64,000 nucleotides of DNA, from contig JBGPGO010000014.1 in NCBI GenBank assembly GCA_041483895.1, forward strand, positions 1 to 64,000. Direction: 5' to 3'. Shown one piece after another: positions 1-64,000 of the stretch. The DNA is from Fimbriimonadia bacterium. GTDB taxonomy: Bacteria > Armatimonadota > Fimbriimonadia > Fimbriimonadales > JABRVX01. The stretch's first letter is position 1. Every line of letters starts with the position of its first letter. A program made the translations under genes and the position numbers. The notes below the pieces were generated by a model, which was not told the origin of the DNA, ran no database searches, and saw nothing but the letters and a program-made list of their open reading frames with translations.

Positions 1-133
1 AGGGTGACTAATCTACAGAGCAGCCTCCAAAAGGGGCTTAGCCGCGGGACAGACTCTCCCCCCGCCTTGCCTTACTGAGCCAATCCAGACCCATGTATTT
101 TTCTTTACTGGATCTGATACCCCATAAGATACA

Positions 134-371
134 AGCCGCGGTTCCTCATGCCGAGCACCGTGCGAACATTGACCCCAAGAACCGCGAACGAGGGTCGGAA
201 TTGCCGATACCCTTCGATCGTGGCAACTCCGGCGGGATCACGCGGTTCTTGGGGTCGGCATTAGATCACGGGTCTGAACGAGGAACCGCGGCTACCGTTG
301 GAGGGATCACGCGGTTCTTGGGGTCGGCATTCGGTCACGGGTCAGAACGAGGAACCGCGACTACCGTAGAG
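134..371. repeat. REP/BIME-like cluster: two direct ~69-bp units (234-302, 303-371) plus one inverted degenerate copy (134-187)
   Basis: GGGATCACGCGGTTCTTGGGGTCGGCATT...GAACGAGGAACCGCG(G/A)CTACCGT occurs twice; each unit has internal CGCGGTTC/GAACCGCG arms; reverse strand starts GTAG. Confidence 0.75.
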
Positions 372-385
372 AACAACCTATTGAT

Positions 386-547
386 ATGAAGAAAGAGATA
401 TCGGCACAGGCGGCGTGGATCGTGATTGCGGTGGTCATCGTGGTTGTGGCCGCCGCCGCGTATCTGTTCTTCCGCGAACCAGCGCGTCCCGGCCCGAACG
501 ACCATCCGCATCCCCCCGCCCCACCGATGCCGGGCGTGGCGAGGTGA
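386..547 (+). CDS. small single-TM membrane protein (53 aa), Pro-rich tail; resembles partners of the prepilin array
   Basis: Manual translation MKKEISAQAAWIVIAVVIVVVAAAAYLFFREPARPGPNDHPHPPAPPMPGVAR*; stop overlaps the next GTG (GTGA). Confidence 0.7.
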   Translation: MKKEISAQAAWIVIAVVIVVVAAAAYLFFREPARPGPNDHPHPPAPPMPGVAR

Positions 548-1092
548 ATCCGTTGAAACAGATATCTATCTGTTTGATGGCCGCGATTGTCAGTTTGGCG
601 GGCTGCTCCAAGCCGAAACCGATTCCGGCACGTCCAGCCCTGCCTGTGGGCTGGATCGATTACGCACCGGCGGGCTACGGCTTTGCCGTCTATCTTCCGA
701 AGAGCCCGACCACGTTTCCTATGCCGCAAAACTCCGCGTTGAAGGAGTCCAAGATGTGGGGTACGCCGGATCCACCGCTCAGCTTTCTCGTTGGTTTCAT
801 TCGTGTCGCGACGGAAGCGAGCGGCAGCGACCGTGAGAGGCTGCTGAAGTTTTCCAACAGCACCGCCAAGGGGTTTGCGAAACCGGGGGTATCCATCGGG
901 GCTATCAGCGACGTGGATGTCCGGGGGCTGCCGGGCCGTCGGACGGAGTTCGAAATTCAGGATGGTCGTTCCGTGGTTGCGTATTACACCATTAAGGGTG
1001 ACAGATATTATTCGGTAATGGTGATAGGCCCGCCGGACCAGATGAGGCAAGGGAAGGCAAAAGCATTCCTCGATTCGTTTGAGATTCGCTAG
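544..1092 (+). CDS. hypothetical lipoprotein (possibly PsbP/DcrB-like fold)
   Basis: GTG start coupled to upstream stop; signal peptide ending in lipobox SLAG-C. Confidence 0.7.
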   Translation: MNPLKQISICLMAAIVSLAGCSKPKPIPARPALPVGWIDYAPAGYGFAVYLPKSPTTFPMPQNSALKESKMWGTPDPPLSFLVGFIRVATEASGSDRERLLKFSNSTAKGFAKPGVSIGAISDVDVRGLPGRRTEFEIQDGRSVVAYYTIKGDRYYSVMVIGPPDQMRQGKAKAFLDSFEIR

Positions 1093-1144
1093 GGTGGCCT
1101 CTGACAGGAGTGCCTTGAGTTCGCATGGAACCTTCACCGTGCTG

Positions 1145-3130
1145 ATGAAACTCAACCCCATCCCGTTCAACCAAGTCACCATAGACGACCCGTTCTGGTC
1201 CCCGAAGATTGAGGTCAATCGGACGGCCACCATCGCCGCGCAGCACAAGTACCTTCAGGACACCGGTCGCATCAACAACTTCCTCAAGGCCGGGGGGAAG
1301 ATGGATGGCGCATTTGAGGGCTTGAGATTTAATGACTCGGACGTGTACAAGTGGCTGGAAGCGGCCAGCTACGTGCTGGCGGCGACCCCGGATACGGAGT
1401 TGGAGCGGGAGGTGGTCCAAGTCATTGAGGCGGTGCGGGTGGCGCAGCAGGCGGACGGCTACATCAACACCTGCTACACGCTTAAAGAACCGCAGGCCAA
1501 GTGGAAGAACCTCGGGATGAATCACGAGATGTACTGCGCCGGGCACCTGTTCGAGGCCGCCGCCGCGCACTACCAGGCCACCGGCAAAACCAGCCTTCTC
1601 GATATCGCCAAGCGGTTTGCCGACCACATTGATTCGATTTTTGGCCCCGGAAAGCGGCTCGGCTATTGCGGGCATGAGGAGATCGAGCTGGCCCTCGTGA
1701 AGCTGGCGGACGTCACCGGGGACCCAAAATACCGGGCGCTCGCAAAGTTTTTCGTGGACGCGCGTGGTTCCCGGCCCTCGCCGTTCGAGCTGGAGATGCA
1801 CCAGGACTACAAACCCACCAACCTAGTCGACAACGAACGGATGCTGATGAAGGGCGATGCGTACGGCGGCGAATATGTGCAGGACCACCTGCCCGTACGG
1901 GAGCAGTCGGAGGTGGTCGGCCATGCGGTTCGGGCCATGTATCTGTTTTCCGCAGTTGCCGATCTCGCGCGGGACGACGAAACGCTCATCCGGGCGCTGG
2001 ATAACCTTTGGGAGAACCTGACCCTGAAGCGCATGTACGTCACCGGCGGCATTGGACCCTCGGCCAGCAATGAGGGCTTCACCAAAGACTATGATCTGCC
2101 CAACGACACCGCCTACGCCGAGACCTGCGCGGCCATCGGTCTGGTGTTCTGGTCCCATCGCATGGCGATGCTGCATGGCGACGCGAAGTACGCGGACGTG
2201 ATGGAGCAGGCCCTTTACAATGGGGTGATTTCCGGCGTCTCACAGGACGGGCAGCGGTTTTTCTACGTCAATCCGTTGGACAGCGATGGCTCGCACCATC
2301 GGCAGGGCTGGTTCCTCTGCGCCTGCTGCCCGCCGAACATCGCCCGCCTCTTGGCCTCCCTGGGTGGATACGTTTATGCGCGCGGCGGTTCCGATTCCGG
2401 CTCCGATGGAACGGAGCCCTCCAGAGCGGAGCCCTTCAGAGCGGAGCCCTCCAGAGCGGAGCCCTCCAGAGCGGAGCCCTCCGTTTTCGTGAATTTGTAC
2501 ATCAGCGGGACGTGCCGCACAAAGGTCGGGCAAAAAGAGATATGGATCACCCAAAAAACCGACTATCCGTGGAGCGGGGAGGTGGAGCTGCTCGTTCATC
2601 CGGAGACGGCGGCGGATTTCGCGCTCTGCCTGCGTTTTCCCGGTTGGTGCGGGATGGCGGAGCTGTTCGTCAATGATGAGCGGACGACTCCCCAACAGGA
2701 GAACGGATATTTCATTCTGCGCCGCACTTGGCAGCCCGGCGACAAGGTGAAGCTGCAGATGCAAATGGAGCCGCGCCTGGTGGCCGCCCATCCGTCGGTC
2801 AAGGCGGACGTTGGCCGGATTGCCGTCTGCCGGGGCCCGCTCGTCTATTGCCTGGAACAGATGGACCAGAAGGCTCCCCTGCCCTACGTGTCCCTTCCCG
2901 TCGGGTCGGAAATGGTCGCCGGGACGATGCCTAATGTGCTCGGCGGCATCGTCGTCATCCGTGCCGAGGGCCAAGCCATTCCCCAGGACGAATGGAAGGA
3001 TTGCCTATACCGGCCGGGCCCCTTGAAAACAAAGCCTACACAGCTTAACTTCATCTCTTACTACATTTGGGACAATCGCGAACCGGGCGCTATGGCGGTG
3101 TGGATACCGGTTGCCGCGTCACAGGGATAG
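1145..3130 (+). CDS. glycoside hydrolase family 127 (beta-L-arabinofuranosidase-like)
   Basis: F.DSDVYKWLEA, HEMYCAGHL, GHAVRAMY, NEGFT, YAETCAAIG and CACCPPN motifs. Confidence 0.93.
   Translation: MKLNPIPFNQVTIDDPFWSPKIEVNRTATIAAQHKYLQDTGRINNFLKAGGKMDGAFEGLRFNDSDVYKWLEAASYVLAATPDTELEREVVQVIEAVRVAQQADGYINTCYTLKEPQAKWKNLGMNHEMYCAGHLFEAAAAHYQATGKTSLLDIAKRFADHIDSIFGPGKRLGYCGHEEIELALVKLADVTGDPKYRALAKFFVDARGSRPSPFELEMHQDYKPTNLVDNERMLMKGDAYGGEYVQDHLPVREQSEVVGHAVRAMYLFSAVADLARDDETLIRALDNLWENLTLKRMYVTGGIGPSASNEGFTKDYDLPNDTAYAETCAAIGLVFWSHRMAMLHGDAKYADVMEQALYNGVISGVSQDGQRFFYVNPLDSDGSHHRQGWFLCACCPPNIARLLASLGGYVYARGGSDSGSDGTEPSRAEPFRAEPSRAEPSRAEPSVFVNLYISGTCRTKVGQKEIWITQKTDYPWSGEVELLVHPETAADFALCLRFPGWCGMAELFVNDERTTPQQENGYFILRRTWQPGDKVKLQMQMEPRLVAAHPSVKADVGRIAVCRGPLVYCLEQMDQKAPLPYVSLPVGSEMVAGTMPNVLGGIVVIRAEGQAIPQDEWKDCLYRPGPLKTKPTQLNFISYYIWDNREPGAMAVWIPVAASQG
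2412..2482 (+). repeat. 15-bp tandem repeat (~4.7 copies) inside GH127, encoding (EPSRA)n
   Basis: CGGAGCCCTCCAGAG repeated, one copy with C>T. Confidence 0.95.
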
Positions 3131-4013
3131 AACGGGAAATTCGGACAAGGGCCACTCCGGCCAGAACAATGACGCCGGAAAAAATCTGTATGGTAGTCAA
3201 TCGTTCGTCCAAGAGGAAGAACGACGCGAAGCCGGTGGCGATGGGCACCAGATAGCTGACGAGCACGGTCCTCGCGACGCCCTGCCTGGCGATGGCCCAG
3301 TTCCAGAGTAGGTAGGCCACGTAGACTGGAAATAGTGTCGCGAACCCCACCCCTGCCCAACCGGTGGGCGTCACCGAGAGCCAGTTTTGCTGAACCAGGT
3401 TGGATATCCCGAAAGGCAGCATGGTTATCAGCCCGATGGGAATGCCGAAAGCCATCAGCCGAAGCGGTGAGATCGAACGCATGAGGCCCTTGTTCAGAAT
3501 GCCGTAGAGCGCAAAACTTGCCGCGGAGCAGAGCGCCATCAGCTCGCCCACCCCGAAACCGAGTGCCCCGTGGTTGCCGGGACCAAAGGCCACGTATGCC
3601 GTCACGCCGCCCAAGGCCACCAAAATTCCGGCCCATTGAACTCCCGTGAGGATTTCCACTTTGCCAATGGTGAGGAAAAGCGCGCTGAAAACCGGCAGGG
3701 TCGCCAACAGCAGGGCGGTCGAAGACGCGGTGCCGACCGCTAGCGCGTGAATGAAGCAGATCTGGTATAGGCCATGTCCAAGGACGTTTGAACCTACGAG
3801 TAACCAACCAACTTTTTTCGGGAATCGCAGGTCCCGTTCAACGAACCACAGAACGCCAAGAGCGATGGGGGTCATCAGAATGAACCTGGCGATGTTCAAC
3901 GCCATTGGATCGATCTGCAAAAATGTTTTCTTGAACACAATAAAACTGGCTACCCACAGGATGAGGATGGCCAGCAGCGCCAAATCCGCCAGCGGATCAC
4001 GATCTTGCTTCAA
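3090..4013 (-). CDS. DMT/EamA family transporter
   Basis: ~10 hydrophobic helices in two EamA-like halves; LLDERLT..Q..G...L.GV end motif. Confidence 0.88.
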   Translation of the reverse strand: MKQDRDPLADLALLAILILWVASFIVFKKTFLQIDPMALNIARFILMTPIALGVLWFVERDLRFPKKVGWLLVGSNVLGHGLYQICFIHALAVGTASSTALLLATLPVFSALFLTIGKVEILTGVQWAGILVALGGVTAYVAFGPGNHGALGFGVGELMALCSAASFALYGILNKGLMRSISPLRLMAFGIPIGLITMLPFGISNLVQQNWLSVTPTGWAGVGFATLFPVYVAYLLWNWAIARQGVARTVLVSYLVPIATGFASFFLLDERLTTIQIFSGVIVLAGVALVRISRSIPVTRQPVSTPP

Positions 4014-4120
4014 CGGCGGGATTGTGGCCCAAAACGATTCCCTAGTACTATAATATGGTGAACCGAACGGGCATCGATCCCGTTAATAGGACTAGTCTGA
4101 CCGCACAAAGGAGTGTTGCA

Positions 4121-4411
4121 TTGAAGAAGCTTCTACTTTCCGCAGCAGTGACCCTGATCTCGGTCGGCGCCTTTGCCGACTGTCATACGTACTTCTCGAG
4201 CGTGGGGGCCGCCGATTGGAGTGTTCTCCATATGACGGCGAATTTCCGAGACATGCATGCTTGCATGATGCACGGCCACTGTATGCAAGCGTCATGCGGA
4301 TGTTGTGACATGGACTCCATGCACTTCGGCATGAAAAACCGTGGCGATTGTAAGGATATGGAAGCCATGGGCAAAATGGACAACATGAAGATGGACAAGA
4401 AGGGTAAGTAA
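4121..4411 (+). CDS. small secreted Met/His/Cys-rich protein, putative metal binder
   Basis: TTG start after AAAGGAG; signal peptide ...VGAFA; MHACMMHGHCMQASCGCCDMDSMH segment. Confidence 0.65.
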   Translation: MKKLLLSAAVTLISVGAFADCHTYFSSVGAADWSVLHMTANFRDMHACMMHGHCMQASCGCCDMDSMHFGMKNRGDCKDMEAMGKMDNMKMDKKGK

Positions 4412-4429
4412 AGACCCTTCTTTCTGCTT

Positions 4430-4456
4430 AAAGGGGCCGCGTCGGCGGCCCCTTTT
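4430..4456 (+). terminator. intrinsic terminator
   Basis: AAAGGGGCCGC-gtcg-GCGGCCCCTTTT hairpin with T tail. Confidence 0.8.
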
Positions 4457-4481
4457 GCTATTCCGAGTAAACTAGCGACGT

Positions 4482-6368
4482 ATGGTAGACCTGGCTGTTT
4501 CGGCTCCTAAGCCCTGGTATCGAGAGCCGTATGTACTCCTCACTACGTTCTCGGCTCTGTTTCTCGTTTTGGCTTGGTTGGCGGGCCACAACAATCTCGG
4601 TACCGCCTTGGCCATCACTTCCACCCTAGCCGGTGCTTTTTACGCCGTTCAGTCCGCTGCCGAATCGATCCGTGCCCGCCAGGTGGATGTAAACATCCTG
4701 ATGATCTTGGCTGCCATTGGAGCTGCGGCAATCCATGAATTTCTCGACGGCGCCGTTCTCATCTTCCTGTTCTCACTCAGCAACACATTGGAGCGATTCA
4801 CGATGGCGAGGACCCAACAGGCGATTCGGGCCCTGCTAAAGCTGCGTCCATCGATTGCCTGGGTGCGAACTCCGGAGGGCGATATCGAACGGCCGGTTTC
4901 GGAGCTAACCGTCAGTGATGTGATCGTCGTCAAGCCCGGCGAGCTGGTGCCGGTGGATGCGGAGGTTATCGAGGGACGAGGCAGCGTGGACGAGGCAGCG
5001 ATGACGGGAGAGGCGATGCCAGTGGATAAGTCGCCGGGAGAGAGTCTGATCGGCGGCACCATGAATATTGACAATGTTCTCGTTGCCAAGGTAACTCGGC
5101 CCGCCTCCGAGTCCGCGCTTGCCAAGGTTATTCGATTGGTCCAAGAAGCTCAAGAGGCGAAGACCGGAGATGAGCGGGTATCCACCTGGATCGGCCGGTG
5201 GTACACGTTGATTGTGCTTGTCGGTTTCGGTGTTTATCTGGCGATCGAACTGACGAGGCCGGGCGTCCAATTCCATCCCGCTTTCTATCGCGCGGTTACC
5301 CTGTTGGTGGCCGCTTCCCCGTGCGCGTTGGTGCTGTCCACGCCTTCCGCGGTACTCAGCGCTCTCGCCAACTGCGCGCGTCGGGGAATCTTGGTGCGGG
5401 GCGGCAAGTTCCTGGAGATCGCGGCAAAAGTCAAGGTCGTCGCGATGGACAAAACCGGTACGCTGACGCGCGGGCGGTTCGACGTTGTGGACATCATCGT
5501 CCATCCCGAAAACGGGGAGGCGGCACGGGACGACCTTTTGCGGAAAGTCGCATCTGTGGAGGGCATGGTTCGTCATCCGCTCTCTTCCGCCATGGTTTCC
5601 GCGGCTGCATCCCGGGGTCTGCAATTGCCAATTGCCTGCGACATGCGGAATATCCCCGGCAGAGGTGTGGAAGGCACTGTAAACGGTGACCTCGTGCGCG
5701 CCGGGCGGGAGGCCCTGTTCAACGGACAATTACCGAAGGAGATCGTAGAAAGAATCCACCAGTTCCAAGGGGAGGGCAAAACGGTCGTGGCAGTCATGCT
5801 CGGCGGCCGCTCTGGGGTGATTGCGCTCAAAGATACGATCCGGCCGTCCACTGTCGAATCGATCCGCGCCATTCGGGCAATGGGTGTCGAGCACGTGGTG
5901 ATGCTGACCGGCGATCATGCGGAGACCGCCACAGTCATCGCGTCCGAATCCGGCATCGATGAGTTCCACGCGGGGCTTATGCCGGGCGACAAGTCGGAGG
6001 TCATCAATCGGCTCCGGCTGCAGTATGGTCCGGTGGCGATGGTCGGGGACGGAATCAACGATGCTCCGTCATTGGCGAGCGCGGACCTGGGGATTGCGAT
6101 GGGTGGCATAGGATCGGACGTAGCATTAGAAACCGCGGATGTCGTCTTGATGAACGATCGATTTGAGCTGATCCCGGACCTGTTTCGGCTCTCTCGCCGC
6201 GCGATGCGGGTGGTGAGGCAAAACCTCACCATCTCGATGCTTTCGTTGGTTACTCTCATCACATTGGCATTGACCGTCGGCATCGCGCTTCCCTACGCGG
6301 TGGTCGGGCACGAGATGACAACGGTGCTGGTTATGTTGAACGGGGTGCGGCTGCTCGCCGTCAAATAG
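4482..6368 (+). CDS. heavy-metal translocating P1B-type ATPase (P1B-4-like, Co/Zn/Cd)
   Basis: TGE, SPC, DKTGTLT, HP, GDGINDAP; HE.TT in last TM; no N-terminal CxxC domain. Confidence 0.93.
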   Translation: MVDLAVSAPKPWYREPYVLLTTFSALFLVLAWLAGHNNLGTALAITSTLAGAFYAVQSAAESIRARQVDVNILMILAAIGAAAIHEFLDGAVLIFLFSLSNTLERFTMARTQQAIRALLKLRPSIAWVRTPEGDIERPVSELTVSDVIVVKPGELVPVDAEVIEGRGSVDEAAMTGEAMPVDKSPGESLIGGTMNIDNVLVAKVTRPASESALAKVIRLVQEAQEAKTGDERVSTWIGRWYTLIVLVGFGVYLAIELTRPGVQFHPAFYRAVTLLVAASPCALVLSTPSAVLSALANCARRGILVRGGKFLEIAAKVKVVAMDKTGTLTRGRFDVVDIIVHPENGEAARDDLLRKVASVEGMVRHPLSSAMVSAAASRGLQLPIACDMRNIPGRGVEGTVNGDLVRAGREALFNGQLPKEIVERIHQFQGEGKTVVAVMLGGRSGVIALKDTIRPSTVESIRAIRAMGVEHVVMLTGDHAETATVIASESGIDEFHAGLMPGDKSEVINRLRLQYGPVAMVGDGINDAPSLASADLGIAMGGIGSDVALETADVVLMNDRFELIPDLFRLSRRAMRVVRQNLTISMLSLVTLITLALTVGIALPYAVVGHEMTTVLVMLNGVRLLAVK

Positions 6369-6371
6369 GGT

Positions 6372-6983
6372 TTATGATTTTGGCAGCAGCCCTGCCACGG
6401 GGATGCGGGCGTCGGGCGCGGCGAGGGGGCTGATCGTGTCCGAAGCGCCCAGTTCCACCACGTCGGCATAACCATAGCCGAACGGCTCGGTCGCTGCTTT
6501 GACCGCGCTTCTATAAACTTCCAGCCGATTCGAGACAAGATTTACGATCCAGTATTCCGGAATCCCAGCGGTTGCATAGAGGGAGGTCTTGCCGCGCTTA
6601 TCCAACAGCAACGAGCTGTCTGAAACCTCAACGATTAGGTCGGCGATGTTGGGATGGCCGGCACGGTAGTCATCACGAGAACCTCGAACGACGGCAACAT
6701 CCGGCTCGGGCGCTGATTCCCCAGGAAGATTGATTGGCGCCTGCGTTCGAATCTCGTAATCGCTGCCGAAAACCGATTGCAAAGCCTCCTGCACGTCGCG
6801 AATCGCACTGTAATGGCGAGAAGATTGCGGACTCATACGGATAATTTCCCCCCCTATCAACTGGACCTTTTCATCTGGCCTTAGAAAGCCGGCTTCGGCC
6901 AATCGGTAATACTCTTCACGAGTCCATTTCCGCCGCATCCCCTGCAACGGATCGATTTCTGGTTGTGGTTCTTTGATTGCCAT
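6372..6983 (-). CDS. Uma2 family (DUF820) putative endonuclease
   Basis: WT.EEYY, LI.GEI..MSP, PEPDVAVV, IVEVSDSSL..D...K..LYA..GIPEYWIVNL. Confidence 0.9.
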   Translation of the reverse strand: MAIKEPQPEIDPLQGMRRKWTREEYYRLAEAGFLRPDEKVQLIGGEIIRMSPQSSRHYSAIRDVQEALQSVFGSDYEIRTQAPINLPGESAPEPDVAVVRGSRDDYRAGHPNIADLIVEVSDSSLLLDKRGKTSLYATAGIPEYWIVNLVSNRLEVYRSAVKAATEPFGYGYADVVELGASDTISPLAAPDARIPVAGLLPKS

Positions 6984-7033
6984 TCTTGACTCCTCGCATC
7001 ATTATACGACGATTCGCGGGGTATCTTCGCGGC

Positions 7034-7867
7034 ATGAGCATCGCTTTTCTCTTCCCCGGGCAGGGATCGCAGAAGTCCGGGATGGGCGCAGGTCTGGAAG
7101 GCGTTGGCAACGCGTTCGCCACCATATCGGAAGCGATTGGGCGCGACGTGGCCGCAATCTGCAATTTGCAGGACGAGGAATTGAGACGCACGCAAAACGC
7201 ACAGGTCGCCCTCTATGCCTGTGGGGTCGCCGCCGCGAAGTCGCTTGGACTTGAACCGGCATTCGCAGCCGGGCACAGCGTCGGGGAATATGCGGCGCTC
7301 GCCGTCGCAGGGGTGGTTTCGGTGGCGGACGGAGCCCGATTGGTCGCACGGCGCGGGGAGCTGATGGCAGGCGCAGGCGGAGGAACGATGGCCGCCGTCC
7401 TTGGCCTAGACGACGCCACCATTGAGAAAATATGCGCCGAAACGCCGGGGACGGTCGTAGTCGCGAATTACAACTGTCCGGGACAGGCGGTTATTTCCGG
7501 CGATACCGCCGCAGTGGAAGAGGCATGTCAGGCCTGCCTGGATGCGGGCGCAAGGCTGGCGAACATGCTCAATGTCTCGGGAGCGTTTCATTCTCCTCTC
7601 GTCCAATCGGCGGGCGAGGGGCTGCGCGCGATGCTCGCCGAGACGCCGTTTAATGCGAGCGCGATTCGGTTGCCGTCAAATGTCACCGGCGCCTTCGTCG
7701 ATGATCCGTCGGATTGGCCGGAACTGCTGGCCCGCCAGGCCTATTCTCCGGTGCGGTGGACAAGCTGCGTTCGAGCGATGCTCGATGAAGGCGCGACGGA
7801 GTTTCATGAGTGTGGTCCGGGCAATGTGTTGATGGGGTTGATGAAGCGAATCGCCCCCGAATCGTAG
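7034..7867 (+). CDS. fabD: malonyl-CoA-ACP transacylase
   Basis: FLFPGQGSQ, GHSVGEY, N.N.PGQ.VISG, VSGAFHS. Confidence 0.93.
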   Translation: MSIAFLFPGQGSQKSGMGAGLEGVGNAFATISEAIGRDVAAICNLQDEELRRTQNAQVALYACGVAAAKSLGLEPAFAAGHSVGEYAALAVAGVVSVADGARLVARRGELMAGAGGGTMAAVLGLDDATIEKICAETPGTVVVANYNCPGQAVISGDTAAVEEACQACLDAGARLANMLNVSGAFHSPLVQSAGEGLRAMLAETPFNASAIRLPSNVTGAFVDDPSDWPELLARQAYSPVRWTSCVRAMLDEGATEFHECGPGNVLMGLMKRIAPES

Positions 7868-8077
7868 GCGCGGGCCATCATGGAGATATCTCTCCGTTTA
7901 TCAACCCCAAAGGCCCGCGTTGCACCACGGCGGATGTGGAGAGGCGGTTGGATATCGGAAATTCCGCCCCTCCCACGCGGGTCTTGGTGGTCGGAAATTC
8001 GAAATGATATCGGCAAGACGACCCGCGTCTACGCGAGGCGAATTGAAGGGATATCGGCAAGACGATCCGCGTCTACG
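7864..8077. repeat. REP-like cluster between convergent genes
   Basis: GATATCGGCAAGACGA(C/T)CCGCGTCTACG at 8006-8033 and 8050-8077; degenerate inverted copy GTAGGCGCGGGCC...GATATC at 7864-7890. Confidence 0.65.
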
Positions 8078-9458
8078 GTCGGTGGTGTTGCAGCAGCCAA
8101 TCGAAGATCATGGGCAGCTTCGAACCAACAATAAGCATGTGGCCGTATCCGGACGCCAACCGGTACTCGATTGGTAGGCCGGCAATCTTCGCACGATTTG
8201 CGGCCGCCTCCAATACTCGGCAATCGACGATGCCATCCTGGTCGCCCGCGACTACAAGCGTCGGAGCGAGCTTGGTGGAGGTCGCGAAACCCCCGCCGCC
8301 GGATATGCAGCAGACCGCCGTAATCCTGTACGCATGCGTCCGAGCCAATACCCCGGCCACGCCCCCGCCCGCCGAATGCCCGATGACGTAGATCCGCGAC
8401 CGATCCACAGGATAATCGCCCGCGAGCAACGCGACAATCTTGTCGAACAGTTCGGGATTGCGGATAATTGAATTCAGCGCCAATGAGGCCACCAGCGCCC
8501 CGCGCTTGTCCGCCAACTTCTTGATAATGCCGTTGCCATATCCATTGAAAAATACGTTCTCGTCACCGCCCGTGCCGGGGATGGCGATGATGAGCGGCAT
8601 AGGCTTCGTCTTCCCGACCTGTTTCGGGGCGTAAACGCGAATTGGGACTTCGACATCCTTGTCCATCACGATGCGCCAGGTATCGCCCGAGTGATTTTGA
8701 AACGGGTTCTTGCCCTCCCTCAGCGCTGCGATCTCCTTTTCAATGCTCCCGGCTAGATCGATGGGATTGGCGACTAGCTCGGCGTTCGTGGACGGGGTGT
8801 CCGTCAGGAGCCGGTTTCTGGCGAGCACGGCGGCGATATCACCCTTTGATGATGGTGTGGGTTTCAGGGACTTGAGCGCCACCTCATTGGCTTTGCCCGT
8901 TTCGCTTGGTGACTTCGCGACAAGATGCCAGATCGCGAGCGTGAGCCTCTTGTCCTGGGCCCATTCCGCCTGGAGCTCATATCGTCCTGGTTGCGCGGTT
9001 TTCGGCAGATAGAGGTCAAACCACTCGTCGCCGTCATGCTTTAGTGCCAACTTGTGCTCCGCGATGGGGTCCTTGCCATTGCGAAGAATGATCTGGACGG
9101 GCAGATCAGCGCCCGCAACCGAGTAAAGGCTCTGCAGATGCACATTTACAAATGCCGCCTGCTTTTGCACGCTGATCGATGGCTCGAGGGTTGCTCGGTA
9201 GGTTAACAGCGCCGGCGGGATCGCCGGGTCCAGGATCACAGTCTGCTTGTCCAAGGTCTCGACGGCTTCCAGGTAGCTGGCGGTGAAGGAGGCGATGACG
9301 GCCCGATCTACCGCCTTATTGATCTCGATCAGCTTTTGGCCGTCAGGCGGATGCTGTTCGAACGCCAATTCGAGCCGGTGATAGGCACGGGCGAAGTCGA
9401 GGCGGGTTGCGCTCGGATTCCCCGTTTGCAACAGAATCAGAAGGATGAGCCAGTTCAC
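8073..9458 (-). CDS. secreted alpha/beta hydrolase (esterase/peptidase-like)
   Basis: GHSAGG nucleophile elbow, GDQD acid, GH near C-terminus; hydrophobic N-terminus. Confidence 0.8.
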   Translation of the reverse strand: MNWLILLILLQTGNPSATRLDFARAYHRLELAFEQHPPDGQKLIEINKAVDRAVIASFTASYLEAVETLDKQTVILDPAIPPALLTYRATLEPSISVQKQAAFVNVHLQSLYSVAGADLPVQIILRNGKDPIAEHKLALKHDGDEWFDLYLPKTAQPGRYELQAEWAQDKRLTLAIWHLVAKSPSETGKANEVALKSLKPTPSSKGDIAAVLARNRLLTDTPSTNAELVANPIDLAGSIEKEIAALREGKNPFQNHSGDTWRIVMDKDVEVPIRVYAPKQVGKTKPMPLIIAIPGTGGDENVFFNGYGNGIIKKLADKRGALVASLALNSIIRNPELFDKIVALLAGDYPVDRSRIYVIGHSAGGGVAGVLARTHAYRITAVCCISGGGGFATSTKLAPTLVVAGDQDGIVDCRVLEAAANRAKIAGLPIEYRLASGYGHMLIVGSKLPMIFDWLLQHHRP

Positions 9459-9576
9459 TTTGCCAGCATACCGGGATAGGCAGGACAAAAGTCCCCGTCA
9501 ATGGCCTGGTTGCAACGGATTGCCAACGTGGAAGGGTAACCGGGCTGGTAGAGGATTATTCAGGAGGGCTCACGTT

Positions 9577-11256
9577 ATGATCACTCGCAGAAATCTCGGT
9601 GCGGTCGGTTGGTGGCTGCTCGGAACAACCGCCATTCTTGCGGGAGGCGCCGCGGTTGGATACAAGGTTTTCTTTGGAAGGGCCGGTGAGGCCGCCATTA
9701 GCTATCTACCCGCCGATGCGCAGGTAGTTCTGACCGTAGATCTCACACCTTCCCCACAGCAGGCGACCACTTTCGAACAGATCCGGCAGGCGCTCAAGCA
9801 GGAGGGCCTTCTGGATGAACTGGAAAAGGGTCTTGCCGCCAATCTCGACAAGAACAAGCTGATTTCGGACCTGCGGCCGCACATCAAGAATAATGTCGCC
9901 GCCGCGATGTGGGGCATCGAGCCGGGGAAAGACTCAAAGAACGTCGTGCTCCTGCTCGCTGTCGACGACCCCGTGGCGGTCAAGAACGCGCTCGGCAAAG
10001 AGCTTCGCGCGTACAAGTTGGAGAATGAGGACGCGTACGTAATCGATAAGGAAGGGACCGCCTGCGTCATTGGCAGCTACCTGACGATTGCCAGCAACGA
10101 AGAGTCGCTGAAGCAAGTGATCGCGACCAAGAACGGCAAGGGAAAGTCCGTTGCCCAGCTGCCGGAGTACCTGGACGCGCGCAAGGCGCTGCCTCAGGAC
10201 GCCAACGCGATGCTGTTCATCAGTTCTTCCGCTCTCAAGGAGGCGGGCAAGGAGGCACAGCAGCAGTTTGCGGTCGCGAATCCGTTTGCGAACGCGGGTT
10301 GGTTTTCGATGGGGCTGACGGTGCGGGCCGAGGGCCTGCTGTGCAGCGTCCGATCGCCGTTCGATTCCACTCGAATGCCGGAGGCGGCAGCGTTGGCCAA
10401 GTTGCCGAACTTGAATCTCAAAGCGCTGAGTCTGATGCCGGCGGGCGCGTATGGTGTTGCCGCCCTGTCCCAGCCGGCAGCGATCTTCCGCACCATCCAG
10501 GCATTTGCGCGCAAAGATTCCAAGTCGCTCGGCGAGATGGAAGACGGTCTGGCCAAGATGCGGAAAGAGACCGGGTTTGACCTGGAGCGAGACGTTTTGC
10601 CCGCCTTCGATGGCGAGATCACCGCGGCTCTCTATCCCGGCCCGGATGACAAGGACCCGGACGCGCTGTTCGTGATCGACAACAGCAATGGCGCGACACC
10701 TGCCGAGTTTGCTGAGAAGTTCCGCGCGGCTGCGGCATCGGGGCGGTTCGACAAAGATGGTAAGCACGCGAAGATCGCGGACGAATCCTACGGGGGCGCG
10801 GATATCCATTGGTTGGACCTGAGCGATGACCCGAGCGCGAAGGGCAAGACGCCTGGCTATGCAATCGTCAACGGCTCGGTGATTGCCGGAACGTCGCATG
10901 ACCTGATCCGGGAGGCGATCCGGACGGCAAAGGGCGGCGGCAACGAATTGGGTTCCGATCCGCGCTACGCGAAGATGCTCAAGAAGAACGTCAAGGACGC
11001 CCGGTTTGCCATCATGATCGATCTGCCGCGCCTTTTGATCGCGGCGACGGCAAAGAGCAACGGACCGAATTGGGATTGGAACCGATTCTTTGGCGACGAC
11101 GGTGTGGCGTTCTCCGCCAGCTACGATGGGAAGAAGGCGGTTGCGGAGCTGTTCATCCCGGTCAACTGGACGGAGGCGATCCACCGCGTCGGACAACAGG
11201 CGCGGGCAGATAAATCGCGAACAGGAGCAGCGTCGGATTCCTTCGAAGTCCACTAA
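9577..11256 (+). CDS. membrane-anchored DUF3352-like protein
   Basis: RBS AGGAGG; N-terminal TM; YLPADA..V...DL start and D..RD.LP.F.GE...A motif. Confidence 0.65.
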   Translation: MITRRNLGAVGWWLLGTTAILAGGAAVGYKVFFGRAGEAAISYLPADAQVVLTVDLTPSPQQATTFEQIRQALKQEGLLDELEKGLAANLDKNKLISDLRPHIKNNVAAAMWGIEPGKDSKNVVLLLAVDDPVAVKNALGKELRAYKLENEDAYVIDKEGTACVIGSYLTIASNEESLKQVIATKNGKGKSVAQLPEYLDARKALPQDANAMLFISSSALKEAGKEAQQQFAVANPFANAGWFSMGLTVRAEGLLCSVRSPFDSTRMPEAAALAKLPNLNLKALSLMPAGAYGVAALSQPAAIFRTIQAFARKDSKSLGEMEDGLAKMRKETGFDLERDVLPAFDGEITAALYPGPDDKDPDALFVIDNSNGATPAEFAEKFRAAAASGRFDKDGKHAKIADESYGGADIHWLDLSDDPSAKGKTPGYAIVNGSVIAGTSHDLIREAIRTAKGGGNELGSDPRYAKMLKKNVKDARFAIMIDLPRLLIAATAKSNGPNWDWNRFFGDDGVAFSASYDGKKAVAELFIPVNWTEAIHRVGQQARADKSRTGAASDSFEVH

Positions 11257-11262
11257 GATAAC

Positions 11263-11302
11263 AATGGCGGCCCTCCCCAATCAGATTGCGAGGGCCGTCA
11301 TT
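11263..11302. terminator. hairpin, likely bidirectional terminator between convergent genes
   Basis: AATGGCGGCCCTC...GAGGGCCGTCATT. Confidence 0.6.
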
Positions 11303-11304
11303 TC

Positions 11305-14169
11305 CTATGCGTCCCCGACTATTGCGAAATTGGTAAACACGATGTTGATATCGGGAAGGCCCACGATGCCGTCCCAATCGAGATCCCCGCCTTCAGCTCC
11401 GTTGGTTGCGAAATTAATCAGTTCTGAATTGAGGTCGCTGACAGTGACCGCATTGTCTCCATCGCCATCTCCATTGATGAGGGAAATATCAAGTTCTAAG
11501 CCTTGTTTGGTCATGATGGCATCGTGAACTGTCTTGCGTAGCCAATTTGGGAACTTGACAGATACATCGTAGGCGCCTGTCGGCACGTTCGGCAAAGAAT
11601 ACGAGCCGTCCGGAGCCAATGACATGTTGGATTGAATGAGTACTCTCGTCGAACCGGGGTCGCGAAATTCGATTTCTCCGACAAGGCCGCCGCTCCCAGA
11701 GTATTGATCGAGATCGATATGACCACCCATGGTACCGGTAGATGTGTTGCCACCTCCTGCAGCCTTGTAGCCGAGGACGTCACGGCTATGTGAGTTATTC
11801 CCGAGGTTTCGCGTGAACGGCAGCACCACTGTGCCATCGCTAGATACGTCCATGAGATCGCCAGCCAGCTCGGCATCGAGGAACCCGCCGGCATACCGTC
11901 CGGACCAACCGACATTACCCGCAGCGTCGAACTTGACAACGATGGAATCCCATCCAGCGGTGCCGTACTCCACGAACATGGCCGCATAGATGTTCCCATC
12001 GGCATCCAATCTTGGGCGAGTGCTCACTAAATTCGTCGAGCCGACATTCGATATCGAATACTTGCTGGACCAAACCAAACTGCCGCCGCTCGTGACTTTG
12101 GTAAGGTTTAGGTCGATGATCGTGCTTGTTGAAGTGGCGTTTGTGGTATAGACCGCAGAATCATCGGGTGCCACAGTCACTCCTCCATTTGGTATCTTTG
12201 GTCCGGAACTCGGAAGCCCGTACAGGAGACTACCGGAAGTATCGTAGCTGGCGAGACCGCCCTTGCCGAAACCATACATCTGGTTATGGGTGCTGTTGAA
12301 TGCCATGCTGACGCCGACGTCGTTCGCGTTGTTCCACCTCCGCTCCCAAAGGAGCACACCGTCCGAACGAAGTTTGAGGAGAAGAAAATCGTTCGCCCCG
12401 CTAACAACATTTCCATCGCCCGAATATCCGAATATGTAAATGTTCCCGCTCTGAATCTGCACTTGCTTGGCGGCATCCACTGCGAACGAAGAATTGTATA
12501 CTCCATTGATAGTAATGGACCCGGCAGAGTTGACCTTTCCGAGCCAGATACCCTGCCCGCTAGGTGCGGTGGGTACAACGCCGATCATTACAAGATTGCC
12601 GGCGCCATCAATGTAAAGGTCGGTCGGAGCGGTATTGATGGCAGTTCCCGGAAAGGTCCAACCGGCATCAATCGTGCCATGATCATTGTATCGCGTTATA
12701 TTGAACCCGGCCCCGGTTCCCATTCCGGCATAGAGATACGGGCCCGGCGATGCTGCCGCTTGGTAGACGATCGCCCCCGGCTTGACGAGGGAACCAGCGC
12801 CGCCAAATGTCCAAGCTTGGATCCCGTTTCCGACTCCGTTCTTGCTGATCCAGATGGTTTTGCCCGAGATCCCTGTGACCTCAAACAATGTATAGGACCA
12901 CGGGAATGCCATCAGCATTTCGACCGCGGTGCCGGTGGACGATGTCTGCTGAGTCGATGTCACGTAGATCGGTTGAACATCCGCATATCGAAGAACAGCC
13001 AGATATGTATCGAGCCTCCCACCCGCTATTGGATTAGAAAAGGCCTCGGGTAAAGCGGTGTTCTGGATTGCGCCACGCACGATCGCGGCGTTTTCCGGAC
13101 TACTAACTCCCCCAAGCTCCGAATACACGAGCGCCGCAGTGGCGGCAACGAGAGGTGCGGCGTACGAAGTTCCGGCGCCGTACGGGCCATATAACGGTGG
13201 TCCAATGTTAGGCTGCCAGTAGATGGAGACACCTTCGCCTGGCGCTCCGATATCCACCCATGACCCGTAATTCGACCACCAGGCGATGTCGTCACTAGAA
13301 TTCGTCGCAGCAACCGCAATACAGTTTGTGTACGCGGCGGGATAGAAAAGTTGCGATGTATGGTCATTTCCCGCAGAGGCGCACAGAACGACGCCGGCAG
13401 CCGCAGCCGCGTTGATCGCGTCTTGCATGGCGCTCGAAAAGCCATATCCACCCAAACTCAAATTGATAACTTGGGCCCCGTTTGTTACCGACCAGTTGAT
13501 TGCCGAGATGATCTGGTTTTCTGGAAAGTTATCAATCGTGCCCGCGCGAACGGCAAAGAACTTACAATTGAACCCGGCTCCTGCAATGCCAACATTATTG
13601 TTCGTCACACACGACGAAACGCTGGCAACCGTTGTCCCGTGAACGTCCAGGGGTCCTTCCGTCGGATCAGTATCGTTGTCTTGAAAGTCGTAGCCTCCGG
13701 CATAATTAGCGGCCAGGTCGGGCAAATTGTAGTGGACTCCCGAATCGATGATGGCGATCGTGACGCCGGAGCTTCCTGTGCAGTAATCCCACGCCTTCGG
13801 GCATTCAATGCGCTCAGCGGCCCATTGCTGTGACCAGCCGGGGTCGTTCGGCGTGAAGTCGCAGCCTTTGTAGACAATGTCCGGTTCGGCATCCCGAATG
13901 GTCGGGCGCGACTTAAGCCAAGTTATCACTGCAGGAATGTTTTTCGCTGTGGGATAGTCAAGGAGGACCCAACCGATTGCTGGATAGGTTCGCTTAACAC
14001 GACCCCCGAAGAGGGTCATGCCGATTTTCGGCTGAATGGCCTTATAGTCCGCAAGCTTGACCATTGCATGTCCCTGTACGCAACGCGTACTGTCAGGCAA
14101 TACGCTGATCGTATCCGCCGCCCACGCCGCAGATTGCAAGCAAAATAGAGCCACCGCAACTCGAATCAC
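11305..14169 (-). CDS. secreted S8 (subtilisin/thermitase-like) serine peptidase with beta-propeller-like region and C-terminal dockerin-like domain
   Basis: IAIIDSG, HGT, VINLSLG, ASAGN, GTSYAAP; GGAGG RBS before GTG; NGDGDGDN..DLDWDG EF-hand-like repeats at C-terminus. Confidence 0.88.
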   Translation of the reverse strand: MIRVAVALFCLQSAAWAADTISVLPDSTRCVQGHAMVKLADYKAIQPKIGMTLFGGRVKRTYPAIGWVLLDYPTAKNIPAVITWLKSRPTIRDAEPDIVYKGCDFTPNDPGWSQQWAAERIECPKAWDYCTGSSGVTIAIIDSGVHYNLPDLAANYAGGYDFQDNDTDPTEGPLDVHGTTVASVSSCVTNNNVGIAGAGFNCKFFAVRAGTIDNFPENQIISAINWSVTNGAQVINLSLGGYGFSSAMQDAINAAAAAGVVLCASAGNDHTSQLFYPAAYTNCIAVAATNSSDDIAWWSNYGSWVDIGAPGEGVSIYWQPNIGPPLYGPYGAGTSYAAPLVAATAALVYSELGGVSSPENAAIVRGAIQNTALPEAFSNPIAGGRLDTYLAVLRYADVQPIYVTSTQQTSSTGTAVEMLMAFPWSYTLFEVTGISGKTIWISKNGVGNGIQAWTFGGAGSLVKPGAIVYQAAASPGPYLYAGMGTGAGFNITRYNDHGTIDAGWTFPGTAINTAPTDLYIDGAGNLVMIGVVPTAPSGQGIWLGKVNSAGSITINGVYNSSFAVDAAKQVQIQSGNIYIFGYSGDGNVVSGANDFLLLKLRSDGVLLWERRWNNANDVGVSMAFNSTHNQMYGFGKGGLASYDTSGSLLYGLPSSGPKIPNGGVTVAPDDSAVYTTNATSTSTIIDLNLTKVTSGGSLVWSSKYSISNVGSTNLVSTRPRLDADGNIYAAMFVEYGTAGWDSIVVKFDAAGNVGWSGRYAGGFLDAELAGDLMDVSSDGTVVLPFTRNLGNNSHSRDVLGYKAAGGGNTSTGTMGGHIDLDQYSGSGGLVGEIEFRDPGSTRVLIQSNMSLAPDGSYSLPNVPTGAYDVSVKFPNWLRKTVHDAIMTKQGLELDISLINGDGDGDNAVTVSDLNSELINFATNGAEGGDLDWDGIVGLPDINIVFTNFAIVGDA

Positions 14170-14328
14170 TTTGTCCTCCAATACACCTGTAGCCGTCCTG
14201 GCAGTATGGCACCAGGACATTTGGCTGTCAAATAAGAATGATGTCGGCAGGCGGGAGTTACGGAATTGTCCGAACGTCCTAGCACCCGTCCCTTGCGGCA
14301 TACGGGAGGGTTAACGTACAATCATATC

Positions 14329-15342
14329 GTGAAATTCATCGCCCTGCTACTCGTTGCCCTGGTCCCATTGGCGGTTTGCGACGGCGCTGGGCCAACAACA
14401 GAACGGAAATTCAAGATTCTGTTCGTCCGGGACGGCAATATCTGGATCGCGAATGGAGACGGCTCCGGGCGAACGATGATCGTGCATGATGCCAACCATC
14501 CCTGCTGGTCGCCGGATCGCAAGCGATTTGCCTTCCGTCGTGATGCCGACGTCTGGATCGCTGACGCTACGGGAAAGTATCAGCGGCCGCTCACGCATTA
14601 CCCAAAAGAGCTGGCGCCAAAACCGAGCCTGTACCGTGTAGATGTTGATAGCGGCTCCATCCTTGCCTGGGGTCGTCACGACAACGTCATTACTTTTTGG
14701 GGATATGCGAAAGAGGAAGGAAAGTGGCAGCCGGCCATTTGTGAAGCGCCGGCCGAAGCGCGCAGCAAGATACCGATTAAGGAGCGGCTCGGCTATGCGA
14801 CGGATGGGTGGAATTTGGGCAGTCCGGATGCGCTCGCCTGGTCGGAAGACGGGAACAGTCTTGCCTTCTCTTGCAGCGGCGACATATTGTTGACCTATCG
14901 CAATGGGCCGCGCTTCGAAGGCGAATCCCATCCCGAGTGGGGTTTTGAGAACTATTCATGGGAAGCGATTCGATTGGCGGCGGTGGCGCAGTACGATAAT
15001 CCGAGCTATCGCGCCAGCCGAGAGGATTATGGGGTGACAAAGATTAGTTGGCTGCCGGGGAACGGCAGGCTGGTGTATGGCATCGAACGTTTGGGAGGTT
15101 CCGGATTCGCCCAGGTGCGGCTCTTGCGGTTCAAGATAGGCGACAGCCATTACCGTCTCGGTGTTCCACAGATCGACCAGGACCAGCTGATTGCGGACGA
15201 CGCTTGGGATCCGGCTGCATCGCCGGACGGCAGGTTAGTGGCGTTCCACTGTTCGGGGCACGAGCGGGACATTGTAATCCGGCCCGTGAAGGGCGGGACA
15301 ATGAAGTTGTTGATCAAGAATGCCGACCAACTGAGCTGGTAG
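14329..15342 (+). CDS. secreted TolB-like (PD40/WD40) beta-propeller protein
   Basis: Signal peptide; PCWSPD, AWSEDG, PAASPDG repeats. Confidence 0.75.
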   Translation: MKFIALLLVALVPLAVCDGAGPTTERKFKILFVRDGNIWIANGDGSGRTMIVHDANHPCWSPDRKRFAFRRDADVWIADATGKYQRPLTHYPKELAPKPSLYRVDVDSGSILAWGRHDNVITFWGYAKEEGKWQPAICEAPAEARSKIPIKERLGYATDGWNLGSPDALAWSEDGNSLAFSCSGDILLTYRNGPRFEGESHPEWGFENYSWEAIRLAAVAQYDNPSYRASREDYGVTKISWLPGNGRLVYGIERLGGSGFAQVRLLRFKIGDSHYRLGVPQIDQDQLIADDAWDPAASPDGRLVAFHCSGHERDIVIRPVKGGTMKLLIKNADQLSW

Positions 15343-15361
15343 GTCCTAGCCGTTAGCAAAG

Positions 15362-15547
15362 TCATAGGCCACTAAGAATACTTCCTATTGTAGCCAGATT
15401 GCCAGCAAGACCAATGGTCGAAAATCCATATGTCATTGAACTGACCGTCAGTCGCTGCCTGTCCGTCGGCAAATCCTCGACGCGGGTCTTTCTTGGCCAT
15501 ATCTCGGTTTCACGGGGTTTGGGCATGTCGTTCGGATTGTCCCCCAA
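15362..15547 (-). CDS. small hypothetical protein
   Basis: 61-aa ORF filling an intergenic gap; no recognisable motif. Confidence 0.25.
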   Translation of the reverse strand: MGDNPNDMPKPRETEIWPRKTRVEDLPTDRQRLTVSSMTYGFSTIGLAGNLATIGSILSGL

Positions 15548-15601
15548 AATGACGGCGGGCCGGCCCGGTATACTCTAGGCCAGCAACGAAAGGGAGATGA
15601 C

Positions 15602-17653
15602 ATGCCGGAGAATTTGTGGCGGGATGAGGAGTATGCGAAGCTGCCGGACCTGGAAGGGCTGGTTTACCGCTCCAGGCTGCAGGGGGCTGACCGCAAGGTG
15701 TGCAACATCTATGGCGGCAACACCAGTTCCAAGCTGACGGTGAAAGACCACACGGGCCGGGAGCGCCAGGTCCTATACGTCAAAGGCTCCGGCTCTGACC
15801 TGTCCGACATCACCGAAAAAGGTTTTGCCGTGCTGAAGCTCCACGAGGTGCTGCCGGTGCGCGAGCGCGAGGCGATGACCGACGACGAGATGGTGGACTA
15901 TCTGGGCCGATGCGTGCTGGAGCCGGGCCGTCCCCGCCAATCCATCGAGACCCTTTTGCATGCTTTTGTTCCCTTCCCCTGTGTCGACCACACGCACCCG
16001 GATGCCATCATCAGCATCGCCTGCAACCCCGAAGGGAAGGCGATCGCGCGAGATTTGTACGGCGATCGGGCGGCGTGGGTAGACTATATCCGACCTGGTT
16101 TTCTGCTCAGCAAATGGATCGCCGACGCATCCGAATCCTCTCCCAAGATTGAAGCGGTCGTTATGGCCAAGCACGGTCTTGTCACGTGGGGACCGGATTC
16201 CAAAACCTCCTATGCCAACGCGATTCGAATCATCGACGAAGCGGAGAAGTTTATTAATTCTCGCGGCAAATCGGTATTCGGTGGGTTCGATATCCCCGCC
16301 CGAGACGACCGGCGCGAGATCGCCAAGCAGGTTCTCCCGGCCCTTACGGGTCTGGTTTCCAAGAATCGATACGCCGTCATCCGGTATGACGATTCTGCGG
16401 ATGTTCTCGCATACGTCGGGACCGCCGCCGCCCGCGATCTCTCGCAGATCGGCGCGGCCTGTCCCGATCACCTGGTGCACACGAAACGGCAGCCGCTGTT
16501 CGTCGATTGGAAGCCCGAGCAAGGGATCGATGCGTTGCGATCTGCCCTAAAGACCGGCGTGGACGGTTTCGTAGAGCGATACGGCCGCTATTTCGATGAG
16601 AACAAGGAGGCGGGTGATGTGTCGGGCGATCCCGCGCCACGCGTTGTGCTTGTGGGGGGCGTCGGCATGTTCTGCATCGGGAGAGACGCGACCAACTCCG
16701 AGGTCACGCGGCAGCTCGCCCATCGCGCGATATCGGTGATCGAAGGCAGTATGGCGCTCGGCGGCTTCGATTCTCTGAGCGCCGCTGAATCCTTTTCCGT
16801 TGAGTATTGGCCTTTGGAACTGTACAAATTGAAGCTGGCGCCGCCACCAAAAGAGCTGGCTGGGCGCGTGGCGTTGGTGACAGGTGGCGCGTCGGGGATC
16901 GGACGGGCGACCGCGGAGCGATTGTGCTCGGAAGGGGCGCACGTCGTCGTCACGGATATCAATTCCGAGGGGGCCGAAAAGGCGGCCTGCGAATTGGTGC
17001 AAACGTTCGGCAAAGATCGGGCGGTGGTGATCGGCGGCGACGTGACCGACGAAAAATCCGTCGCGGCCATGTTCGATAAGGCGATCATGACATACGGCGG
17101 GTTGGACGTGCTGGTCTGCTCAGCCGGCATCGCGAGCAGCGCGCCGATCGAAGACACATCGCTGGCCGAATGGAATCGAAATCATAACATTCTAGGAACA
17201 GGTTACTTCCTTGCGGCCAGGGAGGCGTTTCGCATTTTCAAGCAGCAAGGAATCGGCGGCAACATCGTGTTCGTTTGCAGCAAAAACAGCGTGGCGGCCG
17301 GCAAAAACGCCGCCGCATACAGCTCCGCAAAGGCCGCCGAAATGCACATGGCGCGGTGCCTGGCGGAAGAGGGCGGCGCGCATGGCATTCGCGTCAATTG
17401 TGTGCTGCCGGACGCGGTGCTGAGCGGCTCCACCATCTGGCAGGGCAAGTGGCGAGAGGAGCGCGCTGCGGCATACGGCATCAAGCCGGAGGAGTTGGAG
17501 GAGTTCTATCGGCAACGGACCACGTTGAAACGATCCGTATTCCCTGAGGACCTCGCCGAAGCCATTCTCTACTTCGCTTCCGATCGATCTTCAAAGACGA
17601 CCGGCGGGGCGCTGACCGTGGACGCTGGGGTTCCGGCAGCCTACCTGCGCTAG
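15602..17653 (+). CDS. bifunctional rhamnulose-1-phosphate aldolase / short-chain (lactaldehyde) dehydrogenase, RhaEW-type
   Basis: GGNTSSK, KGSG.DL, SIET.LH, HTHPDA, CPDH; SDR half with TGGASGIG and Y...K. Confidence 0.92.
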   Translation: MPENLWRDEEYAKLPDLEGLVYRSRLQGADRKVCNIYGGNTSSKLTVKDHTGRERQVLYVKGSGSDLSDITEKGFAVLKLHEVLPVREREAMTDDEMVDYLGRCVLEPGRPRQSIETLLHAFVPFPCVDHTHPDAIISIACNPEGKAIARDLYGDRAAWVDYIRPGFLLSKWIADASESSPKIEAVVMAKHGLVTWGPDSKTSYANAIRIIDEAEKFINSRGKSVFGGFDIPARDDRREIAKQVLPALTGLVSKNRYAVIRYDDSADVLAYVGTAAARDLSQIGAACPDHLVHTKRQPLFVDWKPEQGIDALRSALKTGVDGFVERYGRYFDENKEAGDVSGDPAPRVVLVGGVGMFCIGRDATNSEVTRQLAHRAISVIEGSMALGGFDSLSAAESFSVEYWPLELYKLKLAPPPKELAGRVALVTGGASGIGRATAERLCSEGAHVVVTDINSEGAEKAACELVQTFGKDRAVVIGGDVTDEKSVAAMFDKAIMTYGGLDVLVCSAGIASSAPIEDTSLAEWNRNHNILGTGYFLAAREAFRIFKQQGIGGNIVFVCSKNSVAAGKNAAAYSSAKAAEMHMARCLAEEGGAHGIRVNCVLPDAVLSGSTIWQGKWREERAAAYGIKPEELEEFYRQRTTLKRSVFPEDLAEAILYFASDRSSKTTGGALTVDAGVPAAYLR

Positions 17654-17654
17654 C

Positions 17655-18329
17655 ATGGTTTCCATATTTGCGACCTGCCTCGTCGACACATTTTTTCCCG
17701 AGATCGGCATGGGCATGGTGCGAATCCTCGATCATCTCGGCGTGATGCACAACTTTCCGGAAGCGCAGACCTGTTGCGGTCAGCCCGCGTTCAATGCGGG
17801 CTATCCAGCGGAGGCAGGCATGGTTGGAAGGGCGTTTGGGCGGGCGTTCGCTGAGTCGGAGCAGATCGTTACGCCGTCGGCAAGCTGCGCGGCATACGCG
17901 CGCCATCATTTGCACGATTCGCGCGTGATGGAGATCAGCGAGTTTATTGTGGACGTGTTGGGCGTGCGAGACCTCGGTGTTCGATCAAAGGCGGCGAGGG
18001 CCGTCGTCCACAATGGGTGTCACGGCATGCGTTTGCTCGGTCTCGGTCCGCAAGCCGTTACGCTTTTGGAAAATGTCGCAGGTCTGGAATTGTTGGATTT
18101 CGAAAGGCCGGAGGAATGCTGCGGTTTTGGCGGAATGTTCTCCGTCAAGATGGCGGACATCAGCGCGGCGATGATGGATTCGAAACTGGACTGCATGATC
18201 GCGTCGGGAGCAGACTTCGGCCTGACCGGCGATCCGGGCTGTCTCATGCATCTGAATGGCGGCCTGTCGCGGCGCGGATCACCGTTTCGCATCCGGCATT
18301 ATGCCGAGTTCTTGGGTGGGCTGATTTGA
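17655..18329 (+). CDS. lutA: L-lactate utilization Fe-S protein LutA/LldE
   Basis: TCLVD, QTCCGQPAFNAG, ECCGFGG.FSVK, D.GCLMH. Confidence 0.9.
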   Translation: MVSIFATCLVDTFFPEIGMGMVRILDHLGVMHNFPEAQTCCGQPAFNAGYPAEAGMVGRAFGRAFAESEQIVTPSASCAAYARHHLHDSRVMEISEFIVDVLGVRDLGVRSKAARAVVHNGCHGMRLLGLGPQAVTLLENVAGLELLDFERPEECCGFGGMFSVKMADISAAMMDSKLDCMIASGADFGLTGDPGCLMHLNGGLSRRGSPFRIRHYAEFLGGLI

Positions 18330-19735
18330 CGCCTCACACAAAGGACTTCATCCCCGCCGCACAGGTAGCGCTGGCCGATCCGGCGTTGCGCAAGGCGGTG
18401 CTTGCGGGCACGATGCGGCCGTACACATTGGCGCGCCAGCTTTTGGACGAAACCACCGACAAAGAGGCCCTTCGGTCGCAGTCCAGGGCCGCTCGGATCC
18501 GGGCGCTGCGAAATCTGCCGACTCTTCTAGAGCAATTGGAAGAGAACATGACGCGAAACGGCGGGAAAGTGCTTTGGGCATCTGACGCGGCAGAGGCCAA
18601 TCGACTGATTCTGGATTTGTGCCGACGGAAGAACGTGCGGCTGGTGGCAAAGAGCAAATCGATGGTGACGGAGGAGATCGGCCTCAATCATGCGTTGGAA
18701 GACGACGGCATCGAGGTGGTGGAAACCGATCTTGGCGAGTACATCATTCAGATCGCGGGAGAGACTCCTAGCCACATCATCGCCCCTGTTATTCACCGAT
18801 CGAAAGAATCGATCGGCTCTCTGCTGACGGAGAAACTGGGAATGCCGGCAACCGATGATCCCTCCGAGATGATGCGCTTCGTCCGCGGCGTACTGCGGGA
18901 AAAATTCTTGCGCGCGGATATGGGGTTGAGTGGATGCAATTTTGCGGTTGCCGAGACCGGCGGCATCTGCATCATCACGAATGAGGGCAATGGGCGCATG
19001 GTGACTACGCTGCCTCGTATTCATGTCGCCGTCATGGGTCTGGAACGAATTGTGGCGACCTGGTTCGAGCTGGCGACATTGGTACAAATTCTTCCGCGTG
19101 CCGCGACCGGCCAGCGCCTTACAACCTACATCAATTTGATCCACGGTCCGCGGCGGGCCGGAGATACCGATGGACCGGAAGAACTGTATCTCGTCATCGT
19201 AGACAACGGCCGAAGCCGAATTCTAGCCTCCGACTATGCTGAGGCTTTGCTTTGCATTCGGTGCGGCGCGTGCCTCAATGCTTGCCCGGTCTATCGGCGG
19301 ACCGGCGGCCATGCGTACGGGTGGGTATATCCCGGGCCAATCGGCGCCGTCATCGATCCCCTCCTGCTCGGTCTTGCCGAGGCGCCAGATCTGCCCCATG
19401 CCAGCAGCCTGTGCGGGGCGTGCAAGGACGCCTGTCCGGTTCGCATCGACCTGCCAGAAATGCTTGTCAAACTGCGCGGCGAGCCGGCATTGCGGAAAAA
19501 GGCGGGATTTTGGGCCCACGTTGCGATGCAAGGCTGGGAGGTGACAATGCTGTTGCCACCGCTGTATCGGATGGCAACGCGATTTAGCCACTGGTTTTTG
19601 CGCGCTTGGACCAATGATGAAGGCTGGATACGGGACAGTTGGGGTCCGTGGGCTGCTTGGACGAAATCACGCGATCTACCCGCGCCCGCGCCAATACTAT
19701 TCCGGGATTTGTACAAGAAGAATTGGAAAAGTTAG
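18326..19735 (+). CDS. lutB: L-lactate utilization Fe-S protein LutB/LldF
   Basis: KSKSMVTEEI, ETDLGEYIIQ, PSHIIAP, CIRCGACLNACPVY, SSLCGAC...CPVRI; TTG start overlapping lutA stop. Confidence 0.92.
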   Translation: MTPHTKDFIPAAQVALADPALRKAVLAGTMRPYTLARQLLDETTDKEALRSQSRAARIRALRNLPTLLEQLEENMTRNGGKVLWASDAAEANRLILDLCRRKNVRLVAKSKSMVTEEIGLNHALEDDGIEVVETDLGEYIIQIAGETPSHIIAPVIHRSKESIGSLLTEKLGMPATDDPSEMMRFVRGVLREKFLRADMGLSGCNFAVAETGGICIITNEGNGRMVTTLPRIHVAVMGLERIVATWFELATLVQILPRAATGQRLTTYINLIHGPRRAGDTDGPEELYLVIVDNGRSRILASDYAEALLCIRCGACLNACPVYRRTGGHAYGWVYPGPIGAVIDPLLLGLAEAPDLPHASSLCGACKDACPVRIDLPEMLVKLRGEPALRKKAGFWAHVAMQGWEVTMLLPPLYRMATRFSHWFLRAWTNDEGWIRDSWGPWAAWTKSRDLPAPAPILFRDLYKKNWKS

Positions 19736-20367
19736 ACTCAAAGTCAGAAATAATGCGCGCGATCCGCGTCCCGGTCGCCCTCCCAATGGAGGCTCCACCT
19801 GCCGATCCGGTGGAAGTCCTTTCCCTTCCCGCCGGCGCCGATCTTGCGCAGACTTTCAAGGATTCCGCCGTTCGTTCCCTGTCCCAGGTTGTCGAAGTGC
19901 CATCCTGGCCCGATGCCTGGGCGGAGATTGCAAAACTGCTCACCGAGCGCCGATATCGGTCCGCCATCTGCTGGGATGAGGATCAGTTTCCGGAGACCGG
20001 CCTCACATCAGCTCTCCGCGCGGCCTCCTGCTGCATGGCGTCGAAAGGCGAATGGGCAACGGCGGACGTTGGGATCACCGGAGCGGTGGCCGGGATCGCC
20101 GCCACTGGGAGCCTGGTCTTGAATTCAGGTCCCGGTCGTCCACGCTCCGCCTCGCTCTTGCCACAGCACCACATCGCTATTTTGCCGCGGAGCGCCATCG
20201 GTGCCACTGTGGAAAAATGGTTCGAAGCCGCCGGCGCCCAACTCGATCAAGTGGCAAACACGTTTTTCATCACCGGCCCAAGCCGGTCAGGCGACATCGA
20301 AATGAACGTGACGCTCGGGGTCCATGGCCCCGGCGAACTGACAATTATTGTGGGAAGAGACGGCTAA
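19723..20367 (+). CDS. lutC: lactate utilization protein LutC/LldG (LUD domain)
   Basis: GIA.TGSL, SLLP..H, ITGPSRSGDIE....GVHGP; start approximate. Confidence 0.88.
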   Translation: MEKLDSKSEIMRAIRVPVALPMEAPPADPVEVLSLPAGADLAQTFKDSAVRSLSQVVEVPSWPDAWAEIAKLLTERRYRSAICWDEDQFPETGLTSALRAASCCMASKGEWATADVGITGAVAGIAATGSLVLNSGPGRPRSASLLPQHHIAILPRSAIGATVEKWFEAAGAQLDQVANTFFITGPSRSGDIEMNVTLGVHGPGELTIIVGRDG

Positions 20368-20807
20368 TGTCCACCCTTTGGCTTCTTGGAATCTCTTGTG
20401 GAGATCGGATCTAATCTTCTCATGGCGTCCCACTTCTTGCGCTGCGTTGGGGTCAAAACCTTCGCGATCTTTTCATAGGAGACATCGCGGGCGTGGAAAT
20501 ACTTGGCGCTCTTCTCTTTATCCGGCATATTCTTGTCATTGACGATCGCTACCATGGTGTCCAGACGCTGAATGAGGATCGCTCTCACTTTCGTCTGCTG
20601 CGCTGTGGTCAGTTTCAGCTTAGCCGCATATATTTTTACCTCGCCATTGACCATTCCCTCTTGCTGCTGTCTGACTGAGGGTTTCTTCTGGCCGGTCGGA
20701 AAAGGCGCTTTGCCGGTTCTTGCCGGCGTTTGGGCAAGCGATCCGGCAAATACACTGGCGGCGAAGATGCCCGCTATCGCCAATCGCGCAAATCTATGAA
20801 AATCCAT
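20364..20807 (-). CDS. secreted helical hypothetical protein (Spy/LTXXQ-like)
   Basis: Signal peptide; LKLTTAQQ and VLTPTQRKKW motifs; GAGG RBS. Confidence 0.6.
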   Translation of the reverse strand: MDFHRFARLAIAGIFAASVFAGSLAQTPARTGKAPFPTGQKKPSVRQQQEGMVNGEVKIYAAKLKLTTAQQTKVRAILIQRLDTMVAIVNDKNMPDKEKSAKYFHARDVSYEKIAKVLTPTQRKKWDAMRRLDPISTRDSKKPKGGH

Positions 20808-21089
20808 CGTGTGCCTCCTTGATGTACCTTTCAATTATACGCAGTCTGTCCCAAAGCGGTCTCCCAAATGGTGTGCCAAAATCCCAGTTTACTGCGAAGA
20901 ATTGGCAATTATGGGGATTTTGTGTGCGAGTGCGCCCGCTAAAGATATGGGTGAGATGAAGCGATTCTGGACGGAACGGGTCGGCGATCAGTTGAACGGA
21001 GCCGATACTCCCGAGTAGAAGGAATCGACCGTTCTTTCTACTAAGCGCTCCGGCTAGGTACAATACTTACCAAAACACAATCGATAGGG

Positions 21090-23822
21090 GTGGCCAATAT
21101 GGGAAATAGCTTCAACGCTCGAGGGCGCGCAAATTTTGCAGGGTCGGAGCTAGATTTTTTCCGATTGGACGCCCTGGCTTCGCAAGGCATCAACCTCACC
21201 CGCCTTCCCTATTCACTCCGTATCCTGCTGGAAAACCTCTTGCGTCACGAGGATGGGCTCGTCGTCACCGCGGACGATGTGATGGCGCTGGCGAACTGGG
21301 ATCCGAAGGCCACCCCCGGCACGGAAATCGCCTTCACTCCTGCCAGGGTTATTCTGCAGGACTTTACCGGCGTTCCCTGCGTCGTTGACCTTGCATCGAT
21401 GAGGGACGCAATGGCGGCGCTCGGCGGTGATCCCGCGAAAATCAATCCACTGCAGCCGGTCGAACTGGTGATCGATCACTCCGTTCAGGTGGACGCCTTT
21501 GGCACAGGCGAAGCGATCGCCATCAATGTAAAGCATGAATTCGAGCGCAACAGAGAGCGCTATGCGTTTCTGAAATGGGGCCAGGCGGCGTTCCAAAATT
21601 TCCGGGTCGTGCCGCCGAACACAGGCATCGTTCATCAGGTCAATTTGGAGTATCTGGGCCGCGTGGTGTTCAATTCCGACGGCATGGCCTATCCCGACAC
21701 CCTGGTCGGCACAGACAGCCATACAACCATGATCAATGGTCTTGGAGTTTTGGGCTGGGGCGTTGGCGGAATTGAAGCGGAGGCCGCCATGCTCGGTCAA
21801 CCGGTCTCGATGCTGATCCCCCAAGTGGTCGGCGTGCGTCTGACCGGAGCTCTTTCCGAAGGGGCCACCGCGACAGACCTGGTTCTCACCGTTACCGAGC
21901 AGTTGCGCAACATGGGAGTGGTCGGCAAATTTGTGGAGTTTTTCGGTCCGAGCCTTCATTCGCTGCCGTTGGCGAACCGGGCAACCATCGGCAACATGTC
22001 GCCGGAATACGGGGCGACATGTGCCATCTTCCCAGTTGATGACGAGACGCTGCGATACCTTCGTACGACGGGTCGCCCCGAGAAGCAGATCGCATTGGTG
22101 GAAGCCTACATGAAAACGCAGGGTCTGTTCCACTCGGCGGCCGCGCCGGAAGCGGAATACTCGGCAATCCTGCATCTCGATCTTTCATCGGTGGAGCCTT
22201 CTATCGCCGGACCACGACGGCCACAGGATCGCATTCCGCTCTCATCGGCCCGGCAGTCATTTGACGCGGCCTTGCCAACTCTCGTTGGACCGCCGAAGCG
22301 GGGCGCGCCGATGAGGAACGGCGATGGCGCCGACGGCACCACGGCGACCGCAACCCTTTCGCCGGCCGAAGTCGCGGTGACGATGGGTGGCGAGCAGTTC
22401 GAGCTACGGCACGGAAGCGTGGTGATCGCCGCAATCACGAGCTGCACAAACACGTCCAATCCTTATGTGATGGTGGCGGCGGGCCTTTTGGCAAAGAAGG
22501 CTGTGGAAAAGGGCTTGATGACAAAGCCGTGGGTGAAATCGTCGCTGGCGCCGGGGTCCCGCGTCGTGACCAGCTATCTTCAAACGGCGGGGTTGGACAA
22601 GTATCTGGATTTGTTACGGTTCAACACGGTCGGCTATGGCTGCACCACCTGCATCGGCAACTCCGGTCCCCTGCCCGGCCCGATTTCCAAGGCGATCGAG
22701 CAAGGCGGACTTGTTGTCTGCAGCGTGCTGTCCGGCAATCGAAATTTCGAGGGCAGAATTCAGGGTGAGGTGCGCGCGAACTATCTGATGTCGCCACCGC
22801 TCGTGGTGGCATACGCCCTTGCTGGGCGGATCGACATGGATATGCACAAAGATCCGATTGGATCGGGATCGGATGGCAACCCGGTCTATCTGAGCGATAT
22901 ATGGCCGTCCCCGCAAGAAGTGGCGGAGGTTGTGCACAATTCCATCCGACCGGATATGTACACGAAGAACTATGGCGAGGTGTTCCAGGGGGATGAGAAT
23001 TGGAATTCGATTGAGGTTCCTGCTGGTTCTCGATTTGCATGGGACGCGGCTTCTACGTATGTGAAACAGGCCCCATTTTTTGATGACATGCCGCGCGAAG
23101 CTCCGGAGTCTGTACCGGATATCAGAGGCGCACGAGTCTTGGCATTTTTGGGTGATAGCATAACGACAGATCATATATCACCCGCGGGGGCAATTAAGAA
23201 GGATTCGCCCTCGGGAGACTATCTGATACATCATAGTGTGGATCCGCTGGCATTCAACTCCTATGGATCAAGACGTGGGAACCATGAAGTGATGGTGCGT
23301 GGCACTTTTGCCAATGTACGGATTCGCAATCGGATCGCCCCGGGGACGGAGGGCGGATTTACGAGCTACCTGCCGACCGGCGAGGTGATGTCGATCTATG
23401 ACGCGGCGGTTAAGTATCAGGCCGACGGCACGCCGCTCATTGTGCTGGCGGGGAAAGAATACGGCAGCGGTTCCAGCCGCGACTGGGCGGCGAAAGGCCC
23501 GGCATTGGAAGGCGTTCGGGCGGTGATCGCGGAGAGTTTCGAACGGATTCACCGGTCGAATTTGATCGGCATGGGTGTGGTTCCGTTGGAGTTCCCTGCC
23601 GGGCTGACGGCCGATTCTTTGGGTCTTGCGGGAACGGAGACCTTCTCGATCAGTGGTCTTTCCGATCGCGTCCGCACAGGGTTCGCGTCAGGACGCAATG
23701 TGACCGTCAAGACCGACACGGGGAAGGAATTCCAAGCCACAGTCCGCATCGATACCCCGCAGGAGATCCAGTACTATCGCCACGGCGGAATTCTGCAATA
23801 CGTGTTGCGGCAACTGCTCTAG
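21090..23822 (+). CDS. acnA: aconitate hydratase A
   Basis: [56 protein letters not shown]. Confidence 0.97.
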
Positions 23823-23836
23823 AGTTTTCTAATCAC

Positions 23837-23948
23837 TGTCATTCCGAAGCGAAGCGAGGAATCCCTTTCAGTACCTCCCTCCGCCAACCAGGAGTCACAG
23901 ATAAAGAAAACGTTCGAAAGGGATTCCTCGCTTCGCTTCGGAATGACA
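23837..23948. repeat. palindromic element with perfect 33-bp inverted arms (REP/MITE-like)
   Basis: TGTCATTCCGAAGCGAAGCGAGGAATCCCTTTC (23837-23869) and its exact reverse complement (23916-23948). Confidence 0.9.
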
Positions 23949-23950
23949 AG

Positions 23951-24490
23951 TTATGGCAAACATTCTATCGTGACATTGTGATTGGTGTACACACAAATAT
24001 CCGCCGCGATAGAGAGGGACTGCTCGACGATCTCTTTCGCTGATAGATTGGTATGTTTAAGCAGTGCGATGGCAGCGGCTTGGGCGTAGGCGCCGCCGGA
24101 ACCGACACCCACCACTCCTTCGTCCGGCTCCAGCACATTGCCATCGCCAGTGATCACCAGCAACGTGTCAGAATCCGCTACCACTAATATCGCGTTGAGA
24201 TGACGGAGAATCTTGTCCGTCCGCCACTCTTTCGCGAAATCCACCGCCGCTTTGCGCAAATTCCCCCGGGCCGACTCGATCTTCCCCTCGATCTTGTCCG
24301 AGAGCGCCTGCGCGTCCGCTACCGCGCCCGCAAAACCGGCGATCACCGCGTCTTTGGCCAGCCGCCGCACCTTGCGAGCCTTGTGCTTCATCACGATGCC
24401 CTCGTCGCCCAAGGTCACCTGTCCATCGCCGCCCACCGCCACTTGCCCTTCCCGCCGGACTCCCAGAATTGTTGTGCTACGTGTCATCAA
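23951..24490 (-). CDS. hslV: ATP-dependent protease subunit HslV (ClpQ)
   Basis: STTILGVR N-terminal Thr, [27 protein letters not shown]. Confidence 0.95.
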
Positions 24491-24493
24491 AAT

Positions 24494-24541
24494 CCCCTCC
24501 CTCTTGCGAGGAACGAGTAAGGGGGAGGGTTAGGGTGGGGG
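24494..24541. repeat. G-rich REP-like palindrome
   Basis: CCCCTCCCTCTT...AAGGGGGAGGGTTAGGGTGGGGG; same family as 50001-50222. Confidence 0.65.
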
Positions 24542-24551
24542 TTCCAATGCA

Positions 24552-25415
24552 TCATTCGTCTCCTTCGGTCAATGCCCGTGGATGGGCCGTTTCGTACACC
24601 TTCTTCAGCCGCTCTATGCTGAGATGCGTGTAAATCTGTGTCGTCTGAATGCGCGAATGGCCCAATAGCTCTTGCACGCTCCGCAGGTCCGCGCCCCCGT
24701 CCAGGAGATGGGTGGCGAAGGAATGCCGTAGCGTGTGCGGGCTGGCCTCCAAACCTTGTGCGGCTGCCAGGCGACGGACGATCCGGTGGACCGACCGGAC
24801 GGTCAGCCGTCCCCCATCCGCGTTCAAGAACAGTGGCAGCGCCGATGACCATCGCTGCTCCAGATAGGCTGACAGCGCTTCCGCCGCCGCGCCCCCGAAA
24901 ACCGCGATCCGCTCTTTGCCACCCTTCCCTACCACGCGGCAGGTCCGGGACTCAAAGTCTAAGTTTTGTACATCTAAGCTACACAATTCTTGCACACGCA
25001 GCCCAGCGGCATACAGCAGTTCCAGAATCGCCCGGTCCCGCAATTCCATCGGCCCCGTTGGAGTTTCCACCAATCGAGTCGCCTGTTCGGCGTTCAGCAC
25101 TTTTGGCAGGCGCTTTCGACGGATCGGTGAATCGACATCCACGGTCGGATCGTGGTCGATCCATTTTCTGGCCCGCAAAAAGCGGAAAAAGCTGCGCAGC
25201 GCATACAGTTTCCGCGCCGACGTGCTCTCCGCGCTCTTCAAATAGGGACGCAGGTAGGCCCGAACGTGGTGCGCCGTGATCTGGCCGGGCTGGGAGATTC
25301 CGGCATCTTCACAAACCTGGGCAAAGAGCGCCAAATCGGTGCCGTACGACTTGACCGTGTTCGCCGCCCGGACGGTGGACAAATGATTGAGGAACCGCTC
25401 GATCTCCCTATCCAC
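24552..25415 (-). CDS. xerC: tyrosine recombinase XerC/CodV
   Basis: RD.AILELLY..GLR, GKG.KER, HTLRHSFATHLL.GGADLR.VQELLGH, TQIYTH; trmFO-xerC-hslV context. Confidence 0.88.
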   Translation of the reverse strand: MDREIERFLNHLSTVRAANTVKSYGTDLALFAQVCEDAGISQPGQITAHHVRAYLRPYLKSAESTSARKLYALRSFFRFLRARKWIDHDPTVDVDSPIRRKRLPKVLNAEQATRLVETPTGPMELRDRAILELLYAAGLRVQELCSLDVQNLDFESRTCRVVGKGGKERIAVFGGAAAEALSAYLEQRWSSALPLFLNADGGRLTVRSVHRIVRRLAAAQGLEASPHTLRHSFATHLLDGGADLRSVQELLGHSRIQTTQIYTHLSIERLKKVYETAHPRALTEGDE

Positions 25416-26730
25416 CGACCGCCTCCAGCATACCGACCTCGGACGCGAATTCACCGATGGCCTGGCGAGCGGCGTTCAATTTGGCCTCCCGCCGCAGTCC
25501 CTTATCCCGAATTTCCGGTTGCGGATCGGGCAGCAGCCCCCAGTTGGCGTTCATCGGCGCGAACTCTTTGTTCGGACAGGTGGCAATGTAGTTGAGCAGA
25601 GAACCGATGACGGATTCCGACGGAACGATCACCGGCCCCTTCCCTTCCTCCAACCGCGCGGCGTTGATCCCCGCGACAATTCCGGCCGCCGCTGATTCGA
25701 TGTACCCTTCCACCCCCACGAGTTGGCCCGCGAACAGGATCCGCTCATCGCGCCGAAGCTGCAACGTTGGAAAGAGTATGCGGGGCGAATCCAAATAGGT
25801 GTTCCGATGAATCACGCCGTAGCGAACAAACTCCGCGCTCTCCAATCCCGGCACCAAACTGAACACCTTCTTCTGCCCACCCCACTTCATCCGCGTCTGG
25901 CAACCGACCAGAGAATAGAGGGTTTTGTCTAAGTTTTCTGGCCTTAACTGTAACACTGCATGGGGACGCTGGCCAGACCGCGGGTCCATCAACCCAACGG
26001 GCTTGAAGTTGCCGAAGGCCAAAGAACGCCGTCCCCGCCGCGCGATCTCCTCGAGCGGCAGGCAACCTTCAAAATACTGCAGCTTCTCAAATTCATGCTC
26101 CGGCGCCTGGTCGGCCTCCAGCAGCGCATCTACAAATGCGTTGTATTGCTCCTCGGAAAAGGGGCAATTGAGATAGTCGTCCCCCCCCTTGTCGTACCGA
26201 GATTGCGCGAAGACGATGTCGGTATCGATGGTCGAGGCGTCCACGGTGGGCGACACGGCATCGTAGAAATGCAGATGCTCGCGTCCGGTCAGTTGTTGAA
26301 TGATCGCCGCCAGCCCTTCCGAGGTCAATGGCCCTGTGGCGATCACGACCGGACCGTCTTCCGGAAGGGACAGGACCTCCTCGCGCACTAAATCAATCTT
26401 CGGATGCCCCTCGATCGCCGCAGTCACAGAAGCCGCAAACAGTTCCCGATCCACAGCGAGCGCCTCGCCCGCCGGCACCGCATGTCTCCGAGCCAAAGGT
26501 ACCACGAGAGAACCCAACTGCTCCATTTCGATCTTTAGCTGTCCAGCGGGGGTATCCGGCAGGAGCGACTTGAAGGAGTTGCTGCAAACCAGCTCTGCCA
26601 GCTTGTCCGTCTTGTGCGCCGGCGTCATGGAGACCGGCCGCATCTCGCACAACCTAACCCGCGCGCCGCGCTGGGCCGCCGCCCACGCAGCCTCCACCCC
26701 CGCAAATCCGCCACCAATGACTGTTACCAC
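25408..26730 (-). CDS. trmFO: methylenetetrahydrofolate--tRNA-(uracil-54) methyltransferase
   Basis: GGGFAGVEAAW, AELVCSNSF, FYDAVSP, YGVIHRNTY, AGQL.GVEGY. Confidence 0.96.
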   Translation of the reverse strand: MVTVIGGGFAGVEAAWAAAQRGARVRLCEMRPVSMTPAHKTDKLAELVCSNSFKSLLPDTPAGQLKIEMEQLGSLVVPLARRHAVPAGEALAVDRELFAASVTAAIEGHPKIDLVREEVLSLPEDGPVVIATGPLTSEGLAAIIQQLTGREHLHFYDAVSPTVDASTIDTDIVFAQSRYDKGGDDYLNCPFSEEQYNAFVDALLEADQAPEHEFEKLQYFEGCLPLEEIARRGRRSLAFGNFKPVGLMDPRSGQRPHAVLQLRPENLDKTLYSLVGCQTRMKWGGQKKVFSLVPGLESAEFVRYGVIHRNTYLDSPRILFPTLQLRRDERILFAGQLVGVEGYIESAAAGIVAGINAARLEEGKGPVIVPSESVIGSLLNYIATCPNKEFAPMNANWGLLPDPQPEIRDKGLRREAKLNAARQAIGEFASEVGMLEAVGG

Positions 26731-26739
26731 GCCCCTAGT

Positions 26740-28377
26740 TTACAGGATCGCGCCCGTTGAGCCGAGCAGTTTCCGGCGAACGAGCGGAATCGGCGCGACT
26801 CCCTCGGCCAAAAACGCGTCGTGAAACTGTTTGAGCGACGCCCCCGGGTTGGCGGCCATATAGTCCGAGCGCAGCTTCATAAACATCAGTTTTCCCAGCG
26901 TGTAGTTGCAGTAAAACGGGTCCGTCGTGCCGCGCCGCGTCTCTCGAAGCGCGTTGACGTCTTCCATATAGGCCTTGGTTTTGAACATCTGCACCGACTC
27001 GTCAATCGTCATTTCGCCCGTGTGCAGGCCGATGCCGACGACCATTCTGCACGCCCGCAGCAGCGCCTCTTGAATCTGGGCCAGTCGCAATTTCAAGTCC
27101 CCATGCATATATCCGGCCTCGACCATCAGGTGCTCGGAGTAGTGCGCCCACCCTTCCACCGCGGAATAGCTGATCATCAGCTTGCGCACTTTCGATGGCC
27201 ATCGATCCATCCATAAGAACTGCGTGTAATGTCCAGGATAGGCCTCATGGATGCTTACATCGGTCAGCGTGTAGGTGTTGTACGCGCGCATGTGCTGCTC
27301 GGTAGTCTTCGCGTCCCATTCCGGCAACGGCGTGGTGACGTTGTAGAATGCCTCGGTCGCCTTCGTTTCGAACGGGCCCGGCACGTCCATGCTAGCGAAT
27401 GTCAGCTCCCGCGCGAACTCCGGCGTCGGCTCGATTTGGCAGCGGTTTTCGCTGGGAAAGGTGACGAATTCGGTGCAGAACTGACGCAGTCCTTCGAGCA
27501 TTTCGGAGGTGAACGCAAGCAGTTTCTCTGCGGGCGGATGGTCGGCGGACATGCTTTCAAACACTTCGGCGGGAGATTGCGTCGGATCGATCTGCCGCGC
27601 CGTTTCGGTGAACTGCCTTCCCAACTCATCCAACTCGTTCTTACCCCCCTCCCATATCCGCGCGAGGGGCAGGTCCACAAGCTCCTCTTGCCGCAGATCC
27701 CTCTCATACTTGTCGCCGCCGATTGCAAACGGGTGCGTCGCCCGCGGCCGCTGCTCGTCCAACCATCCGGCGAACTCTCGATATCCGTTCGCGACCTTCG
27801 AGCAAGCCGAGCGAAGCCGATCCTTCGCCCCCTCATCTTGCACTTTGACAAAGGCAAGCGGAAGGGATTTTTCGAAAAACGAAACCGTATCCTTCACGCT
27901 GTTGATCGCGATGTCGAGCGGGATAGGCGATGGTTCCGTCAGCCATTCCTTTGCCGACGTTACCACGCGCGGGAACTGCTCCAACCGGGCGACGGCGCAT
28001 TCTAAGCGATCCTCCAGCGTCGCAAAACTGCGCTTCGAAAGAGTAAAGACGCCCCAGCAAAAGCCGTCCAGAATGGGGTCCGGCGTTCGCGCGCGCATGC
28101 GAATCTCGTCGTGAATCGAGCGGCCGCGAAGGTGGGAAAGGATCAGATCATAATCCAACCGTGTGGCCGAATCAAAATCGGCTGTGTCGAGTGATTCCAG
28201 CCGGCGAATCTGGTCCGCGCGACGGCGGGCTTCCCTCTCATTCGCGGAGATAGAGAAATCGGAAATTTCGCTATCGTAGGCGTGGACGCCGGCCCAGGTA
28301 GCGAATTCCGGTTCTGCGCGGAAGATGCCGTCAATGATCTCGCCGCACAGGGCGACGAATTGCTGAGTTGTGGACAT
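26740..28377 (-). CDS. DUF885 family protein (metallopeptidase-like)
   Basis: HEAYPGHY.Q, EGWAHYSE, Y.LGKL, L..FHD.FL..G. Confidence 0.88.
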   Translation of the reverse strand: MSTTQQFVALCGEIIDGIFRAEPEFATWAGVHAYDSEISDFSISANEREARRRADQIRRLESLDTADFDSATRLDYDLILSHLRGRSIHDEIRMRARTPDPILDGFCWGVFTLSKRSFATLEDRLECAVARLEQFPRVVTSAKEWLTEPSPIPLDIAINSVKDTVSFFEKSLPLAFVKVQDEGAKDRLRSACSKVANGYREFAGWLDEQRPRATHPFAIGGDKYERDLRQEELVDLPLARIWEGGKNELDELGRQFTETARQIDPTQSPAEVFESMSADHPPAEKLLAFTSEMLEGLRQFCTEFVTFPSENRCQIEPTPEFARELTFASMDVPGPFETKATEAFYNVTTPLPEWDAKTTEQHMRAYNTYTLTDVSIHEAYPGHYTQFLWMDRWPSKVRKLMISYSAVEGWAHYSEHLMVEAGYMHGDLKLRLAQIQEALLRACRMVVGIGLHTGEMTIDESVQMFKTKAYMEDVNALRETRRGTTDPFYCNYTLGKLMFMKLRSDYMAANPGASLKQFHDAFLAEGVAPIPLVRRKLLGSTGAIL

Positions 28378-28425
28378 GCGTCCCGATTCGGCAAAACTCG
28401 GCCCGCTCCTGCCGAAATTAGGTCT

Positions 28426-31035
28426 TTAGAACCTGCGCTTCGGCTTCTTCGATTTAGGCCGATCGGAGGGCGGCGTTTTTCCGGAATCGCCGTTGTCCGT
28501 CGCTTGAACATCTCCGTCCCTGCCGGTCTGAGAGAACGTTCTTCCCTCCCCAGTCGCTGGATCCGGTATGACAACCCTCTTCGTCTCGCGCTCTTTCACG
28601 GCTGCCTCCAACGTCTGGCCGCCGCGTTTGTGCGTCCAGCGCTCGATAAGGACCAATACGGGGGAAGCATTGTAGATGGAGCTGTATGTTCCGGATATGA
28701 TACCGACCAGCATGATCGCATTGAAGTGCTTCAGGTCCTGCATAACGCTGCCCAGCACGAGCATCGATCCTACCATGATCAAGACTGTAAAGCTGGTATT
28801 GATCGACCGCGCGTATGACTGTGTGATGGACCGATCGACCAGGTCGTCGAATGTCTCGCCCTTCTTCTTGTGCCGCAGGTTTTCGCGAATTCGGTCGAAG
28901 ATAACGATCGTATCGTGCACGGAGAAACCTATGATCGTTAGGACCGCCGTCATGAACAGCGAGCTGATCTCCCAGTTCCACAGGTATCCAAAAATGGCCG
29001 CCACACCCATGACCACAACGATGTCGTGGAGGGTTGCGGAAAGAGCGGCAATTCCGAATTTAAGACCGCTCCAACCACCCTCAATCGCGAATCGGAAGGA
29101 AAGGTAGGCAAGAATGAAAACGATGGACAATATGACGGCTTTCGTCGCGTTCTGAATCGTTTCGGCCGTGATCACGTTGCCAACGGTCGAAAAGGACTCC
29201 TCGCTCGCGATCTTTGTCGTGCCTGCGGCAACGGTTGCGTCGATGCCTATCGGTTTGAGGGCTTCGGCCACCTTGACACGGGACTCGAAGTCGGACAGCC
29301 CCTTCAGCGTCGGATAGTCCTTGAACTCCTTCAGCCGAACGATAACCTCTTGTCCTGCCTTCCCGGCGGAGGTGAGCTGAACGGAACCGCCCGTAAAGCC
29401 CGCGCCGGCCAGCAGGGACTGAATCTGCGCCATCGACTGCTTCACTTCGCCATTGACGTGATACATGATCTCCGTACCGCCCTGGAACTCGATGTTCGGC
29501 TTCAACCCACTAGAGAAGAAAAAGATCAAGCCCGGTACCATGACGGCTGCGCTAATCGCGAAGTACAACCCCATCCGTTTGACAATCTGTAGATTGTCGT
29601 GGCCAAACCACTGGCGGCCGAGATGGAACAGCTTAGGATTGTCCACGCCGGAGCCGACCAGCAGGTAAAGAATCATGCGCGTCAGCGTTACCGCAGTGAA
29701 GAGACTGATGGCCACACCAATCCCGAGGGTGGCGGCAAATCCCTGCACTGGCCCAGTGCCAAGGTTATACAGAATGACGCAGGTGATGATCGTACAAAGA
29801 TTCGAGTCAAAGATCGCGCTAAAGGCCCGTTTGAATCCGGCATCGATCGAGCTGAGAAGCGTTTTGTTCGCCCGGAGTTCTTCTTTCATGCGCTCGAAAA
29901 TCAAAACGTTGGCATCAACTGCCATACCGATGGACAGAAGGAACCCAGCAATGCCCGCGATCGAGAACGTCACGCCCATCATTTTGAAAACGGCGTAACA
30001 AAAGATTGAATAGACGCACAGGGCGATGACCGCCAATAGACCAGGCAGTGCATAGTAAAGGATCATGAAGAGCGAAATCACAGTAAAGCCAACGGCGCCG
30101 GCCCTCAGGATGGCATCGAGTGCGTGCGCCCCGATGGTTGGCTGCACGCTGTACATCGAAATCTGTTCCAGGTCCACAGGCAGCGCGCCGGCCTGGAGGA
30201 GCCCAGCGAGACGCATCGCTGTCTTGCCGGTCATGTTTCCGCCCTCGATGACCGCGCTTCCGTTCGTGATGACGGCATTCATGCGCGGGAAGGAGATGAC
30301 CCTGCCGTCCAGCAAGATGGCGAGGTATTCCCCGCGACCGCTTACCTGCTCGCTGAACTCTTTGAGCTTATCGGCGCCGGTACTGTTGAATTCGAGCTGC
30401 ACTTCGTACGTGGTGCCGATCGGAGTGGCCTTTGCCGTCTTCAACATGGAGCCGTCGAGAATGATGTCCCAGCCGGCGTCCGGGTCGTGGATCATCTTCT
30501 TGAACTCAACGCTCCCGGACTTCAGGACAATCTTGCCTTCCGGATCGGCGGTGTCTTGAAAGTCGAATTCCTCGCCTCCGTCCGGGCCTTCCGTCTGCTT
30601 CGATTGGTAGCGTCGGTTAGGGTCCTGTTCGCTCTTTACGTTTTTCGCATACCAGAATTCGAGGCGGGCAGTTGTCTTTAGGAGGTCGATAACGTCGTCG
30701 CGATTGGTGATACCCGGTAGCTCGACAACGAACTGGGCGTCCTGAGGGGTCCCTTTCGGGAATACGTTGGCCTCGCGCACGCCGGTACCGCCGCTCAATC
30801 GGCGTTGCAAGATGTTGGGGATTTCCTTCCACTGCTCCGGCCAGTTCTTCATCTCCGCCGGCTTGAGCTCTTCAATCTTTGCGCGCAGGACGATGCGTGT
30901 GCCACCGTCGACGTCAAGCCCTCGGTTCGCTTCCGGCCAGTTCTTGCCCCAGATCGCTTTGCCGGATGGTACGACCACCGACAACGCCATCAGGAATAGT
31001 ATGAAAACGACGAATAATAGCCAACTCTGCCTCAC
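28426..31035 (-). CDS. secDF: fused protein translocase subunit SecDF
   Basis: GLDVDGG, GALPV, IGMAVDANVLIFER.KEE, IEFQGGT, IGFSVHDTIVIFDRIRE. Confidence 0.95.
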   Translation of the reverse strand: MRQSWLLFVVFILFLMALSVVVPSGKAIWGKNWPEANRGLDVDGGTRIVLRAKIEELKPAEMKNWPEQWKEIPNILQRRLSGGTGVREANVFPKGTPQDAQFVVELPGITNRDDVIDLLKTTARLEFWYAKNVKSEQDPNRRYQSKQTEGPDGGEEFDFQDTADPEGKIVLKSGSVEFKKMIHDPDAGWDIILDGSMLKTAKATPIGTTYEVQLEFNSTGADKLKEFSEQVSGRGEYLAILLDGRVISFPRMNAVITNGSAVIEGGNMTGKTAMRLAGLLQAGALPVDLEQISMYSVQPTIGAHALDAILRAGAVGFTVISLFMILYYALPGLLAVIALCVYSIFCYAVFKMMGVTFSIAGIAGFLLSIGMAVDANVLIFERMKEELRANKTLLSSIDAGFKRAFSAIFDSNLCTIITCVILYNLGTGPVQGFAATLGIGVAISLFTAVTLTRMILYLLVGSGVDNPKLFHLGRQWFGHDNLQIVKRMGLYFAISAAVMVPGLIFFFSSGLKPNIEFQGGTEIMYHVNGEVKQSMAQIQSLLAGAGFTGGSVQLTSAGKAGQEVIVRLKEFKDYPTLKGLSDFESRVKVAEALKPIGIDATVAAGTTKIASEESFSTVGNVITAETIQNATKAVILSIVFILAYLSFRFAIEGGWSGLKFGIAALSATLHDIVVVMGVAAIFGYLWNWEISSLFMTAVLTIIGFSVHDTIVIFDRIRENLRHKKKGETFDDLVDRSITQSYARSINTSFTVLIMVGSMLVLGSVMQDLKHFNAIMLVGIISGTYSSIYNASPVLVLIERWTHKRGGQTLEAAVKERETKRVVIPDPATGEGRTFSQTGRDGDVQATDNGDSGKTPPSDRPKSKKPKRRF

Positions 31036-31092
31036 AGGGAAGCGCCTCCTTAGTTCCAGCCACCGAATCTCTAGCGGTCAATTAACCGGCGA

Positions 31093-31122
31093 AGTATATC
31101 CGCGCGGACCCGTGTTAGTCAA
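31093..31122 (-). promoter_or_regulatory. sigma70-type promoter for secDF
   Basis: TTGACT-N18-TATACT on the minus strand. Confidence 0.6.
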
Positions 31123-31202
31123 CTCGGCCCCGGCTGAATTGCTGGGGTCCGAACTCAGAGCGGCCCCTTGCTTCATGGGCGAATTCCGTGCCGCACCCGC
31201 CT

Positions 31203-32093
31203 CTATTTGCGTACGACGCGGCTCGAAACATAGTCCAATTTCACAGGCAACGCGCCCCCGGACAGGATGGAAGCCAGCTTCAGCGCTTCTTTGCCCGTCA
31301 TGTTGCCGCCCTCTATGACCGCCTTGCCGTCAAAGATCACGGCGTTCATCCTTGGAAAAGAGATGATGTTGTTGTTGAGCAATATCGGCAGATACTCCCC
31401 TCTGCCTTGGACCATTTCACTGAAATCCCGCAACCGTTTGGTCCCATTCGTATCGAACTCAAGCTGCACTTCGTATGTCGAGGCCATCGGGATAGCCCAC
31501 GCCCTTCGGATCATGGAGCCATCGGCGATCAGGTCCCAACCCTCCGTCGGCGAGTGAATCAACACGACAAGCTGTTTGCTGCCAGACGGAATCTTCTTTG
31601 ACCCCGCTAGGTCCGTTGTATCGACGAGGTCGTACTTGTCCTGTCCCAGCGCGTCGGCATGCCACTCCATCCGATACCGGCGGCTTGCGTCTTGCTGCGT
31701 CTGGACAGACTTAGCCCAACGGAATTCCATGCGCGCTGAAGAACCGAGAGTCTGGACTAATTCCACGCTGTACACCCGCTCCGGGATCCGAACGATAACA
31801 CGGGAATCGGGCGGCAAGGTAAATCGGATCGTGGGACGTTCGCCGCAATAGGTGAGCGAACGCTCCCGAAGGGTATTTGCGACCTTTCTTTCGATGGTGC
31901 GCCACTCCGCCGCGTCAGCAATGGGCTTCGGAGGCACCATCCGCAATGTAAATTCGACAAGATTATTCCCGCCACGACGATCCTTTGCAGCTTGATTGAG
32001 TTTCCAAAGATCGATTGCCGGCGGAAGCAGCAAGGCAAGCGCGCCCGCGACAATTATGCCGACGATGACCAACGCGAAATGGTTGCGATTCAT
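31203..32093 (-). CDS. SecD P1 periplasmic-domain-only protein (one TM), paralog of adjacent SecDF N-terminus
   Basis: Shares AR.EF..AK.V, TYEVQLEF...G...L..FSE.V.GRGEYL, ISFPRMNAVI, VIEGGNMTGK, GALPV.L with SecDF; ends before the TM bundle. Confidence 0.85.
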   Translation of the reverse strand: MNRNHFALVIVGIIVAGALALLLPPAIDLWKLNQAAKDRRGGNNLVEFTLRMVPPKPIADAAEWRTIERKVANTLRERSLTYCGERPTIRFTLPPDSRVIVRIPERVYSVELVQTLGSSARMEFRWAKSVQTQQDASRRYRMEWHADALGQDKYDLVDTTDLAGSKKIPSGSKQLVVLIHSPTEGWDLIADGSMIRRAWAIPMASTYEVQLEFDTNGTKRLRDFSEMVQGRGEYLPILLNNNIISFPRMNAVIFDGKAVIEGGNMTGKEALKLASILSGGALPVKLDYVSSRVVRK

Positions 32094-32107
32094 GGCACCA
32101 GGGATTA

Positions 32108-32827
32108 TTACTCTCTAGCGCGACAGATGGTTGCCGCCCGTTCAAAAACTGATCGGAGCATCGGCTCGGTCAGCTTGCCGGTGAATGTGTTCTGCTGGCT
32201 CGGGTGGTAGGAGCCGAGCAGGATGGGGCCGCGCGTGTCCAGTTCGACGCCGTGGGAAAAGGCTGGCAGGCTCTCGACCCAGCCGCGCCGCCGGAACTCC
32301 CGCCCGCAGCCGTCGTACGCCACCTTGCCCAAGGCGATGACGACTAGTAGACCGCGCAGCAGATCGAAGGTGTCGCTCAGATGATCGTGACAGTTGCGGA
32401 GTTCGTCCGGCGTCGGCTTATTCCCGGGAGGGGCGCAGTGGCCCATCGCCGTAATCATCATGTTTCGCAGTTCCAATCCGTCCGATGGGTCTTCCCAGGT
32501 CGGCTGATTGGCAGATCCTGCCTCGTGCAGAACCCGGAACAGCCACTGCCCGCTTCGGTCGCCCGTGAACATCCGGCCCGTCCGATTCGAGCCATGCGCG
32601 CCGGGGGCGAGGCCGACGATGAGGGCCTGGGCGTTCGGGTCGCCAAAATTCGGAACCGGCCTTGCCCAGTAGTCCTGGTCGCTATAGGCCGCCCGCTTCG
32701 TTTCACCAATGCCGCGGCAATACTCCATAAGGCGCGGGCACCTTTGGCAGCCGATGATGCGGTCGTTCAGTTCCTGAAAAGATTTCACAACCTGTTTTGT
32801 CACAAAACCGATCCGATTGCGAGTCAA
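32108..32827 (-). CDS. uracil-DNA glycosylase family 5 (UdgB-like)
   Basis: C..CPRL, GLAPGAHGSNRTGRMFTGDRSG, YHPSQQNT; true start may be ~32788. Confidence 0.9.
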   Translation of the reverse strand: MTRNRIGFVTKQVVKSFQELNDRIIGCQRCPRLMEYCRGIGETKRAAYSDQDYWARPVPNFGDPNAQALIVGLAPGAHGSNRTGRMFTGDRSGQWLFRVLHEAGSANQPTWEDPSDGLELRNMMITAMGHCAPPGNKPTPDELRNCHDHLSDTFDLLRGLLVVIALGKVAYDGCGREFRRRGWVESLPAFSHGVELDTRGPILLGSYHPSQQNTFTGKLTEPMLRSVFERAATICRARE

Positions 32828-32856
32828 GTAAGATAGGAGGGACTGGGAGGTGAGAG

Positions 32857-34806
32857 ATGCTGTTCGCTCTATTGATCGCAGGATTTGGGCAAGGGCAGGA
32901 GGTTAGCGTGGCCTCGATGTTGCCGGAAATGACCGATTTGGAAGGGCTGGCGCACGTTCCGGCGCCGTTTTACGTGACGCGGCAGGCGAGCAGTTACGAC
33001 CGAGCCAGCGTGTCGCCGGACAAGGACTGGTTTGCCAACGCGGACTATGGTCAGTACATTCGGAAAGAGACCGTGGAAGGACACGATGAGTACGTGATGG
33101 CGGACTTGCTCGGACCTGGAGCGGTCGTTCGATTCTGGTCCGCGAACCCAGCCGGAACCGCGCGCTTTTACTTCGACGGTGAGGCGAAACCCTCTCTAAG
33201 TGCCAAACTCGGCGACCTCCTGACCGGCAAAGTGGAACCCTTCTCCGATCCGATTGCCTGCGCCCGATCCATGGGGACCAATCTCTACTTCCCGATGCCG
33301 TATGCCAAGGGCCTGAAGATTACGCTGGAAGCCTCGGAGCAGGCGGCCAAAGGCGTCTACTACCAGATCATGTATCGCACCTACGATCTTGCGGCGCAGG
33401 TTAAGTCGTTCACTCTCGATCAGGCCAAGGAAGCGCTCAACGGCAACGCGCGGGCTCGCACGATAGCTGCAGCCCGATTCGGATCTGTCAATCCCGGCCA
33501 TCCCATTACAAGCATGACCCGGACGGTCGCTCCAGGCAAGACGCTCGAGCTTTTTTCGTCTAGCCGCAGAGGGGAAGTTGACCTGCTGGAGATCAAGCTA
33601 GGCAACAGCAGCCCCGAGAACCTGCGCGGCTGCATTTTGGAAGGCACATTTGATGGAAAGAAAACAGTTGCGGCGCCGTTGGGGGACTTTTTTGGGGCGG
33701 CCCCGGGAATAAATCGGTACGATTCATTGCCGGTGTCGGTAGCTGCAGATGGCACGATGACGTCGCGATGGGCCATGCCATTTGAAACGGGGGCAACCCT
33801 CCAGCTTCGAAACCTCACGAAATCGGCGATACAGGTCACTGCGACCGTGGGAAACCGAACATTGACCGCCGTCAAGAACCCTCTTCTGTTCCACGCCAAG
33901 TGGCGGATGGAGAAGATGTTCACCCGGCCGATGCGGGACTGGAATATCCTCAATGTGCCCTCCGGAACCGGCCGTTTCGTCGGTGTCAGCCTGGCGGTCG
34001 CGAACCCGACCAAGGCATGGTGGGGCGAAGGCGATGAAAAGATCTACATAGATGGCGAGACCTTCCCGAGCACCTTCGGGACCGGAACCGAAGACTATTT
34101 CGGCTACGCCTGGTGCTGTCCGGAGGTGTTTTCGCATCCCTATCACAATCAGCCTCGCTGTGACGGGCCGGCCAACAAGGGCAACACCTCCGTCAACCGC
34201 TGGCACATCTTGGACGGCATGCCGTTCTCCAAGTCGTTCAAATTTGATATGGAGCTATGGCACTGGGCGGAAGTCGACGTGACCTATGCTGCCACCGCCT
34301 ATTGGTACGCCTCTCCCGAATCGACGGACACGTTCAAGCCGATCGATGCCAAAGACCTTGTTCTGCCTGTGATTCCGGTTGCGGTCCGCGTCAAAGGCGC
34401 AATCGAAGGCGAGGAGCTCAAGGCCAAGGTGACCGGCGGCGTGACCGAATTGCAGGGCTATGAGAATCTCTCGAACGAGACCCAGCTTTGGTGGCGGGAC
34501 GCTGCCGTCGGCGACAAGCTTACAGCAACCATCACGGTTCCGAGCACCGGCATGTACGAAATTACCGGGAAATTCTGCACAGCGGGTGACTATGGAATCC
34601 ACCAGATTTCGTTGAACGGCAAGCCGCTTGGTGGTCCCATCGATTTTTACAACAAGGACCTGAAGTGGAAGGCGATTGGTTTTGGCGCTATCATATTGCC
34701 GGCTGGGGAGGTCAAATTGGAGGTTATGGTTACCGGCGCGAACCCGCAAGCAATACAACGGCACATGTTCGGCCTGGATTACCTTCTGCTGACGCCAAAA
34801 AACTGA
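32857..34806 (+). CDS. secreted DUF2961 / GH172-like glycoside hydrolase
   Basis: SSYDR, GPG.V.RFW, PLGDFFG, WWGEGDEKIYIDGE, GTGTEDYFG. Confidence 0.85.
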   Translation: MLFALLIAGFGQGQEVSVASMLPEMTDLEGLAHVPAPFYVTRQASSYDRASVSPDKDWFANADYGQYIRKETVEGHDEYVMADLLGPGAVVRFWSANPAGTARFYFDGEAKPSLSAKLGDLLTGKVEPFSDPIACARSMGTNLYFPMPYAKGLKITLEASEQAAKGVYYQIMYRTYDLAAQVKSFTLDQAKEALNGNARARTIAAARFGSVNPGHPITSMTRTVAPGKTLELFSSSRRGEVDLLEIKLGNSSPENLRGCILEGTFDGKKTVAAPLGDFFGAAPGINRYDSLPVSVAADGTMTSRWAMPFETGATLQLRNLTKSAIQVTATVGNRTLTAVKNPLLFHAKWRMEKMFTRPMRDWNILNVPSGTGRFVGVSLAVANPTKAWWGEGDEKIYIDGETFPSTFGTGTEDYFGYAWCCPEVFSHPYHNQPRCDGPANKGNTSVNRWHILDGMPFSKSFKFDMELWHWAEVDVTYAATAYWYASPESTDTFKPIDAKDLVLPVIPVAVRVKGAIEGEELKAKVTGGVTELQGYENLSNETQLWWRDAAVGDKLTATITVPSTGMYEITGKFCTAGDYGIHQISLNGKPLGGPIDFYNKDLKWKAIGFGAIILPAGEVKLEVMVTGANPQAIQRHMFGLDYLLLTPKN

Positions 34807-34825
34807 CACCTGGCGCCGAAAAGGA

Positions 34826-35752
34826 GTGTCTAATACGATGATGAGAATCCTACCGCTGCTAATTGCCATGTGTTCGGTCGCCGCAAGCCCGGGCCAGAAG
34901 CCAGCCGATGGCCCGAAAATGCGCGTGGCCGTGATAGATTTGGAGTTCAAAGCCGGCGTATACAACTACACTTCCTCGCAGCCGCCGTCGGATTTTCGCG
35001 CCGGGCTGACCGAGAAGATTGCCGACGCCTTGCGAAAGACGGGCAAGTTCATCGTCCTCGAAAGGCAGATTCTCGATGAAATTGAACAGGAGAGGCACAT
35101 TTCAACAGTGGCAGGCAAGCCGCCTCCGATTCCGATACAGCCCGCCCAGCTCCTGATCAAAGGCGTCATTACTGAGTTCAGCATTGGTGACAAGGCGGCC
35201 GGAATTGGCATCGATATCAATGGTCTGGGTAGGGTCAACACTCGCATTGCGGAAGCGCGGGTCAAGCTCAATCTCCGTGCCATTGACCCCATGTCGAGCG
35301 AGGTCTTGGTGAGCAAGGACGGTGACGGCAAAGTGACGCAGACCGGCGCCCGGTTCGACTCAAACGTGAGCGCCGTCCTGCAGAATATCGAGCTTTTCAA
35401 TTCAAGCCCGCTCGGCCAGGCCACGACCAAGGCGATCAATTCCGCCGTCAAGAATTTTGTCAAAGAGGCGTCCGAGCTTCCTTGGTCCGCCAAGGTGATC
35501 GACCTCGACGACGACGGAGTGTATGTAAATGCGGGGGCGAAAGATGGTCTGGCTATTGGCGCAACGTTGGAAGTCATCCGGACCAAGAAAGTCGTGAAAG
35601 ACCCAGAAAGCGGCGAGGTGCTTGGGACGGAAGACGGTCGAGTTGGCGTCATTCGGGTGAAGACAACGCGCTCCCGATATTCGATCGCGGTGGTCACCGA
35701 AGGCGAAACGCCTCAGGTCGGAGATACCGTGCGCATCTTAAGGAGCCGGTAG
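34826..35752 (+). CDS. CsgG/HfaB family protein with FlgT-like C-terminal domain
   Basis: Signal peptide; KF.VLERQ.LD.I..E, L.IKG.ITEF, VYVNAG..DGL, DPESGEVLG. Confidence 0.78.
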   Translation: MSNTMMRILPLLIAMCSVAASPGQKPADGPKMRVAVIDLEFKAGVYNYTSSQPPSDFRAGLTEKIADALRKTGKFIVLERQILDEIEQERHISTVAGKPPPIPIQPAQLLIKGVITEFSIGDKAAGIGIDINGLGRVNTRIAEARVKLNLRAIDPMSSEVLVSKDGDGKVTQTGARFDSNVSAVLQNIELFNSSPLGQATTKAINSAVKNFVKEASELPWSAKVIDLDDDGVYVNAGAKDGLAIGATLEVIRTKKVVKDPESGEVLGTEDGRVGVIRVKTTRSRYSIAVVTEGETPQVGDTVRILRSR

Positions 35753-37021
35753 CTTTTCGTATGATCGGATTCGGATGTTGCGGAATTCGACCCTGTCGCC
35801 ATGATCCTGGAAGCCCACGTAACCCGACTTGGCGCGATTCCACATCTTTCGCTCTTCCGACTGGTTTTCATTGATCTTCGGGTCGTCCAGGTTCACATCC
35901 ATCAACTGGTGTCCGTTCTGCGTCACCGCCAGTTGCCGACCGATGCAGCGAATCGTCACCTGGTTCCACTCCCAGGCCGGTTTCGAAGGATTGATCGCGG
36001 GCGCGACCGCGTCATAGAGCGAACCGCTCGAGTGGAGATCTGGCTTCTTGCCAAAATCGTCCAAAATCTGTATTTCGTGCCCGGTAAACGCCGGATCGTT
36101 CTCCAACTTCGCCCGGATAAACGTGCCGCTGTTACCATCCTTTGCGATCCGATATTCATACCGCATTTCAAAATCCTCGAATTGGTCTTCGCTCCGCAGC
36201 CATCCCCCTTTGCCGCCGGTGCAGTCTATCACACCGTCCACAACCTTCCAGCCGTCGGATGGCGGAACCCATCCGGTCAGGTCCGTGCCGTTGAAGAGCG
36301 GGCGGAAGCCCCACTCCACTTTGGTAAGCGTCTTCGGCGGCTTTTGCTTCGCCACCCAATACAGGCCGTGAAGGACAAGCTTCTGGAAACCCTCGTTTCC
36401 CCAGGCCCACTTGTCGTGACCCAAATTCGTATAGAAAACCCTTCCTTTCCCAAAGCCCTGGGTCCACGCGGCGGGTTCATTATCCGTTTTCCGTCGCGCC
36501 AGAACATCCAGTTTAGCCTTCGGAAAGATATCGTTGACGTAGGTCTCATCGTTGATCAAGAAACCGTCGATCTCTTTGGCGATCGGCGCGGCGGGACCCT
36601 CCGGCATTACTTTGACGCCAAAGACCTCATGCCCGTGCGACTTGAACCGGCCGCCAACCAACTGCCAGTACTTATCGCTGGTCTTGAACGAATCGGACGC
36701 GCAGTGCATCCCGATATAGCCCTTCCCACTCGCCACGAAATCGGTGAGACCCTTCTCCTGCAGGGGAGTCAGATCGCCCCCCTGCGTATAAAACATCGCC
36801 ACGTCGTAGGCTTTGAGATTGGTCAGGGCTTCACGATCCTGCGTGACGGTCACGTCGAACCCGCCAATCTGGTCCAGCACATGGAGGAGGATCTTGGGAT
36901 TCTCAACAAAGTCATGATAACCCCCGCCGGTCATGAACAGAATTCGGACCTTGCCGGCAGCAGGGGCCATTGCGGCACTGATGGCTATGAGGAGGACAAT
37001 AAGCGTTCGCATAGGTCCCAA
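35738..37021 (-). CDS. secreted ThuA-like + DUF1080 (3-keto-disaccharide hydrolase-like) protein
   Basis: GG.YHD, GKGRVFYT.LGH; LFNGTDLTGW, GNSG.F.R, EIQILDD, G.VGFQDHG..V.FRNIRI. Confidence 0.85.
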   Translation of the reverse strand: MGPMRTLIVLLIAISAAMAPAAGKVRILFMTGGGYHDFVENPKILLHVLDQIGGFDVTVTQDREALTNLKAYDVAMFYTQGGDLTPLQEKGLTDFVASGKGYIGMHCASDSFKTSDKYWQLVGGRFKSHGHEVFGVKVMPEGPAAPIAKEIDGFLINDETYVNDIFPKAKLDVLARRKTDNEPAAWTQGFGKGRVFYTNLGHDKWAWGNEGFQKLVLHGLYWVAKQKPPKTLTKVEWGFRPLFNGTDLTGWVPPSDGWKVVDGVIDCTGGKGGWLRSEDQFEDFEMRYEYRIAKDGNSGTFIRAKLENDPAFTGHEIQILDDFGKKPDLHSSGSLYDAVAPAINPSKPAWEWNQVTIRCIGRQLAVTQNGHQLMDVNLDDPKINENQSEERKMWNRAKSGYVGFQDHGDRVEFRNIRIRSYEKLPAP

Positions 37022-37062
37022 TTTCGCGCTGGCCCGGGCCGTTCCTGCTGTATAGTTGCCGC

Positions 37063-37515
37063 ATGGAACCCACTCCCCTCAACGAAGCGCTGGCAAACGG
37101 TCCCGTCGGGTTCACCGTAGGGGCGAGCGTCAAGGCCGATGTTGGCCGCATTTGGGCCGCGATTACCGAAAAAGAGCACCTGGCAAAATTCTTCGACATG
37201 CTTCCCGAAGAGCCGATGACCCGGACGGGCAGGATGAGGATCGACTGGAATACGGGCACCCCCGACTGGGTCGAGATTAGGGAGGTTGTCCCCAATGAGA
37301 AGCTGGTTTACGAATGGAACGCCTACAAGCAGCCGTATCGGACGACGGTGACCTACCAGTTGACTCCCAAGGATGACGGGGCGGTCCACGTGCAGGTCAG
37401 CGAAACCGGATGGGAGCTAACCCAGGACGGCGTCGAAAGCTCCCTCGCCGACTGCGAGGGATGGACCCAGTTCGTCGTGCAACTCCGGTTCTATTTGGAG
37501 CATGGGATCGTGTAG
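37063..37515 (+). CDS. SRPBCC/AHSA1 domain protein
   Basis: IWAAIT, EVVPNEKLVYEW, V.ETGW, EGW..F...LR.YLE. Confidence 0.8.
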   Translation: MEPTPLNEALANGPVGFTVGASVKADVGRIWAAITEKEHLAKFFDMLPEEPMTRTGRMRIDWNTGTPDWVEIREVVPNEKLVYEWNAYKQPYRTTVTYQLTPKDDGAVHVQVSETGWELTQDGVESSLADCEGWTQFVVQLRFYLEHGIV

Positions 37516-37547
37516 GCCGACTTGCCAAATCCGGTGCGAATTCGAGA

Positions 37548-37573
37548 GGGCGCCGGCAAATCCCACGGCGCCC
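37548..37573. terminator. GC hairpin between convergent genes
   Basis: GGGCGCCG-gcaaatccca-CGGCGCCC. Confidence 0.5.
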
Positions 37574-37588
37574 CAAAATGGCTAGCGA

Positions 37589-38110
37589 CTAACCGCCACG
37601 TTGCTTGCCCGGCTGGCCGGTCGGTATCTGGATCGGTTTGCCATCGAGAGTCTGAGTTGCCTTGATATTCTCGCCTGACTTCAGCTTCCATCCATTCCCG
37701 GATTTGATCCAAATGTCTTTCGAGGTGCCATCTATAGCAACCACATGCGGCTTCCCATCGGTCCCGGTCTGTTTGAGCACGATCTTCTGCTCGACGGTCG
37801 CGATGGCCTGTGATCCCTTAACCGTCACCGACTTCACAGTCGCCACGAGGCGAGTAACGCTCTTCATCATCGAAACCTGGCGCGGGAACATCTGCTTGGA
37901 TTGCTCCAATGTAATGGTCATTCCCTTGCCGGTTCGAACATAACTTTTGTCCATGAAAGAAAAATAGGTCTTCGAATCATTGGCGCGCAAAGCCTTCGTC
38001 ATCTTGTCGTAATTCCCTTGAATCGTCTTCTTGAGCTGGGCATCTTGCGCCATGGCGCACAAGCACACAGATGCTGCCACCGCGAACGCGGCAAATCGTA
38101 GATGTTTCAT
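37589..38110 (-). CDS. secreted NTF2/DUF4440-like protein
   Basis: AGGAG RBS, signal peptide, D.WIK..NGWKL end motif. Confidence 0.7.
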   Translation of the reverse strand: MKHLRFAAFAVAASVCLCAMAQDAQLKKTIQGNYDKMTKALRANDSKTYFSFMDKSYVRTGKGMTITLEQSKQMFPRQVSMMKSVTRLVATVKSVTVKGSQAIATVEQKIVLKQTGTDGKPHVVAIDGTSKDIWIKSGNGWKLKSGENIKATQTLDGKPIQIPTGQPGKQRGG

Positions 38111-38170
38111 TGTGTCTCCTGGTAGACCGCGCATGCGGCGGTGAATTCGTCTGCATTGTACTCGGCCAGG

Positions 38171-39292
38171 TTAGGGGGCGCCATCAGGCGGACCCGCGTT
38201 TGGGTCTTTTCCAATCCAGCCCTTGCGCCAAAAATAGTATAAAGTTGTGGCCGTGACGGCCGCCATCAGGCACAGTGAGTAGATATAGCCGTACTTCCAA
38301 TGCAGTTCAGGAAGATTATAGGGGGAATCCGTCGTGAAGTTCATGCCGTACAGACCGGTAATGAGCGTGAGCGGTATAAAAACGGTGGCGAAGACCGTAA
38401 GGATGCGCATAACTTCATTCAAGCGGTAGCTCGATTGCGACAGGTAGAGATCCGTCAGATCGGAACCGAGCTCTCTCGACGTCTCAATCAGGTCCATCAC
38501 TCGGACGATATGGTCATAGCAGTCCCGCAAGTAAATTCTTGTGTCGCTGGTGATGCGGGGATTCTCGTCCCGAACGAGCGCATTCACCGCCTCCCGCAGC
38601 GGCCAAATGGCGCGGCGAAGGGTAAGGAGATTGCGTTTGACGCCGTGAAGGTTGGAGACGATGGCGACAGAGGTTCTCACAAGGACTGCAGCCTCATAAT
38701 CCTCCAAGGTCTCCCCAATCCGTTCGAGCAGCGGGAAATAGGCGTCCACGGTCGCATCGAGGATGGAGTACATCAGGTAATCCGATCCTCGCTTGCGGAC
38801 CTGGCCCACATCGTTCCGAATGCGAGTTCGCAGGGGGTCGAAGCAATCTCCGCCTGGCTGCTCTTGGAAAGTAATTACAAAATTTGCACCCAGGATCATG
38901 CACAGCTGCTCATCCTCCAGCCCTTCGCCGAACCGAAAGATAGGCGTGACGATGAAGTAGACATCGCCATACTCCTCGACCTTCGCACGCTGGTTTCTGT
39001 TTGTGATGTCCTCCAGGGCCAGGCGATGGATGCCGAACGCAGCGCCGAATTGCTCCAAAACCGAGGCATCGCCCAGTCCGTCCACGTTGACCCAAACCAC
39101 CGGCCACTGTCCCACAAGGGCGTGGGCTTCCACCACAGAAACGCCCGAAGCCTCGTATATATCTTCGCTGCTGAAGGCAAATACGGTAATCGTGGAAGGC
39201 TGAGAGCCGTCTCTCGGAAGGATCAATCCGGGCGGGGCGCCTATCGGTTGCCGCCTGTGAGCCGGATTCTGGTGTTTCCGCCGTTTGGCCAT
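38171..39292 (-). CDS. corA: magnesium/cobalt transporter CorA
   Basis: H.LALEDI, QR.KVEEY, N..MR.LT, GLYGMNF, PEL.W.YGY. Confidence 0.95.
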   Translation of the reverse strand: MAKRRKHQNPAHRRQPIGAPPGLILPRDGSQPSTITVFAFSSEDIYEASGVSVVEAHALVGQWPVVWVNVDGLGDASVLEQFGAAFGIHRLALEDITNRNQRAKVEEYGDVYFIVTPIFRFGEGLEDEQLCMILGANFVITFQEQPGGDCFDPLRTRIRNDVGQVRKRGSDYLMYSILDATVDAYFPLLERIGETLEDYEAAVLVRTSVAIVSNLHGVKRNLLTLRRAIWPLREAVNALVRDENPRITSDTRIYLRDCYDHIVRVMDLIETSRELGSDLTDLYLSQSSYRLNEVMRILTVFATVFIPLTLITGLYGMNFTTDSPYNLPELHWKYGYIYSLCLMAAVTATTLYYFWRKGWIGKDPNAGPPDGAP

Positions 39293-39353
39293 TTCGTTAC
39301 AGAGTTCCCCGAAACTTCCCGGCTTCCTTGGCTGTATACTTTGGCATTGCGAA

Positions 39354-40172
39354 ATGCTGGAGGGGTCATCCGCTTTGCTCGCGCTGCTTAGCTTCCAAAA
39401 CCTGCTTACGCTGCTTACTCTGACCGGCCTGGAAATCGTGCTCGGCATCGACAACATCGTCGTCCTCGCGATTATCACGAACCGGCTGGAGAAGAAACAG
39501 CGGCCTCGCGCGCGAAAAATCGGCCTCGGGCTTGCCATGCTGATGCGGATCGCCCTTCTCCTGTCCCTCATCTGGGCTGTCTCACTCACAAAGCCTCTGT
39601 TCTATCTGTTCGGCGCTGGGATATCCGGCAAAGGCGTGGTGCTGATCGCAGGCGGGATCTTCTTGATCATCAAGTCCACGTACTACATCTACGAAAAATT
39701 CCGGGATGCTGCCGAGGGGAAGAAACGGAAGCATCACAAGCCGGGGAGTTTTACGTCGGCGATCATTCAGATTGTCGTGCTCGACCTCGTCTTCTCGCTC
39801 GATTCCGTGATCACAGCGGTCGGGCTATCCCAGATTGTTGCGATCATGGTGACCGCAATCGTGATTGCGGTCCTTATCATGATGCTGTTCGCCGGGCCGG
39901 TTGGCGACTTTGTGGAGAAGTACCCGACGTTGGAAGTCCTCGCGCTCACCTTCCTGATTGTTGTTGGAGTCGTCCTCACTTCCGAGGGTTTCGGATATCC
40001 CATCGACCACGGATACATTTACACCGCTCTCGGCTTTGCATTGGTAGTGGAAGTGATTAATAATAAGCTGTTTTCGTCAAACCGGCGAACGCTTCGTCCG
40101 GAAACCGCGAAAGAACTTGCGGGCGCGCCAGCGGCTACTCTCTCCGGTGCGCCGACCGAAATTCCAAAATAA
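39354..40172 (+). CDS. TerC family membrane protein
   Basis: LEIVLGIDN, DLVFSLDSVITAVG. Confidence 0.92.
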   Translation: MLEGSSALLALLSFQNLLTLLTLTGLEIVLGIDNIVVLAIITNRLEKKQRPRARKIGLGLAMLMRIALLLSLIWAVSLTKPLFYLFGAGISGKGVVLIAGGIFLIIKSTYYIYEKFRDAAEGKKRKHHKPGSFTSAIIQIVVLDLVFSLDSVITAVGLSQIVAIMVTAIVIAVLIMMLFAGPVGDFVEKYPTLEVLALTFLIVVGVVLTSEGFGYPIDHGYIYTALGFALVVEVINNKLFSSNRRTLRPETAKELAGAPAATLSGAPTEIPK

Positions 40173-41496
40173 GCGGCGACCCTTCCAGCGGATACTCTTG
40201 CCGGATTCGGTTCTGCAGATACCGCTGGTAGGAGAAGTGGACGATTTTCGGGTCGTTCACAAAAATCACAACAGTCGGCGGCTGGGTCTTGGCCATCGTC
40301 GCGTAATAGGTTTTCAATGCCTTGCCTTTATGAGTGTAGGGCTTTTCATAGGTCGCGTCGTGCAGGATGCGGTTGAGGACGCCGGTTGTGATCCGTGTAT
40401 TGTAGTTTTCGTACGCTTCAATGCAGGTGTCCATGAACGCATCGATCCCGATGCCGAGTTTGGCGCTCGTAAAGCAGATGGGTGTATAGGCCAAGTGGGG
40501 AGCGTCCTGGTGGATGACGTCCGCGAACTCTTTCTTCAGCTTCGTGCGCGCGTTCGGCCTTCCATCCGGCGGCTCCACCAGATCCCATTTGTTGGCTACC
40601 CACACGACGGCCCGTTTCGCTTCATGCGCGATACCGGCGGCACGGTTGTCACCGTCCGTGAACCCCTCGGACGCATCGCAGACGACCGCGCACACCTCCG
40701 ACCTCTCCGCAGCCCGCTTGGCCCGCAGCGCCATGTAGAATTCGAAGCTGCCTTGTACTCTGCCTGGCCGGCGGAGACCCGCGGTGTCGATCAGAGAGAG
40801 CTCTTCGCCTTTCCAGGTAAACGGGGTATCGATTGCGTCGCGCGTGGTTCCCGGTATCGCGCTGACGATCGTTCTGTCCTCGCCCAGAACTGCATTGACG
40901 AGGGAACTTTTGCCGACGTTCGGACGTCCGATAACGGCGAGACGGATCGGTTCGCGCGTTTCCGGTTCTTCCTGAAATGATGGGAGCTGAAATACGAGTT
41001 CATCCAGCAATTCGCCGACACCGTGGCTATGGATGGAAGAGATTGGATACGGCTTACCGTATCCCAGAGCGAAGAATTCCGCGCTCATGTCTTCCAGATT
41101 TCGGTTATCCGCTTTGTTTACGACCAGAAGAATCGGAACCTTGATGGGACGCAGCAGATTTGCCAGTTCTTCATCCGCTGGATTGATACCGTCTTTCGCG
41201 TCCACCATGAACAGCACGACGTCCGCTTCGGCCAACGCGACGTTCGCCTGTAAACGAATCTGTTCGGAAAGCTCATCACTGTACGTGGTAATTCCACCAG
41301 TATCGACCACTGTAAAACGGCGGCCGTTCCAATCGGCTTCGCCATACAGCCGATCCCTAGTAATACCGGGAGTGTCTTCGACAACCGCAACGCGGCGGCC
41401 AATGAGACGATTAAATAGGGTAGATTTGCCGACATTCGGGCGGCCCGTGATGACCGCTACAGGCAAACGCGGTGATTCACGGTCTGGGCCTACCAT
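40135..41496 (-). CDS. der: ribosome biogenesis GTPase Der (EngA)
   Basis: Two GRPNVGKS P-loops, DTGG/DTAG, NKAD/NKWD, Y.RYL.N.IR. Confidence 0.96.
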   Translation of the reverse strand: MVGPDRESPRLPVAVITGRPNVGKSTLFNRLIGRRVAVVEDTPGITRDRLYGEADWNGRRFTVVDTGGITTYSDELSEQIRLQANVALAEADVVLFMVDAKDGINPADEELANLLRPIKVPILLVVNKADNRNLEDMSAEFFALGYGKPYPISSIHSHGVGELLDELVFQLPSFQEEPETREPIRLAVIGRPNVGKSSLVNAVLGEDRTIVSAIPGTTRDAIDTPFTWKGEELSLIDTAGLRRPGRVQGSFEFYMALRAKRAAERSEVCAVVCDASEGFTDGDNRAAGIAHEAKRAVVWVANKWDLVEPPDGRPNARTKLKKEFADVIHQDAPHLAYTPICFTSAKLGIGIDAFMDTCIEAYENYNTRITTGVLNRILHDATYEKPYTHKGKALKTYYATMAKTQPPTVVIFVNDPKIVHFSYQRYLQNRIRQEYPLEGSPLILEFRSAHRRE

Positions 41497-41505
41497 AGCG
41501 CGGCT

Positions 41506-41547
41506 ATGTTGGCACATTTGGCGGGGGAATGTCAAATGTGCCGACAT
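41506..41547. promoter_or_regulatory. 17-bp imperfect inverted repeat in a divergent intergenic region (operator or hairpin)
   Basis: ATGTTGGCACATTTGGC-N8-GTCAAATGTGCCGACAT. Confidence 0.5.
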
Positions 41548-41604
41548 CAGTACCGGTTCCGGTTTGCATTGCATGTGGAATGACAAGAAGGGTGAGGTAC
41601 CTTC

Positions 41605-43581
41605 ATGAAACTGCACGTCAGTCTTGCTGTCGCAGTTTTGGCCTCGCTTGGCGCCGCCGTGCTTTTCGGCACGCCTTGCGGCGCGCAATCGATGCCGAAA
41701 CTGCTTAATTTAATAGAAGGTCGAGGCGACCTTGACGCCGATTGGTCGGGGGATGGGGTCGCGGACAGATGGAGTGCCACGTTCAGCTCGGCGGTGTTTA
41801 CGCCAAGCGTCGTGGCAGAATCGCCATACCGCGGTAATCGGTGCCAAAAAGTCGTTATCAATAAGAACGATTCCAATACGTATTCCTTAAATCTCTGGAC
41901 AACGATTAATACGGATAATTCCGTCCTGCGATCCGGGACTCGATTGAAAGTTTCGTTTTGGTACAAGACGTCGTCGTCAATGCAAAACGTGCAATGGAAA
42001 ATCTATTACAACGGAGTCAACGTCGACCTATCCGGTGACTACTACGAAATCCGTAGGTTGACCAACCTCGCTCCACAATCATCCTGGAAGCAGTGGACGG
42101 GTGAATGCACAGTCAAAGACACCTCCATCTCGGCGAATATTGGGATTTACCTCTACTCAACCGCCGGCCAATCAACCGGGACATTTTATGTGGACGACGT
42201 TCAAGTTACCGACGGGCGGTTGGTTCTGCCAAAGCTTAAGAAGGACCTCAAGCTTTATCTTTGCTATTTGCCGTACGTTAACTGGATAGAAACCGTTCGT
42301 CTTTTTGACGGATGCAGTTTTCATGGCGGAGATGACTTTGCCGCAGTCCAACACACGGACCCAACATTTCGCACCGCGATATTTACAAGGGTGACCTATG
42401 TGTGGCAAGGCTACAGCGAGTCGCCAGAGAATCCCTTTACCTATGACTGGATTCTGGCGAACCATCCCGATTGGTTCTTGACGGATTCGCAAGGGAACAA
42501 AATCCATGCAGGTGTCGAATATGCGTTGGACTTCGGCAACACGAGCTATCAGCAGGCGCTGCTGGCGAAGCTGCAGTCAATGGCGGGTCGGGAAAACTAC
42601 CAGGCACTGTTCCTGGATGCTTTCGGCCCCTTTGCCGATTCGAATCACGTCGGCACCGGCAGGCCATCGCAATATCCCACGGATGCCCAATGGGTTGCCG
42701 CCGTCACAGCATTCTTTCAGGCGTTGCAACCGTTGAGGCAGCAGGGCATCAAGCTGTACCCTAATCTCGCGCACGTCAGCAACTATGAAGAGCCGGGAGT
42801 TACATGGTTCTCGCTCGTCGATGGGGCCGTATTTGAGTGGGGATATGCTATGAAGGCCGTAGACACGGGGCTGTTGACCTACGGGACGTGGGATTCCTGG
42901 AAGTACAAATTCCTTAGCTCCGCAACGAACACAACGAAGCTTTTGGTGGTGAACCACCAACTCCCGCTGGATTGGAAAGATCAGCGCAGATTTGCGCTGG
43001 CAAGCTATCTGTGCAGCATGACAGATTGGGACTACCTGGGTATGGTGCCGAACGAATCTTCGACCTATTGGGTAACGGACTTCGAAGCGCCGTATGGTAC
43101 GCCAACCGGTCCCTACCAAATCATTGCGGGCGACATGAACACGGGCGCGGTAGTCAAGCGCACGTTTACAAACAGCACTGTCATCGCCAACCCGACCGAT
43201 TCGATCACCTATAACTATAATGTCATCGGATCATATAAGGACCTGGACGGCAACATCGTAGCCAACAAGACGGTATCAATACCACCAAAGGGATCGCTCA
43301 TACTGATCAACGCGCCGAATATTCAAATCGCTCTGGCCGCGACGCCGGCGACGGCAGCGCCCGGTGAAATCGTGACGTACACGGTCACCTATACCAACAT
43401 TGGCACCGCCAATGCCAAGAACACGTACGTCAGCGCCCCGATTCCCGCCTGGTCGACCTACTATGCCGTTCTCAACGGCGGTGTATACGATAGCATAAAC
43501 AAGAAGGTAGTTTGGACGATATCGAATTTGGCGGCGGGAGCATCGGGAACCGTTTCGTTCAAGGTCAAGATCATGCAGTAG
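41605..43581 (+). CDS. secreted putative glycoside hydrolase (CBM-like N-domain, TIM-barrel-like core, C-terminal DUF11 Ig domain)
   Basis: Signal peptide; HPDWFL, DFGN..YQ, LFLD, R.F.N..VI.NPT; PGE.VTYTVTYTNIG...W....L..G.S.TV.F.V. Confidence 0.65.
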   Translation: MKLHVSLAVAVLASLGAAVLFGTPCGAQSMPKLLNLIEGRGDLDADWSGDGVADRWSATFSSAVFTPSVVAESPYRGNRCQKVVINKNDSNTYSLNLWTTINTDNSVLRSGTRLKVSFWYKTSSSMQNVQWKIYYNGVNVDLSGDYYEIRRLTNLAPQSSWKQWTGECTVKDTSISANIGIYLYSTAGQSTGTFYVDDVQVTDGRLVLPKLKKDLKLYLCYLPYVNWIETVRLFDGCSFHGGDDFAAVQHTDPTFRTAIFTRVTYVWQGYSESPENPFTYDWILANHPDWFLTDSQGNKIHAGVEYALDFGNTSYQQALLAKLQSMAGRENYQALFLDAFGPFADSNHVGTGRPSQYPTDAQWVAAVTAFFQALQPLRQQGIKLYPNLAHVSNYEEPGVTWFSLVDGAVFEWGYAMKAVDTGLLTYGTWDSWKYKFLSSATNTTKLLVVNHQLPLDWKDQRRFALASYLCSMTDWDYLGMVPNESSTYWVTDFEAPYGTPTGPYQIIAGDMNTGAVVKRTFTNSTVIANPTDSITYNYNVIGSYKDLDGNIVANKTVSIPPKGSLILINAPNIQIALAATPATAAPGEIVTYTVTYTNIGTANAKNTYVSAPIPAWSTYYAVLNGGVYDSINKKVVWTISNLAAGASGTVSFKVKIMQ

Positions 43582-44797
43582 GTGCGGGTTCGGGCCGCCA
43601 TTTCGCGAGGACGGCACAGAAGAACATCAGAAGGAATGGCGCAAGCGGAAGCAGATAGCGAGTCGACCCGCTGAAAACGCCCGCGACCAAAAGCAGCGTG
43701 ACAGACAAATAGGTAAACGGCACAAAATGGGTCTTGTATCGCCTCCGTGCGAGACCATAGCCCCGTAGGCTGATCGCTACGTAGAGAATGAACAGCGCTT
43801 CGGCCAACCGCACGGCGATCATCGGAATGCGAAAATTCTTCTTCCCCGCTTCCGAATAGCCGACCGGGGACAGCGTCAGATAATACTTCTCAGCTTCCAA
43901 TTGCGGAATCTTTTCCGGATTGGCGGCCAGCCACTCCATTCCTAACCGGTTGAGATAGGCATCTTTCTCCAATATCGACATGTCTTTGGATTCGGCCCAA
44001 ATATGCACCTCACGATCGCCGATCCACCAGGGATCGGGCGGCAACATGGCGCTCCCGTGTGAGAGCGGATTATTCGCCATCACGAACAGAAGTCCGCTGA
44101 GAGCCACGGGCACAAAGCCGCCATAAACCCTCTCGTTCCGGTAGGTCCATGGTGCGATTACCAATCCGGCGAAGAGCAAAATGATGACTGGAACGATGAC
44201 GCGCCGCTTCTGACGAAGTTGGAACGCGAGCCACATTACATACAGAAATGTGACCGGCAAAAAGGTCGGCCGTGTCAGGCTGAGCATTCCCAGCACCACG
44301 CCCGTCACGATTGCCAGTCTCGGCGTGAATCCGTCGCGCAGCCCTTTCAGATGCAAGAGAAACCAGACGGCAAGCAACAGGATTAGTAAGCACTCTGTAT
44401 ACAGCCAGCCCGAGGTCTGCAGGAGCTGCGGCTGAATGATGGCGAGGCCGAGGAACCAAAGTCCCACCCGTTCGCCGAACAGGTGACGGCAACTGACGAA
44501 AAACAGGCCGACTGAGATGATAGCCCAAATGGCTTGCAGCATTCGAATCGACTGCGGCCTGTGGCCAATCACCTTATATACTGTGCCGACGATCACCGAA
44601 TAAAGCGGTGCACGGTACTCGTGCAATCCAACGGACTCCGGCGTGGTCTTTACGCCAATCTCATTGGTCTGCGCAAATTGCCATGCCGCCTCGTCGTAGT
44701 TGGTCGCATCACCGTAAAGCGGGTTCTTCTTGAGAAACGGATCGACCCTTGTGGCAACCAACCCATAGCCGAGCCGGACGACGATCAGAATAATCAA
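43571..44797 (-). CDS. GT-C fold glycosyltransferase (ArnT/GT39-like)
   Basis: D...Y...A, RAPLY, LYTE.L, LTRP, PWT.RN, RY.LP; multi-TM; start uncertain. Confidence 0.8.
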   Translation of the reverse strand: MIILIVVRLGYGLVATRVDPFLKKNPLYGDATNYDEAAWQFAQTNEIGVKTTPESVGLHEYRAPLYSVIVGTVYKVIGHRPQSIRMLQAIWAIISVGLFFVSCRHLFGERVGLWFLGLAIIQPQLLQTSGWLYTECLLILLLAVWFLLHLKGLRDGFTPRLAIVTGVVLGMLSLTRPTFLPVTFLYVMWLAFQLRQKRRVIVPVIILLFAGLVIAPWTYRNERVYGGFVPVALSGLLFVMANNPLSHGSAMLPPDPWWIGDREVHIWAESKDMSILEKDAYLNRLGMEWLAANPEKIPQLEAEKYYLTLSPVGYSEAGKKNFRIPMIAVRLAEALFILYVAISLRGYGLARRRYKTHFVPFTYLSVTLLLVAGVFSGSTRYLLPLAPFLLMFFCAVLAKWRPEPAPTA

Positions 44798-44837
44798 AAG
44801 CAGCTGTGCCCGCCCTTGGAAGCGAAAATCGAACGGC

Positions 44838-45605
44838 CTATCCAGATGCGGCCTCTTGCATGGGTGGAGCGCTTGGCGGGTCGAGGGGCAAAAAGACCGG
44901 CTGATCGTACGGGGCGGGCCGGCTTCGGAATCGGCGAGCGATCAGGAACCAGATATCGCACAATCCGACCAAGATCGCCTTGTGCCACGCGTGGAAGTGT
45001 GACTTCCCTACCCGAGGAGCATAATGGATGTGCTCCTCGCCAAATTTGACGTTCGGGTTGATGATGCCTTCAATCTTGATCTCGCTGCTGAACTCCCACG
45101 AGCTGCCGCGAAGATCGAAAAGCGCCAGCCTGTTGCGACGCATCACCCACATGCCTGATTGGCTGTCCTTCAGAAACTTGCCATAGATTATTCCGAAGCA
45201 GATATTTAGGACCTGGTTGCCGAATACGTTTCGACCGCTCATCGCGGTCTTGTCTTCGAGCGGGAATCGCGCGCCACTCAAGAAATCCAAGTTGCGGTCG
45301 TGCATGGATTGAACGAGACGGCCGATCTCAGTTACCGGGTACGTGCCGTCGCCGTCCAAAGTCACGATCACGTCTCCGGTCGCCGCCCTCATGCCACCCT
45401 TCAGGGCCTCGCCATATCCCTGCTCTTTCACGAATATCACCCGCGCTCCGGCGGCGGTCGCAACCGCTGACGTGTCGTCGGTCGAATTATTGTCCGCGAC
45501 GACGATTTCGTCTACGTACTCCGGGATGCTCTGGACAACTGGACCGATGCCGTCGCCTTCGTTATATGCGGGGATAACCGCGCTGATTTTGTAGCCACAA
45601 TGCAT
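44838..45605 (-). CDS. glycosyltransferase family 2 (DPM1-like)
   Basis: VIPAYNE, DNNSTD, GYG.A, LDGDGTYP, DSQSG, Y.PR.G.S. Confidence 0.9.
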   Translation of the reverse strand: MHCGYKISAVIPAYNEGDGIGPVVQSIPEYVDEIVVADNNSTDDTSAVATAAGARVIFVKEQGYGEALKGGMRAATGDVIVTLDGDGTYPVTEIGRLVQSMHDRNLDFLSGARFPLEDKTAMSGRNVFGNQVLNICFGIIYGKFLKDSQSGMWVMRRNRLALFDLRGSSWEFSSEIKIEGIINPNVKFGEEHIHYAPRVGKSHFHAWHKAILVGLCDIWFLIARRFRSRPAPYDQPVFLPLDPPSAPPMQEAASG

Positions 45606-45699
45606 AGTATTTATACCAGGGAGTGCTGTCCGAGTGCCTGGCCGACGGGCGAAAGTATACCAGGCGTGGGTATTTCGGAATCTAGGCGCATTGGCCCGG

Positions 45700-47196
45700 C
45701 TAGGCCAGCGCGTCCGTATCGATTTGCGCCTTTTGCAAACGACCCGAAGTGTCAACGTACACCGATTTCCATTCGGTGAAAATGTCCAAAACCTGGCGCC
45801 CAGCCTCCCTGTGCCCGTTGCCCGTGTCCTTGACCCCGCCGAACGGAAGGCCAACTTCCGCACCGATTGTCGGACCGTTGATATAGGTGATGCCGGCCTG
45901 AATGTCCCGAATTGCGGCAAACGCCCGGTTCACGTCTTTCGTGTAGATGGAACTAGAGAGACCATAGGCGCTGTCATTCAGCGTTTCGATAGCTGCCTCG
46001 AACGATGGGATTTCGATGACGCTGAGAACCGGGCCGAAGATCTCCTCCTGAAAAATCCGCATGGTGCGCGTGACGCCGGTGAAGATGGTCGGCTCGTAGA
46101 ACCAGCCCCGGTCAAAATCACCCCCGGTCTTGGGCTGTCCGCCGATCAGCAGTTTGGCCCCTTCCGCCTTCCCGATCTCGACGTAGCCGTGCACCCGATC
46201 GCGCTGTTTCTCGTTGATGATCGGTCCCATCTGCACGTTCTCGTCCAGCCCGTTGCCGACCCGGATATTTTTGGCCCGCGTCGCGAGGTGATCGATGAAT
46301 GCGGCGGCGATCTCTTTGTGTAGGATGAGACGCGACGTGGCGGTGCAGCGTTGCCCAGTCGTTCCGAACGCCCCCCACAGCGCGCCTTCCAACGCCAAGT
46401 CTAAGTCGGCATCCTCCATAACGATCTGCGCGTTCTTTCCGCCCAATTCCAACGACAGCCGCTTCAGTCGCTCGCCGCAAACCGAGGCCAGCCGGCGGCC
46501 AACCGCCGAGGAGCCGGTAAACGCCACGACGCCCACGTCCGGATGGGTGGCCAGCGGCTCGCCGACCTCCTTATCTCCATAAACGACGTTGAAAACGCCC
46601 TTCGGCAGGCCCGCCTGCTCGAAGACCTCGGCGAGTTTGGCGATGCTGGCGGGGGTATCGGGCGCTGGTTTGATGACCACCGTGTTGCCGCAGACAAGGG
46701 CCGGAAATATCTTCCAGGTGGGGACCGCGAGCGGGAAGTTCCACGGCGTGATGATGCCGGCGACACCGATCGGCATCCGAATGCTCATTCCAAATTTGTT
46801 GGGCAATTCGACCGGGCAGGTGTCGCCATACATCCGGCGGCCCTCCCCGGCGGACATGTAGGCGGTGTCGATGGCCTCCTGCACGTCGCCCCGGGTCTCG
46901 GCCAGCACCTTGCCCATTTCGCGGGTCATCAGCCGGGCCAGCTCCTCTTTGCGCTCCGAGAGGATATCGCCGACGCGCTGGATGATCTGGCCGCGCTTGG
47001 GCGCCGGGGTCAGCGACCAGCCTCGAAATGCCGCCTTCGCCGCCGCGACCGCCGCATTCACTTCCGCTTCCCCACCACGCGGGAATGTGCCAATCACATC
47101 GTTGTGATCCGCCGGGTTGATGTTGTCGAAACTGCCGCCCGTTCCCGTCGCCACCCACTCGCCGCCAATGTAAGCCCTATACTGCTCTGCCGCCAC
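45700..47196 (-). CDS. aldehyde dehydrogenase family protein
   Basis: ITPWNFP, FTGSS, LELGGKN, GQRCTA, EEIFGPV, PFGG.K..G.G. Confidence 0.93.
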   Translation of the reverse strand: MAAEQYRAYIGGEWVATGTGGSFDNINPADHNDVIGTFPRGGEAEVNAAVAAAKAAFRGWSLTPAPKRGQIIQRVGDILSERKEELARLMTREMGKVLAETRGDVQEAIDTAYMSAGEGRRMYGDTCPVELPNKFGMSIRMPIGVAGIITPWNFPLAVPTWKIFPALVCGNTVVIKPAPDTPASIAKLAEVFEQAGLPKGVFNVVYGDKEVGEPLATHPDVGVVAFTGSSAVGRRLASVCGERLKRLSLELGGKNAQIVMEDADLDLALEGALWGAFGTTGQRCTATSRLILHKEIAAAFIDHLATRAKNIRVGNGLDENVQMGPIINEKQRDRVHGYVEIGKAEGAKLLIGGQPKTGGDFDRGWFYEPTIFTGVTRTMRIFQEEIFGPVLSVIEIPSFEAAIETLNDSAYGLSSSIYTKDVNRAFAAIRDIQAGITYINGPTIGAEVGLPFGGVKDTGNGHREAGRQVLDIFTEWKSVYVDTSGRLQKAQIDTDALA

Positions 47197-47393
47197 TAAT
47201 GCAGCCCATCGTCGGTAACCACGCCTCCACCGGCGCCGGACGGCATGCCCTTCACTTCGCCCTTCTTCTCGGTATCCTGGGACTTGCCAAGGTCCACCTG
47301 GCCGCGCTTCTTCTCGGAGCCCTTGAGGGCATCGCACCCCGACCACAGCGCTGCGACGAGGATGGCGGTGAGGATCAACAGTAGCTTTTTCAT
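47196..47393 (-). CDS. small lipoprotein
   Basis: MKK + hydrophobic stretch + WSG-C lipobox; TATAAT 7 nt upstream. Confidence 0.7.
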   Translation of the reverse strand: MKKLLLILTAILVAALWSGCDALKGSEKKRGQVDLGKSQDTEKKGEVKGMPSGAGGGVVTDDGLH

Positions 47394-47408
47394 GTGTTGG
47401 ATTATACG

Positions 47409-47717
47409 CTATGGGTTCAGGCGGCAGCCGGTAATCGTCTGCGCGCGCTCGAGCTGATCTTCGCGGACGAAGATGCTGGCTGGCCCGACCTCTCCCAAGT
47501 TGGCGAACAGACCTTCCGGCCGGACGACGCAGGGGATCTGATTTGCCTTGAGATAGTCCGCGATTGTCCGCGCCTCGAGAATAGAATTCGCGGTTGTCAA
47601 CAATGCGAGATCAGCATCGCGTGCATTCGGGATATGTTCGACGAGCGCGACGCCACAATCGGGACATTCTTTGGTTCCGGCGACATATTCATATTTGCAT
47701 TTCGGACAGTTCGGCAT
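47409..47717 (-). CDS. zinc-ribbon + DUF2007-like protein (copy 3)
   Basis: CPKC.YEY.....CPDC; EA..I...L..N.I, I.V.E..LE.A. Confidence 0.75.
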   Translation of the reverse strand: MPNCPKCKYEYVAGTKECPDCGVALVEHIPNARDADLALLTTANSILEARTIADYLKANQIPCVVRPEGLFANLGEVGPASIFVREDQLERAQTITGCRLNP

Positions 47718-47718
47718 T

Positions 47719-48066
47719 TCACGCACCTCTTTCACTCAAGTTCAACGAGGCAAGCACCTTTCTCGCATCTTCTAGATGGTCTTCTAAGACATAGATGCTG
47801 TTATCAACTCTGCTCTTTCCAGAGGGCGATGAATGGGACCAAGTCTGGATTTTGCTGACGGCCAACGCGTCATTGATCATGAATGCCTGCTGATTGTCAT
47901 TTGGCCTTACGAGAAGTACAAGCGGTGAATTGTCAAGATGCATGTTATGCTCGTGCGCCAGTTCTTCAGGGCTTGGTGGCAGTTTGTCAATCAGCTGCAC
48001 ATTGCAGTCGGGGCATTCAGTGGTCCCTTCGACGTATTCATATCTGCACTCCGGACAAAACGGCAT
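47719..48066 (-). CDS. zinc-ribbon + DUF2007-like protein (copy 2)
   Basis: MPFCPECRYEY...CPDC; SIYVLEDHLEDA. Confidence 0.75.
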   Translation of the reverse strand: MPFCPECRYEYVEGTTECPDCNVQLIDKLPPSPEELAHEHNMHLDNSPLVLLVRPNDNQQAFMINDALAVSKIQTWSHSSPSGKSRVDNSIYVLEDHLEDARKVLASLNLSERGA

Positions 48067-48067
48067 C

Positions 48068-48448
48068 TCACTTGCCACCACTCTTTCCCAGATTCAACGA
48101 CGCAACCACCTTCTGCGCTTCTTCCAGGTGGTCTTGGAGAACATAGATGCTACCGTACTCGCCACCGGCCAATCGCCCGGCAGAACTCCAACACCTGATC
48201 CCGTTGGATGCCAATGCGTAGCGGACGAGCTCTCCCTGTTGGTCGTTTTCCTGATCGAACACACACACGAGCGGTGACTCGTCGAGGTGCTCATTGTGTT
48301 CGCGCCTCAACTCTTCTACGCGCTGCTCGTCCTCACGCTCCAACTCCTTGGGATCCGGCGGCAATTTGTCAACGAGCTTGGCGCCACAATCAGGACATTC
48401 TTCAGTACCCGCGATGTATTCATAACGGCATTCCGGACAGAACGGCAT
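48068..48448 (-). CDS. zinc-ribbon + DUF2007-like protein (copy 1)
   Basis: MPFCPECRYEY...CPDC; SIYVLQDHLEEA. Confidence 0.75.
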   Translation of the reverse strand: MPFCPECRYEYIAGTEECPDCGAKLVDKLPPDPKELEREDEQRVEELRREHNEHLDESPLVCVFDQENDQQGELVRYALASNGIRCWSSAGRLAGGEYGSIYVLQDHLEEAQKVVASLNLGKSGGK

Positions 48449-48450
48449 GG

Positions 48451-49836
48451 CTAGAACTCCGCGCTCTGTGGCGTACGGGGGAACGGGATCACGTCGCGAA
48501 TATTCTTCATCCCGGTCACGAACATCAGCATCCGCTCCAATCCGAGCCCGAACCCAGCATGTGGCGAAGTGCCGAATTTTCGCAGTTCCAGATACCACCA
48601 ATAGGCCTCCTCGGGAAGCTCGTTTTCCCGGATGGAGGCGAGCAGCACGCCATGCCGTTCTTCGCGCTGGCTGCCCCCGATGATCTCCCCAATGCGCGGC
48701 GCAAGCACATCCATCGCCCGCACCGTTCGGTCGTCCTCGTTTCGCTTCATATAGAACGCCTTGATCGCCTTCGGGTAGTCGGTTACGACGACCGGCCGCT
48801 TGAACTCCACCTCCGTCAGATGGCGCTCGTGCTCGGTCTGGATATCCATGCCCCAATGCACCGGGAACTCGAACGCTTGGCCGGAATCTTCCAGAATCTT
48901 GATAGCGTCCGTGTAGGTGACGCGCGCGAAAGGCGACCGCTCCACGTGCTCCAAGGTCGCGATCACCGTGTCATCAATGCGCTGATTAAAAAACTCTAGA
49001 TCTTCTCGACAATTGTCCATCACGTACCGGATCAGATACTTCAGGAACTTTTCCGCCAGCGCCGCGTCGCCGTCCAAATCGCAAAATGCCATCTCTGGCT
49101 CGATCATCCAGAACTCCGCCAGGTGCCGGGGCGTGTTGGAGTTCTCGGCCCGGAACGTGGGACCGAAGGTGTAAACGTTGCTGAACGCCAGGGCGAAAAT
49201 CTCCGCGTCGAGCTGCCCGCTCACCGTCAGATAGGCGGGCTTGCCGAAGAAGTCCTTCGTGAAGTCCGGCCCACCTTGGCTAGGCAGATTGAAGAGGTCC
49301 AGCGTGGTGACGCCGAACATGGCCCCTGCCCCTTCGCAGTCGGACGCGGTGATGATGGGCGTGTGGACGTAGAGAAACCCCTCGTCGTTGAAGAACTTGT
49401 GGATGGCGTAGGACAGCGCGTGGCGGACTCGGAATATCGAGCCGAAGGTGTTGGAGCGCACTCGGAGGTGGGCAATCTCGCGCAGGTACTCGAAGCTGTG
49501 GCGCTTCTTCTGCAAGGGGTATTCGGCGGCCGCGGCCGTTCCATGAAGCTCCAATTCGCTGACTTTCAGCTCCACCGCTTGGCCGGAAGCGGGAGATTCG
49601 ACCAGTTCCCCATGCGCCGTGACGCAACTTCCCGTCGTCACTTGTTCCAAGACGTGATCCGGCACCACGCCTTTCTCAATGACAACCTGCAAACTGGTGA
49701 AGCAGCTTCCATCGTTCAGCTCGGCAAAGGAGACGTTTGCGGAGTCGCGCCGGGTCCGCACCCAGCCGGACGCGGCGATCTTCTCTCCGGGTTTCTTCTT
49801 GAGGATGGCCTTGACGGTATGATCGGGGGTCAGCAT
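48451..49836 (-). CDS. asnS: asparagine--tRNA ligase
   Basis: [63 protein letters not shown]. Confidence 0.96.
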
Positions 49837-49863
49837 ATATCGTTCATTTTGGCAGATCAGATA

Positions 49864-49994
49864 TGGTGTTGGGGTCTTAGGCTGTCTATGTAAGTTCAGG
49901 GTTGCCTGGCGAGGACCCCTACACATCAAGCAAGGTTGGGGTCTATGGTTGTCAGTGTTTGTTCGGTATTGCCAGACGAGGACCCCAACACATC
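49864..49994. repeat. two tandem ~65-bp REP-like hairpin units
   Basis: GTTGGGGTCT...GAGGACCCC(T/A)ACACATC occurs twice, with self-complementary ends. Confidence 0.6.
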
Positions 49995-50000
49995 TCTGAA

Positions 50001-50222
50001 AAGCCCTCCCCTTTTTTCCCGTCCAATGAATCCTCCCGCCTTCCAGCAACCGGGAAAAAGGGGGAGGGTTGGGTGGGGGTGAATTGGGGGGTGTGGCGCA
50101 CTTCCATCTGTCCAAGAAGTCGGCATGCGATAGCGAGCGAAGAAACCCCCACCCAACCCTCCCCCTTTTCCAGTTCGCGGTAAATGGAAGGACCCGGCAT
50201 GAGTGGAAAAAGGGGAGGGCTT
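50001..50222. repeat. inverted pair of ~80-bp G/C-rich REP-like palindromes
   Basis: AAGCCCTCCCCTTTTTTCC...GGAAAAAGGGGGAGGGTTGGGTGGGGGT (50001-50080) and an inverted copy (50145-50222). Confidence 0.75.
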
Positions 50223-50232
50223 CTTGTCTTCG

Positions 50233-51699
50233 ATGGTAGAACTTCTTCTCGGCGTGGATGTTGGGACCTCCGGCGTTAAAGCTTTGCTCGTCGATCGGGG
50301 CGGCACGGTCGTAGCGAGCGGGCATGCAGAACTGGACCTGCACACGCCAAGGCCCCTCTGGTCCGAGCAAGACCCGGAGGACTGGTGGCAGGCCGCCTGC
50401 CGGTCCGTGCGAGAAGCGTTGGATCAGGTGGATGGTCTGGTCGTCGGGGTTGGGCTGACCGGCCAGATGCACGGGTCCGTGTTCCTGGGTGCCGGCGGCA
50501 ACGTGATCCGGCCCGCAATTTTGTGGAACGACCAACGGACGGAGGCGGAGTGCCGCGAGATCGAGCAGCGCGTTCCCCGGCTCGTCGAGATCACGTGCAA
50601 CCCGGCCCTCACCGGGTTCACCGCGCCGAAAATCCTGTGGCTGAGAAACCACGAACCGGACAACTATCGCCGCGTCAAAACGGTCCTTCTGCCGAAAGAC
50701 TACATCCGGTATCGACTTACCGGTCAGTACTTTTCGGAGGTATCGGACGCATCGGGGACAAGCCTTTTAGACGTTCCGGCCCGCCGTTGGTCTGAGGAGA
50801 TTCTGGGTCAACTTGAAATTCCCGCCGATTGGATGCCGCCGCTCGGCGAAGGGCCAGAGCCGACTACGAAGGTAACGAACGACGACTGGGGGGTGCCAAT
50901 CGGAACCCCGGTTGTCGGCGGCGGCGGGGACCAGGCGGCGGGCGCGGTCGGGGTTGGCAGTATCCAAGAGGGCGTGGTCTCCACCGCCATCGGAACGAGC
51001 GGCGTGGTGTTTTCCGCGCTCGATTCGCCCAGCGTGGACCCGCAGCTCAGCGCGCACACGTTTTGCCATGCCGTACCTGGCAAATGGCATGTGATGGGCG
51101 TGATGCTCTCGGCGGCCGGCAGCCTGCGTTGGTTCCGCGACACCTTTTGCCCCGGCGAGAGCTACGATTCGATCGCGCAGATGGGCGCAACAGTTCCGGC
51201 GGGCGCGGAGGGCCTGTTCTTCCTTCCCTATCTTTCCGGGGAGCGCTCGCCGCACAAGAACCCGAACGCCCGCGCTGTATTTTTCGGCGCGACGCTAGCC
51301 CACACGAAGGCCCACTTCGCGCGCGCCGTATTCGAGGGTGTTGCGTACGGTCTGCGCGACTCGTATGAGCTGCTGAAGGGGATGGGGATTGCCATCACGG
51401 AGGCGCGGGCGACCGGCGGCGGGGCGCGGAGCGATTTTTGGCTGCAGGTCCTTTCGGATGTCACAAATGCCCCGCATGTGAGAGTCAATGTGGATGAGGG
51501 GCCGTCCTATGGCGCGGCGCTTCTTGCTGGCGTCGGCATCGGCTGGTGGCCGTCGGTGGAAGAGGCTTGCCGCGCCTGCATCGTTCTGGGCAACCGCATC
51601 GAGCCGGATGCTGGGAATGTCGCCTCGTATGAGAAGGGATACCAACAATTCCAAGCCCTTTATACAGACCTTCTCCCCCAATTTCGGACGGATCGCTAG
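50233..51699 (+). CDS. xylB: xylulokinase
   Basis: [43 protein letters not shown]. Confidence 0.92.
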
Positions 51700-51724
51700 C
51701 GCCGAAACAGGATAGAATGGAGCT

Positions 51725-52588
51725 ATGAGCAGAGTGATCACCGACGAACAGGCCCAGTTTTTTCATGACAACGGATATCTCATCTTGAGAGGCGTCCTGG
51801 ATGAGCGGGAGCTCTCAGCATTGCGCCGGGCAACGGACGAGCTGATCGGCCAAGGCACAAGTGGCGCCAATGACGACCCGGATTTTGCCTACGGAAAGGG
51901 ATTGGCCACAGGGGCGCCGGTCCTAAAACGCGTCGAGTACGTGATCGATAAGAAGGATGCCTGCAAGGCGCTGCTCGGCCACCCGTTTATCCTGCGCTCG
52001 GTGGAGAAGCTGATGGGCCCGGACCTGATTCCGACCTGGGATTCCATGGTTATCAAGATGCCGGGCGAGGGGATTGTTGTTCCATGGCATCGCGATGCGG
52101 GGACGGAGTGTGTCGGAGATGTGCCGATCTTCAACGTGGACTTTTATCTGGACGAGGCCGACCGGAATACGTGCGTTTGGGTCATCCCGGGCAGCCATCT
52201 CTGGGAGCCGGACCGAATCAAGGATTGGATTGCCGCCCGGCCCGCAGGCGACGTTCCGGTCGATGAGTTCGTTCCCGATGGCGCTGTGCCTGCCATGATG
52301 CAGCCCGGTGACGTGATGTTCCACAACATTCTCGTGCTCCATGGCTCTCCCTCTAACCGAGGCGATAAGCTGCGGCGGGTGATCTATTACGAATTCCGCG
52401 CCGCGCATGTGGAAAAGGCTCTGGGTCCGCATATTCCGGAATATATTCCTCTGAAGCAGAATGTGCTCAATGCATGCATTCAGCGTCGGGCTAAGTTGCT
52501 TCCGGATGAAGAGCCGTACCTGGCGCCCGCGCCGCACGATCAGCCGTCGACGTATCGGTATGCGCATGGGGATTACTGGAGAAAATAG
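51725..52588 (+). CDS. phytanoyl-CoA dioxygenase (PhyH) family protein
   Basis: F..NGYL, PWHRD, VIPGSH, PGDV.FH...LHGS..N....RR. Confidence 0.88.
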   Translation: MSRVITDEQAQFFHDNGYLILRGVLDERELSALRRATDELIGQGTSGANDDPDFAYGKGLATGAPVLKRVEYVIDKKDACKALLGHPFILRSVEKLMGPDLIPTWDSMVIKMPGEGIVVPWHRDAGTECVGDVPIFNVDFYLDEADRNTCVWVIPGSHLWEPDRIKDWIAARPAGDVPVDEFVPDGAVPAMMQPGDVMFHNILVLHGSPSNRGDKLRRVIYYEFRAAHVEKALGPHIPEYIPLKQNVLNACIQRRAKLLPDEEPYLAPAPHDQPSTYRYAHGDYWRK

Positions 52589-52589
52589 C

Positions 52590-52664
52590 TGGAGCGGGAG
52601 ACGGGAATCGAACCCGCGACATTCAGCTTGGGAAGCTGACGTTCTACCGCTGAACTACCCCCGC
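52590..52664 (-). tRNA. tRNA-Gly (anticodon CCC)
   Basis: Reverse complement GCGGGGGTAGTTCAGCGGTAGAACGTCAGCTTCCCAAGCTGAATGTCGCGGGTTCGATTCCCGTCTCCCGCTCCA: cloverleaf, GTTCGA T-loop, encoded CCA. Confidence 0.96.
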
Positions 52665-52677
52665 TCATTGTCTTGAA

Positions 52678-52706
52678 AGTATATCGTCATAAGTGCAGGG
52701 AGTCAA
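52678..52706 (-). promoter_or_regulatory. sigma70 promoter of tRNA-Gly
   Basis: TTGACT-N17-TATACT on the minus strand, 13 nt upstream of the tRNA. Confidence 0.75.
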
Positions 52707-52717
52707 GAAACTGGTTC

Positions 52718-52915
52718 TCACGAGCGTCTCGTCGGAAACCGATACAGACCCGAATCGATGTCTTCCTTGGTGGTGGAGCCTGGGTATGACCCGTAACACT
52801 CGCTAAGGAAGTGCCCCTTCCCGCCGTTCTGCAGCCGCTTCATCTCCATCTTGACCTCGGCAAGTTCGGCCTTTAGCTCCTGTTCTCGCTTCTTGAGTTC
52901 CTCTATCGTCTTCAT
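52718..52915 (-). CDS. small coiled-coil hypothetical protein
   Basis: 65-aa ORF; TATAAT 8 nt upstream of ATG. Confidence 0.55.
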   Translation of the reverse strand: MKTIEELKKREQELKAELAEVKMEMKRLQNGGKGHFLSECYGSYPGSTTKEDIDSGLYRFPTRRS

Positions 52916-52977
52916 ACAATCGTATTATACGCCTCCTCTTGACCAGAAGCCTCTCCACGTGTTACCGTAGGCATTCC

Positions 52978-53469
52978 ATGGCCAAAGAAGCGATTGAACT
53001 CACTGCGCAAGGAAAAGGCAAGATTGAAAAGGAGCTCGAGCACCTCAAGGGCCCGCGCCGGGCGTTCATGTCTGAGGCCCTCAGAGAGGCGCGATCCCAT
53101 GGCGATCTGCGAGAAAACGCGGCATACGATGAGGCTAAATTGAACCAGGCGCGGCTGGAGGGCCGAATCAAAGACCTCGAATGGATATTGGAGCGGGCCC
53201 AAATCATCGAACGCCCGGACGGTGCCGGGGCGATGCTGCATCTCGGCTCGAAAGTCGTGGTTCGCGAAGCAGGTTCCAATTTTGAGGAAGAGTTCACGTT
53301 AGTGGGAGCATTCGAGGCGGATCCGTCTCAGGGATTGATTTCCATCATTTCGCCCATCGGCAAGGCATTGATCGGACGCGAAGCCGGGAATGTTGTTTCC
53401 GTCGAAGGACCAAAGGGAGAGTTTCACTACGAGATCGTAGCCGTACACGAGCCGGATCTAACCGATTAG
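52978..53469 (+). CDS. greA: transcription elongation factor GreA
   Basis: LT..G...IE.EL, ARSHGDLRENAAYD.AK, IS..SPIGKALIG. Confidence 0.95.
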   Translation: MAKEAIELTAQGKGKIEKELEHLKGPRRAFMSEALREARSHGDLRENAAYDEAKLNQARLEGRIKDLEWILERAQIIERPDGAGAMLHLGSKVVVREAGSNFEEEFTLVGAFEADPSQGLISIISPIGKALIGREAGNVVSVEGPKGEFHYEIVAVHEPDLTD

Positions 53470-53657
53470 ACCGGTATAAATACGAGGTTTGGTCATGATT
53501 GGGTCATTTGCCCCGCGCATACTGAGCAGAAAACTGTTCTATACTCCGTGATCTTGACAAGGCAGCCGAAATAAACCAATCAGGGCCCACACCCGGAACG
53601 TATCTTCTATTAGGCACTTAGGTCGATCAAATCTCGAGTCGGAGGACAACACCCACC

Positions 53658-54524
53658 ATGAAGCGGGGTTTCACGCTCATTGAGCTTCTCGTCGTCATCG
53701 CCATCATCGCGATATTAGCCGCCATTCTCTTCCCGGTCTTTGCGCAGGCCCGGAACCAAGCGAAGAAGACCCAGGCGCAAAGCAATTTCAACCAAATTGG
53801 CAAAGCCATGGAAATGTACAAATCGGATAACGGACAGAAGTATCCGATGGGCTTGTACGTGTACGGTCCTCTCAACCATCTCAACAACCGAGTTTGGGGC
53901 CAACTCGTTCAACCGTACACCAAGAACTGGGACGTTTTCGCGGATCCGGTGGACAGCAATCAAGGCATCACCAATTTTCAAACGGACCACAGTACCGGTT
54001 CGAAGTGCCCGGCCGCCACGTTGCAGCTTTGCCAGCAGTTTTGGCAGGCGACCGTTTCCAACGTTGGCATCAACATGGATTACATCATGCCGGTCATAAC
54101 CGATGAGAACGGCAACGACTTACCCGTGGGGATCAAAGATACGCGGAACCAGGCGCCGTCCAAGTGCATTTTGGCGGTGGACAGCGTTTGGGATCGGGAC
54201 TCCACGAGCGGCCAGCCGAAGGGTGGCGGCAGCTTCCTCGTCGATCCGCCCGCTGAGAAATTTAACGGGAATAGCACATTCCCCTACGCAGAAGTCGGAC
54301 AATTTTCGTACGGCGGAGGCTGGTTTCCCAGCAAGCCGAAGGCATGGAACGTTTATGGCGGCGTATGGCCTTGGCACCTCGGCGGAGGTCAGGCCGTGGT
54401 CATCTTCACCGACACTCACGTCAAAACACTGACGATTCCGCAGCTGGTTGACGGCTGCACCGTCAGTGACGGATTTGGTGGAGCGATCACGGATCGGGAC
54501 CGATACCTCTGGGACCTGCAGTAA
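53658..54524 (+). CDS. prepilin-type N-terminal cleavage/methylation protein (array copy 1)
   Basis: [36 protein letters not shown]...FTDTHVK; ends WDLQ; GGAGG RBS. Confidence 0.92.
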
Positions 54525-54546
54525 TCAACCTTTAGGCCTTTGTAAT

Positions 54547-54580
54547 TTCGGCAGCCGCCCATGTCGTGGAGGCTGCCGAA
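54547..54580 (+). terminator. hairpin after prepilin copy 1
   Basis: TTCGGCAGCC...GGCTGCCGAA. Confidence 0.55.
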
Positions 54581-54604
54581 GCCATAAATGGAAAGCGGAG
54601 TTCT

Positions 54605-54823
54605 GTATTAATACTGGGTTTAAGGTGGATTGAACCGATAGCCGGTATTTTGCGTCAGGTTAATTGGCACTCCACCAGTCATTAATCTGTTCCTTTCTAA
54701 TGGCAACTGGAAAATCTCAACCAATTTGCCAAGGATTGAGATAGAATAAAGGTTCATGCGCCGGCGTTGCTCTTTCGTAACGTCGCAGCGACCAAATCAC
54801 CTTGTAGGAGGTACCGACTCATC
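54605..54823 (+). promoter_or_regulatory. duplicated ~220-bp leader, copy A
   Basis: Closely matches 56533-56750; similarity extends ~90 nt into the CDS. Confidence 0.8.
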
Positions 54824-55678
54824 ATGAAACGAGGCTTTACGCTCATCGAACTCCTCGTCGTCATCGCAATCATTGCTATTCTAGCGGCTATTCTTTTCCC
54901 TGTCTTCGCGCAAGCGAGGCTTCAGGCCAAAAAGACCGCCTGCCAAAGTAATTTTAATCAGATTGGCAAGGCGATGGAAATGTATAAGACCGACAATGAT
55001 CAGAAGTATGCACCGACCAACTTGGATCCGTACACATTCCATTTTCCGGATAAGCCGTGGACATGGACAATCCAAAGCTATGTAAAGAACTGGAACGTCT
55101 ACAGTTGCCCAGGCGATCCCAATCAGGTTGATAAGACGCTCGAAAGAAATGTGGAAACCAACGCAGCTTGCGCGCCGACCGATACGAACTGCAAGTATTA
55201 CGGACGCGGCACCTTGGCCAACATCGGCCTCAACATGCAAAATCTGTCTCCGCTTGCATGCGTCGGCTCTCACTGCGGAGGCTGGGGCATCAAAGATACT
55301 CGCAACCAGGCCCCGTCCAAATGCATATTGGCTGTGGACAGCATTTGGGACCGCGATCCAGTGTCGGGCGCTCCCATCGGTGGGGGCAATTGGGCCCTCG
55401 ATCCACCGGCAAATAAGCTTCCTGACAACACCAACACGCTACCCTTACCAGCAGGCTACTCGACGTGGTGGTGGTTCGGCGGTTGGAACCCGAGCAAGCC
55501 ATTGGCATGGAACTTCTATGGAGGTTGCTGGCCTTGGCATGGATCGTGTACAGTCATATTCACCGATACGCACGTCAAGAACCTTAAGCCGCTCCAGCTC
55601 GCCGAGGGTTGTGACCTGCAGGATGGCTGGACGGGGTTCATCCTCGATCGAGACAAGTACCTTTGGGATCTTCAATAA
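54824..55678 (+). CDS. prepilin-type protein (array copy 2)
   Basis: [42 protein letters not shown]. Confidence 0.92.
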
Positions 55679-55681
55679 AAC

Positions 55682-55903
55682 ATGAAGAAATCTGTTAATC
55701 CGCTTTGGATCGTCGTTGGCCTCGTCGTGGCGGGGGTCATTCTAGCGATCGCCTTCATGAAGGGCGGTTCAAATCCGGACATGCCCGATACCGCGAAAGA
55801 TGCTGAGACCATCAAGCAAATGAAGCACCAAGATACGGGTCTGCAACCTGGCGGCACTCGCCCTGGTGAGATCGGCCCGACGACGGGACGGGGCGGAAAA
55901 TAA
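55682..55903 (+). CDS. small single-TM partner protein
   Basis: MKKSVNP + TM + Gly/Pro tail; starts 3 nt after the prepilin stop. Confidence 0.8.
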   Translation: MKKSVNPLWIVVGLVVAGVILAIAFMKGGSNPDMPDTAKDAETIKQMKHQDTGLQPGGTRPGEIGPTTGRGGK

Positions 55904-55956
55904 TCAACGCTGTTTGAGGGGGGATATTGCTATCCCTCCTCGGACAGAATTGGACC

Positions 55957-56166
55957 ATGAAGAAAAACGTCAGTCCAATCTATATCGTTTTTGCCGCCGT
56001 CGCATGCGCGGCAGTTCTCGCGTTCGCATACCTCAAAGGCGGCGTTGCGGACAAATCCAGTGATGTTGATTCAACCGTGAAAGAACTCACAAAGGATCAG
56101 AAGGGACCAAGTCTGCCCGCCGGCGGCGCTGTTCCTGGCGTCTCTGCTCCGGTAAAAATGCGCTAG
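55957..56166 (+). CDS. small single-TM partner protein
   Basis: MKKNVSPIYIVFA...; clear paralog of 57807-58016. Confidence 0.8.
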   Translation: MKKNVSPIYIVFAAVACAAVLAFAYLKGGVADKSSDVDSTVKELTKDQKGPSLPAGGAVPGVSAPVKMR

Positions 56167-56237
56167 CAGGATTGGCCGAAAGCCCGGCCGCCAAAGACTC
56201 GTTCGCGCGGATATCCCAGATGCGAGCGGTTCGGAGG

Positions 56238-56500
56238 ATGAATATGAATCGCGGGTTCACTCTCATCGAGCTGCTGGTTGTGATCGCCATTATCGCGATT
56301 GTGGCGGCCATCCTGTTCCCTGTTTTTGCGTCTGCCAGTCAGAAGCCAAGAAGACAGGCTGCCAAAGCAATTTCAACCAGATTGGAAAAGCAATGGAGAT
56401 GTACAAGATCGATTGGAGTCAGAAATATTCGCCTATCGATTACAAGCCTTGTACCGCCGCATGCTGCCATCACGATCTCGATACGGTCTGGGGGCAAATG
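56238..56500 (+). pseudogene. frameshifted, truncated prepilin-type gene (copy of the 58094 gene)
   Basis: [10 protein letters not shown] start; frameshift near 56340; shifted frame continues [49 protein letters not shown], matching 58094, then breaks off. Confidence 0.88.
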
Positions 56501-56532
56501 CCGAATTACTTTAATAGGATCAGATACATTCC

Positions 56533-56750
56533 GTATTAATACTTGGTTTTGGGAGAATTAAACCTATAGCCGGTATTTTGCGTCAGGTTGATTGGCACTC
56601 CACCAGCCATTAATCTGTTCCTTTCTAATGGCAATTGGAAAATCTCGACCAGTTTGCCAAGGATTGAGTTAGAATAAAGGTTCCTGCCCCGGCGTCCGTT
56701 TTTGCGACTTCGGAGCGACCAAATCACCTTGTAGGAGGTACCGGCTCATC
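56533..56750 (+). promoter_or_regulatory. duplicated ~220-bp leader, copy B
   Basis: Closely matches 54605-54823. Confidence 0.8.
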
Positions 56751-57614
56751 ATGAAACGAGGCTTTACGCTCATCGAACTCCTCGTCGTGATCGCAATCAT
56801 TGCCATTCTAGCGGCTATTCTATTCCCTGTCTTCGCGCAAGCGCGAAACCAGGCCAAAAAGACCCAAGCCCAGAGCAACTTCAATCAACTGGGAAAGGCC
56901 ATCGAAATGTACAAGGGGGACAACGGTCAAAAGTATCCCCAAGCGAACTATCTTCCTTGCACCGCGGTTAACTGCAACCACCTTAAAAATAAGGCATGGG
57001 GTCAGAATGTGCAGCCGTACACTAAGAACTGGGATGTGTTTAGCGATCCCGGAGACAAGAACCAGACGTTGGTGAATTTCCAGACGGATCAGAACACCGG
57101 AACGAAGTGTCCGGCGGCGACGCTGCGACTCTGCGAAGAGTTTTGGCGCGCCACGCTCACCGACTTCGGCGTCAACGGACAGTACATCATGCCGACGCTC
57201 GCGAATCCGGACCGCTCATACGGAATTAAGGATTCGCGCAACCAGGCGCCCGCAAAGTGCATTTTGGCGTTGGACAGTGTCTGGTGGCGCGACCCGGTCT
57301 CCGGCGATCCGCGAGGCGGCGGTAACTGGGATTTAGATCCGCCCTCCAGAACCTTCAATGGAATAGACACCTTCCCGTATGCGGGCAACAGCCCGTACTG
57401 GTTTGGTGGTTGGATGCCAAGCCAGCCGAAGGCGTGGAATGTCTATGGCGGGGTCTGGCCGTATCACCTCGGTGGCGAGCAGGCCATTGTCATCTTCACA
57501 GACACTCATGTGAAGACTATGAAGATTCCTCAGATAGCGGCGGGTTGCGATGTTCGCGACGCTTGGGGCGGTCAGATACTGGACCGAGATGCATATCTCT
57601 GGGACCTCCAGTAA
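56751..57614 (+). CDS. prepilin-type protein (array copy 3)
   Basis: [22 protein letters not shown]. Confidence 0.92.
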   Translation: MKRGFTLIELLVVIAIIAILAAILFPVFAQARNQAKKTQAQSNFNQLGKAIEMYKGDNGQKYPQANYLPCTAVNCNHLKNKAWGQNVQPYTKNWDVFSDPGDKNQTLVNFQTDQNTGTKCPAATLRLCEEFWRATLTDFGVNGQYIMPTLANPDRSYGIKDSRNQAPAKCILALDSVWWRDPVSGDPRGGGNWDLDPPSRTFNGIDTFPYAGNSPYWFGGWMPSQPKAWNVYGGVWPYHLGGEQAIVIFTDTHVKTMKIPQIAAGCDVRDAWGGQILDRDAYLWDLQ

Positions 57615-57639
57615 TCTAGCCGGAATCTAGATCATCTCA

Positions 57640-57670
57640 ATACGCCCTCGAACTGGCTTCGAGGGCGTAT
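57640..57670 (+). terminator. hairpin after prepilin copy 3
   Basis: ATACGCCCTCGAA-ctggc-TTCGAGGGCGTAT perfect 13-bp stem. Confidence 0.65.
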
Positions 57671-57806
57671 GCCTCATTTGTGAACCATTTGGTTTTGACG
57701 CCGGACTAAAGAGGCAGCACCGCGAAATATCGGGTAGGATGAAAAAGCAGCGTCGTGGATCGGTAAGATTCCGATCCAAATTCATCGAACAGGATAATTT
57801 GCGTCT

Positions 57807-58016
57807 ATGAAGAAGAGTGTTAGTCCGATTTACATCGTTTTCGCCGTAGTCGTGCTCGTCGCCGTTCTTGCCTTTATTTACCTGAAAGTTGCGGGGGCTG
57901 ACAAGGGAAGCGACGTCAACGCGACCGTGAACGAATTGACCAAGAATAACAGGGCTGCTCCTGTGCCGGAGGGCGGAGTTGTGCCGGGCGTTGTAGCGCC
58001 GACCAAACTTAAGTAG
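57807..58016 (+). CDS. small single-TM partner protein
   Basis: MKKSVSPIYIVFA + TM + ADK.SDV..TV.ELTK...P.GG.VPGV.AP.K. Confidence 0.8.
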   Translation: MKKSVSPIYIVFAVVVLVAVLAFIYLKVAGADKGSDVNATVNELTKNNRAAPVPEGGVVPGVVAPTKLK

Positions 58017-58047
58017 TAACGGTTGATTCGTCCAGCCAATTTGAAAT

Positions 58048-58072
58048 GACCCCACAACGCACGGGGTCTTTT
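58048..58072 (+). terminator. possible intrinsic terminator
   Basis: GACCCC-N9-GGGGTC followed by TTTT. Confidence 0.45.
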
Positions 58073-58093
58073 GCGTTTTTGGGAGGATAGTCG

Positions 58094-58948
58094 ATGAAAC
58101 ACGCATTCACCTTGATCGAACTCTTGGTCGTCATTGCGATCATAGCCATCTTGGCGGCGATCTTATTCCCTGTTTTCGCCAGCGCCCGCCTTCAGGCCAA
58201 GAAGACAGGCTGTCAAAGCAATTTCAACCAGATCGGCAAGGCGATGGAGATGTATAAGATCGATTGGAGTGAAAAGTATTCGCCCATCGATTACAAGCCC
58301 TGTACCGCCGCATTCTGTCATCACAATCTCGATACGGTCTGGGGACAAATGTTATATCCATACACGAAGAGCTACGAAGTCCTGGCTTGCCCGGCAGATT
58401 TCAATCAGGTCGATTCGACATACCGTATCGACCACATCAACAACCAACCCTGCCCGCCGGGAAACCGAACCTGCTATGAATTCTGGCGAGGCATGCTGAC
58501 GAATTTCGGGATAAATTCTCAATACATTGCGCCGGAGCTTGCCTACCCTGATCGCGAGTGGCCGATCAAGGACACTCGGATCGAAGCGCCCGCGAAATGC
58601 ATTTTGGCGCTCGACAGCATTTGGGAACGGAACGCCCAAACGGGAGCGCCGGAAGACGGGGGAAGCTGGTCTGTCGATCCGCCGTCGCGAATCTACAATA
58701 ACCAAGACACCTTCCCATTCCCAGGGAACAGTCCCTATTGGTTCGGCGGTTGGGAGCCGAGCCATCCGCTCGTCTGGAACGTTTACGGCGGGGTTTGGCC
58801 GTGGCACGCCGATAACGCGCAGGTGATTTTCACCGACACCCATGTCAAAGCGATGACCATCGGCCAAATCGCAGCAGGCTGCGACGTCCGCGACGGTTGG
58901 GAGGGGCCAATCACGGATCGAGAGGCATATTTGTGGGATTTGAAGTAA
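58094..58948 (+). CDS. prepilin-type protein (array copy 4)
   Basis: [13 protein letters not shown]9-DTH; WDLK; GGAGG RBS. Confidence 0.92.
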   Translation: MKHAFTLIELLVVIAIIAILAAILFPVFASARLQAKKTGCQSNFNQIGKAMEMYKIDWSEKYSPIDYKPCTAAFCHHNLDTVWGQMLYPYTKSYEVLACPADFNQVDSTYRIDHINNQPCPPGNRTCYEFWRGMLTNFGINSQYIAPELAYPDREWPIKDTRIEAPAKCILALDSIWERNAQTGAPEDGGSWSVDPPSRIYNNQDTFPFPGNSPYWFGGWEPSHPLVWNVYGGVWPWHADNAQVIFTDTHVKAMTIGQIAAGCDVRDGWEGPITDREAYLWDLK

Positions 58949-59008
58949 ATTCCCTGTATAATGCTGTGAAGCCTCAACAAGGTAGGCAAGCCATTTGGAG
59001 GTAGCACG

Positions 59009-59866
59009 ATGAAACAACGCGGTTTTACTCTCATCGAATTGCTCGTCGTCATTGCAATCATAGCCATCCTAGCCGCGATCCTCTTTCCGGTCTTCGCACA
59101 GGCCCGTAAGCAGGCAAAGAAGACCCAGGCGCTCAGCAACTTCAATCAGCTTGGCAAGGCAATGGAGATGTACAAAGGCGACAACAGCCAGAAGTACCCA
59201 CCCCTCAACTACTTGCCGGGGACTGCTGCGGGCCTGAGCGATCCCAAGAACATGGTTTGGGGCCAACTTATTCAGCCCTACACAAAGAACTGGGAAGTGT
59301 TTAGCGATCCTGGAGATGCAAACCAAATCCCAGACGTGATCGAGCGTAATCAAATCACGAACCAGAAGTGCGCAGCCAACGATCGGCATTGCAGGGAGTT
59401 CTGGCGAGGCACCCTTACGAACTTCGGCATCAATTGCCAGTACATCATGACAATGCTCGCCTATCCCGACCGAATGTGGTCCATCAAAGACAACCGGATT
59501 CAAGCGCCTTCGAAGTGCATCCTGGCAATCGACAGTATTTGGGAACGAGATCCGAGCAGCGGCAGACCGATCGGAGGTGGCAATTGGGCACTCGATCCCC
59601 CGGCTCGCGTTTACAAGGGGATAGATACCTTCGCTTTCCCGGGCAATAGCCCATATTGGTTTGGAGGGTGGACGCCTTCGAAGCCGCTCGCGTGGACGGT
59701 TTATGGCGGCGCTTGGCCATTCCACACGGATACGGCGGTTGTCATCTTCACTGACACGCATGTCAAGGCCCTTCGAGTTACTCAGCTCGCCGCCGGATGT
59801 GACGTCCGCGACGGCTGGGCAGGACAAATCTTGGACAGGGATGAATACCTGTACGATCTGCAATGA
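59009..59866 (+). CDS. prepilin-type protein (array copy 5)
   Basis: [14 protein letters not shown]9-DTH; YDLQ; GGAGGT RBS. Confidence 0.92.
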
Positions 59867-60744
59867 AAAACAAAAACGCATTTACACTTATCGAACTGCT
59901 CGTCGTCATCGCAATCATAGCCATTCTGGCCGCGATACTCTTTCCTGTTTTTGCACAGGCAAGGGAAAGCGCGTTCAAAACACAGTGCATCAGCAATTTC
60001 AGCCAAAGCCAACGGTCGGTGCTCATGTATGCCGACGACAACGGGAATCGCTGCGTGCCGGTCAACAGCGCCGGCTTCGGTATGCCCGGATACGGTGTGT
60101 ACACGAGCGCCGCCAACCACGACAAGCCGTGGCCGGAGACGATTCAACCGTACATGAAGAGCTGGAACGTGATCCGTTGCCCGTCGGACCGCAATGCGAA
60201 CGACAACGACCTGTCTGTGGACCTCGACGACGCGACGAAAATCCCGCCTACCGATTCGACAAAACGGCATTGGGCCTGGGGATTCCGGGCCAACGTGGGC
60301 CTGAACTTTGACTGGCTATCGTATAGCACCGCGCCGTGCTCGGCTGGCATTATGAAAAACTTCCGTCTTTCCTACGCTCCGAGTCCGGCGCGAACGATCA
60401 TGTTCACCGATTCTGTTTGGAATCGGCTTCCGGATGGTACTCCACTAGGAGGCGGTAACTGGGCGGTCGACGCCCCGGTTACGCCAAGCGATATGCGTTG
60501 CTGGCTCGGCGGCTGGCGATGCTGGATAGCGGGCAACGGCGATCCGGATTCGGCTGTCTGCAAGGCGCAATGGAATGCCTGGGGCGGCAGCTATCCTTGG
60601 CATACCGGTAAGTCGCTGTTCAACACCGCCTATATCGATGGCCACGCCAAGTCCAACCGTCTCGGCGATCTTCTCGCCGGGACCAATCCCAAGAACAATC
60701 AAATCTTGGACGCCGATCTTTGCCAGTGGGACACACTAAAGTAG
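59863..60744 (+). CDS. prepilin-type protein with H-X9-DG-like C-terminal motif (array copy 6)
   Basis: [36 protein letters not shown] coupling to copy 5. Confidence 0.92.
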
Positions 60745-60746
60745 CC

Positions 60747-60947
60747 ATGAAGCGATCCTTAGACCCAAAAACGACGATCATCGTTCTTGTGCTGGCCCTG
60801 GTCGTTATCGGCGGGATAACCTGGTGGAGGGTGTCGAACAGCAAGGCCGGCGGGAGCTACGAAAAGGTGAATACCTTCCCTGAGCCGACAGACAAGTCTC
60901 TGCCTCCGTCGCCGATGCCGTCGGTTGGAAAACTCGGAAATAGATAA
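60747..60947 (+). CDS. small single-TM partner protein
   Basis: MKRSLDP + TM + Pro-rich tail; starts 2 nt after the prepilin stop. Confidence 0.78.
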   Translation: MKRSLDPKTTIIVLVLALVVIGGITWWRVSNSKAGGSYEKVNTFPEPTDKSLPPSPMPSVGKLGNR

Positions 60948-60999
60948 TCACTACCCTCCCCGCTTGCTGTTTAGACCGGGGAGGGAGGATTCTCCCAAC

Positions 61000-61212
61000 A
61001 TGCCTGATGACTCGCCCTTGCTCATGAAAGAGTTACTAACGTGGATCGCCGAGCGCCCGCGGTCGTTCGACGAAACGCGCGAGGCATGGAAGACTTCGTG
61101 TCCCCGACAATCCGTGTGGGAAGACGCTCAGATCGAAGGGCTCGTTCGGCTCCTCGACGGCCATGTGGTGCTCACTGAACTCGGGGAATCCGCGCTGAAG
61201 GAGAAACCTTAG
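61000..61212 (+). CDS. small hypothetical protein (winged-helix-like)
   Basis: GGAGG RBS; LL.WI..RPR...T..AW.TSCPR.SVWEDA...GLV....LT..G. Confidence 0.6.
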   Translation: MPDDSPLLMKELLTWIAERPRSFDETREAWKTSCPRQSVWEDAQIEGLVRLLDGHVVLTELGESALKEKP

Positions 61213-61232
61213 TACCCAGTGAAACATGCTAC

Positions 61233-62096
61233 GTGCGCCGCGGATTTACCCTGATTGAGCTTTTGGTTGTGATCGCCGTCATCGCGATCCTCGCCTCGAT
61301 TCTATTTCCAGTCTTTTTGAGCGCCCGCGATTCCGCAAAAAAGACCATCTGCCTCAGCAACATGAACCAGGGAGGCAAGGCCATCTTCCTGTATTCATCG
61401 GACAACGGCGACCGGTGCGTCCCGCCAACCTCCCATGGACTGTGCGACAGCTTCGTCGGCTCCTGGACCTCCGAATCCGATCATGACATGGCTTGGCCGG
61501 AAATCGTGCAGCGATACGCCAAGGACTGGCAGTTCTTCCGCTGCCCTTCCGACCTCGCGGCAACGGATAGCGAGATGTCGAAGGCCCCGCGCGACGAGCA
61601 GCCTATCCCGCAAGACCAGACGGCAAAGAGGCATTGGGCTTGGGCGTTTCGCAGCCACATGGGCCTCAATTACAGTTGGCTGGCATACACGTTCAAGCGA
61701 GACAAGTTCAACGCCCGATTCGGCGCCATCCCATCACAGGCCAAGACCATCTTGCTGGTCGACTCGGTCTGGAAGCGGCAAACGGATGGGACGCCGTATG
61801 GAGGCGGGTCTTGGGCGGTGGACGCGCCTGCATCGGAGGACTTCCTGGACTGCACCCGCGCCGGGTGGCGCTGCTGGACCGTTGGACCCGGAGACCCCGA
61901 TTCTCAGGAATGCCGTGCCATGTCGGGAGCATTCGGGTATGCCTACCCTTGGCACACTTCGCACCAGGTCTTCAACACGGCCTTCATCGATGGACACGTG
62001 AAATCGCTCAAATTAGCTGACCTGTTGGCCGGAACCGACCCGAAGGCTCGAATCCTGACCGATGAAGAGGCCTGTCTTTGGGACACGCGAAAGTAG
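61233..62096 (+). CDS. prepilin-type protein with H-X9-DG-like motif (array copy 7)
   Basis: [22 protein letters not shown]...FNTAFIDGHVK; closest to copy 6. Confidence 0.92.
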   Translation: MRRGFTLIELLVVIAVIAILASILFPVFLSARDSAKKTICLSNMNQGGKAIFLYSSDNGDRCVPPTSHGLCDSFVGSWTSESDHDMAWPEIVQRYAKDWQFFRCPSDLAATDSEMSKAPRDEQPIPQDQTAKRHWAWAFRSHMGLNYSWLAYTFKRDKFNARFGAIPSQAKTILLVDSVWKRQTDGTPYGGGSWAVDAPASEDFLDCTRAGWRCWTVGPGDPDSQECRAMSGAFGYAYPWHTSHQVFNTAFIDGHVKSLKLADLLAGTDPKARILTDEEACLWDTRK

Positions 62097-62118
62097 GCCG
62101 CAAAGTATACTGTTCGGC

Positions 62119-63351
62119 ATGACGAAACGAGCCCTGCTGCTGATCGGCGACGGCATGTCCGACCGTCCCTGTAAAGAACTCGGCGGGAAAACCCCCCTGC
62201 AAGCCGCCCACACCCCAAACCTCGATCGCTTGGCGACGGAAGGCATCAATGGCTTGTGCGACGTGGTTCGGCCCGGCATCCGGTGCGGGTCCGATACCGG
62301 CCATCTATCGCTCCTCGGCTATGATCCCTTTCAGGTCTATACCGGCCGCGGGCCGTTCGAAGCTCTCGGCATCGGCATGGACGTGCAAGGCGGAGACGTG
62401 GCCTTTCGCTGCAATTTCTCAACGATTGACGAAAATCGCGTGGTGACAGACCGACGTGCCGGTCGGATTACCGAAGGGACGGCGGAGCTCGCTGAGGTGA
62501 TGAACGGCAAGGTGATCGACGGAGTGACCTGCTACGTCAAAGAGTCAGTCGCCCATCGGTGCGCGCTGGTTTTGAACGGAATGGGTCTCAGTTCGAAGGT
62601 GAGCGACGTAGACCCACACGAGGAGGGCAAGCCACTGAGCGAATGTTACGCGCTCGACGGCAGCCCGGAGGGGATTCGCACGGCTCGAGTCGTGAATCAG
62701 TTTGTGGAAGTATCCATAGAGCTTCTGAAAAAGCACCGGATCAATCTAGATCGAGAGGCGCTGGGCCTGCCTGCGGCGAACTGCATCGTGCCCCGGGGCG
62801 CCGGCCAGGCGCCAAATCTGCGGCCCATCAATGAATTGCACAATGTCAATTCCGCCTGCGTTGTTGAGACCGGACTGATCCGAGGGATCGGACGATTTGT
62901 CGGCATGACGCCCTACGATGCCGTCGGTACAACAGGCGGCTTGGATTCGGACCTCGATTCAATGGGCCGTTTGCTCATCGACGTTTTGGTCCAGCATAAT
63001 TTCGTTCTGTGCAATGTCAAGGGTCCGGACCTGTGCGGGCACGACAACAATCCGGCCGAAAAAGCGCGCCAAGTGGAAAAGCTGGACGCAATGGTGGGGA
63101 TGATTCTTGAGCGATCCGGCCCCGGTCTCTATGTCGCACTCATGTCGGATCACTCGACACCGTGCGAACTGGGAGACCACAGCGGCGATCCGGTGGCGCT
63201 GACCATCTGGGGAGAAGGCGTCCGTGTCGACGCCGTCACGCGCCACGATGAGATATCCTGCGGCCCTGGTTCGCTCGGCAGACTCATCGGTAACAATGTG
63301 GTTCCGATACTTACCCAGTTCATTGAGGTCCAGGAGAAGTACGGCGCGTGA
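62119..63351 (+). CDS. apgM: 2,3-bisphosphoglycerate-independent phosphoglycerate mutase, archaeal-type ApgM
   Basis: IGDGMSDRP, TPL..A.TP.LD, GSDTGHLSLLGYDP, GRGPFEA, DRRAGRI, K.PD..GHD, SDHSTP, HSGDPV. Confidence 0.92.
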   Translation: MTKRALLLIGDGMSDRPCKELGGKTPLQAAHTPNLDRLATEGINGLCDVVRPGIRCGSDTGHLSLLGYDPFQVYTGRGPFEALGIGMDVQGGDVAFRCNFSTIDENRVVTDRRAGRITEGTAELAEVMNGKVIDGVTCYVKESVAHRCALVLNGMGLSSKVSDVDPHEEGKPLSECYALDGSPEGIRTARVVNQFVEVSIELLKKHRINLDREALGLPAANCIVPRGAGQAPNLRPINELHNVNSACVVETGLIRGIGRFVGMTPYDAVGTTGGLDSDLDSMGRLLIDVLVQHNFVLCNVKGPDLCGHDNNPAEKARQVEKLDAMVGMILERSGPGLYVALMSDHSTPCELGDHSGDPVALTIWGEGVRVDAVTRHDEISCGPGSLGRLIGNNVVPILTQFIEVQEKYGA

Positions 63352-64000
63352 ACTCCTGCCTGATCGTGGGGGCCGGTAGTTGGGGGACCGCCTTGGCTCT
63401 CTCCTTGGGCCGGAAGGGGATCCCGGTCGCGCTGCATGGCAGGGACAAGGCGGCGATCGAGAGGCTCCGCGAGCGGCGGGAAAACGAGCGCTATCTGCCG
63501 GGGCATCTCCTCCCGGAAAGCGTTGTACCGTTCAGCGACCTGCAGGCAGCGGAGGAGGGTCGCGATCTCGCCGTGTTGGCCGTTCCAAGTTCCGGCGTAC
63601 GCGAGGCGCTACAGCAGGCAAAGGCAGTGGCGAAACTTGCGGAAATGCCTTGGTTGATGGCTGCGAAGGGCTTGGAACCGGAATCCGGAATGCGGATGAC
63701 CGAGATCGGCTTCGAAGTCCTGGGATCGAACGCGAAGATGGCTGCGCTTTCGGGACCAAATCTTGCGAAAGAGATGGCGCTGGAGTTCCCGACCGCAACG
63801 GTGATCGCATCCCAAGACGAGACGCTTGCCGAGGAAATCCAGGCGCTCTTCCTCTCTCCGGCCTTGCGTGTCTACACCTCTTCCGATGTCGTCGGAGTCG
63901 AGCTAGGTGGAGCGCTCAAGAATGTTTTGGCGATCGCCGGCGGGGTCAGCGACGGGCTCGGGTTCGGAGATAACACGAAGGCCGCGCTGATGACCCGCGG
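63348..64000 (+). CDS. gpsA: NAD(P)H-dependent glycerol-3-phosphate dehydrogenase (partial, runs off the window)
   Basis: Manual translation from GTG: VGAGSWGTALA, N.RYLPG, AVPS, KGLE, LSGPNLA.E, D..GVELGGALKNVLAIAAG, GDNTKAAL.TR. Confidence 0.93.
   Translation, partial: MNSCLIVGAGSWGTALALSLGRKGIPVALHGRDKAAIERLRERRENERYLPGHLLPESVVPFSDLQAAEEGRDLAVLAVPSSGVREALQQAKAVAKLAEMPWLMAAKGLEPESGMRMTEIGFEVLGSNAKMAALSGPNLAKEMALEFPTATVIASQDETLAEEIQALFLSPALRVYTSSDVVGVELGGALKNVLAIAGGVSDGLGFGDNTKAALMTR

Follow-up and report, generated by a model that had tools for sequence, protein, structure and literature searches.

A tandem array of old and conserved prepilin-type genes with small membrane-anchor partners in a Fimbriimonadia bacterium

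In Planctomycetota, Verrucomicrobiota and Armatimonadota, the DUF1559/H-X9-DG prepilins rank with the largest gene families that lack an assigned function; no match was found among solved structures. The expansion of the wider prepilin family in PVC bacteria and Armatimonadota, to which an earlier note on this DNA had pointed, is already published; the available text of PMC4072686 gives 79 PulG-like genes for Fimbriimonas. We analysed a window of 64,000 nucleotides (the whole stretch of DNA under study, on contig C14) containing an array whose proteins share with these families the class III leader, a length of about 280 aa, the His-X(8-11)-Asp-Gly/Thr-His hairpin and dozens of paralogues per genome. 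In contrast to the described families, the array proteins form a distinct Trp-rich clade ending in (W/Y)D(L/T)x, in which Gly after the hairpin Asp is kept in g7 and g8 and replaced by Thr in the other five. The prepilin genes of Tuwongella are dispersed, whereas those of the array lie in tandem.

The array consists of seven intact prepilin genes (284-293 aa), one frameshifted fragment and four single-TM genes of 66-73 aa (73, 69, 69 and 66 aa in order), all on the + strand (Table 1), in agreement with the gene content and shared orientation given in the earlier note. Three of the seven intact pilin genes, g1, g6 and g8, have no adjacent small gene, and s4 is most similar to the small gene paired with the B-type gene of relatives. 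Between s4 and g8 sits an unrelated 70-aa gene.

Table 1 Features of the prepilin-type array, in window coordinates.
Feature	Position	Strand	Description
g1	53658..54524	+	prepilin-type, 288 aa; sister to g4, evolving faster
g2 upstream region	54601..54823	+	AT-rich; begins with palindrome GTATTAATAC
g2	54824..55678	+	prepilin-type, 284 aa; subtype of the single post-greA A-type gene of G001/G002
s1	55682..55903	+	single-TM micro-protein, 73 aa; 3 nt past g2
s2	55957..56166	+	single-TM micro-protein, 69 aa; paralogue of s3; precedes g3 pseudogene
g3 pseudogene	~56244..56503	+	g5-related 5' fragment; frameshift near 56341; 3'-truncated
g4 upstream region	56529..56750	+	second copy of g2 upstream region
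g4	56751..57614	+	prepilin-type, 287 aa
s3	57807..58016	+	single-TM micro-protein, 69 aa; 77 nt 5' of g5
g5	58094..58948	+	prepilin-type, 284 aa; subtype orthologues P0170/P0171
g6	59009..59866	+	prepilin-type, 285 aa; AlphaFold-modelled
g7	59863..60744	+	prepilin-type, 293 aa, B subtype; overlaps g6 stop; orthologue in G001/G002
s4	60747..60947	+	single-TM micro-protein, 66 aa; 2 nt past g7
g8	61233..62096	+	prepilin-type, 287 aa, GTG start; sister of g7; no adjoining small gene

The upstream regions of g2 and g4 are 88% identical across 223 nt, and the former is likely the promoter region of g2. No sigma-70 site was found on the + strand, this region included, and the sole match of an Rfam search was a tRNA. 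Of the five GTATWWATAC motifs in the genome, three precede g1, g2 and g4; none lies at any other prepilin gene checked by position. The initial codons of g4 are about 95% identical to those of g2, and its body is nearest to g1 and g6. The g3 fragment, 89% identical to g5 across 159 nt, ends immediately 5' of the duplicated g4 upstream region; identical contigs from two of the four sequencing runs (X1 and X2) span this junction, and the pseudogene is therefore not an assembly artefact.

All seven intact genes scored above the cut-offs of both TIGR02532 and PF07963, and the near-invariant class III signal and the motifs were as previously described. Glu5 and Pro22 were present in all seven, and across the 121 rows of the clade alignment they were found in 93 (17 gaps) and 100 (13 gaps), respectively. 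Conserved blocks alternate with variable loops, as had been noted, with identities among five close paralogues of 57-91% and 38-50%, respectively. The spacing from His to Asp in the array is 8, 9 or 11, and in the clade alignment the H-X9-DG feature retains His in 105, Asp in 116 and Gly in 104 rows (Thr in 12). A metal or catalytic site at His234 is not claimed, because this residue is replaced in 16 of the 121 rows, B-type orthologues included. The likeness to H-X9-DG/DUF1559 proteins suggested earlier holds for the hairpin motif; the curated TIGR04294 cut-off of 19 bits was reached by none of the seven array pilins (best g8, 15.1 bits) and by three other proteins of the genome (G000); at E<=1e-3, 12 of 121 clade members matched. 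For PF07596 (DUF1559/SBP_bac_10; gathering cut-off 23.3 bits), no array pilin reached the cut-off in hmmscan (best 22.8), g1 scored 23.3 in the genome search, and 32 of 121 clade members matched at E<=1e-4. Two Cys pairs covary in the clade alignment, 36-95 (both present in 78 rows, neither in 26, one in 7) and 194-259 (87, 20 and 14), and are predicted to form disulfides. The heads contain 3.9-6.6% Trp, whereas the genome median is 1.2%. In the ESM Atlas the head matched Armatimonadota clusters (0.97), one of them with 18% PF07596, and s3 reached only 0.88. Judged by sequence, the array proteins appear to belong to the DUF1559/H-X9-DG prepilins, as a divergent branch rich in Trp and Cys.

The AlphaFold2 model of g6 (pLDDT 95, pTM 0.90, helix at residues 3-53) has a predicted type IV pilin core bearing large loop insertions, which amount to about 160 residues and are without a solved relative. 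Type IV pilins and pseudopilins took all of the top seven places in a VIA-align search. Thermus PilA4 ranked first (Z 4.7, below the tool's reliable range; 113 aligned positions at rmsd 3.1, residues 1-252), ComP third and PilV fifth; PilX was also among the structural matches. Foldseek found nothing for the full model at E<=0.001, and a search with the head alone gave no hit at Z>=2 among 48,161 chains and none in Foldseek, which does not by itself prove a new fold. Matches in a PDB sequence search were confined to the N-terminal helix. A pilin fold is predicted for the array proteins, and the model and the pilin-led list, modest as its best Z is, support the pilin-like subunit proposed earlier.

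Taken to mean continuing positive selection or antigenic change driven by phage, the earlier description of the array as diversifying found no support in the substitution patterns. Omega was about 0.04 across the pilin genes and 0.07-0.09 in the loops; in the A clade, M7 and M8 did not differ (2dL ~0). Codon models run from three starts on 7-sequence and 4-sequence A sets gave no class under positive selection, in tests whose power is low under synonymous saturation, which makes the omega of the 4-sequence set meaningless. Among the intact copies, synonymous sites have reached saturation (pS 0.75-0.82), and the duplicates are old. A role as alternative large major pilins, or as antigenic variants that are switched for phage evasion or changed adhesion, is very unlikely, even though major pilins can reach 297 aa (PMC11046646) and the loops are variable. 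Such variants are also favoured by recent recombination tracts, by a mosaic patch between the B-type orthologues of G001/G002 (pS 0.57, against ~0.15 elsewhere) and by the better fit of M8 than of M7 to the four B-clade sequences (2dL 12, 3% of sites); however, this last signal falls together with the recombined patch. No inverted repeats of at least 20 nt were found, all 32 listed contig pieces from the four sequencing runs were identical to the window, the subtypes are common to other organisms, and small candidate major pilins are encoded elsewhere in the genome. These sequence comparisons indicate that the copies are old and conserved, not rapidly diversifying. That they are redundant duplicates drifting to loss without functional specialisation is highly improbable: the g3 pseudogene, the drift of g1 at conserved aromatic positions and the one to three copies with which relatives manage would fit, but seven frames are intact under strong constraint despite the saturation, and g2-, g5- and g6-type subtypes have separate orthologues in other organisms. 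The relative rate of g1 against g4 was 42 to 14 changes with outgroup g6 (p=2e-4) and 21 to 15 with outgroup g2.

Of 151 Fimbriimonadales genomes, 132 carry the clade, usually in one to three copies; this genome has 14. In G001 and G002 it occupies a two-gene locus after greA, in which an A-type and a B-type gene are each followed by a partner. A search of metagenome contigs for a same-genus array found none, the best of 72 loci having 55% identity. The array grew from such a two-gene locus through duplication, loss and patchy recombination: the post-greA locus gained further subtypes and duplicates and lost g3, and recombination patched the 5' region of g2/g4 and g3/g5. According to the earlier note, purifying loops in an array fixed across relatives would speak against its view; the loops are indeed under purifying selection, and the array is not fixed, as relatives have two genes. 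The tandem arrangement is a case of ordinary birth-and-death gene evolution and contributes little more than specialised subtypes for comparison.

Searches for PilB/PilT, PilC, PilD and secretins had no match on contig C14, in line with the earlier statement that pilus or T2SS assembly genes are missing from the window. Genome-wide we found PilD, five PilB-like proteins, five PilT, five PilC and three pilM clusters with secretins (3), and therefore the assembly machine exists in the genome; a complete type IV pilus machine is encoded elsewhere, as had been supposed. Two 104-aa pilins adjoining a minor-pilin cluster elsewhere could supply the pilus shaft. We tentatively propose, with less than even confidence, that the array pilins are ligand-binding accessory (non-core minor) pilins of a retractable type IV pilus, with the small anchor as escort. 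PilD would cleave the array prepilins, which would then enter the pilus in small numbers; the Trp-rich loops of each copy probably recognise a surface or glycan ligand of their own, and the membrane-anchored neighbour probably escorts its own pilin within the inner membrane. The leader and alpha1-N helix (91% identity among paralogues, omega 0.011) would fit a helix packed in the filament core. It is unlikely, by our estimate, that pilin and partner instead form an inner-membrane receptor that faces the periplasm, passes bound solute to transporters or sensors and never enters a filament. This genome holds 46 ORFs of the wider prepilin family, 34 of them with an H-X9-DG-type motif. Two paralogues in it (C5:92974 and C1:162518) keep the head, lack the prepilin leader and are signal-anchored; canonical assembly is therefore not required for the head to function, a point that also weighs against the accessory-pilin proposal. 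A receptor would also suit the lipoprotein and TM partners as interchangeable anchors, and N_methyl+SBP_bac_10 proteins of Tuwongella fractionate unlike plain pilins (PMC8567305). Yet the strict conservation of leader, Glu5 and Pro22 exceeds the needs of a plain anchor, and no transporter consistently adjoins this clade. Gene neighbourhoods speak against the accessory-pilin proposal as well: most flanking genes are housekeeping genes with no relation to the clade, and glycoside hydrolases lie beside some copies only (G000 C2, G012). The neighbourhood scan gave no consistent metabolic link; the one context found to be conserved (alpha/beta hydrolase, GNAT, pilin) is that of another subtype.

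Pairing with a micro-partner was found for 20 of 31 pilin genes across the phylum, against a background of 7 in 400, and no downstream partner was detected for the other 11. The 45 distinct pairs comprise 36 TM-anchored partners and 9 lipoproteins, with tails of 34-66 aa (15% Pro, 14% Gly), and in 33 pairs the partner starts at most 27 nt past the pilin stop. The partners are anchors of 60-85 aa without any Pfam or NCBIfam family. Complex prediction for g2 and s1, run without controls, gave 0.30 against a mark of 0.32 and speaks neither for nor against binding. These gene arrangements support a real, phylum-wide and cognate pairing, although linkage of the genes by itself explains their co-inheritance; the partners had been called dedicated, which is too strong for four small genes among eight pilin genes.

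Among described two-gene pilins, those of Geobacter also place a partner gene after the pilin gene, and PilA-N was among the best sequence matches for the N-terminal helix of the array. PilA-N is without a head, which PilA-C supplies; in the models, by contrast, the array pilin needs no second protein to form its whole head, and its partner is a low-complexity peptide anchored in the membrane. With the head modelled alone and a TM- or lipid-anchored partner with a Pro/Gly tail, the array pilins do not fit a heterodimeric pilin of this type. Neisseria pilE/pilS likewise combines tandem pilin paralogues, conserved blocks, variable loops and recombination tracts. Its pilS copies are silent and without a 5' end, whereas the array has seven full leaders, g3 keeps its 5' end and the copies are saturated rather than near-identical; with loop omega below 0.1 and identical contigs, it does not qualify as an antigenic array of this kind. 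ComP, PilV and PilX of Neisseria and PilB and PilC of Streptococcus sanguinis resemble the array proteins in the canonical alpha1-N, Glu5 and a pilin core with extras, and such minor pilins bind ligands according to the available parts of PMC9934059 and PMC8179133 and to PDB titles; the array differs in its ~160-residue insertions, many paralogues and linked micro-protein. The clade is compact, nearly order-wide and confidently folded, with a cognate partner of two interchangeable anchor types, and its pairs are therefore few enough to be tested. In Akkermansia, whose phylum shows selfish uptake, the accessible text of PMC13174399 ties pilus-type parts of MUL2 to glycan use; as described there, MUL2 is one conserved locus that includes PilM and an archaeal-type pilin and has neither an array of paralogues nor micro-partners. 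If it belongs to the same family, a pulG-like pseudopilin that has 67 homologues and sits in a cluster induced by alginate (PMC13274419) also favours our proposal. An extended version of our proposal, which we hold to be distinctly unlikely, is that DUF1559/H-X9-DG prepilins and their micro-anchors work as a modular capture system: every anchor would hold its cognate pilin-fold receptor in the inner membrane and license it, the receptor would ride the retractable pilus to fetch a single class of glycan or solute, and arrays such as this would make up the substrate repertoire of the cell. If true, this capture system would be the pilus-based counterpart, in Armatimonadota and PVC bacteria, of SusD libraries.

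The window comprises positions 1-64000 of contig C14 of the source genome (G000). Close proteins carry the source name Fimbriimonadia, and the organism is likely a member of the order Fimbriimonadales. The array is flanked by greA on one side and by a phosphoglycerate mutase gene on the other, and consists of seven intact plus-strand prepilin genes (284-293 aa), a broken one and four genes for single-TM proteins of 66-73 aa, which bears out the inventory of an earlier note made from the sequence alone. The prepilin genes are called g1 to g8 in order, g3 being the broken copy, and the micro-protein genes s1 to s4. Pairwise identity among g1, g2, g4, g5 and g6 was 56-71%, and g7 and g8 formed a second subtype (53% mutual identity, 35-42% to the first group). 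The g3 fragment, frameshifted near 56341, breaks off immediately ahead of a duplicate of the g2 upstream region, and contigs of two sequencing runs, X1 and X2, spanned the junction between g3 and the g4 upstream region with zero differences. All 21 runs holding window sequence were labelled sediment metagenome, and five of them contained at least half of its words. The GTATWWATAC motif, found at five sites across the whole genome, is a possible regulator site upstream of g1, g2 and g4. The 70-aa gene inside the array looks unrelated to it.

Coordinates of features observed in the window, elsewhere in the source genome and in relatives
Feature	Location	Positions	Strand
tRNA-Gly(CCC), upstream of greA	window	52590-52664	-
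65-aa ORF upstream of greA, no Pfam match	window	52718-52915	-
GTATWWATAC, 180-220 nt upstream of g1, g2, g4; palindromic at g2 and g4	window	53474, 54605, 56533	
70-aa gene between s4 and g8; no TM, no Pfam/NCBIfam match	window	61000-61212	+
Clade head whose prepilin leader is replaced by a signal anchor or signal peptide (P0012)	G000, C5	92974-93564	-
Clade head, leader replaced likewise	G000, C1	162518-163153	+
Second tandem array, four prepilin genes of another clade, no partners detected	G000, C9	11495-15388	-
Clade member and partner, same strand, after GH38 mannosidase and MGH1-like hydrolase	G000, C2 (L014)	5377-10985	
pilB-pilT-pilC followed by gmhB-like gene (opposite strand) and two H-X9-DG-type prepilins from a different clade, both with small TM partner	G000, C21 (L009)	5515-13017	
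Two paralogous 470-aa secreted-looking proteins, opposite strand, between A- and B-type pilins; no Pfam match	G001 (L027)	8931-12652	
Four clade members in an independent tandem array, single partner at end	G024 (L032)	6862-11429	

The earlier note likened the array genes to H-X9-DG/DUF1559-like prepilins. All seven intact proteins passed TIGR02532 and PF07963, and none reached the curated cut-off of TIGR04294 or, by hmmscan, that of PF07596 (DUF1559), g1 being borderline in a genome-wide search. Since the array proteins fall under both cut-offs, yet 12 and 32 of the 121 clade members match TIGR04294 and PF07596, respectively, we treat them as a putative divergent branch that would work like, and descend from, the DUF1559/H-X9-DG group, filed under neither model. 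Among the 46 prepilin ORFs of 150-420 aa in G000, 34 carried a His-X(7-14)-Asp-(Gly/Thr/Ser)-His motif and 13 belonged to the array's clade. With a head-only profile the clade was present in at least 132 of the 151 genomes examined from the order (a tally counting the unpublished genome G036, on which alone no claim depends), mostly in 1-3 copies, with at least 14 in G000 and at least seven in the relatives G001 and G002; phylum-wide it was found in at least 30 of 201 genomes. Scoring was limited to 15-20 candidates in each genome, and G000 supplied 12 of the profile's 34 rows, so all these counts are lower bounds. A subtype with a degenerate leader (loci L015, L078-L080, L084, L092 and L094) has a context conserved across the order, namely an alpha/beta hydrolase, a GNAT acetyltransferase, the pilin and often a 1500-aa FtsX-domain protein.

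The array is an old specialisation, not the ongoing diversification that had been supposed. Our own implementation of codon models gave an omega of 0.04 for both the nine- and the seven-sequence sets (helix 0.011, core 0.03-0.04, loops 0.07-0.09), and M8 brought no gain over M7. Synonymous sites are saturated among the intact copies (pS 0.75-0.82), which shows that the copies are old and also reduces the power of the selection test. The g2, g5 and g6/g1/g4 subtypes each clustered with separate proteins of other organisms (support 86-96). Two observations count against old specialisation: g1 evolved at about three times the rate of g4 with three of four outgroups, and the four-sequence B clade preferred M8 (2dL 12, 3% of sites). 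The latter signal coincides with a G001-G002 patch where pS rises to 0.57 versus about 0.15, which points to recombination.

At the same locus G001 and G002 contain only one A-type pilin (the subtype of g2) and one B-type pilin (that of g7), each followed by its partner. The array is therefore not fixed, so that of the refuting combination named earlier, purifying loops with a fixed array, only the former was found. Among the contig pieces listed from four runs, 32 of 32 were identical to the window (depth 2-6) and the differences listed within the array fell in conserved helix codons common to other organisms, with a further 3113 pieces and 69 difference rows beyond those listed and the runs possibly forming one campaign or including the source. 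Recent exchange is visible in the upstream region and first codons of g2/g4 and in g3/g5. We regard switchable or antigenic major pilins as an improbable explanation, and redundancy of the copies as a slightly less probable one.

The AlphaFold2 model of mature g6 (121 sequences; pLDDT 95.3, pTM 0.90) predicted an N-terminal helix of 51 residues together with a small sheet; the final two strands of this sheet come after the region of the His-X9-Asp motif. Its seven best rows in VIA-align were all type IV pilins or pseudopilins, weak matches at so low a Z (PilA4 6xxd: Z 4.7, rmsd 3.1, 113 aligned), and Foldseek returned no match at E<=0.001. Modelled alone, the head was also predicted to fold (pLDDT 91), with no structural match in fold searches. 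Across the clade, covariation links Cys36 with Cys95 and Cys194 with Cys259, with p-values overstated because the alignment rows are related; Cys116-Cys123 occurs in 18 rows, and in the five closely related paralogues of the array Cys165 replaces Cys194. We predict that the head folds in the periplasm and contains disulfides. Tryptophan accounts for 3.9-6.6% of head residues, compared with 1.2% (median) and 4.2% (99th percentile) among 2478 long ORFs.

Candidate partners were defined throughout as proteins of 40-130 aa with an N-terminal TM or lipobox and a polar tail. Such a gene lay within 200 nt downstream of 5 of the 13 clade genes in G000 (either side, 8/13), against a downstream background of 7 in 400 sampled long ORFs (of 1957); a 4/13 table already gave p=2e-4. 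Three array genes, g1, g6 and g8, lack a neighbouring partner. In relatives, where identical genes were collapsed, a partner lay downstream in 20 of 28 cases (either side, 22/28), and in phylum-wide loci in 20 of 31; the two sets overlap and are not additive. At metagenome loci, where prepilin genes of every clade were counted, 29 of 37 had one. Kin in these sets are not independent. Across 45 distinct pairs, 36 partners had a TM anchor and nine a lipobox, which suggests that the tail lies in the periplasm, and 36 had Lys or Arg within the last three residues. No Pfam or NCBIfam family scored over cut-off, and a partner profile search found seven proteins. The nearest homologues of s1-s3 in relatives were the partner of the A-type gene and that of s4 the partner of the B-type gene, which argues that the pairing is cognate, although gene linkage alone would yield the same pattern.

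No pilus assembly machinery genes were found on C14. The genome as a whole encodes five PilB/GspE-like ATPases (below equivalog cut-offs), five PilT, five PilC, one PilD and three pilM clusters that each contain a secretin gene. On C6, two 104-aa pilins adjoin a minor-pilin cluster. The earlier note had placed a shared filament machine elsewhere in the genome and named a lack of T4P/T2SS machinery as refuting; the genes were looked for and are present. Retraction ATPases and small pilins that are candidates for the shaft belong to this machine; the most constrained part of the array pilins is the filament-packing helix, and their divergence sits in aromatic loops pinned by predicted disulfides. 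We tentatively favour, as a reading somewhat short of probable, that the array proteins would be accessory pilins with subtype-specific ligands and that each micro-protein would escort its pilin, the scheme being a proposal from processing onward. Membrane-resident periplasmic receptors, to which the two leaderless clade paralogues in G000 point, are a rather unlikely alternative to such accessory pilins.

Pilin-family and pilus background was drawn from PMC8567305, PMC4072686, PMC2754498, PMC4807772, PMC11046646, PMC13174399, PMC13274419, PMC9934059 and PMC8179133; passages of PMC11685898 do not mention pilins. A search largely confined to open-access main texts found no paper dealing with this clade, nor any describing TM micro-partners in Armatimonadota. 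The expansion of the DUF1559/H-X9-DG family and its flanking signal-peptide genes are already in print; the array itself is real and well defined.
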